Source of the DNA: Thainema sp.
Lineage (GTDB): Bacteria > Cyanobacteriota > Cyanobacteriia > Phormidesmidales > Phormidesmidaceae
Direction of reading: 5' to 3'
Assembly (NCBI GenBank): GCA_052168235.1
Contig: JBQLZK010000016.1
Coordinates: 32,001 to 96,000, forward strand
DNA length: 64,000 nt
Shown here: positions 1 to 64,000 of the stretch, in pieces
Numbering within the stretch: position 1 is the first letter of the stretch
Layout: every line of letters begins with the position of its first letter
Program-made: the position numbers and the translations under genes
The notes under the pieces: generated by a model
The model's database searches: none
The model's input: the letters and a program-made list of their open reading frames with translations, nothing else
Told to the model about the DNA's origin: nothing

Positions 1-138
1 CGGTTGGCTAAAACCTACTTCGGCAACGATACGTTTACAGAACGAGTATTAGATGCGCTGCAAGATCTGCCGGGTAACGGTGCACAGCAATTTAATCAGT
101 GGTTGAAGCGATCCCCCACGGGGAAACTCTGGCAGTAA
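1..138 (+). CDS. 3' end of a CDS entering the window (hypothetical protein)
   Basis: Open frame from base 1 (RLAKTYFGNDTFTERVLDALQDLPGNGAQQFNQWLKRSPTGKLWQ) ending at TAA 136-138. Confidence 0.6.
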   Translation, partial: RLAKTYFGNDTFTERVLDALQDLPGNGAQQFNQWLKRSPTGKLWQ

Positions 139-485
139 TTCCGCGATGTATAGTCATTATGCCTACATGCTATGCCTAAACCGCATGAAGACTCATCCGA
201 AACCAGCAGAGGAGATGTATCGCGTTTACAATCGACGGCCATATCACCGCTCAGGTTTTGAGGGCAAGATTATCTAAATGATAGCCTTAAGAATCATTGA
301 ATTTCTGAGTTGGATTCCGCCTCGTATGCGACGCTTCTGTCAGCTAGCGCGAATTTAGTCTTGATAGATCAAAACTTGACAGATCAAGAGAAGTTAACGA
401 TGGTTATATTTCTATATTGCATGGGTTGCCCCGTTGACTAATAAAGCTTGTTATTTGGGTGTTGTGATTTTTGAGGAGGAATCCT

Positions 486-1514
486 GTGGCCAGTAAGTCA
501 TCTGACTCCAAGTCTGCCCTCTCCGTTCCACAGTTGGTGTCAGCTGCGATCGCATGGGCAGTGATTTCGCTCCTATTCTTCTTGTTATTCAGCGTTTCAG
601 GTGGAGACGACCGTCCTCTTTGGTACACCATTGCGACTTACATTTTTGAAATGGTGGCTTTTGCGGGTGCGGCTGTGCTGTGTTTCCGCAATTGGCGCAG
701 CTCTCAGATTGTTAGTGGCCGAGGCGTTTGGCTCGCCATTGGCCTTGGGATGGCTTCTTATTTTCTCGGTAGCTTGATTTTTGGTATCTGGGAAGTCATC
801 TGGCTACAAGATCCAGCCGTTTCCCTAGCCGACATTTTTTACATCGCCACCTATATCTTCTTGGCCTGGGGCATGATCCAAGCGGTCTTACCCCGACGAC
901 TGAGCCTAGAACTCTATCAGTGGCTCATTGTTGGCGTCGTCGTTGTTTTGAGCGTCGTACTTGCTGTCTTTTTATGGTTCGGTGCAGGTGATGAAGCCGC
1001 TGCTCAGCTCAGAACTCCCTTGGGCGTGAGAGAAGCCGTTGCCCAAACGACTCCTGAGGGGACAGGCGAAGAGGCAGCACCCGCTCCTGAGATCGCACCA
1101 GCAGAGACGCCTGATGATGCTGTACAGGGAACACCTGAAACTGAAGCAGCTACCGAAATTGACAGCCCTGCGCCGGGTTGGGTAATCGCTCTGGATGACG
1201 CACTCTCACCGTTAGAAGGCATTGTGGGACTGCTGTATATCATCGGCGACGTAGCGCTACTGGGAGCGGCAACGACCCTTTTGCTGGCGTTTTGGGGCGG
1301 ACGGTTCTCTCAATCGTGGCGCATGATTGCAGCGGCAGCCTTTTGTCTCTACATTGCCGACATGTGGTTCTTGTATGCAGTAGAGCAGCCTGACTATCAG
1401 AGCGGCAGTTTGCCAGAAGTCTTTTGGGTCTTTTCCGGTGTTTTGTTTGCGATTGGAGCCGCATTGGAGTACGGTGTATCCACCCGCTCACGGCGAGGAC
1501 GGCGGCGGTCTTAA
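486..1514 (+). CDS. Polytopic membrane protein, hypothetical
   Basis: About 8 hydrophobic segments with an acidic Pro/Ala/Glu-rich loop. GTG start at 486 follows GAGGAGG. Confidence 0.75.
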   Translation: MASKSSDSKSALSVPQLVSAAIAWAVISLLFFLLFSVSGGDDRPLWYTIATYIFEMVAFAGAAVLCFRNWRSSQIVSGRGVWLAIGLGMASYFLGSLIFGIWEVIWLQDPAVSLADIFYIATYIFLAWGMIQAVLPRRLSLELYQWLIVGVVVVLSVVLAVFLWFGAGDEAAAQLRTPLGVREAVAQTTPEGTGEEAAPAPEIAPAETPDDAVQGTPETEAATEIDSPAPGWVIALDDALSPLEGIVGLLYIIGDVALLGAATTLLLAFWGGRFSQSWRMIAAAAFCLYIADMWFLYAVEQPDYQSGSLPEVFWVFSGVLFAIGAALEYGVSTRSRRGRRRS

Positions 1515-1581
1515 GCTAACATGCAGATCGCACAGATTGTGGCGATAATGAAACATAGTGGCGCGGCTAGGAAATGGTGGC

Positions 1582-2670
1582 ATGGCTCCCAAAAAACTCT
1601 CAGATTCAGAAAAGCAGGACATCGTTAGTCTCTATCGTGAACCGGCAGAGACTACCACAACGCTGTCTGAACGCTTTGGAGTGAGCAACAGTACAATTAG
1701 CCGTATTCTTAAAAGTGCTCTTTCAAGGGAAGAGTACAATGCTTTAGTGCAGCAGAAACGGGCCAAAGGATCGTCCGCTTCTCCAAACAGCACCACGACG
1801 AGCCAGACGAGTCAACTGTCCAGCGGTACAACCGATAGCGGCAAACCGATGCCGATCACTAAATCTGCGAAGTCTAGTCAAGCGGCAGTGGATGACAGTG
1901 ATGTGACTGCCGCTTCGGAGACTGCGATCGCAGATCAGATCGCAGATCAAGCCGAGCCATTCGATCTCACCGATCAAAACGAGGAAGAGGCTCGTCGCTC
2001 CCGCAAGCGCAGTTCGACCAAGCCAGTGACTAAGTCAGACAAAATCAGAGCACAAGCAGAACAGGCTGTGGCGGAAAAAATTGGCCAACAGCTTCAGCTC
2101 CTAGATGCGTCCTTTCGCGATGAGGCTCCATTAGCCGTGGCTGAAGCTACCGATTCACCCGTTTTGGATACGCCCCAGTCATATGCAGCCGATGATTTAG
2201 ATGATGACGATGATGATGATTTCGACGATGAGCTAGAGGATGATCTAGATGACATCGACGATCTGGATGATGATTTCGATGATGAAGACGAGGACGAGGA
2301 CGAGGACGACGAGTTTGACGAGGACATTTTAGACTCAACTGCAGCTAGCAATCGCGTCATCATTGAAATCTTGCCCTTCGAAGATGCCGAGCTACCTCGA
2401 ACCTGTTATCTAGTCGTGGATCGGTTTGCCGAATTAATTACTCGACCGCTGCGAGAGTTTGGTCATCTAGGACAAATTCCTGAGGCAGAAATACAGGAAA
2501 TGACGCTGCCTGTTTTTGATAATCATCGCGTAGCGCGGCGGTTCTCGCGGCGCAATCAGCGGGTCATTAAGGTACCTGACGGCACGATGCTGGAGAAAAC
2601 CAGCGACTACTTACAAGCCAAGGGGATCACGCGTTTGCTCATAGACGGGCAGATTTATGCCCTGGATTAA
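1582..2670 (+). CDS. N-terminal helix-turn-helix protein with a long Asp/Glu tract and a conserved C-terminal domain
   Basis: HTH-like TTTTLSERFGVSNSTISRILK, an acidic run of about 45 residues, and a globular C-terminus (LPRTCYLVVDR...LPVFDNHRVARRFS). Confidence 0.8.
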   Translation: MAPKKLSDSEKQDIVSLYREPAETTTTLSERFGVSNSTISRILKSALSREEYNALVQQKRAKGSSASPNSTTTSQTSQLSSGTTDSGKPMPITKSAKSSQAAVDDSDVTAASETAIADQIADQAEPFDLTDQNEEEARRSRKRSSTKPVTKSDKIRAQAEQAVAEKIGQQLQLLDASFRDEAPLAVAEATDSPVLDTPQSYAADDLDDDDDDDFDDELEDDLDDIDDLDDDFDDEDEDEDEDDEFDEDILDSTAASNRVIIEILPFEDAELPRTCYLVVDRFAELITRPLREFGHLGQIPEAEIQEMTLPVFDNHRVARRFSRRNQRVIKVPDGTMLEKTSDYLQAKGITRLLIDGQIYALD

Positions 2671-2732
2671 CTCTTAGTGTGATGAGTATATAGCCCTAGT
2701 GGCTTGCTAGCGTGGATTACTAGCATAGGTAA

Positions 2733-3869
2733 TTAGCGTGGATAAATTGTGACCTCAATCCGGCGATTGCGCTGACGGTTGAGGTCAGAGTCATTGGGGA
2801 CTTGCGATCGCAAACTGCCGTAGCCAACTGTGACCCAGCGGTACTGATCGCCTAGTCGTTCGGCTAAGTAGGACTGCACTGCTTTCGCCTGCTGAAATGA
2901 AACGGTTTTGCGAGTTGCGGCCTCAATTTGGTTATCCGTATGCCCAGAAACATGAATCGTTGCGCCTGGGTAATTCTGTAAATCGCGGATGATGCTGTCT
3001 AGAATAGGCCGAGTTGCTTGATTCAGCTGGGTTTCATTTGCAAACAGTACGTCGCTGGGCAGCGTAATTTTGAGCGTATCAGACGCTGGAATAGCGGCAT
3101 TAATGTCCTGATCGATTGGATCGGTTGGGGTGGAAGGCGTAGGTGCGATCGCATTATTATCATTCGCTTCACGACTGGTTGATGGTGAAGTAGTTGATGG
3201 TGGGGACTCGGCTCCTGGTGTAACGGGTTCGCTGCGTTGCTCAGTTGTGGTCGCTGTTTCGGGATTGAGGCGACGCGAAAGCTGATCAATTCGGGCTGCC
3301 AATTCGGCCTGGCTCTCCTCCTGCCCAACATCAGTTTCCAGTGCGGCCATCCGATTTTGAAGTCCTTCTAACTCTGTTCGAATCGCCGATAATTCGGCTT
3401 CGGCCTGTTCTTGAGCCTGCGGATCTAAATTGAGTGGTTCGAGGTTAGTGGCTGAGGAATCTGGAACTGGACTCGTTTGTTCAGCCTGCGTCGTCGAATC
3501 AGTAGAAACTGGCAACTCTGACAAATCAGTGTTAATCGTTGTCGTCGATGTCTCTTGTCCCCAGCGCTGCGGTAGCGAGGTAATGTCGTTGACAACAGCA
3601 CTGGTCTGACGCATGACAATTTCTTGCAGGGGGGGCTCAGGATTTTGAGCTGGATAAAACTGTGCGATCGCAACTCCCAGCAGCCAAGCGGCTCCGCTGC
3701 CAACGCCCAACAGCAACAGACGCAGCCAGAACGACACAAAGCTGCGCAATCGTCCTGCCACCGAGACTGGCTGTCTGCTTGAGCCTGGCTTCGGCGGTTT
3801 AGACGATTTGGGGGGTTTTGAATTGGGCGGTTGAGGCTGGGGTGACAAATTGGGAAGTTGCGCGGCCAT
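2733..3869 (-). CDS. OmpA/MotB-type peptidoglycan-binding protein with N-terminal TM helix and coiled coil
   Basis: ITLPSDVLF, VSGHTDN, QAKAVQSYL and RNRRIEVTI motifs of the OmpA C-terminal domain. Confidence 0.85.
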   Translation of the reverse strand: MAAQLPNLSPQPQPPNSKPPKSSKPPKPGSSRQPVSVAGRLRSFVSFWLRLLLLGVGSGAAWLLGVAIAQFYPAQNPEPPLQEIVMRQTSAVVNDITSLPQRWGQETSTTTINTDLSELPVSTDSTTQAEQTSPVPDSSATNLEPLNLDPQAQEQAEAELSAIRTELEGLQNRMAALETDVGQEESQAELAARIDQLSRRLNPETATTTEQRSEPVTPGAESPPSTTSPSTSREANDNNAIAPTPSTPTDPIDQDINAAIPASDTLKITLPSDVLFANETQLNQATRPILDSIIRDLQNYPGATIHVSGHTDNQIEAATRKTVSFQQAKAVQSYLAERLGDQYRWVTVGYGSLRSQVPNDSDLNRQRNRRIEVTIYPR

Positions 3870-4040
3870 AGCTGATGTTGTCCAACAGTTGATCCATCAA
3901 TCCATTCCATCAAAACCAATTTATGAAGATCAATAGTGATTGCCCCAATCAGGATTGTTTGAGGACGACTCACTCATCAACCGATTAGCCTGATGGAAAT
4001 GGTATGAGTATAGCAACTCTCGATTCAACTGCACGCTACT

Positions 4041-4535
4041 CTAAGCGCCAATTTCAACCAGCGATTCGCCACTTAAGACCGCTTGATTCAACGCCAAAAT
4101 TGGCCCAAACAGGGCTGCTTCCTCGGGCGAGAGATAATACCGTATCACATCCTGCATGGCTGAATAGGTTGCGGCACAGCTTCGTTGAGCACCAAACGCT
4201 CGCATAATCGTCGCCAGCCATAGGAGTAATCGCTCGCTCAACCACGTTGGATCATCCAGTAGCATAGCTGTGGCTGAAAATCGCAAAACTCTAATCGTGT
4301 CTCGCTTCCACTTTGCAGTTAGGTCTTCAGTTCCGCGTCGTAACAGATTTGGATCGGCTGTGACTAGACAGTCGTAGACATCTTGCACAATTTTTGATTC
4401 AGCCAACTTAATTTTTTGATAGGTAATAAAGCGCAGTCGAGCAGTTTGGAGATAATCTTGCATGAATTGAAGTTCTGCATCAGAGGCATAACGGCCATCT
4501 GTTTGGGACTGGAGACGGTTCAGTTGGCTCAACAT
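4041..4535 (-). CDS. Phycobiliprotein-like (globin-fold) protein lacking the canonical bilin Cys
   Basis: N-terminal DGRYASDAEL and KWKRDTIRVLRF align with phycobiliprotein motifs D.EGRYL and ACLRD...LRY. Confidence 0.75.
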   Translation of the reverse strand: MLSQLNRLQSQTDGRYASDAELQFMQDYLQTARLRFITYQKIKLAESKIVQDVYDCLVTADPNLLRRGTEDLTAKWKRDTIRVLRFSATAMLLDDPTWLSERLLLWLATIMRAFGAQRSCAATYSAMQDVIRYYLSPEEAALFGPILALNQAVLSGESLVEIGA

Positions 4536-4761
4536 AATTAAATAGCGTTAGCAGTGGCTTTACAGAGGGCTAATGAGACGAAATCCGCCCTAAAAACAGT
4601 TTTTACTTTTTGTGAAAGCCAGGTACAGCCTAACTTTCACAAAAGCATCCGGGTTCTTTCTAGTCGGATTCGATACTAAAGGAAATAAGTAGAGGTCGAA
4701 AGCTACTTTACATTTCTACACCATCGTTCCCAATCTTAAACCGATGTAAACAAGGTGGCTC

Positions 4762-4877
4762 ATATCTATATAGTCTTTCCTGCTACTGGGGTACAAGTTA
4801 TTTTTTGGAAGCCTCGCTCCGCGAGGCTTCCAAAAAATAACTCCCCCTTTATCGGCGCAAGAACCGCTATATCTATA
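4762..4877. mobile_element. MITE-like element with a 22-bp perfect internal hairpin
   Basis: Arms 4796-4817 and 4821-4842 around a TCC loop. Direct repeat ATATCTATA at 4762-4770 and 4869-4877. Confidence 0.55.
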
Positions 4878-5073
4878 GGTGGATACAAAAATGGGGCGCT
4901 TTGGTGAAGCGCCCCTAGAAGAACCCGATCCAATGAGTATTTTGGTGAATATTCTAAAAACTAGCTGGAGAAAATATCGTGAACTCTTGCCTAAAAGAGT
5001 GCTTCAATATTTTCCGTTTGCACATTAACAACTAAATCTATAGATACCTTTACCGTTAACTGCGTCACCAACT

Positions 5074-5271
5074 CTACGCAAGCAGACCAAGCTTTTTGCC
5101 GTTGTCCCGTGCGAGGCGAATCATGTTTTGCCGCTTGGTGCGATCGATACCAACTTGATTACAGAAGTTGGTGATGGCTTTGGAGTGAAGTGCGATCGCT
5201 TGACCACGAACTTTGTTGAACCGTGGGTTGCCCATGAATCGGCGGATGAGAACAACGATGGGTGCAAACAT
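5074..5271 (-). CDS. pgr5: PGR5-like protein (cyclic electron flow)
   Basis: FAPIVVLIR...FNKVRGQAIALHSKAITNFC...RQNMIRLARDNGKKLGLLA matches the mature PGR5 family sequence. Confidence 0.9.
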   Translation of the reverse strand: MFAPIVVLIRRFMGNPRFNKVRGQAIALHSKAITNFCNQVGIDRTKRQNMIRLARDNGKKLGLLA

Positions 5272-5299
5272 TGCAACAACTCCTGCGTGCGTCTTGCGT

Positions 5300-5327
5300 T
5301 TTGTAACCTTATGTAAATAAATGTAAC
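5300..5327 (-). promoter_or_regulatory. Triple HLR1 (RpaB-binding) element upstream of pgr5
   Basis: Minus strand reads GTTACATT-ta-TTTACATA-ag-GTTACAAA: three (G/T)TTACA(T/A)(T/A) half-sites spaced by 2 nt. Confidence 0.8.
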
Positions 5328-5592
5328 TTTAATATTTACAAAACGTCAAGAACCAGTTGACAAATGATTCCTGATGTTTCCCATAAAGGGTGCTTATTGG
5401 GTTGAGTGGAGGCAATTTTGGATTTTGGATTGGTGCGCTTGTGTAGTGTGAATAGTTTCAAGTGTGGATAGTTTCAATGGCTGTGTTGCATGTCAAAGCG
5501 GGATGGGCAATTTAAGACGTTAAGCCTTGGCTGACTAACTAGCAGGAGCTGTTTTGCGCTTTTCGGAGAATATTTGAATTATCAACGTTACC

Positions 5593-5646
5593 GTAGGAGG
5601 CGAAGGCCATATAGCCCTGCGGGCATAGCTTCGCTAACGCCCCTAC
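5593..5646. repeat. GTAG-type REP-like repeat with a nested insertion
   Basis: GTAGGAGGCGAAGGCC...ACGCCCCTAC, related to the palindromes at 14486 and 49306. Confidence 0.55.
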
Positions 5647-5670
5647 AAGGTGCCGTTCTTTGCAGAAAGA

Positions 5671-6960
5671 CTATGCGATCGCAGTTGCTTTAGACGAATA
5701 AACCTGTTGAACCAGTTGGCTTAAACGCTGCATCGCGTCAGCAATCTCCTCAGTGGTGGCCGTTAGGCTGATGCGGAAACACTGCTGCTTGTGCGGCCAG
5801 TTGTCGTCCTGCAGGCCGGGGAAGAAAGCGCTGCCGGGAACGACGATGACGCCGTACTCTTTGAGTTGTTGGTAAAACTCCCAGTCGGTCATCGGTAAGT
5901 CCTGGAGCCAGAGCCAAGCAAAAATTGCGCCTTCGCCACGGTGGAGATACCAGGGAATATCGTTGGGCATGGCTTCATCCAGCGTGGATTCGAGGACGGC
6001 GAGTTTGGCTTGATAGTGGGGCCGAATCACCGTATGCGAGAGTTCCGCTAACGCACCGGATGCGATCGCACGGGCTGCAATTGCCTGACCGTAGCGGGAG
6101 GAGTGTAAACACTGGTTGGTGAGGAATGATTCCAAGACGCTGATTACGCGCTCATCACCGATGGCGATGCCGATTCGTTCACCGGGTAGTCCGGCTTTGG
6201 ACAGGCTGGTGCAGTGAATAATATTGGATGCAAAAACGGGAGTCATGGGGGTGAAATTTAGCGCCGGAAAGGGTTCGGCATAGGCCGAATCCACCATGAC
6301 GGGCACCTGATGCTGCGCCGCCAGCTCGGCAATCCGCTGCACATCGGCTTCGCTAATCACGTTTCCGGTGGGATTACAGGGACGGGAAAGCAGGACGCAG
6401 CCCGTTTGCTCGGTGATTTGAAGCTGGCTGAAATCGGGGCGGTACTTGAAACGATGCGCAGTGGTATCAATTTCAAGCGCAGGTCGATAGGCTTTCAGCG
6501 CTTCGGGATAGAGCGCCACGCCACCGTAGCCGGTATAGTCCGGCACAGAGGGCAAGACAACCTGTTTAAGAGTGCCATCCGTAGTATAGCCACCGAAGGC
6601 ATTGGAAGCATAAAAGTAGAGGGATTGACTGCCAGCGGTGATCAGAATGTTGCGATCGCACAACTTCAGTCCGTACCGCTGGTTAAAATCGTTGGCTACA
6701 GCTTCAATCAGCGGTTCGTAGCCTCGGCTGGCTCCGTAGCGGCAAACCACTTCACCGTATTCTGAGCTAGCGAGAAGGTCGGCGGTGCAGTCGCGCCAGA
6801 GCCGCTCAATTTCCGGCAGGATAATAGGATTTCCGGCACTGAGGTTAATGAAACTCCGGCCAGAACCTGATTTCAGCGTTTCCATGATGTCTTTCATGAT
6901 CGCCCGTACCCCCGTGAGGTGAGACATGCGATCGCCAAATTGGGTGAGGGCAGGTTCCAT
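5671..6960 (-). CDS. avtA: Valine-pyruvate aminotransferase
   Basis: GVRAIMKDI, NLSAGNP, SRPCNPTGNV and SLSKAGLPGERIG (PLP Lys). Confidence 0.9.
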   Translation of the reverse strand: MEPALTQFGDRMSHLTGVRAIMKDIMETLKSGSGRSFINLSAGNPIILPEIERLWRDCTADLLASSEYGEVVCRYGASRGYEPLIEAVANDFNQRYGLKLCDRNILITAGSQSLYFYASNAFGGYTTDGTLKQVVLPSVPDYTGYGGVALYPEALKAYRPALEIDTTAHRFKYRPDFSQLQITEQTGCVLLSRPCNPTGNVISEADVQRIAELAAQHQVPVMVDSAYAEPFPALNFTPMTPVFASNIIHCTSLSKAGLPGERIGIAIGDERVISVLESFLTNQCLHSSRYGQAIAARAIASGALAELSHTVIRPHYQAKLAVLESTLDEAMPNDIPWYLHRGEGAIFAWLWLQDLPMTDWEFYQQLKEYGVIVVPGSAFFPGLQDDNWPHKQQCFRISLTATTEEIADAMQRLSQLVQQVYSSKATAIA

Positions 6961-7120
6961 GATGTGCTGATTGTGTGACAGATAAATCCGAGGTTAATCA
7001 TTTCAACGGTATTGATCAAGTCACAGTGTTTATGAATTGTGATTAAATTTTGTCATTAAAATTCGACGTGATTAGCCCGTTGTGATGTAGCGATACTTGT
7101 TCAGCTTGACACTTTGCATA

Positions 7121-7210
7121 ATCCCCCTAAATCCCCCTTAAAAAAAGGAGAACTTTAAATCAATATTGAAATAGCCCCCTTGTTAAGGGGGCGGCGACAG
7201 CGGGGGATCT
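7121..7210. repeat. Cyanobacterial dispersed C/G-run palindromic repeat
   Basis: ATCCCCCTAAATCCCCCTTAAAAAAAGGAG...AGCCCCCTTGTTAAGGGGGC...GGGGGATC; ends are complementary and there are two internal hairpins. Confidence 0.55.
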
Positions 7211-7810
7211 CACAGCTACGCTAAACACATATACTCACAGTGATACAGCCACCTTTGATAAAAGTATAGACAGAGGTGAAATATCAAAGATAGGATGTAC
7301 CTTGCGCCTTCTGTGTAAAGTCTTTGTAGATTGATTCAAATACACTCGACATTAAATTTGATTTGCATTGCTATTTAAGCAGAATTGCCCATTATTTCTG
7401 ATATCAGCTTCCAACAATCAAGCCTTTCTTTGATTGTCTGCTCGAATCCAGATCAGGGCACTGGTGATAAAAATCCGGCTATCAAATCCCAGAATCTTTT
7501 GGGGCAACAATGTAGATCTTGTACCTATATTTTTTCTCCAAATTTAATCGGATTTCATCGGCGGATTGGGTCTGAGCATCGCATTCGGAGTCACTCTATT
7601 CTCAGCAAGGGACTCCGGCTGAGTGTTGTCGGCCTTTGCTCTCGCTCTTCCTAAAGACGAGAGTAAGTTTTGTGTCAGCAATGCTTAACCTTTTTGGCAT
7701 CAGACTTAAATGTGCGATCGCAGTCAATCAACCTGCGCTTTTCAGTTGCGTACTCCGATTACATTGCAGTCACTGTTTGTTGAATTTTGTTGAATTATCG
7801 TTGAATTGTT

Positions 7811-10030
7811 ATGGTGAATTCGTCCAGCTCATCCCCCATTATCACGTTAGCCAATCGTTTGCCCAGTCCGCTGAAGCATTTGGCTGAAATTGCCTACAAC
7901 TACTGGTGGAGTTGGACACCGGAACGAGTCGGGTTATTTCAACATATTGATGCCAATTTGTGGCGGGACTGCAACCACAATCCGGTGCAGCTTTTGTGGC
8001 AGGTTCCCTATGAGAGGCTGACCCAAATTGCCGAAGATCCTATTTATCTGAAAGGTTTAAGGAGCCTGATGCGGCAGTTTAACAATTATATGAATGAGCA
8101 GGATACCTGGGCCAATCAGGTGGCTCCGCAGATTTCGTCTCAGCATCCGGTTGCCTATTTCTGTGCCGAGTTTGGCATTCATGAGTCGCTACCCATTTAT
8201 GCGGGCGGTCTGGGCGTACTGGCAGGTGATCACCTCAAGTCGGCCTCTGATATTGGCGTGCCGCTGGTGGGCGTTGGCCTAATGTATCGCCAGGGTTATT
8301 TTCGGCAGCGGCTCAACCGCAGCGGTTGGCAGGAAGACTACTACCTTGATAATGATTTTGAGAACCTGCCGCTAGAGCTGGTGCGATCGCAATCGGGCGA
8401 TGTACTCACAGTTGAACTCAATATTCGACAGCGGGTTGTGAAGGCTCAGATTTGGCAGGTGCGGGTGGGCCGCGTCAATCTTTATCTGCTGGATACGGAT
8501 CGGGAAGACAACGACCCGATTGACCGCTGGCTGACGGGCCATCTCTATGGTGGCAATCAGGACGCTCGGATTGCTCAGGAGATGCTGCTCGGTATCGGCG
8601 GGGTGCGGGCTTTGCAACTGCTGGGGATTGAGCCATCGGTGTATCACCTGAATGAAGGCCATGCGGCGTTTGCCCTGCTGGAAGTAGCGCGGTCGGAAAT
8701 TGAGCGCACAGGCCAGTCGTTCTACGACGTGGAAGAGTCAGTGTGCGATCGCGCTATTTTCACGACTCACACTCCGGTACCAGCGGGACACGATGTCTTT
8801 TCCCCGGACTTGATGGATTCCTACTTTGCTGACTATTGGCCGCAGCTCCAGCTTTCTCGTGAGCAGTTTTTGGCGCTGGGAGCGCGGCGACTGGGCGATC
8901 CCTGGGAGCCGTTTGGCATGACGGTTTTGGCGCTGCGGCTCACCCGTGCTGCCAACGGAGTGAGCAAGCTGCACGGCGAGGTTTCCCGTAATATGTGGCA
9001 AATTCTCTATCCAGAGAAAGCGGAAGCGGATGTGCCCATTGGTCATATCACCAATGGAGTTCATGCTCGCACCTGGACGGCACCGCTGATAGATGACCTG
9101 TATCGGGACTATTTAGGCGAAGACTGGCTAAATCGCGTGGTAAATCCAGAGCTGTGGCGCAAAATTGACGACATTCCCAATGCGGAACTATGGCAGTATC
9201 ACCAAATTCTGAAAGATCGCCTGATCGCCTATACCCGCTTAAAGGTGCGCCAAGCCCGTGAAGCGCGTAAAGAAGATCCAGACACAATCTCGGCTGTAGA
9301 TCGGCTACTGGATCCGAATGTGCTGACCCTGGGCTTTGCCCGTCGATTTAGTCCCTACAAACGGGCCGTCTTGATCATGCGCGACTTCAACCGGATTGTA
9401 AAAATCCTCAGTCAGCGGGGACGCACTGTACAAATCATTTTTGCAGGTAAGGCCCATCCCGCCGATGAGGAAGGCAAGCGGATGATTCAGCGACTGATGG
9501 AATGGTGCCAGCATCCGGCGCTGCGCGATCGCGTTGCATTTATCGAAGATTACGACATGTTCACGGCGCAAAAGCTGGTGCATGGCGTCGATGTGTGGCT
9601 GAATAATCCTCGTCGGCCTCTGGAAGCGTCGGGAACCAGCGGCCAGAAAGTCTGCTTAAATGGCGGGATTAACTGTAGTGTCCTCGATGGCTGGTGGTGC
9701 GAAGGCTACCTGCAAGATGCCAACGGCAAAGGCATCAACGGCTGGGCCATTGGTGAAGATGCTCATACCAGTGACCAGGAGCAGCAAGATCAAATTGACG
9801 CTGATTCGCTCTATCACCTGTTGGAAACCGAGATTGTGCCGCTGTACTACGATCGCGACGAAAACGGCATTCCCAACGGCTGGGTGAACATGATGAAGCA
9901 GTCGATTCGCACCTGTGCACCGATTTTCAACACGGATCGGATGCTGGCTGAATATGTAGCGAAGCTCTATGCACCCCAAGTGAATCTGGCAGATCTGAAT
10001 CCCATTCTGGCCAGCGTCACCTCATCGTAA
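7811..10030 (+). CDS. glgP: Alpha-glucan (glycogen) phosphorylase
   Basis: YFCAEFG, YAGGLGVLAGDHLKS, HLNEGH, FARRFSPYKR and EASGTSGQK (PLP Lys). Confidence 0.95.
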   Translation: MVNSSSSSPIITLANRLPSPLKHLAEIAYNYWWSWTPERVGLFQHIDANLWRDCNHNPVQLLWQVPYERLTQIAEDPIYLKGLRSLMRQFNNYMNEQDTWANQVAPQISSQHPVAYFCAEFGIHESLPIYAGGLGVLAGDHLKSASDIGVPLVGVGLMYRQGYFRQRLNRSGWQEDYYLDNDFENLPLELVRSQSGDVLTVELNIRQRVVKAQIWQVRVGRVNLYLLDTDREDNDPIDRWLTGHLYGGNQDARIAQEMLLGIGGVRALQLLGIEPSVYHLNEGHAAFALLEVARSEIERTGQSFYDVEESVCDRAIFTTHTPVPAGHDVFSPDLMDSYFADYWPQLQLSREQFLALGARRLGDPWEPFGMTVLALRLTRAANGVSKLHGEVSRNMWQILYPEKAEADVPIGHITNGVHARTWTAPLIDDLYRDYLGEDWLNRVVNPELWRKIDDIPNAELWQYHQILKDRLIAYTRLKVRQAREARKEDPDTISAVDRLLDPNVLTLGFARRFSPYKRAVLIMRDFNRIVKILSQRGRTVQIIFAGKAHPADEEGKRMIQRLMEWCQHPALRDRVAFIEDYDMFTAQKLVHGVDVWLNNPRRPLEASGTSGQKVCLNGGINCSVLDGWWCEGYLQDANGKGINGWAIGEDAHTSDQEQQDQIDADSLYHLLETEIVPLYYDRDENGIPNGWVNMMKQSIRTCAPIFNTDRMLAEYVAKLYAPQVNLADLNPILASVTSS

Positions 10031-10036
10031 TTTGGC

Positions 10037-10091
10037 AGCAACGCTGATGAGAACAGCTTGGCGACGCCAAGCTGTTCTCATCAGCGTTGCT
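10037..10091. terminator. Perfect 27-bp inverted repeat between convergent glgP and SUI1 genes (probable bidirectional terminator)
   Basis: AGCAACGCTGATGAGAACAGCTTGGCG-A-CGCCAAGCTGTTCTCATCAGCGTTGCT. Confidence 0.7.
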
Positions 10092-10093
10092 AA

Positions 10094-10459
10094 TTATTTG
10101 CCACCGCTAACTTTGGCACCGTAGCCTAGGTTAATCAACACTTCCACCAACTTTTGGGCGTGATCGCCTTGGATTTCAATTGTGTCATCCTTAACTGTGC
10201 CGCCTGTACCGCATTGGGCTTTCAGCTTTTTAGCCAGATCTTTCAGGTTATCCGGTGAGTGCTGTAGACCAGTAATCACTGTCACGGTTTTGCCACCGCG
10301 ACCTTTGCGAGAGGCTTGGACGCGCAAATCTTGCTGGTTGGGCGGCAGATCGGGAACAGCGCGCTGCAAAGCCGGATTGTTTTGACTCGATCCGGAACCG
10401 AACTCAGAATAGACAGTGCGATCGCGGTTACTCGATTGTCCCTTCGACTTCTTACCCAT
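10094..10459 (-). CDS. yciH: SUI1/YciH-family translation initiation factor
   Basis: RKGRGGKTVTVITG, LKAQCGTGGTVKD and IEIQGDH. Confidence 0.9.
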   Translation of the reverse strand: MGKKSKGQSSNRDRTVYSEFGSGSSQNNPALQRAVPDLPPNQQDLRVQASRKGRGGKTVTVITGLQHSPDNLKDLAKKLKAQCGTGGTVKDDTIEIQGDHAQKLVEVLINLGYGAKVSGGK

Positions 10460-10589
10460 GTTTCCTTACCTGTTCATCCGTTCCAAGATTAGTACATGAC
10501 TCGGAGCGTTATAGCTGTTCAAGCATTTGGTTCAAGCATTTAAATGCTTTCAGAGTTTGCTGATGTCCTAACCGATGTCGCAACTCTCC

Positions 10590-11765
10590 CTAGGGCAAAC
10601 CCCGTAATCGCCGCAGAAAATCTGATAGACCGGAAGACGGCGAGTCTGAAACCTGCATCGGTGGAATACCAGCGGGAGGAGCAGCAGCAGGGCGACTGGG
10701 TTGAAAACTGGTTTGCTGCGAGGTTGGCAAATTGAGATCCCGTTCCCAGCTTGGGGCTTGCAGTTCAGCCAGCAACTGCTCGGCATTCTGGCCAAACATT
10801 TGATGAGCGGCAGGATGAGTCAAAGCCGTCTTCAGTACCTGCTTCAACTGACCAAACTGCTGCTGAGTAGCCATATAGCGCTCTTTCCAGTGGCGCAGCC
10901 CCGTCTCATAATCGCTGATCTGCTTCATCTGCTTGAGGATTTGCTCTTGCAGTTCAGCATTTTGTTGCTCAATCGTTGCCATGCGGTTACAGAGCTGATC
11001 CCGTTCAGTCATTATCTCTTGACAGGTGTGCTGGAGTCGCGCCTGAAACGTGGTGCGCTCTTCGATTTCAGTACTCAAAGATTCAATATGAGCTTGAGCC
11101 GCCGCAATCACCTTGGCCAGATCGCCAGCAAACTCCGAAGAGAGGCTGTAGGAATCGAGACGTGCGATGGAGTTTTGCTTGGTAGGGGCAGCAGATGTGA
11201 AGGGTTCGACATCTTTCGGTGGGGACTGAGCTGTAGCTAAGTGCTCTGCCGATTGTTCCGCTAAGCGCTGTTTGAGACGGATAATCGCCTGCTGCTGAAC
11301 GTTGGCATACTCCTCCGTCACCGCGAGCTGTTCTTCGAGCCGCTGCTGATCTTGTACCTGCTGGCGCAAATCTTCCACGTAGCTGAGGGCTTGATCCAGG
11401 GCTTGCTCAAGCTGATGAATTCGCTTGCTCTGCTGTTGGTTTTGAGCATAAGCCTGTCTCAGCTCATCTTGCATTTGCTGTTGGTTACTTTCCAAGGCCA
11501 ATTGTAGTTCTTGCAGTCGCTCAATTTGAGCCTGTGGCGTTAGATCTCCATTGCGCAGCGGAATACCCCAGCGCAATCGCTTCGTCAGATTTGGCTTGTT
11601 ATCCAGATTGGACAAGCTAGCCAGATCCACGGATGCGTTCGCCCCCAGTTTTCCCTTGTTGGGCTGTATGGCATCAGACGTGACATAGCTCTCGATCCCA
11701 AGATTCAAAGAGAGCTGCTGATTACTATCTGCTCCATACTCCGGCATGGGATCAGTTGTGGCCAC
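10590..11765 (-). CDS. Coiled-coil protein, hypothetical
   Basis: 391-aa ORF with two long Q/E/L heptad regions. GTG start preceded by AGGAGG. Confidence 0.75.
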   Translation of the reverse strand: MATTDPMPEYGADSNQQLSLNLGIESYVTSDAIQPNKGKLGANASVDLASLSNLDNKPNLTKRLRWGIPLRNGDLTPQAQIERLQELQLALESNQQQMQDELRQAYAQNQQQSKRIHQLEQALDQALSYVEDLRQQVQDQQRLEEQLAVTEEYANVQQQAIIRLKQRLAEQSAEHLATAQSPPKDVEPFTSAAPTKQNSIARLDSYSLSSEFAGDLAKVIAAAQAHIESLSTEIEERTTFQARLQHTCQEIMTERDQLCNRMATIEQQNAELQEQILKQMKQISDYETGLRHWKERYMATQQQFGQLKQVLKTALTHPAAHQMFGQNAEQLLAELQAPSWERDLNLPTSQQTSFQPSRPAAAPPAGIPPMQVSDSPSSGLSDFLRRLRGLP

Positions 11766-12285
11766 AGGGACCTCCTAACAATACAAAATGAAGCCTCCGC
11801 TGAACCAACTCTAGAGCTGTGTTCAACGCGGCTATCATTATCTTCCAGCCACGTTATCATAACCTCTCCTATTCTGAGCTAAGACTCAGGAAAGAAATAG
11901 CAACTCTGGATCAAATTCACGCTGTGCGACACACCTTAACAAAATTTTCGGGTTTGAATCATCGAAACTTAAAGTTGAAATAATTTGAGAACTTGTACAG
12001 TGGCTATGTTGGATACGGGAGCATTGGGGTGGGGAGCGGGGGAGTAGGGGAGAAAGGGAATAGGGGAGCAGGATGACCGCCACGCTGTCGATACATCATC
12101 GATACATTTGATGGCAAATTGGGCAAGCTGAGCATGGCGTTCGATTGACGTTTGATTGACATTGGTTGACTGAAAGATGGATTGCAGACTTGACACCCAG
12201 TAAGAGCGTGAATGACTGGATTGAGTCGTGCTAACCCTAACCAATAGGTGAATCTGTTGTAATCCTCCACCTGTGCTTAAACTCT

Positions 12286-13245
12286 ATGGCTGACTTATCT
12301 GACGTATTGCAAGATTCTCCAGTGTTGATTTCAGCAATTATCTGTACCCATAATCGGGAAGAGTACTTGGGCGCAGCGATTGATAGCTTGCTGAAGCAGC
12401 AGTTTGCCGGATTTGAAGTAATCGTGGTGGACAATGCCTCCTGCGATCGCACTTCGGACATCGTCAAAGAACGGTTAGCTGATCCCCGATTACATTACGT
12501 CTACGAGCCGAACTTGGGCTTATCGGTGGCGCGAAACACAGGTGCTCAAGCCGCGAAAGGCGAGATTTTAACCTACCTCGACGATGACGCAGAAGCGAGT
12601 CCGACCTGGCTGGAGACAATTTATCAGGCCTATCAGACCAATGAGAAACTTGCGATCGCAGGTGGAAAAGTGACGCTGATTTGGCCGCCGAATCAGGCTG
12701 CACCAGCTTGGCTGTCAGACGGACTGGCGGGCAATTTGGGACTATATGACCTGGGCAATCAGCCCGTTTCGATTACGGAACCAGGACTGACGCCGCGCGG
12801 TTTGAACTATTCGATCCGCCGCTCATTTCTAGAGCAGATTGGCGGCTTTGACCCCAACTTAGGTCGGGTGGGCAAAAACCTGCTATCTAACGAAGAGCTA
12901 CACATGACCGAGCTGGCGCTGAAGCTGGGCTGGCAGGTGTTTTACTTACCGGATGCCATCGTCGCGCACAACGTGGCACCAGAACGTCTACAGCGAGGCT
13001 GGTTCCTGCGGCGAGGCTGGTGGCAGGGCATTAGCGAGTGCTACCGGGAGCAGTTAGCCGGGCGCTCAGGCTGGCTACAAATGCGGCAGGGTAGCGAGTA
13101 CATCCTGCGCGGGCTATATAAATCGGTGAAATATTTCTCTGATCCGGCTGAGCGCTTTGAAAATTTAGTATTTGCCTATGGGCAGGTGGGATATCTGCGA
13201 TCGGCTGTTGCCGGAATGATGTTTGGCAACGAGAAAAAATCCTAG
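12286..13245 (+). CDS. Glycosyltransferase family 2
   Basis: ISAIICTHNR, VVDNAS, GLSVARNTG, YLDDD and GGFD motifs. Confidence 0.9.
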   Translation: MADLSDVLQDSPVLISAIICTHNREEYLGAAIDSLLKQQFAGFEVIVVDNASCDRTSDIVKERLADPRLHYVYEPNLGLSVARNTGAQAAKGEILTYLDDDAEASPTWLETIYQAYQTNEKLAIAGGKVTLIWPPNQAAPAWLSDGLAGNLGLYDLGNQPVSITEPGLTPRGLNYSIRRSFLEQIGGFDPNLGRVGKNLLSNEELHMTELALKLGWQVFYLPDAIVAHNVAPERLQRGWFLRRGWWQGISECYREQLAGRSGWLQMRQGSEYILRGLYKSVKYFSDPAERFENLVFAYGQVGYLRSAVAGMMFGNEKKS

Positions 13246-13334
13246 GGGCGACGCGCTGGGTTGCAAGGGAAATGTATTGGGGCAAAATGGATGTGTCCGT
13301 ATCGAAATGTACGGCCTAATGCATCGCCCCTACA
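13243..13334. repeat. REP-like inverted pair (TAGGGGCGA...TCGCCCCTA) overlapping the GT2 stop codon
   Basis: Complementary ends at 13243-13251 and 13324-13332. Confidence 0.55.
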
Positions 13335-13500
13335 GATGTCCCGGTATGCAGGTTGTATAAACGTTAGGAAACCATAATCAAATTTCGGAATTTTGTAAAA
13401 GTTGCCACCTTGCGTATAGTTTTGCTGCGATCGCGGGAATCTTGGGTAAAGATAAATAACCCAAAGTCCCGTTTTTCTAGCCAACGTTCTAACTGAGATT

Positions 13501-14481
13501 ATGACTGAATCATTTGCCAAGCTCCCGGTTTCTGTGCTGATTCCTGCCAAAAATGAGGAGGAAAATCTCGTCGCTTGCCTAGAGAGCGTCGCTAGAGCCA
13601 ATGAAGTCTTTGTAGTCGATTCCCAAAGCACCGACGAAACCTGCGCGATCGCAGAACGCTATGGCGCTCAGGTGGTTCAGTTTCATTTCAACGGTCGCTG
13701 GCCAAAAAAGAAAAACTGGGCACTCGATAATCTGCCGTTCAGCAACGAATGGGTGCTGATCGTAGACTGCGACGAGCGGATCACCCCAGAGCTGTGGGAC
13801 GAAATTGCGATCGCAATTCAAAACGAGCAGCATAGTGGCTACTACCTAAATCGCCGCATCTTTTTCCTGGGAACGTGGCTGCGGCACGGTGGACGCTACC
13901 CCGACTGGAATCTGCGCCTGTTCCGTCACGCCAAGGGGCGCTACGAGAATTTAAAGACCGAGGAAATTCGCAACACGGGCGACAACGAAGTGCATGAGCA
14001 CGTTGTTCTGGATGGGCCAGTTGGCTATCTGAAGCACGACATGCTCCACGAAGACTATAGGGACATGTACCAGTGGCTGGCACGCCACAATCGCTATTCC
14101 AACTGGGAAGCACGGGTTTATCTCAACCTGCTGACCGGCATGGGCGAACAGGACACAATTGGCGCAAACCTGCTGGGCGATGCGGTGCAGCGGAAGCGCT
14201 TCCTGAAGAAGATCTGGGTACGGTTGCCGTTCAAGCCATTTCTGCGGTTTATCTTGGTGTATATCCTACAGCGCGGCTTTCTGGATGGCTTTGCGGGCTA
14301 CACTTATGCGCGGTTGATTAGCCAGTACGAATATCAAATCGGCGTCAAGCTGTTTGAATTGCGCCAGTTTAACGGTCGCTTGAATGTAACTCCGACCGGA
14401 ACCGTAGTTCCTCAAAGCACAAGCTCTAGCATTGATTCCGGCGCAGACGTATCATCTAATCCTGCCGAAACAATTTCGTAA
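13501..14481 (+). CDS. Glycosyltransferase family 2 (beta-1,4-glucosyltransferase-like)
   Basis: VSVLIPAKNEE, VVDSQSTD, IVDCDE, NEVHEH and RHNRYS. Confidence 0.9.
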   Translation: MTESFAKLPVSVLIPAKNEEENLVACLESVARANEVFVVDSQSTDETCAIAERYGAQVVQFHFNGRWPKKKNWALDNLPFSNEWVLIVDCDERITPELWDEIAIAIQNEQHSGYYLNRRIFFLGTWLRHGGRYPDWNLRLFRHAKGRYENLKTEEIRNTGDNEVHEHVVLDGPVGYLKHDMLHEDYRDMYQWLARHNRYSNWEARVYLNLLTGMGEQDTIGANLLGDAVQRKRFLKKIWVRLPFKPFLRFILVYILQRGFLDGFAGYTYARLISQYEYQIGVKLFELRQFNGRLNVTPTGTVVPQSTSSSIDSGADVSSNPAETIS

Positions 14482-14485
14482 ATTA

Positions 14486-14513
14486 GTAGGGGCGAATGGC
14501 CATTCGCCCCTAC
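14486..14513. repeat. 28-bp perfect palindrome, GTAG-type REP-like
   Basis: GTAGGGGCGAATGGCCATTCGCCCCTAC; identical copy at 49306-49333. Confidence 0.85.
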
Positions 14514-14544
14514 GTAACGCAATCAATCTCACTAACACATTTTG

Positions 14545-15159
14545 ATGACTGCTGATCCGTCGCTTTCTTCATCGCAGCGTCCCAAACTGGATGCGCCGCC
14601 GCTGGTTGATCTGCGCCAGTATGACCAGTCTTGGTTTGATCGGGGTCGCCCCGGCTGGTATATCCTGCTGTGGTGGCTGGTGCAGGCCGTGGTATTTCCG
14701 CTGACTCCGCACTCGGCCCATACGCCGCGCCGCTGGCTGCTGCGCCAGTTTGGAGCCACAATTGGTCAGGGCGTGGCGATTCGGCCTACGGCTCGGTTTA
14801 CCTATCCCTGGAAAGTGACCATCGGCGACTACTCCTGGATTGGCGATGATGTCGTGCTGTACAGCCTAGACGAGATTTGGATTGGCGCTCACTGCGTGAT
14901 TTCGCAAAACACCTATCTCTGCACGGGTAGCCACAACAGCCAAGATCCAACCTTTAATTTGGAGACAAGTGCGATCGCAGTTGGCAATGGAGCCTGGATC
15001 GCCGCAGATTGTTTTATCGGCCCCGGCGTGGTGATTGGAGCAAATGCCCTGATTGGTGCCAGAAGCACGGTATTCAGCGATCAGCCAGAACAGCAAATCT
15101 GCTGGGGCACCCCCTGTCGGCCTCGACAGCTTCGCCAAGTTAACGAAAAGCTGACGTAA
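14545..15159 (+). CDS. WcaF-family (HpsU-like) polysaccharide O-acetyltransferase
   Basis: DLRQYDQSWFDRGR, hexapeptide repeats (IGDYSWIGDD, IGAHCVIS, VGNGAWIA) and CTGSH. Confidence 0.85.
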   Translation: MTADPSLSSSQRPKLDAPPLVDLRQYDQSWFDRGRPGWYILLWWLVQAVVFPLTPHSAHTPRRWLLRQFGATIGQGVAIRPTARFTYPWKVTIGDYSWIGDDVVLYSLDEIWIGAHCVISQNTYLCTGSHNSQDPTFNLETSAIAVGNGAWIAADCFIGPGVVIGANALIGARSTVFSDQPEQQICWGTPCRPRQLRQVNEKLT

Positions 15160-15543
15160 CGAAATAATTTTCTCTGAAATCTAGGAACCGGGTTTCTGTA
15201 GTTGGATGTTTAGTTCTACTGAACACTGAGCACAGAAACCCTTTTTTGATGTCAAGATCACCCCGTACCAAGCAATCGGCACAACTCTTGCGCTTTGAAA
15301 CCTTCATGTTACTTTTTGGCGGCATGATCGACATTGATCCATCAACTGGAACTGCGATCGCACATAGAGGCCGGAGGTAACTGCCGATGGAAGCTAGTCC
15401 TGTACCATGCTAATCACGTGCTGATTGCCATATCGGCAAGGCTTGTGATTAGGGCGAGTCAGATTGCTTACGTCATCAAAAATTAACGATATTCGGTGCA
15501 ATCAGCAAGCTGACTAACGCTACAGATAGCGGAGGAATCACCC

Positions 15544-16245
15544 ATGCAGCAAAATCTCAGAAAACTGGCCAGGTTGTGGATACATGAAGTGCATCCCCGA
15601 CTAATGTCCTTTGTGGCAACTGCTGGGTTTGTCTGGTTAGGGATTTGTTTGCTGCTTCTATTCGGATTGGCCAATCTGGCTGAGGAGGTACTGGAACAGG
15701 AAGCCTTTGCCTTCGACGAATCAGTTCTACTCTGGATCAACCAGTTTTCTAATCCTGTACTCGATCAGGTGATGTTAGCTGTAACCCGTCTGGGCGATCC
15801 TCATGTAGTTGTTCCGCTCACCTGTATCGGGTTTATCTGGTTTTGGTGGCAGTGGCGATGGCGAGTTGCCGTCATCTTTGCCGTCAACTGCTTGGGAGGA
15901 GCCGTATTGAGTAATGGGTTAAAGCTATTTTTTAGCAAACCCCGGCCTCAATTGTGGGCTCAGCTCATTACCGAAACCAGTTACAGCTTTCCCAGTGGCC
16001 ACGCCTTAGGGTCGATGGTTCTCTACGGGTTCTCTGCTTTTCTCCTGGCCCAGCACTTTGCGGAATACAAGCATTTGATTTATGGCCTAGCGGTTTTGCT
16101 GATTAGCAGCATTGGCTTCAGCCGTCTTTATCTAGGCGTTCATTGGCCAACCGATGTGCTGGCAGGCTACAGCGTAGGATTCCTCTGGATTAGCGCTTGC
16201 ATCAGTTTGTTTCAGTTAGCCACCCGGAGGTTAAGCCGCCAGTAG
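15544..16245 (+). CDS. PAP2-family membrane phosphatase
   Basis: KLFFSKPRP, SFPSGH and SRLYLGVHWPTD motifs. Confidence 0.9.
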   Translation: MQQNLRKLARLWIHEVHPRLMSFVATAGFVWLGICLLLLFGLANLAEEVLEQEAFAFDESVLLWINQFSNPVLDQVMLAVTRLGDPHVVVPLTCIGFIWFWWQWRWRVAVIFAVNCLGGAVLSNGLKLFFSKPRPQLWAQLITETSYSFPSGHALGSMVLYGFSAFLLAQHFAEYKHLIYGLAVLLISSIGFSRLYLGVHWPTDVLAGYSVGFLWISACISLFQLATRRLSRQ

Positions 16246-16357
16246 GTGCCACCCTCACCCAACTAGCTGGTGTGATCTGAATTCGCAGTCGCGTTGTCAA
16301 CTAGCCGCCTGACTTCTATGTCCCATCTATTGCAAGCTTTCAAGCCTTGTTGTGACG

Positions 16358-16930
16358 ATGACAGAAAATAATTCTCATACGCTTTCTTCACCTCAATTTC
16401 AACCACTATCCGTTACTCCACCTGCTCAGTTTGAATCAGCCCTGGGCATTCGCACCTCGGCTCGATGGTTGGGCTTGTACTGGGAGCCACAGCTGAATCA
16501 GGTTTGCTATACGGATGGAGACACAGTCAGCACGGGCAACGCCCACGCTTGGCAACTGTTTTGTGCTCATCCCCAGATCCAGCCACTGCTAGCGCCTTAT
16601 CAGCTTGGCGATTATGACCATTCTGCTCAACATGCTTTGCTGCTCGATCGCCAGAATCACCGTTTTTACATTGGTGAGAGTGCTCTAGTTGAAGACTACT
16701 TGAAGCATCCAGAAACTCTAAACCTGTTGGCTCAGTTAGATGCACCTACAGATGCGCCTGTGGACTTGCCGTACAGGCTACGCGAAAGGCTCTGGAACTT
16801 CCGTTTACCCAATATCAAAAACCGATGGTTGCTGTTTCTAATTGGAGTTCCGGTTGTTGCGATCGCAGTTATCTTGCTCCACGAAGTCGGCGATTTTATC
16901 TTCGACCTGCTGGAATTTCTTGATGACTGA
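16358..16930 (+). CDS. Hypothetical protein with C-terminal TM helix
   Basis: 190-aa ORF filling the gap between genes, with a hydrophobic C-terminal segment. Confidence 0.65.
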   Translation: MTENNSHTLSSPQFQPLSVTPPAQFESALGIRTSARWLGLYWEPQLNQVCYTDGDTVSTGNAHAWQLFCAHPQIQPLLAPYQLGDYDHSAQHALLLDRQNHRFYIGESALVEDYLKHPETLNLLAQLDAPTDAPVDLPYRLRERLWNFRLPNIKNRWLLFLIGVPVVAIAVILLHEVGDFIFDLLEFLDD

Positions 16931-16985
16931 TCGGATAAGACGACGGTTTAATTCGGTCATCTATGTTAAGTTAGGTACCGCTCGA

Positions 16986-17282
16986 TTAGGGTATTTGCCG
17001 CCAATATTGGGCCTCCTCCTCAATAAAGTAATCGACTAAATCCCGATAAAGCTTTTCAATCACATCGGCACTTAAACCTGCTTCTTCTGCCCAGGTGCGG
17101 CGCTGCTGGAGCATGGCTTGCACTCGTTCCGGTGCTTTCACATCTGTTTCGCTGGTCTTGAATTTTGATGCGGCTTTGACATAAGCAAATCGCTCACCGA
17201 TTAGCGCAATTACCTGACGGTCGATCTGATCGATTTCGGCGCGAATATCCGCCATATTTTGACAATCATCGGGGGGTTTCAT
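16986..17282 (-). CDS. Isochorismate-pyruvate lyase / AroQ chorismate mutase (PchB-like)
   Basis: MKPPDDC..ADIRAEIDQID, YVKAASKFK, APERVQAML..RR.WAEE and YWRQ resemble PchB throughout. Confidence 0.8.
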   Translation of the reverse strand: MKPPDDCQNMADIRAEIDQIDRQVIALIGERFAYVKAASKFKTSETDVKAPERVQAMLQQRRTWAEEAGLSADVIEKLYRDLVDYFIEEEAQYWRQIP

Positions 17283-17411
17283 AGTTTTATAGAAATAGAT
17301 GAGATCGCAGATTTAGCCCGTTTATTGTACTCAATCTAATCACGTTAAGAGCGGCACGCACTGCGCACCGCTCTTAAGTGTTGTTATGAAATCAGTTAGT
17401 TACAAAATGCG

Positions 17412-17966
17412 TTAGCTGATTGCACTGCCGACCGCGCCTTTCACAGCTGCGATCGCTTGTTCCAGGCTACCGATCAGACCCATATCGGGTTCTTTGCCTG
17501 CCATTTCACGAGTACCGACGAAGTATAGAACGCCTTTGAGTACCTCTTGGTGAGCGCGGTTTTCAAAGTTGACTTTGTTCAGCGGCTCCATTGCGTCCTG
17601 AAGATCGTCGTTGAGCGACTGAGCGACCTTGTGGATCACCAAACCGTTCATGGTTTGCTGGTGCTTCAGCAGTTCGAGCTGGAAGAACTTGTCATATTCC
17701 GTCAGCTCGGAACCGTTAACCATCTGGCCTACTTTTTCCGCGTGCTTTTGGGTAATGTCGCGCGGCTGGGCATTGGTGCCGGACTTGGAAATAGCCTGGT
17801 CAATCACGCTCAGATTGTCGCGATCGCTGTCGAGCATGTTGGACAGTCGCTTCCGAATCGTCTCGTCATCGGTTGCCGCCATCAGCTTTTGTTCCATGTC
17901 GATTAGGACGTTTTGAAACAGCTTCAGGTCAGCCAGCTTCGTTGCTAAAGTTGTCATGTCAGCCAT
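17412..17966 (-). CDS. Ferritin/hemerythrin-like helical protein
   Basis: ELLKHQQ and FENRAHQE ExxH-like motifs in a helical bundle. Confidence 0.6.
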   Translation of the reverse strand: MADMTTLATKLADLKLFQNVLIDMEQKLMAATDDETIRKRLSNMLDSDRDNLSVIDQAISKSGTNAQPRDITQKHAEKVGQMVNGSELTEYDKFFQLELLKHQQTMNGLVIHKVAQSLNDDLQDAMEPLNKVNFENRAHQEVLKGVLYFVGTREMAGKEPDMGLIGSLEQAIAAVKGAVGSAIS

Positions 17967-18316
17967 ATTGATTGATATCTCCTATCTAAATCTGAAAATT
18001 GAAGCAGTCACGTCTAGGCCATGATTGGTGTAGCGCGGGTAAAACCCTGTATGCCAAACCCTGACCGTTGAGGACTACCAAAATTTGGTTTTTATGCGAT
18101 CGCACATCTTTCATAGTTACGTGAGACGCTGATTGTCTCCTCCCTCATCAGTTGATCGTCTCCTCCTTCGCCAGAAAGATTCATCCAGCGAGATTAAAGC
18201 TTGAGACCAAATCCCGCAGAATAATTAAGTAACCCATACGACATGACATTCAGCGCTACAAAGCCAGTAAGGTGGTTTGATGTAGCCTCTTCTGAGTTAG
18301 ATAAAGGTTTAAAGCA

Positions 18317-20287
18317 ATGACACAACCGGCGATTGAGTCGATTCTGCACGAGAAACGTTTATTTAATCCTGCCGCTGACTTTTCCCAGCAGGCGCATATC
18401 AAGAGTTTGGCTGAATACGAACAGCTTTATGAGCAGGCCAAGGCTGACCCAGCGGCGTTTTGGGCCAAGCTAGCCGAAGAAGAACTGGACTGGTTCCAAA
18501 AGTGGGACACGGTCATGGACTGGCAGCCCCCCTTCGTCAAGTGGTTTGTCGGCGGTAAACTCAACATTTCCCACAACTGCCTGGATCGCCACCTCACGAC
18601 CTGGCGACGCAACAAAGCCGCGCTGATTTGGGAAGGCGAACCGGGCGACACCCGCACCTACACCTACGCGCAACTGCACTATGAAGTGTGCCAGATGGCG
18701 AATGTACTCAAAGGTCTGGGCGTCGGCAAAGGCGATGTGGTGGGCATCTACATGCCGATGATTCCGGAAGCTGCGATCGCAATGTTGGCCTGCGCTCGGA
18801 TTGGCGCACCCCATACGGTTGTGTTTGGTGGCTTCAGTGCTGAGGCGCTGCGCGATCGGCTGGTGGACGGCAAGGCTAAGCTGGTGATCACCGCTGACGG
18901 TGGCTTCCGCAAAGATAAAGAGGTGCCGCTGAAAATTCAGGTAGATCGGGCGCTGGCTGACAATGCTGCACCGACGGTGGAAAACGTGCTGGTGGTGCAG
19001 CGCACCAAGCAAGACGTGGAAATGCAGCCGGGCCGCGATCACTGGTGGCATGAACTCCAAGCTGACGCGTCGGCAGACTGTCCGGCTGAACCGATGGACA
19101 GCGAAGATACGCTGTTTATCCTTTACACCTCCGGCAGCACGGGCAAACCAAAAGGCGTCGTTCACACCACGGGCGGCTACAACCTATACACCCACATGAC
19201 CACCAAGTGGATCTTCGACCTGAAAGATACCGATGTCTACTGGTGTACGGCAGACGTGGGCTGGATTACCGGACACAGCTACATTGTCTACGGCCCCCTG
19301 TCCAACGGTGCCACCAGCATCATGTACGAGGGCGCGCCCCGCCCCTCTAATCCGGGCTGTATGTGGGATATCGTCGAGAAATACGGCGTCAACATTTTCT
19401 ACACCGCACCAACGGCGATTCGGGCCTTCATCAAGATGGGCGATCACCTACCCAATGCGCGCGATTTGTCTTCGCTGCGGGTACTCGGCACCGTGGGTGA
19501 ACCGATTAACCCCGAAGCCTGGGTGTGGTACCACAAGGTAATCGGTAAAGAGCGCTGCCCCATCGTCGATACCTGGTGGCAAACGGAAACGGGCGGCATC
19601 ATGATTTCGTCGCTACCGGGCGCAATTCCCACCAAACCGGGTTCCGCCACCAAGCCCTTCCCCGGCATCTTGGCCGACATTGTTGACCTGGAAGGCAATT
19701 CGGTGGAGGGCGATCAAGGGGGGTATTTGGTGGTGCGTCATCCCTGGCCCAGCATGTTACGCACCGTCTACGGCGATCCGGATCGGTATCGTCGCACCTA
19801 CTGGGAGCACATTCCGCCCAAAGACGGTCAGTACCTCTACTTTGCGGGCGACGGCGCACGACGCGACGAGGACGGCTACTTCTGGGTGATGGGTCGCGTA
19901 GACGACGTGATTAATGTTTCCGGCCACCGTCTCGGCACAATGGAAATTGAGTCGGCGCTGGTGTCTCATCCAGCAGTGGCCGAAGCCGCAGTCGTGGGTA
20001 AACCCGATGAGGTGAAAGGCAGCGAGATCGTCGCCTTTATTACGCTGGAAGGTGACCAAGAACCCACGGATGCGCTGATTGCTGAGCTGAAGCAGCATGT
20101 GGTCGGTGAAATTGGTGCGATCGCACGTCCAGGTGATATTCGCTTTGCCGATGCACTGCCCAAAACCCGCTCCGGCAAAATCATGCGGCGCTTGCTGCGG
20201 ACAATTGCCTCTGGCGAAGAGATCGCAGGCGATACGTCAACGCTAGAGGATCGGTCGGTGTTGGACAAGTTGCGGCAAGGAGCGTAG
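18317..20287 (+). CDS. acs: Acetyl-CoA synthetase
   Basis: [25 protein letters not shown] and [12 protein letters not shown]. Confidence 0.97.
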
Positions 20288-20292
20288 GTGAT

Positions 20293-20340
20293 AAATAGCG
20301 CATTGGTCGCAGGTTACAGCCTGCGACCAATGCGCTATTT
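20293..20340. terminator. 21-bp inverted repeat between convergent acs and recJ
   Basis: AAATAGCGCATTGGTCGCAGG-ttacag-CCTGCGACCAATGCGCTATTT. Confidence 0.7.
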
Positions 20341-20343
20341 GAG

Positions 20344-23300
20344 TTAAACCCCGTAAATCTCATTAAAAATTCCCTGCTGTTGCGTTGCACCCATGACTAG
20401 CGATCGCAACAATTCGAACTGCCACGCATAGAGAAAGCTTTCGGCGTGAGCGGCGGTGTTGCGCAGTTTGCTGATTTGGTCAATGTGGGAAGCAGCGAGG
20501 GCTTCTTTTTGCTGGAGCCAGGTTGCGATCGGGTGTTGCCAGTCGGCGATGAACTGCTGAATGAGTTGGTGATCGGCCCGGTTGACGCCAGCGGCTGAAA
20601 CGGAGCAGTACAGTTTATCTTGAGGAATTTGGCTGCGGTGCTTAAGGCTTTCGTCACGCAGGGACTGCCATTCTGCGGCCAGGAGCGGCGGCAGCATCCC
20701 CAGGGTATATTTTTTCTTGGGGCTGAGCCGCAGACCGCCGATTTCGGTGCCGCCGTTGACTAGCAGGAAGTCCTGTAAATCGCGGAAGAACGGCTGCACA
20801 ATTTCCCGTTCCACGGCAAAGCCGAGCCGCAGACCCGCTTCCGAGTAATCGGCTAGCTGCGAAGTGAAGCCCTCGGTGTGAATCATCATGTAGTTTTTGT
20901 GGGCCGCGCAGAGATCGCGCTGGCTGCGGTTGTGGAGCTGCCGCCAAATGGCATCTCCAAGCTGCTCTTTCACGTTGCGGCGGATTTCGCGCGGGTCAAG
21001 GTTGGCTCCACTCTGCTCTAGCTGGGTTTGCAGCTCAGCAATATGGGCTTCATGACTGCGAATAGCGCTTTCCTGCATATGCAACTCACTTTGCAGGTTG
21101 CGGAACCGCTGCTGCTGAGCGGTCGAAAGCTGGTTGATTTTTTCCTCCAGCAGGGCGAGCTGCTGTTGCAGCATATTTACCTGCTTATCTTTTTCGCTGA
21201 CTAGCTGGTCTTTTTCCAGCAGGATCTGCGTTTTCTGGCGGAGCTGGAGGGCATCCAGCGCGGCCCGAATCAGGTTGAAGTAGTGGGGATGGGAAACATC
21301 GACTTCTTTGGCTTCCTCACGTCGCTTGCCCAGTAGTCCCCGGCGCTGCTGGAGCTGGATGGCGAGTACCTGACCTTCCGGATTGCGGATGCGCAGCTCT
21401 TTCGAAGCCGGATTACTGGGGTCAACCTGCGACAGGCTGCACTCGTAGTGGCGCTTGTTGTAGTAGAAATCAACCCGCGTCCAGAGCGACTTGCCGTTCT
21501 CGTCTATGCCGAGATCGGTCAACTCACTGGAATCCAGACCGTCTGAAGACTCGTCGGCATGAATCGTCGGCAACGAGATTTGCAGCGGCTTACTGCCGTT
21601 CTTGGCTGAGCTTTTACCCTTGGTTTTCTTTACTGTAGAAGTCGCCTTCGAACCGCTGGTTGGCGCTTGCGGCAACCGGACGCCGACCAGTTCCAGCTCC
21701 ACCGACTGTCGGCCCTGCCATTCATTCAGCTTTAGCTTATAGGCGATATCTAACTGCGTTGGCAGCGGACAATATTCACCCCAGCGCCATGCGATCGCTT
21801 TTATTGAGACTGGCTCAGCGCCTCGCTCATTGGCCTGCGCCACGGTGACTTTCAGGTGATCGCGGCTGCGGCCAATTTGCTGCTGCTCAATGATCCGCAC
21901 ATTCGGCGTCCAAAAAATCGGCTCGGCATTTTCGATGCCGCAGGGATGAAGCTGGTCAATTTGCTGATACAAATCCAGCGTCAAATCGGCCAAATCCGCC
22001 TGCACATCAATATTCACCAGCGGCTTCAGCAGCTCTGGCTCCAGATACTGATGGGCAAACTTGATCAAGCGCGATCGCACTGCCTCCAGTTGGTCAGCCG
22101 CAAAGGTAAATCCGCCCGCCGCTCGGTGGCCGCCGTACTTGGTCATCAGGTCATCGCAGAAGTTCAGCGCTTCATAGACGTTGAATTCTGGAATGCCCCG
22201 TGCTGAACCGCGAATCTGGGCGGGTTCACCCTCCTCGCCATCTTCAAACGTGCTGATGAACACGGGTACGCCATAGCGCTCCACTAATCGCGAGGCGACG
22301 ATACCGATCACGCCATGATGCCAGCCTTCGTGAACCAGCAGCAGCACCCGATTTTGCTTAATTTGATCTCTGGCCGCTTCGCAAAGTGCGATCGCATCTT
22401 GCTCAATTTGTTCGCAAAGGATCTGACGCTGGCGGTTAATCTGTTCACACTGCATGGCCCGCTCTAGCGCCACCCCTTCGTCATCGGTAGTGAGTAGGTC
22501 GATGACCACCTGCGGATCGGCGATTCGACCAACCGCATTGATGCGGGGGCCAAGCCGAAAACCAATCGCTTCCGGCTTCAAGCTGCCCTGGGCACCACCC
22601 AGGCCAGAAACTTGAATCAGCGCTTGAATCCCCGTGATGCGCGACTTGGGCAGCAGACGCAACCCCCGCTGCACCCAGCGGCGATTCACCCCGGTCAGCG
22701 GGGCTAGATCAGCAATCGTGCCCAGCGTAAACAATTCCAGTAGCGGCGCAGTCAGGTCTGTCGTCTTGCCCATTTCCTGTGCCAGACAGACGGCCAGGAT
22801 GTAAGCGACACCCACACCCGCCACGCCCCAGTAGGGCGACTCTGGATCAATCAGCTTAGGATTCAAAACCGCATTAGCTGGAGGAATTTCCGGCGGCACA
22901 TCGTGGTGATCGGTGATGATTACGTTCAGACCCAGCTCACGCGCCCGCGCAATCGGCTGGTAGGCGGCAATGCCGTTGTCCACCGTTAGAATCAGCCGTA
23001 CCCCTTCCGCGTGAAATTCCTCCACGATTCGCTCATTGATGCCGTAGCCTTCGGCCATGCGGCTGGGGATGGCGTAATCAACATTGGCACCCAGATACCG
23101 CAGCGCTCGGAGCAGAAGGGCCGTACTGGTCATACCGTCTGCATCGTAGTCGCCGCAGATGGCAATTTTCTCCTGATTTGCGATCGCAGTTTGCAAAAGC
23201 TCTAAACTCACCACCAGATCCGGAAACTCCTCCAGCGGCGACGGCAGCAGTTGCTTATCCGGATGCAAAAATTCATCGACCGCTTCCCGCGTGGTAAAGC

Positions 23301-23436
23301 CCCGATTCAGCAACACCTGAGCCAGCAGCGGCGACAACAGGGCATTTTGCCCCAGCAGATTGGCCTGAGCCAACTGAGGCGGATGAATATGCCAGCGCTG
23401 ATCGGGCAGCCGCACCGTTTGCTGGGTTGAAGTCAT
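20344..23436 (-). CDS. recJ: ssDNA exonuclease RecJ with a long C-terminal extension (coiled coil plus HEPN-like domain)
   Basis: GDYDADG, TVDNG, TDHH, GTIAD, GPRINAVGR, RGSARG and GGHRAAGG, followed by about 430 extra residues ending in KLRNTAAH. Confidence 0.92.
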   Translation of the reverse strand: MTSTQQTVRLPDQRWHIHPPQLAQANLLGQNALLSPLLAQVLLNRGFTTREAVDEFLHPDKQLLPSPLEEFPDLVVSLELLQTAIANQEKIAICGDYDADGMTSTALLLRALRYLGANVDYAIPSRMAEGYGINERIVEEFHAEGVRLILTVDNGIAAYQPIARARELGLNVIITDHHDVPPEIPPANAVLNPKLIDPESPYWGVAGVGVAYILAVCLAQEMGKTTDLTAPLLELFTLGTIADLAPLTGVNRRWVQRGLRLLPKSRITGIQALIQVSGLGGAQGSLKPEAIGFRLGPRINAVGRIADPQVVIDLLTTDDEGVALERAMQCEQINRQRQILCEQIEQDAIALCEAARDQIKQNRVLLLVHEGWHHGVIGIVASRLVERYGVPVFISTFEDGEEGEPAQIRGSARGIPEFNVYEALNFCDDLMTKYGGHRAAGGFTFAADQLEAVRSRLIKFAHQYLEPELLKPLVNIDVQADLADLTLDLYQQIDQLHPCGIENAEPIFWTPNVRIIEQQQIGRSRDHLKVTVAQANERGAEPVSIKAIAWRWGEYCPLPTQLDIAYKLKLNEWQGRQSVELELVGVRLPQAPTSGSKATSTVKKTKGKSSAKNGSKPLQISLPTIHADESSDGLDSSELTDLGIDENGKSLWTRVDFYYNKRHYECSLSQVDPSNPASKELRIRNPEGQVLAIQLQQRRGLLGKRREEAKEVDVSHPHYFNLIRAALDALQLRQKTQILLEKDQLVSEKDKQVNMLQQQLALLEEKINQLSTAQQQRFRNLQSELHMQESAIRSHEAHIAELQTQLEQSGANLDPREIRRNVKEQLGDAIWRQLHNRSQRDLCAAHKNYMMIHTEGFTSQLADYSEAGLRLGFAVEREIVQPFFRDLQDFLLVNGGTEIGGLRLSPKKKYTLGMLPPLLAAEWQSLRDESLKHRSQIPQDKLYCSVSAAGVNRADHQLIQQFIADWQHPIATWLQQKEALAASHIDQISKLRNTAAHAESFLYAWQFELLRSLVMGATQQQGIFNEIYGV

Positions 23437-23500
23437 GTCGAGCTTGTCAATCGAACCTACCAATTGTCTGATCCGCTGTGTGATCCGTTGTGTGATTTGT

Positions 23501-23604
23501 TAAGTAGCTGCACATGAGTAAATGCATATCTGAAAAACCGGGGGAGCGCCCCGGAGGGGCGCTCCCCCGGTTTTTAAATGCGTTTATTTATGCCAACCTA
23601 CTTA
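23501..23604. mobile_element. MITE-like element with a 20-bp perfect internal hairpin
   Basis: Terminal IRs TAAGTAG.../...CTACTTA (20/27 match when extended). Arms 23533-23552 and 23556-23575 around a GGA loop. Confidence 0.65.
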
Positions 23605-23910
23605 CTGAGTAAGTTGTTATGTGCCAAACAATATCTGTAAAGTACAAAACATTACAAGCCTAAAGTACAAACTTACTTTTATCTTCTCAGTAAAAGTTGT
23701 CCGATTGTACCGAAATCCCTGATTGCGATCGCAACTTGCAACACATGATCACGATTCCACCTTCTCTATCCATCTAAAGACGTATCAAAGTTTTAAAACC
23801 TGGTTGCAGTTTGAAAGTCTCAGATTATTGTGGGACTGCGGATCTGAATTTTGCAACAACTTAGCGGACTTGGGATCAGCGCAATCTAACCTCAAAAACG
23901 ATAGGTTTTT

Positions 23911-25323
23911 ATGCTAAACGCCCTTTCCTTTATTGGCATTTTTGGCCTTTGCTTTGTGGCTTGGCTAGGGTCAGAAGATCGACGTGTCGTCCCCTGGCGG
24001 ATGATTGCCTGGGGAGTAGGGCTACAGCTTGTGATTGGCGCGTTAGTCTTTCGCATTCCCGGCTCACGAGACATTGTGCTGTATCTGAATGATCTGCTGA
24101 ATGCAGTCATTGATGCATCGGAGGCCGGATCGCGATTTCTGTTTTCTGATCTGTTTGTCCCCGTACCCGGTAATGCGCCGGGGCCAGTTTTGGCCGGGCG
24201 CTGGATTGCGCGTGCCATTACGCCTGCCTACGTCCCCGTGCCTGGCGATCGGCTCGGAGCCGCAAATTTGAATATGGGCTACATTGTGGCCTTTCGGCTC
24301 CTGCCCCAAATTATCTTTTTCTCGGCAGTGATTAGCTTGCTGTATCGGCTACACATCATTCAGCCGATTGTGCGGGTGTTTGCCAAGCTGTTTCGCGGCA
24401 CACTGAGGATTAGCGGGGCTGAATCGATGGCGGGTGCCGCCAATATTTTTGTCGGGATTGAATCTGCGATCGCAATTAAGCCCTTCTTGGCTGATATGAC
24501 CCGCAGTGAACTGTGTGCGATCCTCACCTCCTGCTTTGGCTCGATTGCCTCTACCGTATTGGCGCTCTACGCTGGTTTTTTGCGACCGACATTTCCAGCC
24601 ATCACCGGACACTTGATGTCGGCATCGATTTTGACCATTCCGGCCTGCTTTGTAATCTCCAAAATTCTCGTTCCCGAAAAGGATTTGCCCAAAACGCTGG
24701 GCAGTATTCCTGAAGAAATTGATGACGAAGTTGATCGGCCCAGCCCAATGGATAGTCTGATTCTGGGCGCATTGGACGGCGTCAAGATGGCGGTGGGCAT
24801 TGCCGCTGTGCTGATTGCAATTTTGGGTTTGGTGGCACTCGTCAACATGCTGTTTGATAGCTTGGCCAACTTATCAAGTAGCCCCGTTGGTGTCTTTCAA
24901 GCCATTGGCCAATTCTTCAGCCTCATTACAATTGAAAATATTCTCGGTGCAATTTTCTTACCGCTGACGTTCCTGACGGGCGTCTCGCTGGAGTGGCAAG
25001 AGCTTTGGACGTCCTCTGTTTTGATTGGACAGCGATTGTTACTCACGGCGATCCCGCCATATCAACGGCTGGCTGAGCTATCAGCGGCTGATGCAATTAG
25101 CGATCGCGCTATGCTCGTCGTCAGCTACGTGCTCTGTGGATTCGCTCACATTGCCTCGGTGGGCATCTTTGCTGGCGGCTTAGCGGGTCTGGTTCCCTCT
25201 CGCCGCAAGGACATTAGCCAGATTGTCTGGAAAGCACTGTGGGCTGGTACACTAGCCACCTTAATGACAGGCTGCATTGCGGGTATCTACTTCTACGAAG
25301 GTGCAGCAGTCCTCGGACAATAA
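23911..25323 (+). CDS. nupC: Concentrative nucleoside transporter (NupC/CNT family)
   Basis: LPQIIFFSA, ISGAES..AANIFVG, MTRSEL, LCGFAH and LATLMTGCIAG. Confidence 0.88.
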   Translation: MLNALSFIGIFGLCFVAWLGSEDRRVVPWRMIAWGVGLQLVIGALVFRIPGSRDIVLYLNDLLNAVIDASEAGSRFLFSDLFVPVPGNAPGPVLAGRWIARAITPAYVPVPGDRLGAANLNMGYIVAFRLLPQIIFFSAVISLLYRLHIIQPIVRVFAKLFRGTLRISGAESMAGAANIFVGIESAIAIKPFLADMTRSELCAILTSCFGSIASTVLALYAGFLRPTFPAITGHLMSASILTIPACFVISKILVPEKDLPKTLGSIPEEIDDEVDRPSPMDSLILGALDGVKMAVGIAAVLIAILGLVALVNMLFDSLANLSSSPVGVFQAIGQFFSLITIENILGAIFLPLTFLTGVSLEWQELWTSSVLIGQRLLLTAIPPYQRLAELSAADAISDRAMLVVSYVLCGFAHIASVGIFAGGLAGLVPSRRKDISQIVWKALWAGTLATLMTGCIAGIYFYEGAAVLGQ

Positions 25324-25337
25324 TTATGAATTGCTGC

Positions 25338-25380
25338 AAAGAATGGGGCGGGTAGCCGAAGCTACCCACCCCATTCTTTT
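25338..25380. terminator. Intrinsic terminator between convergent genes
   Basis: AAAGAATGGGGCGGGTAGC-cgaa-GCTACCCACCCCATTCTTTT. Confidence 0.7.
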
Positions 25381-25476
25381 GATCTAAATATGATGGAGCA
25401 TCTGCGGATGCAAACGTTTCAAAAAATAATTGTGTTCTTATACGTAGACTGGGATCAACCAGTGTGTACTACGTTC

Positions 25477-27018
25477 CTAGCGGCGGACTGAACTGGGCGA
25501 GTAAGCATTACCTGCCATATTCGAACCACTGTTCAACGCAGCCGTTACCTGCGCTCTCGACATGCCAGCTTGGATCATTGGGCTGTAGAGTAGCTGAATC
25601 ACTTTGCGGTCAAGCGCTGTATAAGCCGTCGTATCCGTCCAGCCCTGGTAGAAAATGCTGTCTGGATAGCGATAGGAGTCTTGCAAGAGGCCCATTGCCT
25701 GGGTCAATTCTTCGCGAATTAAGTGCGATCGCTCTTGCTGATTGACTCCCGTTGTTGAAATCAAAATACTGGCACTGGAAATCCGGTAGTTATTCCAGCG
25801 CACCCAGGCGTAGCCCATGTTCACAGGACGATAGTTCGGTTCATAGCGGCTGAACTGCTGCTCTGGCACAAAATACATTTCGACATTGGGATTTTGATCC
25901 ACGATTTGCATCCGGATGCTTAAGTTCATGCCGTTGATTTCATCAACGATGCTGCGCAGCGTTTGCAGATCGGCAGCCGTTGGGTTGCCGTTGACTCGAA
26001 TTCGAATGTCTGATTCCCACTTACGAACCACTTCGGCACTGTTATTAAACTCAGCCTCCATTGCAATTTCCAAAAAATAATCAATCACAGATGCGTCATA
26101 GGTAGGCATCACAGGAGACTCCATCCTCGGAGTTGGTCGCACAAACGCGGTTTCTGTTTCTGTAACGCGAGATGGGGACACAGCCGATGGCGCTACTGTG
26201 GATACAGTCGTTGTTAGCTCTGACCCTACCCGTTCAGTTGCCTCGGTGGTGACGCGCATCGTACCTGCACGGGGGAAAGATTGGGATGGACGGCTTAAAA
26301 GTGCAGCCCCTGGATTAGATTGGTTCCTATAGACTGATTGATTAAAGGTGGTGGGCTGGGAGGCTGTTGGTTGATAGATAGACTGACTAGAGGCTGACGG
26401 CTGATAGGTAGGTTGGCGGAGGCCTGATTGATTACCCAATTGACGATAAATGGATTGATTTTGATAGCTCGCCTGATTCTGATAAACAGGAGCTTGATTA
26501 ACTTGATTTAAGTAGGTCGAATTTTGATCAGTCAGTTGGCCATAGTTTGCCTGACCATAGCCTAGCTGCTCGTAACCGGACTGACTATAACCTTGTGTAT
26601 AACCGGATTGACTATAAGCAGACTGGCGGGCAGTCGCTGGATTTTGATAAACCGATTGACCGTAGCCTGACTGATTTTGATCAGTAAAATTTTGATAGCT
26701 GGAATTTTGATCAACCGACTGAGATGAAAACTCGCGTAGGCGTTCCCCGCGTTGATATACCGCTGAGTTATAGACCGTTGCCGGGCGTTGCCCTGTAGCG
26801 GATGGGTTGCTCTGATAATTAGCTCCGGCAGAGCGGTTGACGGGATTCTGGAAAATAATTTCTCCCCGGTTCTGGAAAAACTGACCGTTAGCGGCAGTTT
26901 GGGCGACTGATGGTAAGGCTCCAGCCAATGTTAGGAACGTAGATGATAGTCCAAGTGCGATCGCATAGGTTCGGGTCATCTGTGGGTTGGTCAATATATT
27001 CCGGCAAAACTGTCTCAC
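25477..27018 (-). CDS. Secreted protein with a Q/N/S/Y-rich low-complexity region and a C-terminal DUF2927-like domain
   Basis: Signal peptide ending PSVAQ; KWESDIRI, LIREELTQAMGL, DSIFY and LDRKVIQLLY. Start could be ATG 26979. Confidence 0.75.
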   Translation of the reverse strand: MRQFCRNILTNPQMTRTYAIALGLSSTFLTLAGALPSVAQTAANGQFFQNRGEIIFQNPVNRSAGANYQSNPSATGQRPATVYNSAVYQRGERLREFSSQSVDQNSSYQNFTDQNQSGYGQSVYQNPATARQSAYSQSGYTQGYSQSGYEQLGYGQANYGQLTDQNSTYLNQVNQAPVYQNQASYQNQSIYRQLGNQSGLRQPTYQPSASSQSIYQPTASQPTTFNQSVYRNQSNPGAALLSRPSQSFPRAGTMRVTTEATERVGSELTTTVSTVAPSAVSPSRVTETETAFVRPTPRMESPVMPTYDASVIDYFLEIAMEAEFNNSAEVVRKWESDIRIRVNGNPTAADLQTLRSIVDEINGMNLSIRMQIVDQNPNVEMYFVPEQQFSRYEPNYRPVNMGYAWVRWNNYRISSASILISTTGVNQQERSHLIREELTQAMGLLQDSYRYPDSIFYQGWTDTTAYTALDRKVIQLLYSPMIQAGMSRAQVTAALNSGSNMAGNAYSPSSVRR

Positions 27019-27795
27019 ACGGCCCCCTTCTGATTCTGGATATGATTCTGAACAACATGGTTGATTTCAACAGATGCCCCGTTGCAGTGAGTGACGTGAA
27101 AACGGGGAATGTTGTGTCCAAATTTTTCACAGGTGGAGGAGCGCAACTATATCGATGCGTGAGACTTCTGCAATTGGTCAGGATTTGAACCTGTTTTACA
27201 AAGTATGACGTTGGCCGAAATGGTCGGTAAATCAGGTGTTTCCCTACGGTGATCCGTAATTTCCCTAGGCCGATGTATTGTTAGGGAATTTAGGGGCAAT
27301 TCTGTTTGTGGCACACAGGTTGGAACAGGCTGGGTACGTTTATCTTTGGCTGGTATCACCCACCTTGGTACATAAAGCCTTGGTACATCAAGATGCTCAG
27401 CAAAGCGAACAGGATTAGCCGCTGTAGACTCTCATGTCGCCATTAATCGCTGATCAATCGCTACTCTGCCGCACGGTATCTGGATAAGTGGCCACTTTTT
27501 TTGCCCAGATTCCAATATTCCAGTTGGTGTAACGGGATACTTTGCGGGAACATCAAGCTGCTAGTGTGAGTAGCCAGATCGTTAAGATTCGTCAGGTAAT
27601 GATTGACAGATGAATCCAAACTGCGATCGCAGTTCTACACTATGTACCACTATGTAGCGATGCAAACTGTAAGGAGTTGCAGTGGCTTTGCAAACTATAA
27701 AGATGTGAATTACTGCCAAATTGAGGGATTTCGATCTCACCCATCTGGCATGATTATGAGGACACGCTCAGACTAACGCAACCTGTTTACTTATC

Positions 27796-29607
27796 ATGGC
27801 TATCATTGTCCAAAAATTTGGAGGCACCTCCGTCGGTACCGTCGAACGTATTCAAGCCGTAGCACAGCGCGTCAAACGCACCGCTGACGCAGGCAACACC
27901 GTTGTCGTCGTCGTCTCGGCAATGGGTAAAACAACCGATGGCCTCGTTAAACTCGCTAACGATATCTCTGCAAATCCCAGTCGGCGAGAAATGGACATGC
28001 TGCTCTCCACCGGCGAGCAGGTTTCAATCGCGCTACTCAGCATGGCGCTACAGGAAATCGGCCAGCCAGCCATTTCGATGACGGGTGCTCAGGTGGGAAT
28101 TGTCACCGAAGCTGAACATACCCGTGCCCGCATTTTGAAGATTGAAACCGAGCGGCTCACCCAGCATCTCAATGAGGGCAAAGTAGTTGTGGTAGCCGGA
28201 TTCCAGGGAATCAGCAACACGCCCAATTTGGAAATCACCACGCTGGGTCGCGGCGGTTCCGACACCTCAGCTGTGGCACTGGCGGCGGCACTCCAGGCCG
28301 ACTGTTGTGAAATTTATACCGATGTGCCGGGCATTCTCACCACTGATCCGCGCATTGTGCCAGAAGCACAGTTGATGACTGAAATCACCTGCGATGAAAT
28401 GCTAGAGCTGGCTAGCTTGGGTGCCAAGGTGCTACACCCTCGCGCAGTGGAAATTGCTCGCAACTATGGGGTTGATTTGGTCGTTCGTTCAAGCTGGAGC
28501 GATGATCCGGGAACACGGGTGGTTTCGCCCGTGCCGCAACCGCGTCCCCTAGAGGGCTTGGAGATTACTCATCCAGTTGATGGCGTAGAGTTTGATACCG
28601 ATCAGGCGAAGGTGGCGCTGCTCCGCATTCCTGACCGACCGGGGGTGGCAGCGCAGCTCTTTGGTGAAATTGCCCAGCAGGATTTAGACGTTGACCTAAT
28701 TATTCAGTCGATTCATGAAGGCAACACCAACGACATCGCGTTTACAGTCATACGCAACAACTTGAATCGGGCGGAAGCGGTGGCAGCTGCGATCGCACCT
28801 GTTCTGCGCAACTCCACTGATCCGACAAGTGCAGAAGCGGAGGTCATGGTCGATCGGCAAATGGCCAAAGTCAGCATCGCGGGGGCAGGCATGATTGGTC
28901 GTCCCGGTGTGGCAGCGCAGATGTTCATCACTCTGGCAGAAGCGGGCGTTAATATTCAGATGATTTCCACCTCAGAAGTGAAGGTAAGCTGTGCGATTGA
29001 TGTAGCCGATTGCGATCGCGCAATTGCCGCTCTCTGCCAAACCTTTGATGTCAAAAGCTCGTCAATGACGCCGCCGATTGCTCAGTCCACTACTCAGCAT
29101 CCACCTGTACGAGGAGCTGCACTGGATCTCAAGCAGGCCCGTCTTGCCATCCGGCATGTACCGGATCAACCCGGTATGGCAGCCCGCATCTTTAAACTGC
29201 TGGCCGATCGCAACATCAGCGTTGACATGATTATTCAGTCGCAGCGCTGCCGACTAGTGAATGGTATTGCCACCCGCGATATTGCCTGCACTGTAGCCCA
29301 GACCGATGCCGAAGAAGCACGTATGGTACTGGCCGATATGGCTGCGGAAATGGGCTATGCCGACGTTACTGTCGATGCCGAAATTGCCAAGGTGAGTATC
29401 GTCGGCATTGGCATGGTGGGCCAACCAGGGGTGGCCGCAAAAATGTTCCGCGCCCTCGCTGCCGAGCAAATCAACATCCAAATGATTGCCACATCGGAAA
29501 TTAAGATTAGCTGCGTCGTCAGCGAAATGGACGGAGCCAAAGCACTGAAAGCGATTCACGATGTCTTTGGCCTGTCGGGGAAAACACAAGTTCAAGTACC
29601 GGCATAA
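27796..29607 (+). CDS. lysC: Aspartate kinase (cyanobacterial type with four ACT domains)
   Basis: VQKFGGTSV, TLGRGGSDTSA, YTDVPG and repeated ACT units (PDRPGVAA, MISTSEVKVSC). Confidence 0.96.
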   Translation: MAIIVQKFGGTSVGTVERIQAVAQRVKRTADAGNTVVVVVSAMGKTTDGLVKLANDISANPSRREMDMLLSTGEQVSIALLSMALQEIGQPAISMTGAQVGIVTEAEHTRARILKIETERLTQHLNEGKVVVVAGFQGISNTPNLEITTLGRGGSDTSAVALAAALQADCCEIYTDVPGILTTDPRIVPEAQLMTEITCDEMLELASLGAKVLHPRAVEIARNYGVDLVVRSSWSDDPGTRVVSPVPQPRPLEGLEITHPVDGVEFDTDQAKVALLRIPDRPGVAAQLFGEIAQQDLDVDLIIQSIHEGNTNDIAFTVIRNNLNRAEAVAAAIAPVLRNSTDPTSAEAEVMVDRQMAKVSIAGAGMIGRPGVAAQMFITLAEAGVNIQMISTSEVKVSCAIDVADCDRAIAALCQTFDVKSSSMTPPIAQSTTQHPPVRGAALDLKQARLAIRHVPDQPGMAARIFKLLADRNISVDMIIQSQRCRLVNGIATRDIACTVAQTDAEEARMVLADMAAEMGYADVTVDAEIAKVSIVGIGMVGQPGVAAKMFRALAAEQINIQMIATSEIKISCVVSEMDGAKALKAIHDVFGLSGKTQVQVPA

Positions 29608-29695
29608 TACGAGTGAAGGAATGATGTCTTGCCGCGTAAGCTTAACTCACGGACAAAAGCGCAGCGCATTACCTTTTTGGCCTAACGAAGAGAAT

Positions 29696-30592
29696 TTACC
29701 AATTGCGCCAACCGCCGGACATTGTGGCGGCATCTGTCTTGTCGTCGCTACGATTCGATTTAACCGTGAGGTCTCGCCGCAGCAGTCGCTCGTAGTCTTG
29801 GGTGCTGGCCCAGCGATCGATTTCACGTGCTCGCAGTACCGGAACTGGATGCGTCAAATCACGGGTACGAACTTGCTTCAGCATTTCGCCAATTTCGGAT
29901 TTGCTGATGTCGTCGTAGGAGCGAGCCTGCTCCAAAAATGCGTCTAAATTGAGCTGAGATGATAGCGTTGGTGAACCACCCGCTAGCTTCATCAGTACCG
30001 AGGCGACGACTCTGGAATTTTGAGTGGCAAGCAGAGCCGCGCGATCGCAGGTGAACTCAGCACAGCGCACCCACTCCAAAATACTGGCCTGTAGGTTGTC
30101 GGCTAGCAGTCCGCCCCACGGCATCGGTAACTGGCCTGCCGCCAGCGTAATTAAATTAGCTAGCGTCAAATAAACGCTGTGGTCACACTTGAGATGGCCC
30201 AGTTCGTGGGCAATCACCGCTTGAGTCTCTTCCGGCGTCAGTAAATCAATCAGCGACGTATGCAGTACCACAAACGGCTGCTTACCCCGCATGGCAAATG
30301 TATAGGCATTGGGAACAGGATGCTGCCGCACATACAGTTCGGGTGGCTCTAAATCAAGCGTCTTGCAGGCATCTATCAGCAAATGATGGAGCTGAGGAAG
30401 CTGATTCTCACCAACTCGCACTCCAGAGGCTAGGTTTTCAATCTGAAAAACTTGCTCACCCACAGAACCAATCAAGCTGCGAACCAATAAGTCTAGTCCT
30501 GGTAGCTGCTTCAGTGAATGGGTGGCTTCTAAATCGAGGGGATGACGAAAATGATCCGCTTTGAGACCCACAAGCGTTGTCTTAGATGGCAT
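29696..30592 (-). CDS. M48-family zinc metallopeptidase
   Basis: PNAYT, AHELGH, AEFTCDRA and THPVPVLR. Confidence 0.9.
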   Translation of the reverse strand: MPSKTTLVGLKADHFRHPLDLEATHSLKQLPGLDLLVRSLIGSVGEQVFQIENLASGVRVGENQLPQLHHLLIDACKTLDLEPPELYVRQHPVPNAYTFAMRGKQPFVVLHTSLIDLLTPEETQAVIAHELGHLKCDHSVYLTLANLITLAAGQLPMPWGGLLADNLQASILEWVRCAEFTCDRAALLATQNSRVVASVLMKLAGGSPTLSSQLNLDAFLEQARSYDDISKSEIGEMLKQVRTRDLTHPVPVLRAREIDRWASTQDYERLLRRDLTVKSNRSDDKTDAATMSGGWRNW

Positions 30593-30692
30593 AACGATTG
30601 CACAAAATAACGTGATAAAGCGCCGCTACGCCTAGTATAGCGATCTCCAACTGGTGCAGGTTTAGACTGCACAGCCAAGCAAGTCAATTGAT

Positions 30693-31415
30693 TCAGCATC
30701 CTTCAAAGATAGGGGTCTGCAAGTGAGGCAAAGCAGAAGCGCTAACACCCTCGACGAGGGTGCGTCGCAGCATTGGATTATCACGATGGGAAAATCCGGC
30801 TTCACTATCGGGGTGAAAGACGACAGCCGTTAAGCCCTTGTCGCCTGTACAAAACCGATGCTCATAGTCTGCGGGAATTAAAAAAATATCCCCCGGCGCG
30901 ATCGCATCACCCCCTTCTGGCGTCTCAATATACCCCTCACCACCCACCACAATGCCGATGCGGTAGCTGGGATGAGTGTGTGCAGTTTGCTCAATTTGAG
31001 GTGGCAGATACATGGCGTGCAGGCAAGGCTCTCCCAGCAGGGGCGGCGGAATCAACACGCTATTAGTGCCGCCGTTGATATAGGCCAAGCGTCCCCGCTC
31101 TTCAATTGGCCCTCCTAAACTAAACACGCCAGCATAGTCAGGGCACGTAATCACGATTCCGGCTGAGGTGGTGCCGTCGAGAACGCCCGCTGCGGGTAAG
31201 CAAAAGTACATGCCAGCTTGCAGGGGAAAAGGCGGCTGAGCCGAGCGATCGCCCCGGTGCAGTTTAGCCTCGCCTTGAAAGACATAGCCAAAATGAGTGC
31301 CCGTTGATGAAAGCTGAAGCGTTGTTTGCTGCCAGCTTCTGAGCGTGGCGGGCAAAATACCGTGGCTTAAATCTTGACAGTGGGGACTGTGAACGGAAAA
31401 GAGCTTCAACGTCAT
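30693..31415 (-). CDS. Cupin-domain protein
   Basis: QTAHTHPSYRIGIVVGGEG and PGDIFLIPADYEHRF. Start overlaps the NACHT stop (ATGA). Confidence 0.8.
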   Translation of the reverse strand: MTLKLFSVHSPHCQDLSHGILPATLRSWQQTTLQLSSTGTHFGYVFQGEAKLHRGDRSAQPPFPLQAGMYFCLPAAGVLDGTTSAGIVITCPDYAGVFSLGGPIEERGRLAYINGGTNSVLIPPPLLGEPCLHAMYLPPQIEQTAHTHPSYRIGIVVGGEGYIETPEGGDAIAPGDIFLIPADYEHRFCTGDKGLTAVVFHPDSEAGFSHRDNPMLRRTLVEGVSASALPHLQTPIFEGC

Positions 31416-33760
31416 AACAAATGTTTCGGAGGTTGAGGAGCTGCGATCGGTGCAAATAGCGCTGCCTGCAATTCTCGGCGTCCCTTAGGAGAGAGCATAC
31501 AGCCATCGCTATTGAGGCATTCCACCAAGAGCTGGGTGGTGTGGTAGTACTGTTTGAGCTGTTCTTTCTCGGCGGGGTTGAACTGCCACGATCGCCCGAT
31601 GTGATGCCGATGTTTGGCGAATTCTCGGGCTTTGTCGGCAATTTCTCTCACGGTTTCATCGTCCTCCGAGTGTCCTTTGAGCCGCTGCAACAGCATTTTC
31701 AGGGTGTCGCGTTCGCTGGCATCCAGACTGCGAGAGTCAAGGGCAATATTGATGGCAATTAGCATCACCGCATTGGCCGAAGGGGCTGCCGTAATTTTGG
31801 CGGTCGGGTCAGTCACATTCTCATCATAGGCTTGGGTGATGGCAATCGCTTCAGCCAGACTGATTTCATCCATCATGCGGGTGAGAAAGCTAGCGCAAAC
31901 CAGGCGATTGGCGGTGCGATCAATGGCTAGGGCGACGGTACGGTTTTCATCAATATCAAAATCAATGTCGAAGCAAAAGGCCCGTACTGCAGCGGGTTTG
32001 AAGTCAGCAAATTCGGGAGCGGCAGCGCGATCGCACACCTCCTGCAAAAACTGCTGCAACCGCTCTGACCCAGCCAGCAGTTGATCAAGCGTCCGCTTTA
32101 GCGGCCCCAGCAGCAGCGAGGCGTCGCGCAGCATTTCTGTCGCTAGCAAGATCACTTCGCGCCAGCGCTTGTCAGATCCATGCGCCGCTAGGTTTTGCAG
32201 TGCCGTTTCGAGCGATCGGCTGTTCTGCACAATTTCTCGTGCCGTAAAGTACTCATGAAACGTCAGGTGAGAAAAGGAATAAATACCCTTGGCGCGCTCA
32301 ATTAGCAGCCCATGTTGCGCTTCAATAGAACGCAGGATTATCTCACTATCAATCTGTAGCGTTTCCGGCTCATCGGCTTCAGATAAGTTACAAATATAAT
32401 CGGCAATATACTGCTCAGTGATCGCTTGTTTGAAGAAATAATCTTTTCTTTGAAAGGTAACGAGAGCGATGTAACTTAATAAGTCTTCTTTACGCAAGTG
32501 TGATAGTTTTTTGTACACCTGATCACGCTGAATACCCCGCTTAGCATCCCATTTTTTTAGCAAGGCATCAACGCCTTCTTTATAGAGTTCGAATCGACTA
32601 TTTGGGAAACCACCCGACTCTTCAAACGCCAGGCAAATCAGCGTTAACAGTAGTGGACTGGTGGCCAGTTGCTTAATCGGAGGATGCTGCTCAAGCTCTC
32701 GGAGAAAGCGCTTGGGGGGAATGGCATGTAGCTGAAACCATTTAGACGCGAAGATAGCAATTTGCTCATCATCAAAATCAGCTACCTCCACTTCGGTGAA
32801 TTTTTCAAAGACGTAGTCCCAGGCGGCGATACGACAGGTTATCAAAAACTGATTGTGGCGAAACTGTTCGGAAAAGCTGCGAATTTCTTTGATCACTCGG
32901 GGGTGATCTTCCGATCGCACTTCATCCAATCCATCGAGCAAAATCAAAGCCCTACCCGCTGCAAAGACTTGATAAAAGTCATCTATCCAGTGATCCTGAG
33001 CGATCGCGAGATCGGCAGGTAAATAATGATTTAAATCGCGGCTGATATACTCTAAAAAATTAGGTTTACCCTCCGCTTCAGCAAAGTCCTTTAATGTGAC
33101 AAAAATCGGCAGGTGATCGGGTTCAAATTGCCCTTCATTACACTGAATCGCCAAATGTTTTAAGAACGTGGTTTTACCCGCACCTGGCTTCCCTAAAATA
33201 ATTAACTTTTTGTAGGTTTTGACGGCATCCAGCGCAGGCACTCGTTCTTCAGCCACCCTACCTAGCCCCAACCGATCAAAATCTTCGGCCTCGCAGGCTT
33301 GTAGCAACTCATCTAGGGTTTGGTGGCGGCGTCCAGTGATTTGCTCCAGCACATTCACGCTGGTGTAAATGTCGTTCACCTGAATGGGATATGACATATC
33401 CAGCACGCGCATCGTGCCGCAACGCTCTTGCACACTGGCGTACAGCTTTTGGCGCAAGGTTTGCACCAGCGCACTGAGACTACCCAAATCAGAGTTAACG
33501 GAGTGGGTTGGGCTAAGGTGCGATCGCGCTACAGACGGCGGTACCAACCCAGCAATTTCTTGCCAGTTCAGCCCCAATTGTTCGCACACCCGTATAAAGA
33601 TGTTCTGGGAAACCGCTTCGCCCTGAAAAAACTTGGTAATGGGCTGACGACTGCAACCGACTAGCGCCACGAGATGTTTTTGGGTCCATCCGGCTTTCAG
33701 GAGGGCCTGATGGGCAGTCTCAATTCCTGTGGGGGATGCGGTGAGGGAGGGCTTAGCCAT
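31412..33760 (-). CDS. HTH-NACHT (STAND) NTPase
   Basis: N-terminal XRE-like HTH (WTQKHLVALVGCSRQPITKFF), Walker A GKPGAGKTT, Walker B LLDGLDEV, ITCR, SPLLLTL, FSHLTFHEYF and WREVILL. Confidence 0.9.
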   Translation of the reverse strand: MAKPSLTASPTGIETAHQALLKAGWTQKHLVALVGCSRQPITKFFQGEAVSQNIFIRVCEQLGLNWQEIAGLVPPSVARSHLSPTHSVNSDLGSLSALVQTLRQKLYASVQERCGTMRVLDMSYPIQVNDIYTSVNVLEQITGRRHQTLDELLQACEAEDFDRLGLGRVAEERVPALDAVKTYKKLIILGKPGAGKTTFLKHLAIQCNEGQFEPDHLPIFVTLKDFAEAEGKPNFLEYISRDLNHYLPADLAIAQDHWIDDFYQVFAAGRALILLDGLDEVRSEDHPRVIKEIRSFSEQFRHNQFLITCRIAAWDYVFEKFTEVEVADFDDEQIAIFASKWFQLHAIPPKRFLRELEQHPPIKQLATSPLLLTLICLAFEESGGFPNSRFELYKEGVDALLKKWDAKRGIQRDQVYKKLSHLRKEDLLSYIALVTFQRKDYFFKQAITEQYIADYICNLSEADEPETLQIDSEIILRSIEAQHGLLIERAKGIYSFSHLTFHEYFTAREIVQNSRSLETALQNLAAHGSDKRWREVILLATEMLRDASLLLGPLKRTLDQLLAGSERLQQFLQEVCDRAAAPEFADFKPAAVRAFCFDIDFDIDENRTVALAIDRTANRLVCASFLTRMMDEISLAEAIAITQAYDENVTDPTAKITAAPSANAVMLIAINIALDSRSLDASERDTLKMLLQRLKGHSEDDETVREIADKAREFAKHRHHIGRSWQFNPAEKEQLKQYYHTTQLLVECLNSDGCMLSPKGRRELQAALFAPIAAPQPPKHLL

Positions 33761-33850
33761 GAAGTCGCGATCAAATGGTAACTCAAACTCTATCTTACTT
33801 AGCGCAGCCAAAAGACATGCATTTTCGGCAAATCCATGCCAAAAATGGGC

Positions 33851-33928
33851 TTTACTCATCATTAAACAGGATTTACTTGACAATTAAATGATAAATAAAT
33901 AGGATTTACTCATTCATTATTTATCATT
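33851..33928. promoter_or_regulatory. Operator-like repeat array in the divergent NACHT/kinase promoter
   Basis: 12-bp IR AATGATAAATAA (33887-33898) / TTATTTATCATT (33917-33928). AGGATTTACT at 33868 and 33901; TTTACTCAT at 33851 and 33905. Confidence 0.5.
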
Positions 33929-34144
33929 CAGGGATAAGAGATATTTTCAGGTCGCAACCATGCTGGTGAAATTCCTTAGCGCTTCAAGCGCCTTGCCCCT
34001 GCCAGCTGACGGGTAATCGCGAGTGCAAATTGCACAATGTGCCGCCATCCAGCCCTGGTGCAGTCGTCGTCGCGTAATCGGATCTCAAACGCCTGGTTAG
34101 ACCCTTTTTCATCTCAACTCCTCACAAAAACTGAGGCTGAAATT

Positions 34145-35566
34145 ATGGAGCAACTCACTCACCAAATTTTCGGCGACCGCTACCAGGTGCAGTCTTTATT
34201 AGGCCGTCAAGTTGGCAGACAAACGTTTTTAGCGACTGACTTAGCACAGCAAGAAATAGTCGTTTTAAAACTTCTTTTGTTTGGGCCAGACTTCACCTGG
34301 GAAAATCTCAAACTGTTTGAGCGGGAGGCTAATACGCTCAAAGCACTAAACCATCCTGCTATTCCCAAATACCTTGATTCCTTTGATGTTGAGACAGGTA
34401 TTGGGCGTGGATTTGCTCTAATTCAGAGCTATATTGATGCGCCATCTTTGGAAGCCGTTATTCAAGATAGCCGAAAATTTTCTGAAGCAGACGTCACTGC
34501 GATCGCAACCCAACTACTTAAGATTTTGAGCTATCTACATGCTCAAAATCCGCCTGTCATTCACCGCGATATTAAACCCAGTAATCTCTTGATTTCCAAT
34601 ACTTATGGTCATTCTGTTGGTGATCTTTATTTAGTTGATTTTGGCTCGGTACAAACAGTGGCCCACCAAAATAGCGGCACTATCACGATTGTGGGTAGTT
34701 ACGGCTATATCCCGCTAGAGCAGTTTGCCGGACAAACCACCACCGCCTCTGATTTATATAGTCTTGGTATGACGTTAATCTATCTGATCACGGGCGTTCA
34801 TCCGGCTGATTTACCCCAAACAAATGGACGCATTGAATTTCGTCATGACCAAATTAGTCAACGATTTTCTAGATGGTTGGAAAGGATGATTCATCCCCAT
34901 TTGGATCGACGATTTGACTCAGCTCAGACCGCGTTGGCGGCTTTACAGTCTGAAGACGGCAGCTATGGATACTACCTCAATCTTAAGCCCACTATCAGTG
35001 ATATTGAACTGCATCGCGATCGCGATCGCCTGGAAATCGTCATACCAAAAAGTTCTGATGATCCAGCGGGTTTCGGTTGTTTCTTGCTAATGGGTATGCT
35101 GCTCTTTTTGTTTGCCGCAAAATTTTTCATTACTCTATTCTTTCTGCTTCTAGCGAGCCTGTGCTTTTTTGCTAGTAGGCGCAAAAACAGAAAGCTCAAG
35201 GAGGTCATTAAGATTGACAGGAATGACAAGATTAGCCAATTTTTGTGTCTCGGATTTAAACAGTGGAATTTCCAATCTTCGGCCTTTGAGGACATTCAGC
35301 ACTTAATTTACAATCCCGGCTACACCTTTGATCGCTATGTTGATGCTAATGGCAAAACTATACGGAGAGGAGAAGTTAAGGTTGCACCAAAGCTGTCGAT
35401 TTATGCTAGCGACATAGAATATAAAGTGGGCGATAAACTGTCCTTGACCCAGCCAGAATTATGGTGGCTTGCTCAAGAGTTGAGCGACTTTCTTGATCTG
35501 GAAATTAAAGTTATTTACCCCACTCCTAAAGTTCCTCCAGAGCAAACCTGTGGAGGTGGTTGCTGA
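34145..35566 (+). CDS. Membrane Ser/Thr protein kinase (Pkn2-type)
   Basis: VVLK, LFERE, IHRDIKPSN, LVDFG, YIPLEQ and SDLYSLG; TM segment; ends TCGGGC. Confidence 0.9.
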   Translation: MEQLTHQIFGDRYQVQSLLGRQVGRQTFLATDLAQQEIVVLKLLLFGPDFTWENLKLFEREANTLKALNHPAIPKYLDSFDVETGIGRGFALIQSYIDAPSLEAVIQDSRKFSEADVTAIATQLLKILSYLHAQNPPVIHRDIKPSNLLISNTYGHSVGDLYLVDFGSVQTVAHQNSGTITIVGSYGYIPLEQFAGQTTTASDLYSLGMTLIYLITGVHPADLPQTNGRIEFRHDQISQRFSRWLERMIHPHLDRRFDSAQTALAALQSEDGSYGYYLNLKPTISDIELHRDRDRLEIVIPKSSDDPAGFGCFLLMGMLLFLFAAKFFITLFFLLLASLCFFASRRKNRKLKEVIKIDRNDKISQFLCLGFKQWNFQSSAFEDIQHLIYNPGYTFDRYVDANGKTIRRGEVKVAPKLSIYASDIEYKVGDKLSLTQPELWWLAQELSDFLDLEIKVIYPTPKVPPEQTCGGGC

Positions 35567-35596
35567 ATTCAAGCGCTGAACTCAAGCGAGGAGAAA

Positions 35597-36148
35597 ATGT
35601 TGCCAGAACAAAAAGATTTATACGCCAGGATCAGCCAATTTCAGATAAATGAACCGCACGCCCCATTTCCCTTTTCGGTAAAGCTTGCTTGGGAATACCA
35701 GTGGTCAGAAAACTATACCTATCGTGCTATTGAAGAATACAAAAAATTCATGTTTTTGGTGGCAACTACTGATCAAGAACTCTCTCCTTCTACAGTCGTT
35801 GACCGAGTTTGGCATCTTCATTTACTTTACACCCACTCTTATTGGAACGAATTTTGCCAAAAGATTATTCAAAAGAACCTTCACCATTATCCAGCGCCAG
35901 GAGGTGTCGAAGCGGGTTTGAACTATTACCAGCAATATTGCCAAACCCTAGAGTTCTATCGAGATCATTTTGGAACCCCACCTCCTGACATTTGGAATCA
36001 ACCAACATTCAAAAGTGAAGGTGCATTATTTCAGTGGGTTGACCGAGTTCAATACTGGATTATTCCTAAACCTAGCCCTTTGCTGATGCTTCAGGGCATC
36101 TGGCAAAAGCCGATCAGTTTATGGAAAACAGCAACGAGAGACAAATAG
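35597..36148 (+). CDS. Glycine-rich-domain (DUF1399/GRDP-like) protein
   Basis: AIEEYKKFMFL, PSTVVDRVWHLHLLYTHSYW..FC, LHHYP, YCQTLEFY...FG.PP.DIW. Confidence 0.75.
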   Translation: MLPEQKDLYARISQFQINEPHAPFPFSVKLAWEYQWSENYTYRAIEEYKKFMFLVATTDQELSPSTVVDRVWHLHLLYTHSYWNEFCQKIIQKNLHHYPAPGGVEAGLNYYQQYCQTLEFYRDHFGTPPPDIWNQPTFKSEGALFQWVDRVQYWIIPKPSPLLMLQGIWQKPISLWKTATRDK

Positions 36149-36296
36149 TGCGATCGCAATTATTCAGGCTTGGACACTGAGCGAGCACAACCTGAACATT
36201 CGCCCGATCATAAGGATCTACTTTCCCCGCTGCGGAGACTTGAGACGGTGCCTGGCAGCTAGTCGAGATAGTTGTTTGCTTGATATCAAAACTAAA

Positions 36297-36369
36297 AGCT
36301 GGTGACAAGACTCGAACTTGCGACCGGCTGATTACAAATCAGCTGCTCTACCAACTGAGCTACACCAGC
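36297..36369 (-). tRNA. tRNA-Thr(TGT)
   Basis: GCTGGTGTAGCTCAGTTGGTAGAGCAGCTGATT-TGT-AATCAGCCGGTCGCAAGTTCGAGTCTTGTCACCAGCT folds as a cloverleaf. Confidence 0.96.
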
Positions 36370-36546
36370 AAACGTTTTCTAACTATAGCAGATTAGCATC
36401 AACTTAAATTACGATTCAACGTTAATCCAACGTTAAATAGTTGCCTACTCGACACGCACATAGGCTCTGACACGAAGAGAAGACGATACCAATATCAATC
36501 TTCTACTGGTGCAGACATAGGGGTACTTTGGGGCAATTTTTCAAGA

Positions 36547-36620
36547 TGGACGTAACTGGACTCGAACCAGTGACCTCCACGATGTCAACGTGGCGCTCTA
36601 ACCAACTGAGCTATACGTCC
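36547..36620 (-). tRNA. tRNA-Val(GAC)
   Basis: GGACGTATAGCTCAGTTGGTTAGAGCGCCACGTT-GAC-ATCGTGGAGGTCACTGGTTCGAGTCCAGTTACGTCCA. Confidence 0.96.
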
Positions 36621-37246
36621 TAACGGACTTTCAAAGATAGCATGAAGCTCTCGATTAGTGCAAGCAGCTTCCATGTACCGAAATCGTTGCCGATTATGTA
36701 TTCAATTTTACTCTATGCAATGCTCTGTAACATAAATTTGCTTGCACATTTTTTGCCAATTGAATTGGAACGTGAGATGTGAGCAGTTCCCCGGCTGAAC
36801 GTTCAAACCTAACTAGCGAAGAAGCAGTAGACGTTATCCAATCTGAAGCAGGGGTTTGTTCAGCGGATTTTACGTATTGCGTCGTTTTTGAGCACGTTTG
36901 AGGTAAATATGCAAGCCTTGTTCTCACTGAAAATGTCTGGTAATATCCGGCCCTAGATGTGTGTTCTATGTAGAAGAAAAACTTTTTCTGTTTGTGTAAG
37001 TACGTAGAAACTAATGATAAACTCCAGTAAATTCCATCATTCCTCGTAATGACTTCAGTGGAATTACTTGGAAAGGCATCATTGCTCAGAATCATCAGCG
37101 GTGTGGCTCTGCTTATTCAATTAAATAAAACGATAAGCAGATAAGAGGTAGTTTTCAGAAATAATCTGTTCGATTAATCTTTGACGGCTTTTTATTCGGG
37201 CGTTACGATTGCAGATTTCGTAGTGTGTTAAGCACTGTCAGTTGCA

Positions 37247-38266
37247 ATGTCGTCGTGTGACCAGGTGTGTGGAGTGAACTTATTAATACGTAAGGCCAGA
37301 TTTGTCTGGCTATTTTTGGCAGGTCTGATACTGAGTCTGCTACTCGGCTATGCTCAGCAAGCGTCATTTCCGGCGGTTGCTCAGGAATCGCAGACCGCAA
37401 CGTTGACGGTTGAGAATGTTGCAACGGCCAGCTTTACCCCTCCAGGTGGGACTCTTCAAACCGTGACATCCAATACCACAACGTTTACGGCAGTGGTGGA
37501 AGAGTCCGGCTTGCAAATTGTTAAGACCGCTGATCGGTCTGCCGCTGAGCCAGGTGACGTTGTCGTATATCGACTGCTGATCCGCAACACTGGCACTGTT
37601 CCTATCAATAATGTGACAGTGGAAGACGAACTGCCGCTCGGCTTGCGCTACGTTGAGGGTTCGGCACGGGGAGCGATTGGTGTAGAGGGCAATTCAGCCG
37701 AATTTGCGATCGCAGATCCCACCGCCACTGGGCGCACACTGCAATTTGTCACAAATCAAACGCTGCTGCCGGATCAATCGATCTCGATTGCCTATGCGGC
37801 GCTACTGACGCCTGACGCAATTCGAGGATCGGGCCGCAACTTGGCAGTGGCATCAGGTACGACACCGAACGGTCAGACCATCACCAGTAATACCGCCAGC
37901 CATCGCGTCTTCATTCGCCCCGGTATTTTGTCTGATTGCGGCACGATTGTGGGTCGGGTGTTTGTGGATAAGAACTTTGACGGACAGCAGCAGCCCGGTG
38001 AGGCGGGTGTGCCAAATGCGGTCATCTTCATGGACGATGGCAACCGGATTGTCACCGATGCCGACGGTCTGTTCTCGCTGGCTAACGTGATTGCCGGAAA
38101 TCGCTCCGGCACATTGGATCTGACAAGCTTACCGGGATACACGCTGGCTCCAAATCTCTACTGGATTGAAGGCAATAGCCAGTCCCGTCTTGTTCGACTT
38201 CAGCCGGGTGGTTTGGCTCGGATGAACTTTGCCGTCACGCCTGCGTATGGGGAAGGACAGCAATAA
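37247..38266 (+). CDS. Secreted DUF11 (isopeptide-type Ig) plus SdrD B-like domain protein
   Basis: Signal peptide ending AVAQ; LQIVKTADRSAAEPGDVVVYRLLIRNTG..VEDELPLGLRYV; GRVFVDKNFDG.Q.PGE.GV...TDADGLFS. Exact start uncertain. Confidence 0.85.
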   Translation: MSSCDQVCGVNLLIRKARFVWLFLAGLILSLLLGYAQQASFPAVAQESQTATLTVENVATASFTPPGGTLQTVTSNTTTFTAVVEESGLQIVKTADRSAAEPGDVVVYRLLIRNTGTVPINNVTVEDELPLGLRYVEGSARGAIGVEGNSAEFAIADPTATGRTLQFVTNQTLLPDQSISIAYAALLTPDAIRGSGRNLAVASGTTPNGQTITSNTASHRVFIRPGILSDCGTIVGRVFVDKNFDGQQQPGEAGVPNAVIFMDDGNRIVTDADGLFSLANVIAGNRSGTLDLTSLPGYTLAPNLYWIEGNSQSRLVRLQPGGLARMNFAVTPAYGEGQQ

Positions 38267-41200
38267 TGCGATATCTCATGAATGTCAAGTTAGGACTCTG
38301 GTTGCTCTCGTCAATCCTGGCGATCTTTGGCTCCCTCTCGGCGGCTTCTGCGCAGGAGGTGGCATCCGGCTCCGCTGAACCGCCTCGGCTGTCGGACTGG
38401 AAAAACGAGGCGGAGGCGTCGAATACGGCAGAGGATCTGTTGCGATCGCGCCAGATCACGCCCAGTGAGCCGCTGCCTGCGGAGGCAACCTTCAGCACCA
38501 CGACTGAAGAATTGGGCTTTGATCCGGCTGAGGAGGAGGGATTTCATCTATCAACCACAGATGAGGTTGAACCCCAAACAGCTCAGCCAGTACTAGTTCC
38601 CCATCCGGCGACCAATCTCTTTGATCAGGAAACAGGCGGACGGGTGCTGTTTCCCGTGGGCGAACAGGCGACTCCCGCCAATCGGCAGCGGGATATCACA
38701 GGCAGCTCGACTGGAACTGGCATCGGCAACAGCACTAGCAATAACGATCTGTTCGAAGCGCCGTTCAACAATGCATTACCCGGTTCCTCTGATCCGTGGG
38801 GAGCGGGAGTGGATGAGATTACCGGGGAGCGCTTCCGACGGCCCGATGCGGGTGTCTCCGAACCAACGGCCTATGAGGGACTATTTGACTTACCGGATAA
38901 TCCAGTCCTGCCAGCACCTGCGGCTCCTGGTGGGGAAGATGAAGGATTTCGCATCGAAGTTTATCCAATCGGGTTGGGTCGTGCGATCGCAAATGGCCGT
39001 TCTCTAGTTGAACTGGAAGGGATCGTGCTTGGCCCGGACGGGTCGCTGGTCTTAGAACCCGTCATCGTCACGCTGACGGCAACGGCGGGTGAATTTCCAG
39101 GGGCCGACCAGGAACCGGATCGACCGGGCTTCCAGGTGGTGGCGCGGCAGGGTCGCTTTGTGGCGGGTTTGCAGTCAAGTCTAGACGCGCAGCAGGTGCG
39201 GGTGCGAGCTGCGATCGCGCGCAATGATCTGCTGGACGCGCTGGAGTTAGACGAAGAGGAATTCCGCGAGCTGTACGAAGACGATCGCTTCGGTACGGGG
39301 CTGTATGAGAATGAGTACGCTACGCCAACGGCGGTTGCGCCAGGATTAGAGGCGTTTACGCAGGTTGAGTTTGTCACCGAGCTGCGGCCTACGCTGCTAG
39401 CGGGTACGGTCAACCTGCGGATTGGGGAAGCGGGTACGGACTACTGGGGCAGCTTCCGCGAGTTTCTCAATCCGGATGAACTGGATGATGGCGTCGCGTT
39501 TGACCTGTCCTCCGCCGTCTTTGGCATTGGCTCCATCGGCGAGTGGCAGTTCCTGGCTGCCTACAACAGCGAGCGGACGCTGAACGAAACCTGCGACGGT
39601 GGCGATCGGCTGTTCCGCGATACTCAGTTCTGTGAAGATCAGTATCCGGTCTATGGCGACAGCTCAACCGTAGATACGCTGACGCCATCCCAGGACAGCT
39701 TGTTTATCCGCTTCCAGCGGGATTCGCTTACTCCGGGAGCCGAACCGGACTTCTTCATGTGGGGCGACTACGGCACCAGCGAGTTTTCCCGCGCCTCACA
39801 GTTGTTCACGGCTACGAGTCGGAATCTGCACGGCTTCAAGGCTAACTACAGTCTGGGCAATCTCCAGCTCACGGCGCTATACGCTGACAACGTAGACGGA
39901 TTCCAGCGGGACACGATTCCACCCGATGGCACCAGCGGTTACTACTTTGTCTCACGCCGACTGGTGATTCCGGGCAGTGAACAGGTCTTTATTGAGTTTG
40001 AGGAGCTGGGCCGTCCCGGCGTAGTGGTGGAGCGGGAACGACTCCAGCGGGGGCCAGATTACGAAATTGACTATGACCGGGGCGCAATTATGTTCCGGGA
40101 TCCCATTCAGGCCACCGAATTTGACATTTTTGGTAACTCCCTGGTGCGCCGAATTGTTGTCACCTACCAGTATGAAGGCGGCGGCGGTGGCGACTCCGAC
40201 CTGATAGCGGGTCGCCTTCAGTACAACCTGGCCTACGGTTTTGACCGACCGAGCTGGGTAGGCGTTAGCTACTTAAATGAAGACCAAGGCGATCAGGACT
40301 TTGAGCTGTTTGGCTTCGACTTCCTGCTGCCGATTGGTGATGTAGCCTTCATCGAAGGGGAATATGCCCACTCTGACCACACCTCACTGACGTTTGGCGA
40401 TGTTTCGGGCAATGCTTATCGTCTAGAGGCCAGCGCTAATTTCAATGAGGTCATTGCCCTGCGCGCCTACTATCGGACGGTGGATGAAACGTTTGCCAAC
40501 GATTCCACGTTTAGCTTTACGCCGGGACAAACCCGGATCGGTGGAGCGCTGTCAGCGGCGGTTACGTCCACTACACGGGTCAATCTCCAGTACGACTTCG
40601 AGGAAAACTTCGGCATTGCGCCGCTGGTGATTACCGATTTAGACACGCTGCTCAATCCGGGCTTACAGCCAATCCCCGGTTCAGCGGTTGACAATACGCT
40701 GAGTACCTTCCGAGTCGGAGTTCAGCAGGAAATTGGTCGAGCCATCTTCAACTTGAGCTATGTGGATCGCGATCGCAACGATCGCACCCGACCCGATTCT
40801 TCACTGGATACCAATTCCAGTCAGCTCGTTTCTCAGTTGACGGTGCCGCTGGCGGAACGGCTGACGTTTCAGGCATTAAATGCGCTTAGTCTCAGCGATG
40901 GCGACGATCCGCTCTATCCCGACCGGACGGCCCTGGGCTTAAACTGGGCGGCATTCCCTGGCGTCAACTTGCGGTTGACCCAGCAGTTCCTCTACGGCGA
41001 CTCGTTTGATGACACGTCTATCACCAGTTTAGACACGGTGATTGAGCAGGAGCTGGATGAAAATACGACGCTGCGCAATCGCTACTCGATTATTGGCGGC
41101 GTCAACGGCATTCGCGCTCAGTCTGCGCTGGGCCTGAATCACGCCTGGGTGGTTGCGCCGGGACTGCGCCTGAATCTGGGCTATGAGCGAATTAGCGGCG

Positions 41201-42255
41201 ATATTTTTGCCGACACGGCTGTGGGGCAGCAGTATCGCCAGCCCTACACCGTCGCGCAAAGCTCTGGCGTCTTGGGATTACAAGAGGCAGACAGCTACAG
41301 CATTGGCCTTGACTACACCGATGACCCCGATTTCAAAGCCAGTGCGCGATTCGAGCATCGCGATTCTGAAGCGGGCGACAATACGGTTTGGTATGCGGCG
41401 GCAGCCGGACGCTTGACGCCGGAACTGACGGTGCTGGCCCGCTATCAGCAGTCAAATTTCTCCAACCAAATTCTGACCGGACTGCTGAGCGATACGTCCA
41501 CGCTGCGGGTCGGGTTAGCCTACCGCGATCCGGACAGTGACGCATTCAACGCCTTACTGCGCTACGACTATCGGCGCAATCCGGGTACCACACCTGATTC
41601 GATTTTGGTGGATTCCGGTCGCGGTTCAGAGGATCACACCTTCGGGCTAGAGGCCATCTATGCACCGACCTGGCGCTGGGAGTTCTATGGCAAGTATGCC
41701 CTGCGCTACACCAACTCGTTTATCGCCGATGATTTGACCGTTTCCAATGCAATCCATCTGGCGCAGGGTCGGGTGGCCTATCGCCTGGGCTATCGCTGGG
41801 ATGTAGCGGGCGACATGCGCTGGATTGGTCAAACCGATTCGGGCTTTAACGAAACCGGATTTGCGCTAGAGCTGGGTTACTATGTGACCCCTGACTTACG
41901 ACTGGGCGTTGGCTATAGCTTTGGTGCAGTCGATGATGATGGTTTCGAAGGCTATCGCTCCGATGGTGGGCCGTATCTGGCGGTCAATCTGAAGGTGAAT
42001 GAGCTGCTACAGCGCTTTGGCGCACCGGATATTTCACCGGAACAGCTTCAGGAAACGGCGATTGAGGCCGATGCCAATGTGGCGGATGGGGCGGATGAGG
42101 ATGAAGCCGATGTCTCCGCCGAGGCAGAACCCATAGATGTCAGTTCATCAGCGGCTGGATCGGCGGCTGATGCCCTGGCGTTTGCGTCTCATTCAGGACT
42201 AGAAGCTGATTTGGAGTCAAAGCAGGCACTCAAACTTGGGCTAGGGGAGGAGTAA
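38266..42255 (+). CDS. Large predicted outer-membrane beta-barrel protein with periplasmic Ig-like N-terminal part
   Basis: Signal peptide (ASAQ) and a long series of amphipathic strands with aromatic ends (e.g. LRLNLGYE, WEFYGKYALR, LELGYY..PDLRLGVGYSFG). Start overlaps the upstream stop (TAATG). Confidence 0.75.
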   Translation: MRYLMNVKLGLWLLSSILAIFGSLSAASAQEVASGSAEPPRLSDWKNEAEASNTAEDLLRSRQITPSEPLPAEATFSTTTEELGFDPAEEEGFHLSTTDEVEPQTAQPVLVPHPATNLFDQETGGRVLFPVGEQATPANRQRDITGSSTGTGIGNSTSNNDLFEAPFNNALPGSSDPWGAGVDEITGERFRRPDAGVSEPTAYEGLFDLPDNPVLPAPAAPGGEDEGFRIEVYPIGLGRAIANGRSLVELEGIVLGPDGSLVLEPVIVTLTATAGEFPGADQEPDRPGFQVVARQGRFVAGLQSSLDAQQVRVRAAIARNDLLDALELDEEEFRELYEDDRFGTGLYENEYATPTAVAPGLEAFTQVEFVTELRPTLLAGTVNLRIGEAGTDYWGSFREFLNPDELDDGVAFDLSSAVFGIGSIGEWQFLAAYNSERTLNETCDGGDRLFRDTQFCEDQYPVYGDSSTVDTLTPSQDSLFIRFQRDSLTPGAEPDFFMWGDYGTSEFSRASQLFTATSRNLHGFKANYSLGNLQLTALYADNVDGFQRDTIPPDGTSGYYFVSRRLVIPGSEQVFIEFEELGRPGVVVERERLQRGPDYEIDYDRGAIMFRDPIQATEFDIFGNSLVRRIVVTYQYEGGGGGDSDLIAGRLQYNLAYGFDRPSWVGVSYLNEDQGDQDFELFGFDFLLPIGDVAFIEGEYAHSDHTSLTFGDVSGNAYRLEASANFNEVIALRAYYRTVDETFANDSTFSFTPGQTRIGGALSAAVTSTTRVNLQYDFEENFGIAPLVITDLDTLLNPGLQPIPGSAVDNTLSTFRVGVQQEIGRAIFNLSYVDRDRNDRTRPDSSLDTNSSQLVSQLTVPLAERLTFQALNALSLSDGDDPLYPDRTALGLNWAAFPGVNLRLTQQFLYGDSFDDTSITSLDTVIEQELDENTTLRNRYSIIGGVNGIRAQSALGLNHAWVVAPGLRLNLGYERISGDIFADTAVGQQYRQPYTVAQSSGVLGLQEADSYSIGLDYTDDPDFKASARFEHRDSEAGDNTVWYAAAAGRLTPELTVLARYQQSNFSNQILTGLLSDTSTLRVGLAYRDPDSDAFNALLRYDYRRNPGTTPDSILVDSGRGSEDHTFGLEAIYAPTWRWEFYGKYALRYTNSFIADDLTVSNAIHLAQGRVAYRLGYRWDVAGDMRWIGQTDSGFNETGFALELGYYVTPDLRLGVGYSFGAVDDDGFEGYRSDGGPYLAVNLKVNELLQRFGAPDISPEQLQETAIEADANVADGADEDEADVSAEAEPIDVSSSAAGSAADALAFASHSGLEADLESKQALKLGLGEE

Positions 42256-42264
42256 AGGATCAGC

Positions 42265-44400
42265 ATGAACTCAAAGGCATCGATATCGAAGCGCAAAGTT
42301 AGCATTCATTCCCTAGGCTGGGCCGTTGTACCCACTCTGCTGCTGACCGCCAGTCCAACGCTGAGTCAGGCTGATGCGGATTCAGAGTCCGCCGCAGTCG
42401 AAACCGTTCCGGTGCAGGCAATTGTCAGCAGCGATCAGGATACGGTAGCACCCGATAGTGGTTTGACGCTGCGTGAAGCAATTCTCTTGGCCAACGGTGA
42501 ACTTGCGATCGCAGATCTGAGTCCCGCCGAACAGGCCCAAGTTGAAGCATTAGCTCCCAGCGCTACTTCGCAGATTGGCTTTAATTTACCTACCGATCAA
42601 ACCGTCATTCAGCTTCAGGAAATGCTGCCGCCGTTAGCCTCGCCTGGACTCGTACTGGATGGTACAACGCAAGCGGGGTATGACGCCGAGACCTCTGCGA
42701 TCGCAGAAGTGGATATGCCGATTCCACTAGTCAGCATTACGCCTGCGGCAGGTCAGGAGGTACTGCGGGGGTTAACCATTGTGGCCGATGGCATCACAGT
42801 TAGAGGATTGAGCCTCTACGGCTTCACCTCCACGATTGGCCGCACCGCAACCACGCCACCCGCTGATATCTTCATCGCTCACCCCGATCCCCCGCCCGAC
42901 ACTAGCGATCAGCAGCCTCCGGCCCGGTCGTTTGCGTTCATTAATGAGCGAGACACCCCGCCCCAGGACGTCACCATTGAAAATAACTGGCTGGGCATTA
43001 TGGCCGATGGTGATTTCCCAGCTCAACCGTCTTCGTTTGGTGTTTACGTCTTCAACAGCCAGGGCGCAACCATCCGCAATAACTTTATCGCCAACCACGA
43101 AGGCAGCGGCATTATCACCTCCGTACGGGCGCAAAACATGGAGGTGATCAACAACGCCATTGTCGGCAACGGGATCGCTGGCATGCCCGACGGCATTCGC
43201 TTGGAAGGTGACATCAGCGACTCGCTAATTCAGGGCAACGTGATTTGCGGCAGCGATGGCAGCGGTATCTATGCCTTCAAGCCCGATGGTTCCGTGGAGA
43301 TTCGCGAAAACGACATCAAGTACAACGGTCGCCGCCTGCGTCGCGCTGCCGTATATCTAATGGGCGACAATCACCAGGTTTTAAATAATGCGATTACCTA
43401 TCAGACAGGTTCCGGAGTTGCGATCGCAGCCTACCCACCCAGCATCGGCAATATTATTCAGGGCAACCAGTTCCTCGGCAATGAGGGCCTGAGTATTGAC
43501 CTGGTCATGTTTAACGCCACGGGTGTGCAGGAATACGCCTGGGGCGACGGCCCCAATCCGCCGCGTAATTCGGTAAACCGCCGTCAGGACACAGGCAATG
43601 CCGCTATTAATTCGCCTCAGCTACAGCTCGATGAGGCAGCGGCAGCAGGTGGCTTAGTGACACTGCAAGGGGAAGCCGCACCGGATGCTGATGTCGTGAT
43701 TTACCGCGTTGCGCCTGCCTTTGATCCACCGACTAACCGCTTTCCCGGCTATGGCGATCTGCTAGAGCCAATTGCCTCTGTAAAAGCGGATGCTGATGGT
43801 TTATTTTCCACTACAGCGGAACTGGAACCAGGCGATCTGATTAGCGCGATCGCAACCCTGCCCGAATATGGCACCTCAGAACCCTCGCCCTTTGTCGCCA
43901 TCGGCAATGCGGGAACTCCCGTGCCAGCCACACCCGAGATTCCTCAGTGCGTCACAGCCCCTGCGCCTGAGCCTGAACCACCCCCGGCTCCCGAACCGCT
44001 GGTGCTCAACGTGCCGCGCAATGTCCACTTTGCCCTCGATCAAGCCACTCTCAGCACGGAAAGTCAGGCCGTGCTGGACGAAATCGCGGCAGTCCTGCTG
44101 GAATATCCGTTTATTACGGTTGAACTGCAAGGCCACACCGATCCGCGAGCCAGCTATCAGTACAACTTGGATCTCTCCAACCGTCGCGCTCTGGCTGTCC
44201 GTAATTACCTCCTGTCCCAAGGCGTCGCCAACGAGCGGATGACGATTCGCGCCCTCAGTGAATCGCAGCGCGCCACTACGGGTGATAGCGTGGTCGATTA
44301 CGCCCGCGATCGCAGAGTCGAAGTCATCTTCCGCGACCTGCGCGGCCTTGATATTGTCTTTGAGCGCCAAGAAGGCGACCTGCAAATTGAAGGTCGATAG
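42265..44400 (+). CDS. Right-handed beta-helix protein with C-terminal OmpA-like peptidoglycan-binding domain
   Basis: LTLREAI, repeats I.NN.I..N..GI, Pro-rich linker, then VHFALD, LQGHTD, NLDLSNRRA and DRRVE. Confidence 0.85.
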   Translation: MNSKASISKRKVSIHSLGWAVVPTLLLTASPTLSQADADSESAAVETVPVQAIVSSDQDTVAPDSGLTLREAILLANGELAIADLSPAEQAQVEALAPSATSQIGFNLPTDQTVIQLQEMLPPLASPGLVLDGTTQAGYDAETSAIAEVDMPIPLVSITPAAGQEVLRGLTIVADGITVRGLSLYGFTSTIGRTATTPPADIFIAHPDPPPDTSDQQPPARSFAFINERDTPPQDVTIENNWLGIMADGDFPAQPSSFGVYVFNSQGATIRNNFIANHEGSGIITSVRAQNMEVINNAIVGNGIAGMPDGIRLEGDISDSLIQGNVICGSDGSGIYAFKPDGSVEIRENDIKYNGRRLRRAAVYLMGDNHQVLNNAITYQTGSGVAIAAYPPSIGNIIQGNQFLGNEGLSIDLVMFNATGVQEYAWGDGPNPPRNSVNRRQDTGNAAINSPQLQLDEAAAAGGLVTLQGEAAPDADVVIYRVAPAFDPPTNRFPGYGDLLEPIASVKADADGLFSTTAELEPGDLISAIATLPEYGTSEPSPFVAIGNAGTPVPATPEIPQCVTAPAPEPEPPPAPEPLVLNVPRNVHFALDQATLSTESQAVLDEIAAVLLEYPFITVELQGHTDPRASYQYNLDLSNRRALAVRNYLLSQGVANERMTIRALSESQRATTGDSVVDYARDRRVEVIFRDLRGLDIVFERQEGDLQIEGR

Positions 44401-44481
44401 AGTTGCGCGTACTAGCACTTTATTTCGCTGTTCTCTTAAGTCTCAAGTCTCTAGTTTCTAAATCTGAATTGGATTGAACTC

Positions 44482-47400
44482 ATGGGTTTGCCATTCCGAA
44501 CGTCACAACTCGCATCTATTGCGTCACAGCCGTCTTCGACCCGCCAGCGTAGCTCATTCTCATTACACAAGACGACGAGCCGTTCTGGTCGATTTAGCTG
44601 GTCGCGCTTTCTACGCAGTCTTGTACTCGTTGTGATTTTTGCGATCGCAACGTTTGGCTATGCACCTCCATCCCGTGCTCAGGCTACAGCTCCATTCAAT
44701 TGTGATGGAACGTTATACATTACGAACGCTTCAACCGATCAAGATCCAACTCGTTTAGATTTCTTAGATACTAGCGGCGATTTTGACATCGATCCCGTTT
44801 TGAATCAAACGCCACCTTCATTTACTTATAACGCAGCTGGTTTCCGTCCCCAAGATGGCTTTATCTATGCCATTCGACCCAATAACCGGGGCCTTCCTGC
44901 CCCTGCTGCTGCTACACAACCTCGCTCAACTATCTATCGAATTGATAGCACGGGTGCAGTAACCCCACTAGGCGTACCACCAGGCATCACTAATGCCGAT
45001 TATTTTGCTGGGGATGTTGGACCAAACGGTACGCTTTACGTCTATGCTCCGGTTCAGATCACAGCAGGCAGTGCACCATCAGGATTATTAACAGAAATAG
45101 ATGTAACGACAGCTCCGCCAACTGTAATCGACTCTTTTACGGTTCAACGTACGGATAACAGCAATGTCCCAGAACTATTCGATGTTGCCTTCAACCCTGA
45201 AGATGGTCAACTTTATGGTTTTGATCGGCAAGAAGGCGATATTGTCCGAATTGATGTCAATACTCCGATAGCTCCTGGCGTACTTGGTGCAGTGCCACTT
45301 GCCGCAACTGGTAATGCCCCCGGTACAGAAATTGTTGGAGGAACATTTTTTGATGCCTTCGGACGGATATTTCTCTATGCAAATAATGGCCAACTCTACA
45401 GAGGGCAAGTTGAGCCTGGCAACAACTTCATTCAATTTGAATTACTTTCTAGTCCACCAGGGGTCGGCAATAACGATGGTGCATCTTGTCCTTATGCCCC
45501 TCTAGTTGAGAAAACAGCATCCAGTACTGTTGTACAAGCTGGAGACATTGTCACTTATACATACAGCTTTACAAACTCTAATTTTGTTGACTTACAGAAC
45601 GTCACATTCACTGATACGCTGCTGACAAATGGTGCGACAGACGGTCGGACATTCGTTCCAGGATCGCTGCAAACTATCAGCGGCAATATCTTAAATGGCA
45701 CAACGACAAACAACTATGGTGTGGGTGCCGATGCCAATAATCTTGTGATTAACGGCATTACTCTATCTCCTGGCACAACGGGTGCGTTTTCGGTAGATGT
45801 GCAAATTGCTCCTGGCACACCAGCAGGTACCTTCGAAAATCAAGCTGTTGTTGAAACAACAACGGCTACTATCATTCCGCCTGGTGGTGGCCCACCGACG
45901 CAAATCAATCCTCGAATCGTAGCCCGAACCGACAATCCGAACACACCCGATAATTTTCCAGACCCCACCCCAATTGACACAACACCCTCTGCAACGGGGG
46001 CAATCGGTATTGCCAAACGGGCTGGTCAACCTGCGGTTAACAGCGACGGTACGATTGATATTCAGTACTCGCTGATCGTTGAGAACTTGGGATCAGTCAC
46101 GGTCAACAATGTCCAAATTACGGAAGACTTTACCCAAGAAACCTTTATCTCTCCAGCCACGTTTGAGATTATTCAGTCTCCTCGAAGTGTGGATGGATTA
46201 ACTCCGAATCCGAATTTTGCTGGAACACCGGCTAATCCAAACCTGCTGCAAGGTAATGACTCATTAGCCCCTGGAGAGATTGGTTCTGTTTTCTTCATTG
46301 TGCGGGTCACACCCAATGGTAATTATGGCCCCTACAACAATACTGCGATCGCAACTGGCACCGATCCGAGTGGTAATCCAGTTACCGATCAATCAAACGA
46401 TGGACAAGAGCCAGACCCCAATAACAACGGTAATCCTGGCGATCCAAATGAGAATACACCGACTGTTGTTACGCCACAGATTGCAGACTTAGCAGTTGAA
46501 AAAGGAGTCGACAATCCAGATCCCAACATTGGCGATACGATTACCTACACCATTACCCTGCGTAACTTGGGGCCAAGTGATACAACCAACGTCACGGTTC
46601 AAGAAGACCTGCCCGCTGGTTTTACGGCAACCGCTCCGGCGGGGACAACCTACAATGCAGCAACGGGAGTATGGTCTGTTCCAGATCTAGATGCAGGTCA
46701 GTTTGTTGTCCTAACCCTCCAGGGAACCTTCGACGGTACGCCGTTTGAAAATGTCGCTGAAATTACAGGTTCGAGTGTGCCTGACCCGAATCTAGCCAAC
46801 AACATATCAAGGGTTCAAGTTCCATCTGTAACCGCAGATTTATCGTTGGAAAAAACGCTAGTTGATACCGACGAAATTGCAGTTGGCGATGTGATTACCT
46901 TTGAGATTGAGCTGACTAACAGTGGCCCTGATACGGCAACTAATATTCAAATTGCCGATGATTTTCCAGATGGATTTGAGTTTGTCGAAGCTCGACCAGC
47001 GACAGGAACCTACGATGAAACAACCAATATTTGGTCAATTGCCAGTTTGGCTAGCGGAGAAAGCACCTCTCTACTATTAACTGGCCGACTCACGGCTGAT
47101 TCTGTCACCAACGTGGCCGAAGTTTCGAGTGTTGACCAAACGGATCCGGATTCGACACCGAATAACCGCGATCCGAATGAGGATGATTACGGCACGATTA
47201 CTGTTAGTATTTCGCCTGATTTGATTTTGCAGAAGCGAATTACAGCGCTGGTTCAAGATGGGGCGGTAACTCGCTTTACTCAACCCGTCGCTAATCCGGT
47301 GCGGCCTGGATTTGTGGGTGAGGTGTCGTTACCTCCATCGGCTCAAGTCACCAGTCAAGACGTGGTGGAATACACCATCTATTACTTGGCGAGTGGCACA

Positions 47401-47667
47401 ACGGCTAATAATGTCCAGATTTGCGACGCCATTCCCGTTGGAACCTCCTATGTTGCTAACACTCTGTCAACCGCATCGGGGACTGCAAATCCCACTCAGC
47501 TCAGCGATGCTAATGATGGAGATGGAGGACAGTTTTTGCCTGAGTTAACGCCTGCACCTCAGCCTTGTGCAAATAGCATGAATCCCAATGGTTCGGTACT
47601 AGTTAATGTCGGTAATATTCCAGCCGGACAATCTGGGTTTATTCGGTTTAGCAGCCAAGTTGATTAA
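44482..47667 (+). CDS. Secreted adhesin-like protein: DUF6923-like propeller plus about five DUF11 repeats
   Basis: Signal ending SRAQ; FNCDGTLY...NNDGASCP; repeats VEKTAS..GDIVTYT, IAKRA, DLAVEKGV..GDTITYTI, DLSLEKTL..GDVITFEI and DLILQKRI. Confidence 0.85.
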   Translation: MGLPFRTSQLASIASQPSSTRQRSSFSLHKTTSRSGRFSWSRFLRSLVLVVIFAIATFGYAPPSRAQATAPFNCDGTLYITNASTDQDPTRLDFLDTSGDFDIDPVLNQTPPSFTYNAAGFRPQDGFIYAIRPNNRGLPAPAAATQPRSTIYRIDSTGAVTPLGVPPGITNADYFAGDVGPNGTLYVYAPVQITAGSAPSGLLTEIDVTTAPPTVIDSFTVQRTDNSNVPELFDVAFNPEDGQLYGFDRQEGDIVRIDVNTPIAPGVLGAVPLAATGNAPGTEIVGGTFFDAFGRIFLYANNGQLYRGQVEPGNNFIQFELLSSPPGVGNNDGASCPYAPLVEKTASSTVVQAGDIVTYTYSFTNSNFVDLQNVTFTDTLLTNGATDGRTFVPGSLQTISGNILNGTTTNNYGVGADANNLVINGITLSPGTTGAFSVDVQIAPGTPAGTFENQAVVETTTATIIPPGGGPPTQINPRIVARTDNPNTPDNFPDPTPIDTTPSATGAIGIAKRAGQPAVNSDGTIDIQYSLIVENLGSVTVNNVQITEDFTQETFISPATFEIIQSPRSVDGLTPNPNFAGTPANPNLLQGNDSLAPGEIGSVFFIVRVTPNGNYGPYNNTAIATGTDPSGNPVTDQSNDGQEPDPNNNGNPGDPNENTPTVVTPQIADLAVEKGVDNPDPNIGDTITYTITLRNLGPSDTTNVTVQEDLPAGFTATAPAGTTYNAATGVWSVPDLDAGQFVVLTLQGTFDGTPFENVAEITGSSVPDPNLANNISRVQVPSVTADLSLEKTLVDTDEIAVGDVITFEIELTNSGPDTATNIQIADDFPDGFEFVEARPATGTYDETTNIWSIASLASGESTSLLLTGRLTADSVTNVAEVSSVDQTDPDSTPNNRDPNEDDYGTITVSISPDLILQKRITALVQDGAVTRFTQPVANPVRPGFVGEVSLPPSAQVTSQDVVEYTIYYLASGTTANNVQICDAIPVGTSYVANTLSTASGTANPTQLSDANDGDGGQFLPELTPAPQPCANSMNPNGSVLVNVGNIPAGQSGFIRFSSQVD

Positions 47668-47684
47668 GTTCAGCAGCTAAACAC

Positions 47685-47719
47685 CACAAAAGGGGAGCAC
47701 TTGGTGCTCCCCTTTTGTG
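47685..47719. terminator. Bidirectional terminator ending the DUF11 operon
   Basis: CACAAAAGGGGAGCAC-ttg-GTGCTCCCCTTTTGTG. Confidence 0.75.
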
Positions 47720-47776
47720 ATCGATCTAATCATGCCATCGCCATAATTTTTTGGGTCATCTGGTCGAGGCATCAGC

Positions 47777-49225
47777 TCAGCAGTTTTGGGTGCGGATCTG
47801 TTTCAGCAAGTCATAAAACGGCTGCCAGTTGTCGTCTACCGCAATCGGTTCCCAAACCGCTTCAATTTCTGGACGAACTAAAACAGTCATTGGATTATGA
47901 CGTTTGAGTCGCTGTGCTACCTCATCCATTTCATCATTTGTAAGATGGGCGAGACAGTGCTGATAGAGCAAACGCCACTGGGCGAGGCATTGAGCCGCCT
48001 CTGGATCAGACTGTTCCATCACAGCAGGGAAGATCGACTGTGCATCCTCACGCCACTGGGGCAAAAACTGCTGACGGAGCTGAGCAAAAAACTCGTGGTA
48101 GCCCACTTCCGTTTCACTTAGCAGCCGCAGTATCGATTCGAGCAGTTCATCGGCCATTTCAATCGGCAGATGGTCGTAGCCCAAGTCGCCAAAGCCTAGA
48201 CGGTTCAGCATTCGCTGTCGGTAGGTGGCGCGATATCGATCCTCGTAACCTTCCAGTCCAGCCTCTAGATTGGCGGCTGGAATCACCATTTTGAGCGGGA
48301 TTTGCAGCTTCTCCAGGTTCCATCGGCACATCAGCGGCTGATTGCCGTAGCGATAGCGCCCCATGTAGTCAAAATAAGCCGCAGTAAAGCGCGGGTCATA
48401 GGTATTAATAAACGCATAGGGGCCGTAGTCAAAGCTTTCGCCCGTAATGGACATATTGTCTGTGTTTAGCACCGCATGGCAAAAGCCAACGGACATCCAC
48501 TGTGCGACTAAGTCGGCCATTCGCTCAACCAGTTCAGCGTAAAAGCGGGCATAGCAATCTGGATCGCCCAGTAAATGAGGATAGTACTGCTCAATTACGT
48601 GGTCGAGCAGAATTTGCACCAGGTCTTTGCGCCCGTAGTAGTGCAGCCGCTCAAATGTGCCAAAGCGGATGTGCGATCGCGAAAATCGCACCATGACTGA
48701 AGACCGAGTGGGCGAGGGTTCATCACCGCGCCAGAGGGATTCGCCCGTTTCGACCAAACTCAAACAGCGGGAGGTGCGTACGCCTTGATAGTGCAGCGCT
48801 TCGGCAGCGAGGACTTCTCGTACGCCGCCTTTCAGCGTCAAGCGCCCATCGGCAGTCCGTGAGTAGGGGGTGCGGCCAGAGCCCTTGGTGCCAAAGTCAT
48901 ACAGCTCGCCATCCATGCCGCGCACTTGACCATAAATGAAGCCCCGACCATCGCCCAGGAATGGGTTATATTCGCCAAACTGGTGGCCGTGATAGCGCAG
49001 CGCGAGAAAAGGACGAATCGCTTCGAATTTGCCAAACGCGCCGATAAAATGCTCGTCTGTGACTTGCTGTGGATCGAGACCAATTTGCGACAGTAGGTCA
49101 TCATTGCGAAAGCGCAACTGATGCTGCGGGAATTCTGCCGCGTCAACGATGTCATAGTAGTCATCGCCGAGAATTTCGAGCGCGGGTTCGTAGTCAAGCT
49201 GATGCAGAAAGGGATTGTGAGTCAT
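47777..49225 (-). CDS. selO: SelO/YdiU protein adenylyltransferase
   Basis: [35 protein letters not shown] and [20 protein letters not shown]. Confidence 0.92.
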
Positions 49226-49305
49226 AAAAGTTGTTTTAGATGTCTGGCCTTGGTAGCAGGGTTGTTGCATGTTTATCAGAGAAAATCTGAAAACATTGAC
49301 GTTAC

Positions 49306-49333
49306 GTAGGGGCGAATGGCCATTCGCCCCTAC
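49306..49333. repeat. 28-bp perfect palindrome, GTAG-type REP-like
   Basis: Identical to 14486-14513. Confidence 0.85.
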
Positions 49334-49403
49334 CAAGCACGTATAATTGAGGCTTTTGGATTTTCGTTTGTGATAATGAAATCTCTCTGCCCCTACAGGT
49401 GCG

Positions 49404-49453
49404 ATCGCATTCCATCAATCGCATTCCATCAACCGCATCACATCAATCGCATT
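49404..49453. repeat. 14-bp tandem repeat (about 3.5 units) starting inside a HIP1 site
   Basis: ATCGCATTCCATCA x2, ACCGCATCACATCA, ATCGCATT. Confidence 0.7.
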
Positions 49454-49456
49454 TAA

Positions 49457-49547
49457 TAGACTTTAATTGGAAATAAAGTTTTTGGGGTTGGAAATTGTTT
49501 TGTAGCGCGGCGAAGCCGCGCTACAAAACAATTTCCGATAAAGTCTA
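49457..49547. mobile_element. MITE-like element, copy 1 (TIR TAGACTTTA) with a 22-bp perfect hairpin
   Basis: TAGACTTTA...TAAAGTCTA. Arms 49490-49511 and 49515-49536 around GAA. Near-identical inverted copy at 55327-55416. Confidence 0.8.
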
Positions 49548-49565
49548 ATAAAACAGCCCTACAGC

Positions 49566-50747
49566 CTACGACTGAGAGAGCCGCTGTACTGATTTACCAC
49601 CAAGCAGTTGATCGGCTTCCATGAGCAGGGCGGGAATTTGGTCGGCGTGGGGGCTGCGGGCGAGGCAGTGGCTCAAATCCAACTGATGCACATTTTTAGC
49701 AGGTTGACCGGGAAACCAGTGGCCGCCATTGCCCAGCAGGTTGTAGCGCATCTGAGCGTATTCCGTCATGTCAAAGGCAAGGGCCAAATTTCGCAGCCAG
49801 AGAATGGCGGGAATATTGATGCCGTTGGGCGTATTTTCCGGGTCGGGTAAACCTCGATGCCAGCTGCGGAGCCAGTCGCGTCCCAAGGCTGAGATCGCAG
49901 TTTCTTCTAATCGTTCTAAAATCGGCGGCAATACCTGATCTACCTGATCTAAAAGCGGTACAGCCTTTAAGTGCTCATCAAAATCCGTGGGTCGGGCTGC
50001 GCCGACGCTGAGGGTGTGAACCTGGGGATGGCTGAGGCAGAACAGGTCGTTAAACACCATTGGGCTGAGCGGACGACAGAGATCTACCAGCTTTTGGGGC
50101 GGATTGTAGAGCTTGCCGCCTTTATCGGAAGGACTGATGATAAAAACGCCCATGTCGTGTTCCGTCGCGGCTGCGATCGCAGGCCAGTTGAACTGGTTGA
50201 TGTAGTACCAGTGCAGATTCACGTAGTCGAACTGATCGCTGCGAATCGCGTCCACAATCACTCGCGTGGGGCCGTGGGTGGAAAAGCCAATGTGTCGTAC
50301 TTTGCCCTCGGCCTGAAGCTGCCGCGCCACGTCGATGCAGCCGCCGGGACGCAGACTCCACTCTAGAATTTCATCCGTATTAATGCCGTGCAGTCCCAGG
50401 AGATCTACATAATCCAACCGCAAATTTTGCAGCGATTGCTCGAAGGTTTGGCGAAACTCTTTGGGATCAGGCTTAGGACTGACTTTGGTTTGAACGATGA
50501 TTTGATCCCTGGGAAACTTGGGCAGAATTTGACCGAGCTGAACTTCAGATGTGCCGTAGCCACGGGCGGTTTCGATATGGTTGATCCCGACCTCGAAAGC
50601 GCGGTAAATTGTCGCTTCTAGATTCTGCTGATTCTGCTTGGAAATCTGCCGACGGGGAACATCTTTCCATGAATGCTGGTAGCGCATCCCCCCACAGGAA
50701 AACACGGGCATCTGCAACTCCGTGCGGCCAAATCGTCGATACTGCAT
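49566..50747 (-). CDS. Aldo/keto reductase family protein
   Basis: MQYRRFGRTEL, GINHIETARGYGTSE, QTKV, YVDLLGLHG and IGFSTHG. Confidence 0.9.
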   Translation of the reverse strand: MQYRRFGRTELQMPVFSCGGMRYQHSWKDVPRRQISKQNQQNLEATIYRAFEVGINHIETARGYGTSEVQLGQILPKFPRDQIIVQTKVSPKPDPKEFRQTFEQSLQNLRLDYVDLLGLHGINTDEILEWSLRPGGCIDVARQLQAEGKVRHIGFSTHGPTRVIVDAIRSDQFDYVNLHWYYINQFNWPAIAAATEHDMGVFIISPSDKGGKLYNPPQKLVDLCRPLSPMVFNDLFCLSHPQVHTLSVGAARPTDFDEHLKAVPLLDQVDQVLPPILERLEETAISALGRDWLRSWHRGLPDPENTPNGINIPAILWLRNLALAFDMTEYAQMRYNLLGNGGHWFPGQPAKNVHQLDLSHCLARSPHADQIPALLMEADQLLGGKSVQRLSQS

Positions 50748-50806
50748 CATGAAGATTGGGTTCGTCTTTTAGGTTTCTTTACAGTGTAGACCGCAGACCC
50801 AATGCA

Positions 50807-51751
50807 TTACCGAAAGTCGCATTCATCCAGACAAAAGCGATCGCACATGCGGACAGGAGAATCGGGGCGTCCCTGCATGGGGCACTGCTGATTGGTGCAG
50901 AAGAGGCAATCGGCTTGAATCGGACGCAGTAGCTGATGCGTGGCGTAGAGATAGATGTCTTGGTTGATATATCCCTGCGCTTCCAGTTCTGAAATGGAGT
51001 CGCTGATCAGAATGGCCGTATGAATGCCCAAGTGCTGACGGGCAGCGTTGATGTTGGCCAGCACTTGGCTAAAGCGCTGACTGCTGTCGTGAATCTTAAT
51101 CAGCACCCGCTGCGGCTGATTTTGAAAGCAGGGCGGCGATTCCTGAGCAAAGTAATCCTGATACTGTAGCGTGTAGGTGCCGTCGGAGTAATGGCGGGTG
51201 CGAATGCGGCGGTGGAACAGGACATCCGGTTCTCCCAGGTCATCCAGCACATACCACCAGGATTTATGCCAAGCGGCTTCCGGTAAATGCAAAATCGTGG
51301 CGATCTGCTCACGGGAAAATCCGGATGCGGCCAGGATTGCTTCAACCTGCGATCGCACAATATTGCGGCCCAGTGTCTGCGTGGACGACTGGCAGCGCGT
51401 CACCTGCTGGTAATCTACCGTGGAGCAGCAGGCCGCCTGAGCTGATGGAGCGGTATGTACCGTGTCAGCTAGAACGCAGTTGACTACGTCATAGTGCAGC
51501 ACTCCGTCAATCACCTGGGCATGGGAAACAGGCACGCCCAGGGTGGCTCGAATATGTCCCACTCGATGCGCTGGAGCCACCTGCGGATAGCAATCGACAA
51601 ACAGAGATCGCAACGTCGCCTCATCTGCGATCGCAAGTGCCAGCACGATCCGCTCTCGCAGCTCGGTGGCATCGACGGGCGACTCATCAATGGCAGACGG
51701 AGGGTGGGGCTGGCGTTGGGGCTGAGCAGTCCAAGATACCGGATAAACCAT
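50807..51751 (-). CDS. Hypothetical protein with a C-terminal Cys cluster
   Basis: About 314-aa ORF ending CLFCTNQQCP...MCDRFCLDEC. Confidence 0.65.
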   Translation of the reverse strand: MVYPVSWTAQPQRQPHPPSAIDESPVDATELRERIVLALAIADEATLRSLFVDCYPQVAPAHRVGHIRATLGVPVSHAQVIDGVLHYDVVNCVLADTVHTAPSAQAACCSTVDYQQVTRCQSSTQTLGRNIVRSQVEAILAASGFSREQIATILHLPEAAWHKSWWYVLDDLGEPDVLFHRRIRTRHYSDGTYTLQYQDYFAQESPPCFQNQPQRVLIKIHDSSQRFSQVLANINAARQHLGIHTAILISDSISELEAQGYINQDIYLYATHQLLRPIQADCLFCTNQQCPMQGRPDSPVRMCDRFCLDECDFR

Positions 51752-52191
51752 AAGCGCCTGATGCGTAGCGGTTGATTGCGGTGAATTGCAGTTGCGATCG
51801 CAAAATGAACTTGCTAATAGCGCAAGCCTTGACTTCATCTTGCGGCAATCTCAGCGATTCGCGATGCGACTTGTGACAAAGCGTTGAATTCTCATACAAA
51901 TCCTTGTAGCTCCACTGAGAGAATTTATAAACGTCCAAATAACACAACATAACTTTGCTTTAAATCGAGCCAAGGTGCGATCGCAATTTAGAATTTGATG
52001 CTGAGTTCTGATATTGGATTCTAATTCTGGACGTTGTAATTATTCATTTAAGTTGTGTTGACCTACGAAAATTCACAGGGATGGTTTTCCTATTGTTTGA
52101 AGATCATTGTTTTCAAAATGGTGAAATCACTCAGAAAATCACTGAACCGACATGCAATGACTTCGCAGTTTCGGCTTGCCCAATCTAAAAC

Positions 52192-52290
52192 CTAGTGGTT
52201 TGCCAACGTTGTTTTGGTGGGTTTTGATGGTTGATATGTCGCGCTTTGCGCGACATATCAACCATCAAAACTGATTTGACACAGCACTAG
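52192..52290. mobile_element. MITE-like element (TIR CTAGTG) with a 24-bp perfect hairpin
   Basis: CTAGTGGTTTGCCAA...TTGACACAGCACTAG (12/15 match). Arms 52221-52244 and 52248-52271 around TTT. Confidence 0.65.
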
Positions 52291-52559
52291 TTGGTTTAGC
52301 AACCGAATTTTTTCCTGAGATAAATTAAGTCATCAACTTGAGTTTGGCTATATGTAAAGAATTACGTCATCAAGTTGAGACTTACGGAGGGTCGGGCAAT
52401 CTGAAAATAGTCAGCAAGTAATCAAATTCAGTTTTGATTCATGAGTTGATTTAGTGCTCTTGCTCCCATAACAGGCTGAGCTAAACATCGTCTATTTTTT
52501 TAGTTTTGTAACACAGTTATTACCTCATCGCGGTTGGATTAAGCTTTGGAGTTGAGTTT

Positions 52560-53033
52560 ATGCATACCCTGAATCATACAATTGAGCGCTCCGTCTTAGA
52601 CGCAGATGGTCGCTATCTCAATGCTCAAGAACTTTACCCATTAGAGCAATATCTCAAGAGCTACAATCAGCGGCTAGAAACCTATGCCTTGCTAAGAGAA
52701 AAAAGCGACGCCTTAGTGTTACAAGCCCTGCGGAAATTAGCTCAAGTTTATCCAGAACTGATTCAAAAGCACGGCAAGCGCTGTAAATACGATATGGCAG
52801 AAGTGTTACGCTATGCAGCCCTGTCTGTGCTGAGAGATGACGAGATGTTTTTCAAGGAAGCAATGGTGTCTTGGTTAGATACCATCTTGGTTGCCCACCA
52901 CAAACAGGAGCAGTGCATTAAAGCGTATCAGTATCTGGAAGATGCTATCGCAACTATGCTGCCGCCTACCGATGCCACCCTCGTTCGCCCCTATATTGAG
53001 GTTGTGCTGATGACCCTAAAGTCCCACGCTTAA
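52560..53033 (+). CDS. Phycobiliprotein-like (globin-fold) protein
   Basis: DADGRYLNAQEL and KRCKYDMAEVLRY, with Cys at the bilin-attachment position. Confidence 0.8.
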   Translation: MHTLNHTIERSVLDADGRYLNAQELYPLEQYLKSYNQRLETYALLREKSDALVLQALRKLAQVYPELIQKHGKRCKYDMAEVLRYAALSVLRDDEMFFKEAMVSWLDTILVAHHKQEQCIKAYQYLEDAIATMLPPTDATLVRPYIEVVLMTLKSHA

Positions 53034-53076
53034 GTTGTTAATTAGACGCAGTTTCAACAAGATTAGGAAGTTGAAT

Positions 53077-53814
53077 ATGAAGGAATATGATAATTCAATT
53101 ACCTTAAATAATCGTTCATCCCGCGAAGAACGGGAATCTGCCCTGTACCAGATTTACACCCAAATCTTAGGCCGCCAACCCTATCAGTATGAGCGTAAAA
53201 TTTTAGCCGATGCAGAAAAGAATTTCTTGCAGGGTAAAAGTAGCGTTAAGCGCTTCCTAAAATGCCTTGGCCACTCCGAAATTTATCTAGACTCTTACTA
53301 TCACAATTCATCCAACCTCAAGTTTTTAGACTGGTGCTTTAAGCACTTTATGGGTCGCGCTCCTCAAGATGAAAAAGAAGTTCAATACTACTGTGATATT
53401 CTGATGCGTTCAGGCGTTAAAGAACTCATTACTGTGCTGCTAGACTCAGAAGAATATCGGAAGGTATTTGGCAACTTTACGGTGCCTCACACATACGAAC
53501 AAAGCCACTATGCTTCACCAAAAGCCTATTGGGAGACCAATATCTTGACCCACGAACATTTCAGTCAACGGGGGCGGGTCATTCCAACCATGTATTGGCA
53601 TTCCCTGGGGCTCAACTGTGATGCGGGCGTTTGCCATCCAGAAGTCGATGGTGAATTTGCCCATACAAATCAATCGCCCAGTGCAGCTTCCGACGAGATG
53701 ATGCCAGACGAGCTAATGGAATTTTTGAAGGCTTTAGGCCCCGCTCAAGCACGTCAGCTCATTGCCTCCATGACGCCAAAACAAAAGCAGGCGCTTTATC
53801 AGGCGATTCATTAA
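53077..53814 (+). CDS. Phycobilisome linker-domain (Pfam00427-type) protein
   Basis: IYTQILGRQP, FKHFMGRAP and LLDSEEYRKVFG..TVP. Confidence 0.85.
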   Translation: MKEYDNSITLNNRSSREERESALYQIYTQILGRQPYQYERKILADAEKNFLQGKSSVKRFLKCLGHSEIYLDSYYHNSSNLKFLDWCFKHFMGRAPQDEKEVQYYCDILMRSGVKELITVLLDSEEYRKVFGNFTVPHTYEQSHYASPKAYWETNILTHEHFSQRGRVIPTMYWHSLGLNCDAGVCHPEVDGEFAHTNQSPSAASDEMMPDELMEFLKALGPAQARQLIASMTPKQKQALYQAIH

Positions 53815-53842
53815 TTTAGACTTAATTAGATTCGGTATGGAC

Positions 53843-53886
53843 AGTGTATTTTGTCACCGTGACTGGTGACAAAATACACTTTTTTG
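53843..53886 (+). terminator. Intrinsic terminator after the linker gene
   Basis: AGTGTATTTTGTCACC...GGTGACAAAATACACT followed by a T run. Confidence 0.75.
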
Positions 53887-53964
53887 TTTTTCTACGAGCA
53901 GCATCGTACGGTGTAACGTGACACATGATGCCTCTTCTACATCTTCAGTTTCTACAGCAATCTT

Positions 53965-54035
53965 CAGGTGATTATGAACAGGTGATTATGAACAGGCCGC
54001 CCCGCTGGGGTGGCCTGTTCATAATCACCTGTTCA
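53965..54035. repeat. Tandem 14-bp duplication folded into a long inverted repeat
   Basis: CAGGTGATTATGAA x2; arm TGAACAGGTGATTATGAACAGGCC pairs with GGCCTGTTCATAATCACCTGTTCA. Confidence 0.7.
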
Positions 54036-54141
54036 CTAGCTATTTAGTAGAGCTACAGATAGTTTGTCTTTGTGGTCTATCCTGCAAAAGGAAGCAAACC
54101 ATACGTCTGATTCGTTTAGCACCCAAAGTTGAGTCCAGCAA

Positions 54142-55308
54142 ATGTCCATTTCATCACGGATGCAGGCTGTTCAGTCACCGATTATTCCCATCGTAGGAGA
54201 GCTAATTTGCCAGCATCCCGGCACGATTTCACTGGGTCAGGGCGTCGTCTCCTACCCACCACCGCCGGAAAGCATTGTCATGCTGCAAAGCTTTGCCGCT
54301 AATCCCGCCAACCATATTTACAAAGCCGTCGAAGGGATTCCGCCACTGCTGGAGGTGATTCGCGCCAAACTTGAAACCGATAACGGCCTGGTTCTGACCA
54401 ACGACCAGCGCATTGTGGTGACCGCAGGCAGCAACATGGCGTTTATGAATGCGGTGCTGGCGATCGCATCTCTTGGTGATGAAATTATTCTGCAAACGCC
54501 CTACTACTTCAATCACGAAATGGCGATCGCAATTGCGGGTTGCCGAGCCGTCTGCGTACCAACCGACGAGCAGTACCAGTTGCAGCTAGATGCGATCGCA
54601 CGGGCCATCACCCCTCAAACCCGCGCCATCGTCACCATTTCGCCCAACAACCCGACGGGTGCTGTTTATCCAGCAGCCGACCTACAGGCCGTCAATGATC
54701 TCTGCCGCGATCGCGGACTGTACCATATCAGCGATGAAGCCTACGAATACTTCACTTACGATGGTGTAAACCACGTTTCGCCCGGTCGCTTTGTCGATAG
54801 CCAGGACTTTACGATCTCGCTGTTTAGCCTATCGAAAGCATACGGATTTGCCAGCTGGCGAATCGGCTACATGGTAATTCCGGCTCACCTGTTCGATGCG
54901 GTGAAGAAAATTCAGGACACGATTCTGATTTGTCCACCCGTTGTCTCGCAGTATGCTGCCTTGGGCGCTCTGAAGGTGGGACGGCAGTACTGTTGCGATC
55001 GCATTGCTCCTTTGAATGCAATCCGTCAGCAAATTCTTGCCTCGCTGCAACCGCTAGTGGAGCAAGGGATCTGTACAGTTGCTCCGGCTCAAGGTGCATT
55101 TTATCTATTTATTCGAGTTCATACTCAGTTGGACGCAATGGCACTAACCGAGTACCTAATTCGCGAACATCACGTCGCGGTCATTCCAGGAACAACCTTC
55201 GGCATGGATCACGGTTGCTACATCCGAGTCGCCTACGGCGCATTAGAGGCCAACACGCTACTGAGCGGATTAGATCGCCTGATCACCGGACTGAAGGGCG
55301 TCGCTTAA
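54142..55308 (+). CDS. Class I/II PLP-dependent aminotransferase
   Basis: ISLGQG, SPNNPTG, SDEAYE and SLSKAYGFASWRIGY. Confidence 0.9.
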   Translation: MSISSRMQAVQSPIIPIVGELICQHPGTISLGQGVVSYPPPPESIVMLQSFAANPANHIYKAVEGIPPLLEVIRAKLETDNGLVLTNDQRIVVTAGSNMAFMNAVLAIASLGDEIILQTPYYFNHEMAIAIAGCRAVCVPTDEQYQLQLDAIARAITPQTRAIVTISPNNPTGAVYPAADLQAVNDLCRDRGLYHISDEAYEYFTYDGVNHVSPGRFVDSQDFTISLFSLSKAYGFASWRIGYMVIPAHLFDAVKKIQDTILICPPVVSQYAALGALKVGRQYCCDRIAPLNAIRQQILASLQPLVEQGICTVAPAQGAFYLFIRVHTQLDAMALTEYLIREHHVAVIPGTTFGMDHGCYIRVAYGALEANTLLSGLDRLITGLKGVA

Positions 55309-55326
55309 TTTGAGTACAAAATTCAA

Positions 55327-55416
55327 TAGACTTTATCGGAAATTGTTTTGTAGCGCGGCTCCGCCGCGCTACAAAACAATTTCCAACCCCAAAAACTTTA
55401 TTTCCAATAAAGTCTA
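55327..55416. mobile_element. MITE-like element, copy 2 (inverted relative to 49457-49547)
   Basis: Same TIRs and hairpin; loop TCC (GGA on the minus strand). Confidence 0.8.
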
Positions 55417-55533
55417 ATATTTAACCCAGACGTCTAAACGTTTTCAGAGTTTTCCAACGTCCTAATCAATGTGACTACTGTTATAACAACTCAAGTTCAC
55501 ACATGAAGAGGGTTAAAATTATGTTAAGTATTT

Positions 55534-56301
55534 ATGATTGTCGCCTTAATGTCATTGAGCATGCCGATTGCGCTGTTGGGTCTAGCAAGTTTCACATCAT
55601 GGTTCATTAGCATGCTGGCAGGTGGCGGTAGTCCGTTCATCCTGATTCCACTCGTTAATTTTTGGTATGGAGCTGAGTCGGTTGCGCCCGTGATTACGAC
55701 CGGGATGATGCTGGGCAACATGCAGCGAATCGGCATGTTCTGGCAGCATATTGATTGGACAGTGACTCGCTGGTACGCACCGGGAGCATTAGTTGGCGCG
55801 ATTTTGGGAGCCTATGCGTTTACCAAAATCCAGCTCGAATGGATGCAGATTCTGTTGGGGATCGCGTTGTTACTGGTTGGCGTCAATCACTGGCTCCGAC
55901 AGGCTAAACCACCCCTATCGGTGAAGGCGTGGCAATTTCTGCCAATTGGCTTTTTATATGCATTTGGCTCTGGCTTGGTGGGCAGCACTGGCCCAGTGAT
56001 GAACCCGGTTTATCTTAACTATGGCTTGGTCAAGGAAGAGATGATCGCAACCAAGGCAGTCAATGTGGTGATGGTGCATGTGGTGAAGCTGATTACCTAC
56101 TGGCTGCTGGGGGCGCTACATCCGATGTATTTGCTCTATGGCGTCGTAATTGGTGTGGCAGCATTTCCAGCCAATTGGTTAGGGAAGCTGATTCTAGAAC
56201 GCATGAGCGGGGATCAGTTTCAGCAGGTTGTGCTAACCTTTGTGGCTCTAAGCGGTGCCTTTATGGTTTGGAACCAGCGGCATTTGCTGTCATGGTTTTA
56301 G
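55534..56301 (+). CDS. TauE/SafE (sulfite exporter-like) membrane protein
   Basis: SMLAGGGSPFILIP and SGLVGSTGP repeats, about 8 TM segments. Start may be 55549 or 55561. Confidence 0.85.
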   Translation: MIVALMSLSMPIALLGLASFTSWFISMLAGGGSPFILIPLVNFWYGAESVAPVITTGMMLGNMQRIGMFWQHIDWTVTRWYAPGALVGAILGAYAFTKIQLEWMQILLGIALLLVGVNHWLRQAKPPLSVKAWQFLPIGFLYAFGSGLVGSTGPVMNPVYLNYGLVKEEMIATKAVNVVMVHVVKLITYWLLGALHPMYLLYGVVIGVAAFPANWLGKLILERMSGDQFQQVVLTFVALSGAFMVWNQRHLLSWF

Positions 56302-56759
56302 AGATTATGTTTTAGAGACTGTGTTTTCTTTAAATTTTGCTCCCATTCTTCGAGGAAAGTTTCTTTTATCCCACTATCAGAAACACCTGCCTCTATCCAT
56401 CCAATTTGAACATTATCTAATTCTAAGGCGACTGTGGATTCAGTTTCTTTCGAGTAAACTTCTAATGCTCTGACTAAAACTTTAACTTCCTTAAGATGAG
56501 CGGCATCCACTTCACATGGAAGCTGCTCGTTCCAAGGTGGTAAAGCAGAATAGATCTCTAAAAATCCTCCCACTGTCCGAATGCTTTCATCTGAGCCTGT
56601 ATCCGATTCGTCACAGAATGTAGGTTTATCTATCAGCCAATCATGTTGCTCAGATAATTGTTCAACAAGAAGCCGCATCTTTTGAACCACAGTATCGTTG
56701 AGTTCACTGTCAATAAAAAACAAGAGTAACTGCTTTGGATGATCTGCGGGTAAAAACAT
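56298..56759 (-). CDS. Hypothetical acidic protein (AT-rich gene)
   Basis: 153-aa ORF; stop overlaps the tauE stop. Confidence 0.6.
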   Translation of the reverse strand: MFLPADHPKQLLLFFIDSELNDTVVQKMRLLVEQLSEQHDWLIDKPTFCDESDTGSDESIRTVGGFLEIYSALPPWNEQLPCEVDAAHLKEVKVLVRALEVYSKETESTVALELDNVQIGWIEAGVSDSGIKETFLEEWEQNLKKTQSLKHNL

Positions 56760-56937
56760 AACTATTTGCCTCACTCCGCACTCCGCACTTTCTCCCTCAA
56801 AACTCACCCCCACCCCACCTTCCTCTCAGGAAAAACTTATTTGACAGAATTAGCATAACCTTAGCCATCGAAGTTCATCATTTAGATGAGCCTGTAACCG
56901 ACCTCAACAGATAACCTCAAGCATAAGGGAGAAGATC

Positions 56938-58371
56938 ATGGCGGTTGACTATGATTTGGTAATTATTGGCGGTGGGTCTGCCGGACTCGTCGTTGCCAGT
57001 GCCGCAGCTCAAATCAAGGCCAAAGTTGCCTTGGTGGAACGTGAGCGACTGGGTGGAGAATGCCTTTACTATGGCTGTGTTCCTAGTAAATCCCTGATTC
57101 ATGCTGCTCGGACTTCCTATGATGTTCAACATGCCGATCGCTTTGGCGTGTACACTCAACCGCCTCGGATTGAGTTTGCTGAAGCCATTGGGCACGTGCA
57201 GAAGGTGATTCGCACGATTGAGGTGCATGATTCTCCCGAACGGTTTGAATCGCTAGGGGTTGAGGTAATTTTTGGCGAGGGGCAATTCTGCGATCGCAAC
57301 ACCTTTGAAGTCAATGGCCGCAAGTTAAAAGCCAGGGCGTTTGTGGTTGCCACCGGATCGCATCCATTTCTGCCTGCCGTTGAAGGACTTCAGGAAGCGG
57401 GCTACATCACCAATAAAACCGTTTTCACCCGCACTGAGCAACCTGAATCGCTGGTCATCATTGGTGCTGGCCCCATTGGCTGCGAGTTAGGACAATCCTT
57501 CCAACGCTTGGGCACACAGGTGACAATTATCTCCAGTCGCGCCAACATCATGCCGAAAGAAGAACCCGAAGTCGCTGCTGTGGTTGAGAAACAATTGGAA
57601 GCGGAAGGCATCCGGATTATTCGCAATGCCAAAGCAGAGCGCGTAGAGGTGATCGACGGTAAAAAACACGTCTGGGCAGGTAAAGAGAACGTCATTGCTG
57701 ACGATATTTTGCTAGCGGCAGGACAGGTGCCTAGCGTCAGCTCCCTCAATCTGCAAGCGGCTGAAGTCGAGGTCGGCAAGCAGGGCATCAAGGTGAATGA
57801 AAAGCTACAGTCGGTGACCAATCCCCGCATTTATGCCTGCGGTGACGTAATTGGCGGCTATCAGTTTACCCACGTCGCCTCCTACGAAGCAGCCATTGTG
57901 CTGAAAAATGCTCTATTCTTCCCGCTCACCAAGGCAAAGTATGAAGTCATTCCCTGGGCCACGTTTACCGATCCCGAACTGGCGCGGGTAGGTATGACCG
58001 AAAAGCAAGCCCGCGATCGCTATGGCGATGATATTTACGTGTTGAAGCAAAATTTTGCTGACGTGGATCGAGCGCAGGCCGAGGGCCAAACCGCCGGATT
58101 TGCCAAGTTCATCACCAAAGGCAACGGCGAAATTCTGGGCGCTCACATGGTCGGGCCATCGGCGGGTGAACTGATCCATGAGGTGGTGCTGGCCATGACC
58201 CAAGGACTCAAGATTTCAGCCCTGACAGGCATGATCCATATCTATCCCACCCTGGCCGAAATCAACAGCAAAACCGCGCTGCAGCTTACCAAGCAAAAGT
58301 ATGCCAAAAATACGCGACTACAGACGATCCTGACCAAGTTTTTCAACTTCCGGCGGTCGATTGGCGGCTAA
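56938..58371 (+). CDS. Pyridine nucleotide-disulfide oxidoreductase (dihydrolipoamide dehydrogenase/MerA-like family)
   Basis: IIGGGSAG, GGECLYYGCVPSK, IIGAGPIGCE, YACGDV, FTDPELA and IHIYPTLAE. Confidence 0.9.
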   Translation: MAVDYDLVIIGGGSAGLVVASAAAQIKAKVALVERERLGGECLYYGCVPSKSLIHAARTSYDVQHADRFGVYTQPPRIEFAEAIGHVQKVIRTIEVHDSPERFESLGVEVIFGEGQFCDRNTFEVNGRKLKARAFVVATGSHPFLPAVEGLQEAGYITNKTVFTRTEQPESLVIIGAGPIGCELGQSFQRLGTQVTIISSRANIMPKEEPEVAAVVEKQLEAEGIRIIRNAKAERVEVIDGKKHVWAGKENVIADDILLAAGQVPSVSSLNLQAAEVEVGKQGIKVNEKLQSVTNPRIYACGDVIGGYQFTHVASYEAAIVLKNALFFPLTKAKYEVIPWATFTDPELARVGMTEKQARDRYGDDIYVLKQNFADVDRAQAEGQTAGFAKFITKGNGEILGAHMVGPSAGELIHEVVLAMTQGLKISALTGMIHIYPTLAEINSKTALQLTKQKYAKNTRLQTILTKFFNFRRSIGG

Positions 58372-58437
58372 TTTGGCTGATAACAGTCGAGCAAAGCAGC
58401 TCCCCTACTCCCTTGCTCCCCTCATTCCTCACTTACC

Positions 58438-59232
58438 TCAGCGCGGCGCGATCGCAACTTCTACGTCAGTCCCCATCAAGTCAATCAGATACGGCAACAG
58501 TGCTGCCTGGTCGCTGAGAACGGGAGCGAGTTGAAACGTAACTTGGGGATGACGCTGGGCTAGTTCGTTGACTAAAGTTGCGATCGCATCCGTAATTCCG
58601 CCTGCAAAGAGGAAATAGGGCAAAATACCAATTCGGCGATGGCCTTGCTCAATCAGTTGCTCGACTTGATGCGCCAACTGTGGGTCAACTGACCAGTAGG
58701 CGGGAGCGGCCTGGATTATGTTGGCTAGCTGTTCAATGGGTTGATTGCCACCCGGACGACGGCTACCGTGGGAGAGCAGAATCCAAGCATCCATTTCAGC
58801 TTGCCGCTGGGTTGTCTGCAAAATCTGCACCAGTTCCGCATGGCTACCGAGATAGGGAGAGCAGTGGAGGGCAATATCCGCCGCTGGCGAATGCAGCAAA
58901 AGCTGCTGCGCCTGCTGGATTTCGGCGGGAATATCCTCCATGACATGGACACCCGGCAGCAAAAACAGCGGCAGCAGTTTCAGTTGGGTGTAGCCTTCGG
59001 TGCTGGCGAGATAGGCCATCTGTTCAATTTGGCGATGCAGCGGTTCGTCGGCTAGTTCCAGCGTTGCGGCTCCAATCAGTGGGACAAAATTCTGACTATC
59101 CTGCGGGGTATGTGGTGCGATCTGGTGCTGCAACTGGGTGATTAATTGTGCGATCGCAGCATCGGGACGCGGATCGCGGCTACCGTGGGATACCAGCAGG
59201 TATGCAGAACGGTGGGAAGCGGGCATAAACAT
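58438..59232 (-). CDS. cbiX: Sirohydrochlorin chelatase (CbiX/SirB), two domains
   Basis: LVSHGSRD, LPLFLLPGVHVMEDIP, LLSHGSRR and LPYFLFAG. Confidence 0.85.
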   Translation of the reverse strand: MFMPASHRSAYLLVSHGSRDPRPDAAIAQLITQLQHQIAPHTPQDSQNFVPLIGAATLELADEPLHRQIEQMAYLASTEGYTQLKLLPLFLLPGVHVMEDIPAEIQQAQQLLLHSPAADIALHCSPYLGSHAELVQILQTTQRQAEMDAWILLSHGSRRPGGNQPIEQLANIIQAAPAYWSVDPQLAHQVEQLIEQGHRRIGILPYFLFAGGITDAIATLVNELAQRHPQVTFQLAPVLSDQAALLPYLIDLMGTDVEVAIAPR

Positions 59233-59262
59233 CAGGCTAGGAATGCGACAGCTTCTTTGAGC

Positions 59263-59688
59263 TTAGCGGTTTTGCTCCTCAATTCGGTAAATAATGAACT
59301 GTTGCAGAATGCCGACCGATTCAACGTGGTAGGCGGGTGGGGTTTCACCAATGAGAGCGATTAAGTCACTGGGAATAAACTCGTCAACAGATAAATCCGT
59401 TGTGTAGATACTGAACAAGCCAAAATTCTGCTGCTCCGTTTGCTGCTGGATGATCTGCCGCGCTGGCCCACGCCCGATTTCGACCAGCGATTCACACGAA
59501 CTACTCAAAAAACCACCCAAATCTTGAGAAACATCGTCACACAGCTCTTGCTTGGCGTAGATCATGAGCTGCTCGGTGGCAAAATTCTCATAGGCTTGCC
59601 GATTGGGGTTGGTGATGGCCAAAACTCCTGCCAATCCGGCCAGGACGGCACCGCCTAGAATCAAACTATTCTTCAACCATTTGCTCAT
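59263..59688 (-). CDS. DUF4359-like membrane-anchored protein
   Basis: N-terminal TM, ITNP...YE.FA, NFGLFSIYTTDL and VGILQQF. Confidence 0.7.
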   Translation of the reverse strand: MSKWLKNSLILGGAVLAGLAGVLAITNPNRQAYENFATEQLMIYAKQELCDDVSQDLGGFLSSSCESLVEIGRGPARQIIQQQTEQQNFGLFSIYTTDLSVDEFIPSDLIALIGETPPAYHVESVGILQQFIIYRIEEQNR

Positions 59689-60009
59689 CTGTTTTTGTTA
59701 CTCGTTCTGCAAGGTGCCGAATGGGTTCAGGTAGATTACACGTACGGGCTAGGCATATGGAAGCTAAAGTGCGATCGCATGTTTCCTATCCTGCCTGGAT
59801 TTAAACCCTAAAGGACGTTTTCCGTTGTGGCAATGCTTGAGGGGACAGAAATTCTGACAGGCTACCGGAGCAGTATAAAACCAATAATTGGCATAGCTGG
59901 AGAGCCAGTGCGATCGCAGGTGCAGATGAGTCAGCAAACTATTCTCAAAAATTTGCCAATATTTTTTGCACCAGATTCAATCTAAATGTTATATTCAAGA
60001 TCGCAATAC

Positions 60010-60083
60010 GGCGGCCGTCGCCAAGTGGTCAAGGCAGTGGTTTGTGGTACCACCATACGTGGGTTCGACTCCCATCGGCCGCC
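60010..60083 (+). tRNA. tRNA-His(GTG), including G-1
   Basis: G-GCGGCCGTCGCCAAGTGGTCAAGGCAGTGGTTT-GTG-GTACCACCATACGTGGGTTCGACTCCCATCGGCCGC-C. Confidence 0.95.
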
Positions 60084-60143
60084 CTTTAACCTCGTCCAAA
60101 TGTACAGTAGTTTGTACAGTGACACGTTATTCGTACTCGGGCT

Positions 60144-61967
60144 GTGTCGCGTACTCATCTTTCATCGCCAGCAGAATCGCAAGTTTCGCCTCATTCTGAT
60201 TATCGAGTTGATCATCCGGCTCAGCGGGCAAAGCTGATTTGGTTGAGCATCGCCCTCGCTGCAATCGCGGCCTCTCTCACGCAAATTGGCTGGGGTCAGC
60301 CGATCGTCAACGGAGCGGGGCTTAGCCTGCTGCGAGAATTTTTTGCGGCGAGCCTGCATCCTGATCTCTCGCCTGAGTTTTTGCAGACGATTCTGGGTGC
60401 AACAGTGACCACGCTAGCCTATGCGCTGTGCGGTACGTTCTTAAGCGTCCTGCTGGGTTTAGTAGGTGGCCTGTTCTCGTCGGAACTGTGGTGGCAGGCG
60501 CTGCTGCTTGGTTCTGCCCAGTCCACGTCTCGATTCGCAACCCTGTGCTGGCGGCTGATCAGAGGTCTATTAGCGATTCCTCGCGCCATTCACGAGCTGA
60601 TCTGGGGTCTGTTTTTTGTGCAGATTTTTGGCCTCGATCCGCTGGTAGCCCTATGCGCGATCGCAGTTCCATTTGGCGCGATTTGTGCCAAAATTTTTGC
60701 TGAAATCATTGATGAAACGCCGCGTCAACCATTTTTGAGCTTGGTGAACAGCGGCGCTACCCCGCTGGCGGCATTTCTGTATGGACTGGTTCCTCAAGCG
60801 TTGCCTAACTTACTGTCCTACTGCTTCTACCGCTTTGAATGCTCAATTCGCTCGGCGGCGGTTCTGGGCATCATCGGCGCAGGTGGACTGGGCTATGAAA
60901 TCTTTCTCAGTCTCCAGTCACTACGCTATGAGCAGCTCTGGACAGGATTTTATGCGCTGATTGCCTTGACGGCCTTAGCCGATGGCTGGAGCGCAACGCT
61001 GCGTAAGCGAATGGGCTTCACCAGTAGGCTAGATCTCAATCAGCGCTCCAAATCGTCCCCCAAATCATCCCGAAAACCGTTTCAGAACCCATCCCGGTCG
61101 CAACCATCTAGCCAATCAGAACCGACATGGGCTGTAGCCACGCCTCAACCCAAAACCGACTGGTTTGTGCGTGGGTCAATTATGGGAATTGCGATCGCAA
61201 TTCCGGCCTGTTTTGCCTATCTGCAAATTGAATGGACTCGACTGGTTTCTCCGCGCACGGTGCAGCAGTTAGTCGAAATCATCCAAGCTGCTTTTCCGCC
61301 GCAGCTAGACGGGAGTTGGACTGGGCTGCTCCAGCTTTCGGCGCAGACGCTCGCTATGTCGATTTTGGCAATTACCCTAGCGGGAGTCGGCGGCATTTTG
61401 CTGTCTTTCCCAGCCGCCAATACGATCCTGCTCAAAAGTAGCTGGCTCGCTCCTACAGAGGGGCCTGCTCCCTATCCGGTGGTCGGACGCGTGATTTGGC
61501 TCGCTAGTCGAGTGATTCTACTAGTCGCTCGCGGCATTCCGGCCCCAATTTGGGCCTTGGTTTGCCTCTTTGTCCTATTTCCTGGCATCCTGCCCGGTGC
61601 GATCGCACTAGGATTACATAATCTAGGCATTCTAGGCCGCTTAATGGCAGAAGTGAATGAAAACGCTGACGAAGCACCCGCCCGTGCCCTCCGAGCATTA
61701 GGCGCTTCTGGCTCTGCTGTTGTGCTATATAGCCTATTGCCCCAAAATCTGCCGCGCTTTTTGGCCTATATCCTGTACCGCTGGGAAGTGTGTATTCGAG
61801 CTACCGTCATTGTGGGTCTGGTCGGTGCAGGTGGATTAGGACGTCTGCTAACCGAACAAATCAGCAGCTTTGACTATGCCGGAGTGGTGACGACACTGGG
61901 CGTTTTTATTGTGCTGACGTTCGCTGTAGACTGGGTGAGCACATCAGCGCGGCGAGTGCTGAGGTAG
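60144..61967 (+). CDS. PhnE/PtxC-type ABC permease with two fused permease domains
   Basis: PRAIHELIW...YRFECSIRSAAVLGIIGAGGLG and RGIPAPIW...YRWEVCIRATVIVGLVGAGGLG. Confidence 0.88.
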   Translation: MSRTHLSSPAESQVSPHSDYRVDHPAQRAKLIWLSIALAAIAASLTQIGWGQPIVNGAGLSLLREFFAASLHPDLSPEFLQTILGATVTTLAYALCGTFLSVLLGLVGGLFSSELWWQALLLGSAQSTSRFATLCWRLIRGLLAIPRAIHELIWGLFFVQIFGLDPLVALCAIAVPFGAICAKIFAEIIDETPRQPFLSLVNSGATPLAAFLYGLVPQALPNLLSYCFYRFECSIRSAAVLGIIGAGGLGYEIFLSLQSLRYEQLWTGFYALIALTALADGWSATLRKRMGFTSRLDLNQRSKSSPKSSRKPFQNPSRSQPSSQSEPTWAVATPQPKTDWFVRGSIMGIAIAIPACFAYLQIEWTRLVSPRTVQQLVEIIQAAFPPQLDGSWTGLLQLSAQTLAMSILAITLAGVGGILLSFPAANTILLKSSWLAPTEGPAPYPVVGRVIWLASRVILLVARGIPAPIWALVCLFVLFPGILPGAIALGLHNLGILGRLMAEVNENADEAPARALRALGASGSAVVLYSLLPQNLPRFLAYILYRWEVCIRATVIVGLVGAGGLGRLLTEQISSFDYAGVVTTLGVFIVLTFAVDWVSTSARRVLR

Positions 61968-61985
61968 AGTTTTGCAGGTCTATCG

Positions 61986-62312
61986 CTATTCTGGCAACGT
62001 CGCCACGCAGCGCGTTGAGCGCACTTCCATCGCATCAGACACATAACAGACGCCGCCAAACTTATTTAGAAGCGGACGAATCTGCTCGATTACTGATCTG
62101 ACCTGATTTTCAGCACAGAACGAGAGGATGTAGACATTGCTCAACGTCGTTGCGGCAAAATCAGAATCATCGGTCACTTCACCCCAGGCACTGCGTCCAA
62201 CCACATCGCGAATGACGGAATAGCCAGGAACGCCTGCTTCATCGAGCTTATCGAGAATTTTGTGCATCTCCCGCGAAGAGACAATAATCTCAATTCGTTT
62301 AACTAAATGCAT
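61986..62312 (-). CDS. sbtB: SbtB-like PII-family regulator
   Basis: KRIEII, GVPGYSVIRDVVGR, SNVYILSFC and GGVCYVSDA; downstream of sbtA. Confidence 0.8.
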   Translation of the reverse strand: MHLVKRIEIIVSSREMHKILDKLDEAGVPGYSVIRDVVGRSAWGEVTDDSDFAATTLSNVYILSFCAENQVRSVIEQIRPLLNKFGGVCYVSDAMEVRSTRCVATLPE

Positions 62313-62665
62313 ACTAAATGTCCTAATTTTATGTTTTGAAAGCTTATAGCTGAATCTGGAGTGAGATAACCTCACGTTTTATGACTGCGATCGCACCAAT
62401 CACTCAGTATTCCGGCTCTGAGCGCACCAATTTAAATACGCTGGGAAAGCGGGTACCTGAACGGTCAATACAGCACAAAGGGCAATTGCTAAAAACGCGG
62501 TCATAGGAGTTAAATCGCGCTAGCTAACGTGCATTAATCAGGATTTATTCAGACTTCAACTACTAGAGACCGTTATCCCTAATCTAGAAATGCTGACCTG
62601 ATCTAGGTGGAGGACTTCATAATTTTCTACATTACTCAGCACTCCGTCCTCAACACTTACCAATA

Positions 62666-63655
62666 TCAGCTCCAAATAAACTGAATCAGCTGAAAATAAA
62701 TCGGAATGCCAATGATGATGTTGAACGGGAACGTGAGCGCGAGCGCCATCGAAATATAAAGGCTGGGATTGGCTTCGGGGACGGTTAAACGCATGGCGGC
62801 GGGGACGGCGATGTAGGATGCACTGGCGCAGAGAACAGCGAACAAGAGTGCGTCACCCACGGACATATGGATGAGAAATGCGATCGCAATGCCGATAGCG
62901 GCATTGAGCAGCGGCATCAGAATCGAGAAGCTGATCAAGAAGGTGCCACCTTTGCGCAGATCTTGAAACCGTCGGGCAGCGACCAGGCCCATATCCAGCA
63001 AAAAGAAGGTGAGGATGCCGTAGAACATGTCGCCAGTAAACGGGCTGAGGCTCTCCCAGCCGCGCTCACCTGTTGCCAACCCGACCAGCAGACTGCCGAC
63101 TAAGAGAAAGACGGAACCGTTGAGGAAGGATTCCCGCAGGACTTCCCCCCAGGAAAACTCTTCTTCAGACTCGTCATCTTCGGCCTTGTCCCGGTTGATG
63201 AACACGCGCACCAGCAGTAAACCAACGATGATGGCGGGCGATTCCATCAGAGCTAGCGCGGCAACCATATGGCCGCCAAAATCAACGTTTAACCGTGACA
63301 AAAAGGTGCTGGCCGTGACAAACGTTACCGCGCTAATCGAGCCATAGGTAGCTGCGATCGCAGCCGCATTGTAGACATCAAGCTTCCAGCGCAGGATAAA
63401 AAACGAGTAAACGGGCACAATCGACGCGACCACCACTGCTGCAATTAGTGAGATCGCAATCTCTGGCGTGATTCCGCTTTCATGCAGTTCATGCCCCCCC
63501 TTAAAGCCAATTGCAAATAGTAAATACAGAGAAAATAGCTTGGGGATTGGCTGAGGAATTTCCAAATCAGACTTAACCGCAACCGCAACTAAGCCAATAA
63601 AAAAGAACAAAATCGGCGGATTAAAAATGTTGGACAGAATGAGGTTTGGGTTCAT
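62666..63655 (-). CDS. sbtA: Sodium-dependent bicarbonate transporter SbtA family (short form)
   Basis: KSDLEIP, AIGFKGG, AATYGSISAVTF, MESPAII, FFLLDMG, ASASYIAVPAA and LTFPFNI. Confidence 0.9.
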   Translation of the reverse strand: MNPNLILSNIFNPPILFFFIGLVAVAVKSDLEIPQPIPKLFSLYLLFAIGFKGGHELHESGITPEIAISLIAAVVVASIVPVYSFFILRWKLDVYNAAAIAATYGSISAVTFVTASTFLSRLNVDFGGHMVAALALMESPAIIVGLLLVRVFINRDKAEDDESEEEFSWGEVLRESFLNGSVFLLVGSLLVGLATGERGWESLSPFTGDMFYGILTFFLLDMGLVAARRFQDLRKGGTFLISFSILMPLLNAAIGIAIAFLIHMSVGDALLFAVLCASASYIAVPAAMRLTVPEANPSLYISMALALTFPFNIIIGIPIYFQLIQFIWS

Positions 63656-64000
63656 ATATCAACACATAAACGAACATAAACGAGTAGCTTTTAACAGCAA
63701 CCCAGTTCAGCGAAAAGACGGCCATCAGCTAGCCCTATCTAGCCTAAGCGACGGCAGCTTAGTTGCAACACTCCACATATTAGCTGACCCTTCACACCAA
63801 TCGACTTTAGGCTGTGACTTGATTGGATAACACTCAGCAAGATTTAGTCCATCGCTGCACGAAGAATCATAATAAACAGCAATAAAAAGATGACTAATTT
63901 TACATTTATGACAATAGTAAAAATGCAGATTCGTGCATAGTGAGTATAAAAATCGTATTTATCGCTTCAAATGGATCTAAAAACAGGATTAGAGTCATTG

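Follow-up and report, generated by a model that had tools for sequence, protein, structure and literature searches.

Does the short strand pair at the N-terminus of one protein complete a domain that breaks off at the C-terminus of another? This question is raised by a locus in the window analyzed here, a stretch of 64,000 nucleotides from Thainema sp. (Cyanobacteriota), where a small DUF11 protein (P0001) and an adhesin (P0004) are encoded on the same strand. The anatomy and conservation of these proteins, their gene linkage, their co-occurrence, and a predicted interface between them were computed. We consider it probable that the hairpin of P0001 completes the last domain of P0004 and that an isopeptide bond forms between them. 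In other words, one CnaA-like (DUF11/CLIPPER) isopeptide domain would be split over two genes.

Architecture of P0001 and its orphan N-terminal hairpin

P0001, the small "anchor/donor" protein of 339 aa, is encoded at positions 37247..38266 of the window according to its ORF and translation (forward strand, as are all features below). It consists, in this order, of a signal peptide, an orphan hairpin, a complete DUF11/CLIPPER domain, and a conserved C-terminal domain. When 8000 candidates were scored, 2021 relatives were found at E ≤ 0.001. In Foldseek, the AF2 model of P0001 resembles two-domain pilins of Gram-positive bacteria and CLIPPER 9IFR (TMt 0.65). The signal peptide (residues 1–45, 37247..37381) forms a hydrophobic helix at residues 10–39 in the AF2 model. 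An A-x-A-like site is located just before the conserved hairpin in the alignment, and the peptide is probably cleaved at about residue 45/46, between AVA and QE, judging from the sequence.

Residues 88–222 (37508..37912) score 39.6 bits against PF01345, which passes the cut-off of 24.6, 51.2 bits against PF24346 (cut-off 27), and 60.9 bits against TIGR01451 (cut-off 24). The pLDDT values of this region are 85–95. The Lys, acidic, and Asn residues originally predicted to form a triad in this domain are found as Lys93 (37523–37525), Asp127 (37625–37627), and Asn198 (37838–37840), and all three are invariant in the 24 aligned sequences. The spacing from Lys to Asp is 34 residues, compared with 33 in 9IFR. 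A CnaA-like Ig fold is indicated by the Foldseek match with 9IFR (E 7.4e-7, TMt 0.65), and pilins of Gram-positive bacteria also match. By profile, triad, and fold, this region is a member of the DUF11/CLIPPER domains. It is followed by a SdrD_B/CnaB-like domain (residues 225–339, 37919..38263), which matches PF17210 with an E-value of 1.6e-4, under the cut-off of that family. The densest invariant columns of the 24-sequence alignment fall in this C-terminal domain, the most conserved part of the protein, and its pLDDT in the AF2 model is low (26–64).

The hairpin that precedes the DUF11 domain (residues 49–87, 37391..37507) is supported by conservation, strands in the model, and the co-fold interface. 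Its sequence, TLTVENVATASFTPPGGTLQTVTSNTTTFTAVV, covers residues ~52–84 (nt ~37400–37498) after the signal peptide. In the AF2 monomer model, the strands are located at residues 49–57, 60–63, 71–74, and 78–87, with pLDDT values of 67–82. Asn57 (37415–37417) is the candidate for the reactive residue. Asn57 and Ser75 are invariant in the 24-sequence alignment, and Phe63 and Asn76 are found in at least 90% of the sequences. When 58 distinct donor hairpins were aligned by hmmalign, Asn occupied the Asn57 column in all of them. The orphan strand pair that had been noticed at the N-terminus of P0001 was thus confirmed at its place. Pfam gives no match for residues 46–90.

The hairpin had also been thought to mimic the closing strands of the domain that follows it. 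The sole hhalign match between the hairpin and P0001's own domain falls exactly on these strands, with Asn57 on Asn198 and Ser75-Asn76 on Ser213-Asn214, but its probability by chance (P = 0.074) is not significant. When an HMM of the closing strands was run over the 39,396 ORFs of the genome, the domain itself scored 66 bits and the next best match 10.1 bits; the hairpin was absent from the best 25 matches. The sequence mimicry, taken alone, is therefore only a weak, nonsignificant likeness. The case for more than chance is based on conservation, synteny, co-occurrence, and the co-fold, and this pairwise likeness forms no part of it.

The terminal domain of P0004 and its predicted complex with P0001

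P0004 (1061 aa, 44482..47667) is an adhesin in which a signal peptide and a DUF6923 region are followed by four complete DUF11-type domains and, last, a truncated one, judging from Pfam and NCBIfam matches (PF21959, 1.7e-28; PF01345, 6.4e-65; TIGR04226, 2.7e-10). Its own N-terminus (..LYITNAS..) was considered as a strand donor and rejected: the segment is the start of the DUF6923 match, and the hairpin HMM gives no second donor in the genome.

The terminal domain (residues 911–1061, 47212..47664) contains Lys918 (47233–47235), Cys981-Asp982 (47422–47427), and Cys1029. The original prediction that the last DUF11 repeat ends at FIRFSSQVD without the closing N-x-A strands held when the repeats were compared, and the ending is conserved in relatives. 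The chain stops at GFIRFSSQVD just ahead of the Asn-bearing strand pair, whereas in the internal repeats of P0004, and in the complete ones of the closest relatives, a loop and then an N-x-A...SN pair of strands come after that point. Lys918 and Asp982 are present and the Asn strand is missing, so that the domain has no complete triad in one chain. PF01345 matches it with an E-value of 0.0065 and 17.2 bits, which does not reach the cut-off of 24.6, and only over profile positions 11–61 of 114. The kinship with DUF11 is drawn from the relatives with complete repeats. The acceptor profile has no match among PDB sequences.

The position of the truncation should be noted. The end of the acceptor domain coincides with the end of the ORF in 122 of 129 distinct relatives and lies within three residues of it in 128 of 129. 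Lys918 is kept in 125 of these relatives, the remaining four being alignment gaps, Asp982 in 129/129, and Cys981 in 128/129. The domain is end-aligned at the C-terminus in 100 of the best 149 library representatives. Cargo proteins differ in their passenger part (545–2035 aa) but keep the terminal domain. Judging from these sequences, the truncation in the P0004 family is not due to chance.

Co-folding of P0001 with P0004, which had been put forward as a check for the N-terminal strands of the former and the end of the latter, gave an ipSAE of 0.85 (0.86, 0.85, and 0.83 in the runs), as opposed to 0.05 for the best of three controls, and both strands pair with the acceptor. Solved complexes score this high in 116 of 157 cases and mismatched pairs in 2 of 215, counts that are a rough guide here, since the alignments are custom. 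The predicted complexes have 115–118 contacts with a run-to-run agreement of at least 94% and a partner pLDDT of at least 81. Residues 53, 55–66, and 71–85 of P0001 face residues 912–920, 947–968, 973–983, 985–988, 1027–1030, 1046, and 1060–1061 of P0004. Strand 1 of the hairpin (residues 59–64) pairs with the Asp982 strand (976–982), and strand 2 (residues 75–78) with the Lys918 strand (916–920). In the model, these are the canonical C–F and A–G pairings of an Ig sandwich. The lowest-error contacts of Lys918 are with Ser75, Asn76, and Thr78 and not with Asn57. Such contacts are expected from the modeled A–G pairing, but they are no proof of a triad. In the controls lacking the hairpin, the pLDDT of the acceptor domain is 76–80, which means that the model does not call the lone acceptor unfolded. 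Covariation (MI-APC) in 50 P0001/P0004 pairs shows only a weak excess at the contacts of the model (Mann-Whitney p = 0.036), in a sample where kin are non-independent and many contact columns are invariant.

Gene neighborhood and co-occurrence

The start of P0002 overlaps the stop of P0001 (TAATG). P0002 (1329 aa, 38266..42255) has a variable N-terminus, an Ig-like domain, and a giant outer-membrane β-barrel with at least 32 long strands in the AF2 model. The N-terminus is poorly conserved, and matches begin at about residue 200–240. P0002 has no match in Pfam, NCBIfam, or PDB sequences. Foldseek returns generic large barrels only (TM 0.10–0.31), from which no family is assignable, and the ESM Atlas contains only generic or nameless clusters for it. 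The modeled barrel appears to belong to no described family. P0003 (711 aa, 42265..44400) is composed of a right-handed β-helix (PF13229, 2.3e-13) and a C-terminal OmpA-like peptidoglycan-binding domain (PF00691, 8.8e-18). It is present in 38 of 52 P0001 loci, and no P3 match is found among the type-B loci listed.

The operon order is conserved across cyanobacteria: P0001, the giant barrel, sometimes the OmpA protein, and then the cargo. Where 9 kb or more of sequence is available downstream of P0001 (52 loci), P0002 follows in all cases and an acceptor-bearing gene in 45, with no acceptor within reach at the other 7 P0001-anchored loci. Conversely, of 45 loci anchored on the acceptor, 8 are not preceded by the operon. 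These two kinds of loci suggest that the cargo can be encoded elsewhere. In three metatranscriptome runs of one study (0.12–0.15 of sampled words), nothing was placed on positions 37000–47800 at a likeness of at least 95%.

The two proteins were then compared for their occurrence in a sample of 301 genomes of the phylum. Each of the 38 genomes in which the acceptor matches strongly also has P0001, and an acceptor is found in 38 of the 39 genomes with a strong P0001 match. The exception, G128, is 99% complete, and no acceptor appears in it when the limit is relaxed to E ≤ 1. In its P0001 homolog, the hairpin is absent and the C-terminal domain is joined straight to the barrel. G128 is a natural case of co-loss of the hairpin and the acceptor. 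In the Thainema genome, exactly one donor was found (52.5 bits; the second-best match scores 9.6), alongside a single terminal acceptor. A genome-wide cargo family sharing the acceptor domain, true of relatives, was rejected for this genome on account of this single copy.

Assembly model, alternative explanations, and known systems

That the strand pair of P0001 completes the last domain of P0004, the central claim of the original prediction, is supported by the co-fold, the truncation point, synteny, co-occurrence, co-loss, and uniqueness. We infer a covalent bond, a cellular site of joining, an export route, and roles for P0002 and P0003, which would be combined as follows. P0004 would supply strands A to E, with Lys918 on the first strand and the catalytic Asp982 on the CDxIP strand. 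The two strands that close the domain, the penultimate and the last, would come from the hairpin with which mature P0001 begins, and Asn57 would take the place of the Asn that forms the bond. Sec export would come first, and the hairpin would then be inserted into the open sandwich of P0004, strand 1 antiparallel to the Asp982 strand and strand 2 beside the Lys918 strand, to complete the fold. A Lys918–Asn57 isopeptide would then most likely form by autocatalysis and release NH3, so that the C-terminus of P0004 is tied to P0001. This bond is suggested by the strict Lys and Asp in one protein, the Asn in the other, and DUF11/CLIPPER chemistry. Since P0001 is a complete pilin-like protein unable to accept a strand, it may serve as a base or terminator, and its conserved C-terminal domain is proposed to dock to the giant barrel of P0002, as the direct fusion of the two in G128 also suggests. 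P0002 probably also passes the adhesin across the outer membrane, and P0003 may anchor the whole to peptidoglycan.

A wider reading, for and against which we find the balance even, is that P0001 and P0004 form a natural two-gene "Tag/Catcher" that reacts spontaneously, and that this coupling underlies a way of assembling surface structures that has not been described before, needs no chaperone, and is built on a giant outer-membrane barrel. With a single donor and a single acceptor, this genome would yield one covalently tethered adhesin, not a fiber. Relatives whose subunits have donor and acceptor together would yield a covalently linked fiber, for which the type-B subunits of 820–940 aa are candidates.

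The complementation may instead be non-covalent, as in chaperone-usher or type V pili, with no isopeptide formed. All the interface evidence fits this explanation equally, and most donor-strand systems are non-covalent. A BsaA N35A mutant is reported still to give SDS-stable oligomers (bioRxiv 10.1101/2024.11.04.621531). However, the residues kept (Lys918 in 125/129, Asp982 in 129/129, and Asn57 in 58/58) are exactly those of the CLIPPER chemistry, whereas bond-less DUF11 domains are described as having no conservation at the triad positions (PMC12617251). A buried Lys with no partner would also be costly. We regard a purely non-covalent joint as rather unlikely.

Two further explanations deny the pairing itself. 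The hairpin may be what is left of a decayed repeat, or it may extend P0001's own domain at its edge, and the terminal domain of P0004 may be a self-sufficient sorting or secretion signal read by P0002. The pLDDT values of the hairpin strands in the monomer (67–82) and of the acceptor with no partner (76–80) are compatible with such an absence of complementation in trans, a sorting domain would also give a uniform C-terminal end, and the mimicry by sequence is not significant. This explanation is nevertheless improbable, given that the co-fold reaches 0.85 against 0.05 for the control with canonical pairing, that P0004 stops exactly where complete relatives continue into the Asn strand pair, that Asn57 is invariant in the supposed remnant, and that the hairpin is missing precisely in the acceptor-less G128. 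Still less credible is a different partner, either another acceptor for the hairpin (e.g., the Ig-like domain of P0002, or P0003) or another source of strands for P0004. P0002 does have an N-terminal Ig-like domain, and co-folding covered the single pair of P0001 and P0004. Yet the genome searches gave a single donor and a single terminal acceptor, no N-x-A...SN hairpin is seen by eye at the mature N-terminus of either P0002 or P0003, the N-terminus of P0002 is poorly conserved, and G128 keeps the barrel and loses the hairpin.

Autocatalytic isopeptide domains are familiar as intrachain crosslinks, and to our knowledge their split forms (SpyTag, SnoopTag, and DogTag) have been regarded as inventions of protein engineers. 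If the covalent completion of P0004 by P0001 is true, a split CLIPPER domain conserved in a phylum would show that nature joins two gene products by the same trick. It would provide cyanobacteria, and diderm bacteria in general, with a sortase-free covalent attachment of adhesins, would indicate an assembly machine in the outer membrane that fits none of the described families, and would offer biotechnology a ready-made orthogonal hairpin/catcher pair. In the open literature searched on DUF11 in cyanobacteria, on DUF11 with isopeptides and donor strands, on intermolecular isopeptides with strand complementation, and on isopeptide adhesins of cyanobacteria, no publication on this system was found.

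In chaperone-usher pili (Fim/Pap), the N-terminal extension of the next subunit completes an incomplete Ig fold, and FimI or PapH acts as a terminator. By prediction, the present system is similar in that an N-terminal extension completes an Ig fold, the adhesin is distal, and a non-accepting base subunit is located at an outer-membrane barrel. It differs in that two strands are donated instead of one, with a probable covalent lock. No Pfam or NCBIfam match to a PapD-like chaperone or a PapC/FimD usher was found in P0001–P0004 or the flanking genes. Compared with FimD, the barrel of P0002 is far larger, and the likeness is generic (TM 0.19–0.31).

DUF11/CLIPPER domains are CnaA-like, with a crystallographically observed, Asp-catalyzed Lys–Asn bond from the first to the penultimate strand (PMC12617251, PDB 9IFR). 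The split domain likewise has Lys on the first strand, Asp on the D-x-x-P strand, and Asn on the penultimate one, but the bond in 9IFR is within one chain, whereas the Asn strand pair here is on a separate polypeptide from Lys and Asp. Neither split domains nor cyanobacteria are mentioned in the text of that paper (PMC12617251). In the archaeal thread filament Saci_0406, donor-strand complementation is likewise combined with an intermolecular isopeptide through an Asn side chain; its bond is, however, to the N-terminal α-amine of subunit n+2 and not to Lys, in an archaeal homopolymer of unrelated fold with no outer membrane (PMC9715654). Clostridium perfringens BsaA is reported to form an acid-catalyzed bond between a donor-strand Asn and an acceptor Lys, supported by mutagenesis (bioRxiv 10.1101/2024.11.04.621531). 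Both systems have an Asn on an N-terminal donor and Lys plus an acid on the acceptor, and in both, insertion would be followed by autocatalytic intermolecular isopeptide formation. BsaA differs in being a Gram-positive homopolymer of TasA fold in which only one strand is donated; it lacks a barrel in an outer membrane and has no distinct tip and base proteins. No Pfam match to the TasA (peptidase M73-like) fold was found here; the folds are CnaA-like and CnaB-like.

The coupling had originally been called SpyTag-like. SpyTag is a single strand with an Asp, and since the tag here is an Asn hairpin, the closest engineered analog is DogTag/DogCatcher instead. In the latter, domain 4 of RrgA was split so that an Asn hairpin reacts with the remainder (PMC8878318). 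In both pairs, the tag is the closing Asn β-hairpin and the catcher carries Lys and an acid, for a Lys–Asn isopeptide. DogTag/DogCatcher is a man-made split of a Gram-positive adhesin domain with Glu as the catalyst, whereas the putative split domain of P0001 and P0004 is natural, encoded by two genes, and conserved in a phylum.

Domain organization of P0001 and its operon

The gene carrying the feature under study, P0001 (37247-38266, + strand, 339 aa), is the first of four tightly clustered + strand genes. It is followed by P0002 (38266-42255, +, 1329 aa), whose ATG overlaps the P0001 stop codon as TAATG, P0003 (42265-44400, +, 711 aa), a β-helix plus OmpA-like protein, and P0004 (44482-47667, +, 1061 aa), composed of a DUF6923 region and DUF11 repeats. 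In Pfam and NCBIfam, P0004 matches PF01345 (6.4e-65) and also TIGR04226, an "isopeptide-forming fimbrial" model. The neighbors of the cluster, a Ser/Thr kinase, a 183-aa protein without a family, and convergent SelO and aldo-keto reductase genes, are unrelated. Upstream of the operon, an 823-aa ORF (31412-33883, − strand) contains the P-loop motif GKPGAGKT. Judged by eye, it is a putative STAND/NACHT-like NTPase with an N-terminal helix-turn-helix-like region, and it appears unrelated to the operon.

In P0001, four parts are recognized: the signal peptide is followed by a short pair of strands (TLTVENVATASF...VTSNTTTFTAVV), then by a DUF11/CLIPPER domain that is complete (PF01345, 39.6 bits; TIGR01451, 60.9 bits), and finally, at the C-terminus, by an SdrD_B-like domain (E 1.6e-4, which does not reach the family cut-off). 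From a 5.8-billion-protein set, 8000 candidates were scored, of which 2021 are relatives at E ≤ 0.001; the top 120 are cyanobacterial proteins of about 320 aa. The strand pair after the signal peptide, as originally described, is present: in a 24-sequence alignment of the relatives, N57 and S75 do not vary, and at least 90% of the sequences have F63 and N76. The Asn at the N57 column is kept in 58/58 distinct donor hairpins detected by HMM. The Lys, acidic, and Asn residues claimed for the DUF11 domain correspond to K93, D127, and N198, all invariant in the same alignment. The mature protein has a single Cys, Cys231 (37937-37939), which lies in the SDCGT linker joining the DUF11 domain to the C-terminal domain and is invariant in 24/24; an intermolecular disulfide or another role is possible. 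The P0001 model has a mean pLDDT of 69.8 (DUF11 domain, 85-95; hairpin, 67-82; C-terminal domain, low) and resembles two-domain Gram-positive pilins (PilA, BcpA, basal pilin EbpB, and GBS80) and 9IFR.

The original prediction also stated that the hairpin mimics the closing strands of the DUF11 domain, a wording that calls for caution. The single profile-profile match of the hairpin to the rest of P0001 lies exactly on these strands, placing N57 on N198 and S75-N76 on S213-N214. Its P value is 0.074, and in a scan of the genome's 39,396 ORFs, an HMM of the closing strands retrieved nothing but the domain itself, with the N-terminal hairpin absent from the best 25 hits. At the sequence level, the likeness taken alone is not beyond chance. 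The other sequence observations of the original prediction are confirmed.

The terminal domain of P0004 as a proposed hairpin acceptor

P0004 ends at GFIRFSSQVD*, while its internal repeats run on after the equivalent strand with ..ENVAEITG....NN.S.V.V, so that the last repeat indeed lacks the closing N-x-A strands. A search with the last 166 residues against 1.84 billion representatives gave 507 matches at E ≤ 0.001, and 149 of the best 150 were re-scored locally. The domain ends within 3 residues of the C-terminus in 100 of the 149, and about 10 of the remaining 38 end within 5 residues. A further 11 are giant proteins with many repeats, and several of these have a hydrophobic and basic tail. 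In their complete repeat, ...KFKVRVD is followed by a loop, I.N.A..V, and SNEV, indicating that the P0004 acceptor stops exactly where the Asn-bearing strand pair begins in complete relatives.

Conservation was evaluated by hmmalign for 129 distinct terminal domains from 156 fetched loci plus the window. The domain envelope coincides with the ORF end in 122/129 and lies within 3 residues of it in 128/129. At the K918 column, Lys is found in 125/129 (the other four are gaps), and D982 is kept in 129/129. Two Cys residues, C981 (47422-47424; 128/129) and C1029 (47566-47568; 122/129), are situated within or beside the interface predicted for the hairpin; a disulfide may link them and shape the acceptor groove.

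The original prediction proposed that the hairpin completes this last domain, and the co-fold of P0004 891-1061 (43-row alignment) with P0001 46-90 (24-row alignment) agrees with it. Three runs gave ipSAE values of 0.86, 0.85, and 0.83 versus 0.05, 0.00, and 0.00 in three controls, with 115-118 contacts, at least 94% agreement between runs, and a partner pLDDT of at least 81. The mark of the tool, reached by 116/157 solved complexes and 2/215 mismatched pairs, is rough here, since our own alignments were used. P0001 59-64 pairs with P0004 976-982, a strand that has C981-D982 at its end, and P0001 75-78 pairs with the K918-containing strand, P0004 916-920. Further contacts to the hairpin come from the two C-terminal residues of P0004 and from the region of C1029. 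The modeled pairing is C-F and A-G, which is what a hairpin acting as the penultimate and last strands of the sandwich should give. The co-fold thus supports the predicted binding. The acceptor pLDDT stays at 76-80 in the controls. We know of no complex similar to this pair; part of the confidence may come from likeness to complete domains, the fold class being well represented among solved structures.

Gene linkage and co-occurrence

Eighty P0001-anchored loci, all cyanobacterial, were collected, 52 of them with at least 9 kb downstream. P0002 lies downstream of P0001 in all 52; P0003 is found there in 38 of them and a gene with an acceptor domain in 45. The terminal domain is the sole common part of the acceptor-bearing proteins, whose N-terminal and middle parts vary widely. 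Of 75 acceptor-anchored loci, again all cyanobacterial, 45 extend at least 9 kb upstream, and 37 of these have P0001, P0002, or P0003 in the upstream region on the same strand. The other eight (L084, L091-L093, L098, L100, L109, and L116) have no operon within 10 kb upstream, and therefore some cargo is encoded elsewhere. About 12 loci (L089, L096, L099, L106, L113, L125, L130, L136, L142, L151, L153, and L154) carry two acceptor-bearing genes in tandem. These two arrangements suggest that one base protein may serve several adhesins.

In a sample of 301 genomes across the phylum, in which kin are not independent and counts are given without a test, the acceptor profile matches 42 genomes (38 strongly, 4 weakly and in another class). 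The P0001 profile matches 41, namely the same 38, two of the weak-acceptor genomes, and G128. Copy numbers track each other, for instance three P0001 and four acceptor copies in G268 and likewise in G278. The exception, G128 (99% complete), should be noted. Even with the cut-off relaxed to E ≤ 1, it gives no acceptor match, and its single P0001 homologue is a 1301-aa ORF (L156 5657-9562, G128:C47) in which a P0001-like protein without a hairpin after the signal peptide is fused directly to the P0002 barrel. The hairpin is thus missing where the acceptor is missing, and the fusion argues that the C-terminal domain of P0001 is located at the N-terminus of the barrel.

P0002 is a conserved 1329-aa protein without a sequence match in Pfam, NCBIfam, or PDB. 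Its model (residues 225-1275; mean pLDDT 69.8) shows an N-terminal Ig-like domain and then at least 32 long strands. By Foldseek, its similarity to other proteins is generic only and concerns very large barrels (SlpA, MtrB, SprA, LptD, and the FimD usher; TM 0.10-0.31), so we term P0002 a giant outer-membrane barrel without assigning a family. We infer that it would act as dock and translocon, and it may belong to a family, so far undescribed, for assembly or translocation at the outer membrane.

Fibre or single adhesin, and relation to known systems

P0001 homologues occur in two forms, type A (about 320 aa; the form in the window) and type B (500-1150 aa, with extra domains). Among the P0001-anchored loci listed, those of type B have no P0003 match. 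Directly after the signal peptide, both forms carry the N-x-A...SN hairpin (loose pattern, 76/76 in type A and 18/20 in type B, the two misses still having N-[EQ]-A-T). A hairpin HMM scan over all ORFs of the fetched loci, made as a fibre test, found 20 further proteins of 820-940 aa, in type-B loci only, with an N-terminal donor hairpin (ISNTATATYEDPN...TSNTVTVTV) and a C-terminus of ..F.F.R[KR]VN* or a close variant (one extends 5 residues more). Their genes lie upstream of the long-form P0001 homologues, for example in L072 (an 865-aa ORF from about nt 5700), L050, L063, and L073. The combination of donor hairpin and C-terminal ending makes them look polymerizable, and they are candidate fibre subunits. 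The acceptor HMM at 1e-5 did not match their terminal domain, which is too divergent. The hairpin HMM found no such protein in type-A loci or in this genome, where P0001 is the single donor (52.5 bits, compared with 9.6 for the next best match) and P0004 the single terminal acceptor. The window therefore encodes a minimal form, in which P0004 would be the tip adhesin joined to P0001 as the base protein.

Crystallography of DUF11, renamed CLIPPER, revealed a Lys-Asn bond with an Asp catalyst (9IFR), and the bond of CnaA-like domains connects the first strand with the penultimate one, across both sheets (PMC12617251). That paper covers intramolecular bonds only, and its text does not contain the words "split" or "cyanobacteri". 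Clostridium perfringens BsaA is described as forming an intermolecular N35-K74 bond, catalyzed by E56, after donor-strand insertion, and its alanine mutants lose oligomers (bioRxiv 10.1101/2024.11.04.621531). Archaeal threads are reported to combine an Asn-to-N-terminus bond with donor-strand complementation (PMC9715654). In the engineered split DogTag/DogCatcher, the closing hairpin carries the Asn and reacts with the remainder of the domain (PMC8878318). Our literature search found no publication on this cyanobacterial system or on any naturally split CLIPPER domain.

Strand complementation of the P0004 terminal domain by the P0001 hairpin is supported and probable, and a covalent lock between the two proteins is plausible; complementation and lock together we consider moderately likely. 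P0001 and P0004 would work like a chaperone-usher tip/terminator pair with a lock resembling that of BsaA or DogTag, but they belong to neither family. Relative to the literature searched, the system is a variation on donor-strand complementation and CnaA-type isopeptide chemistry, both already known. The machine around the split domain may be new in kind.
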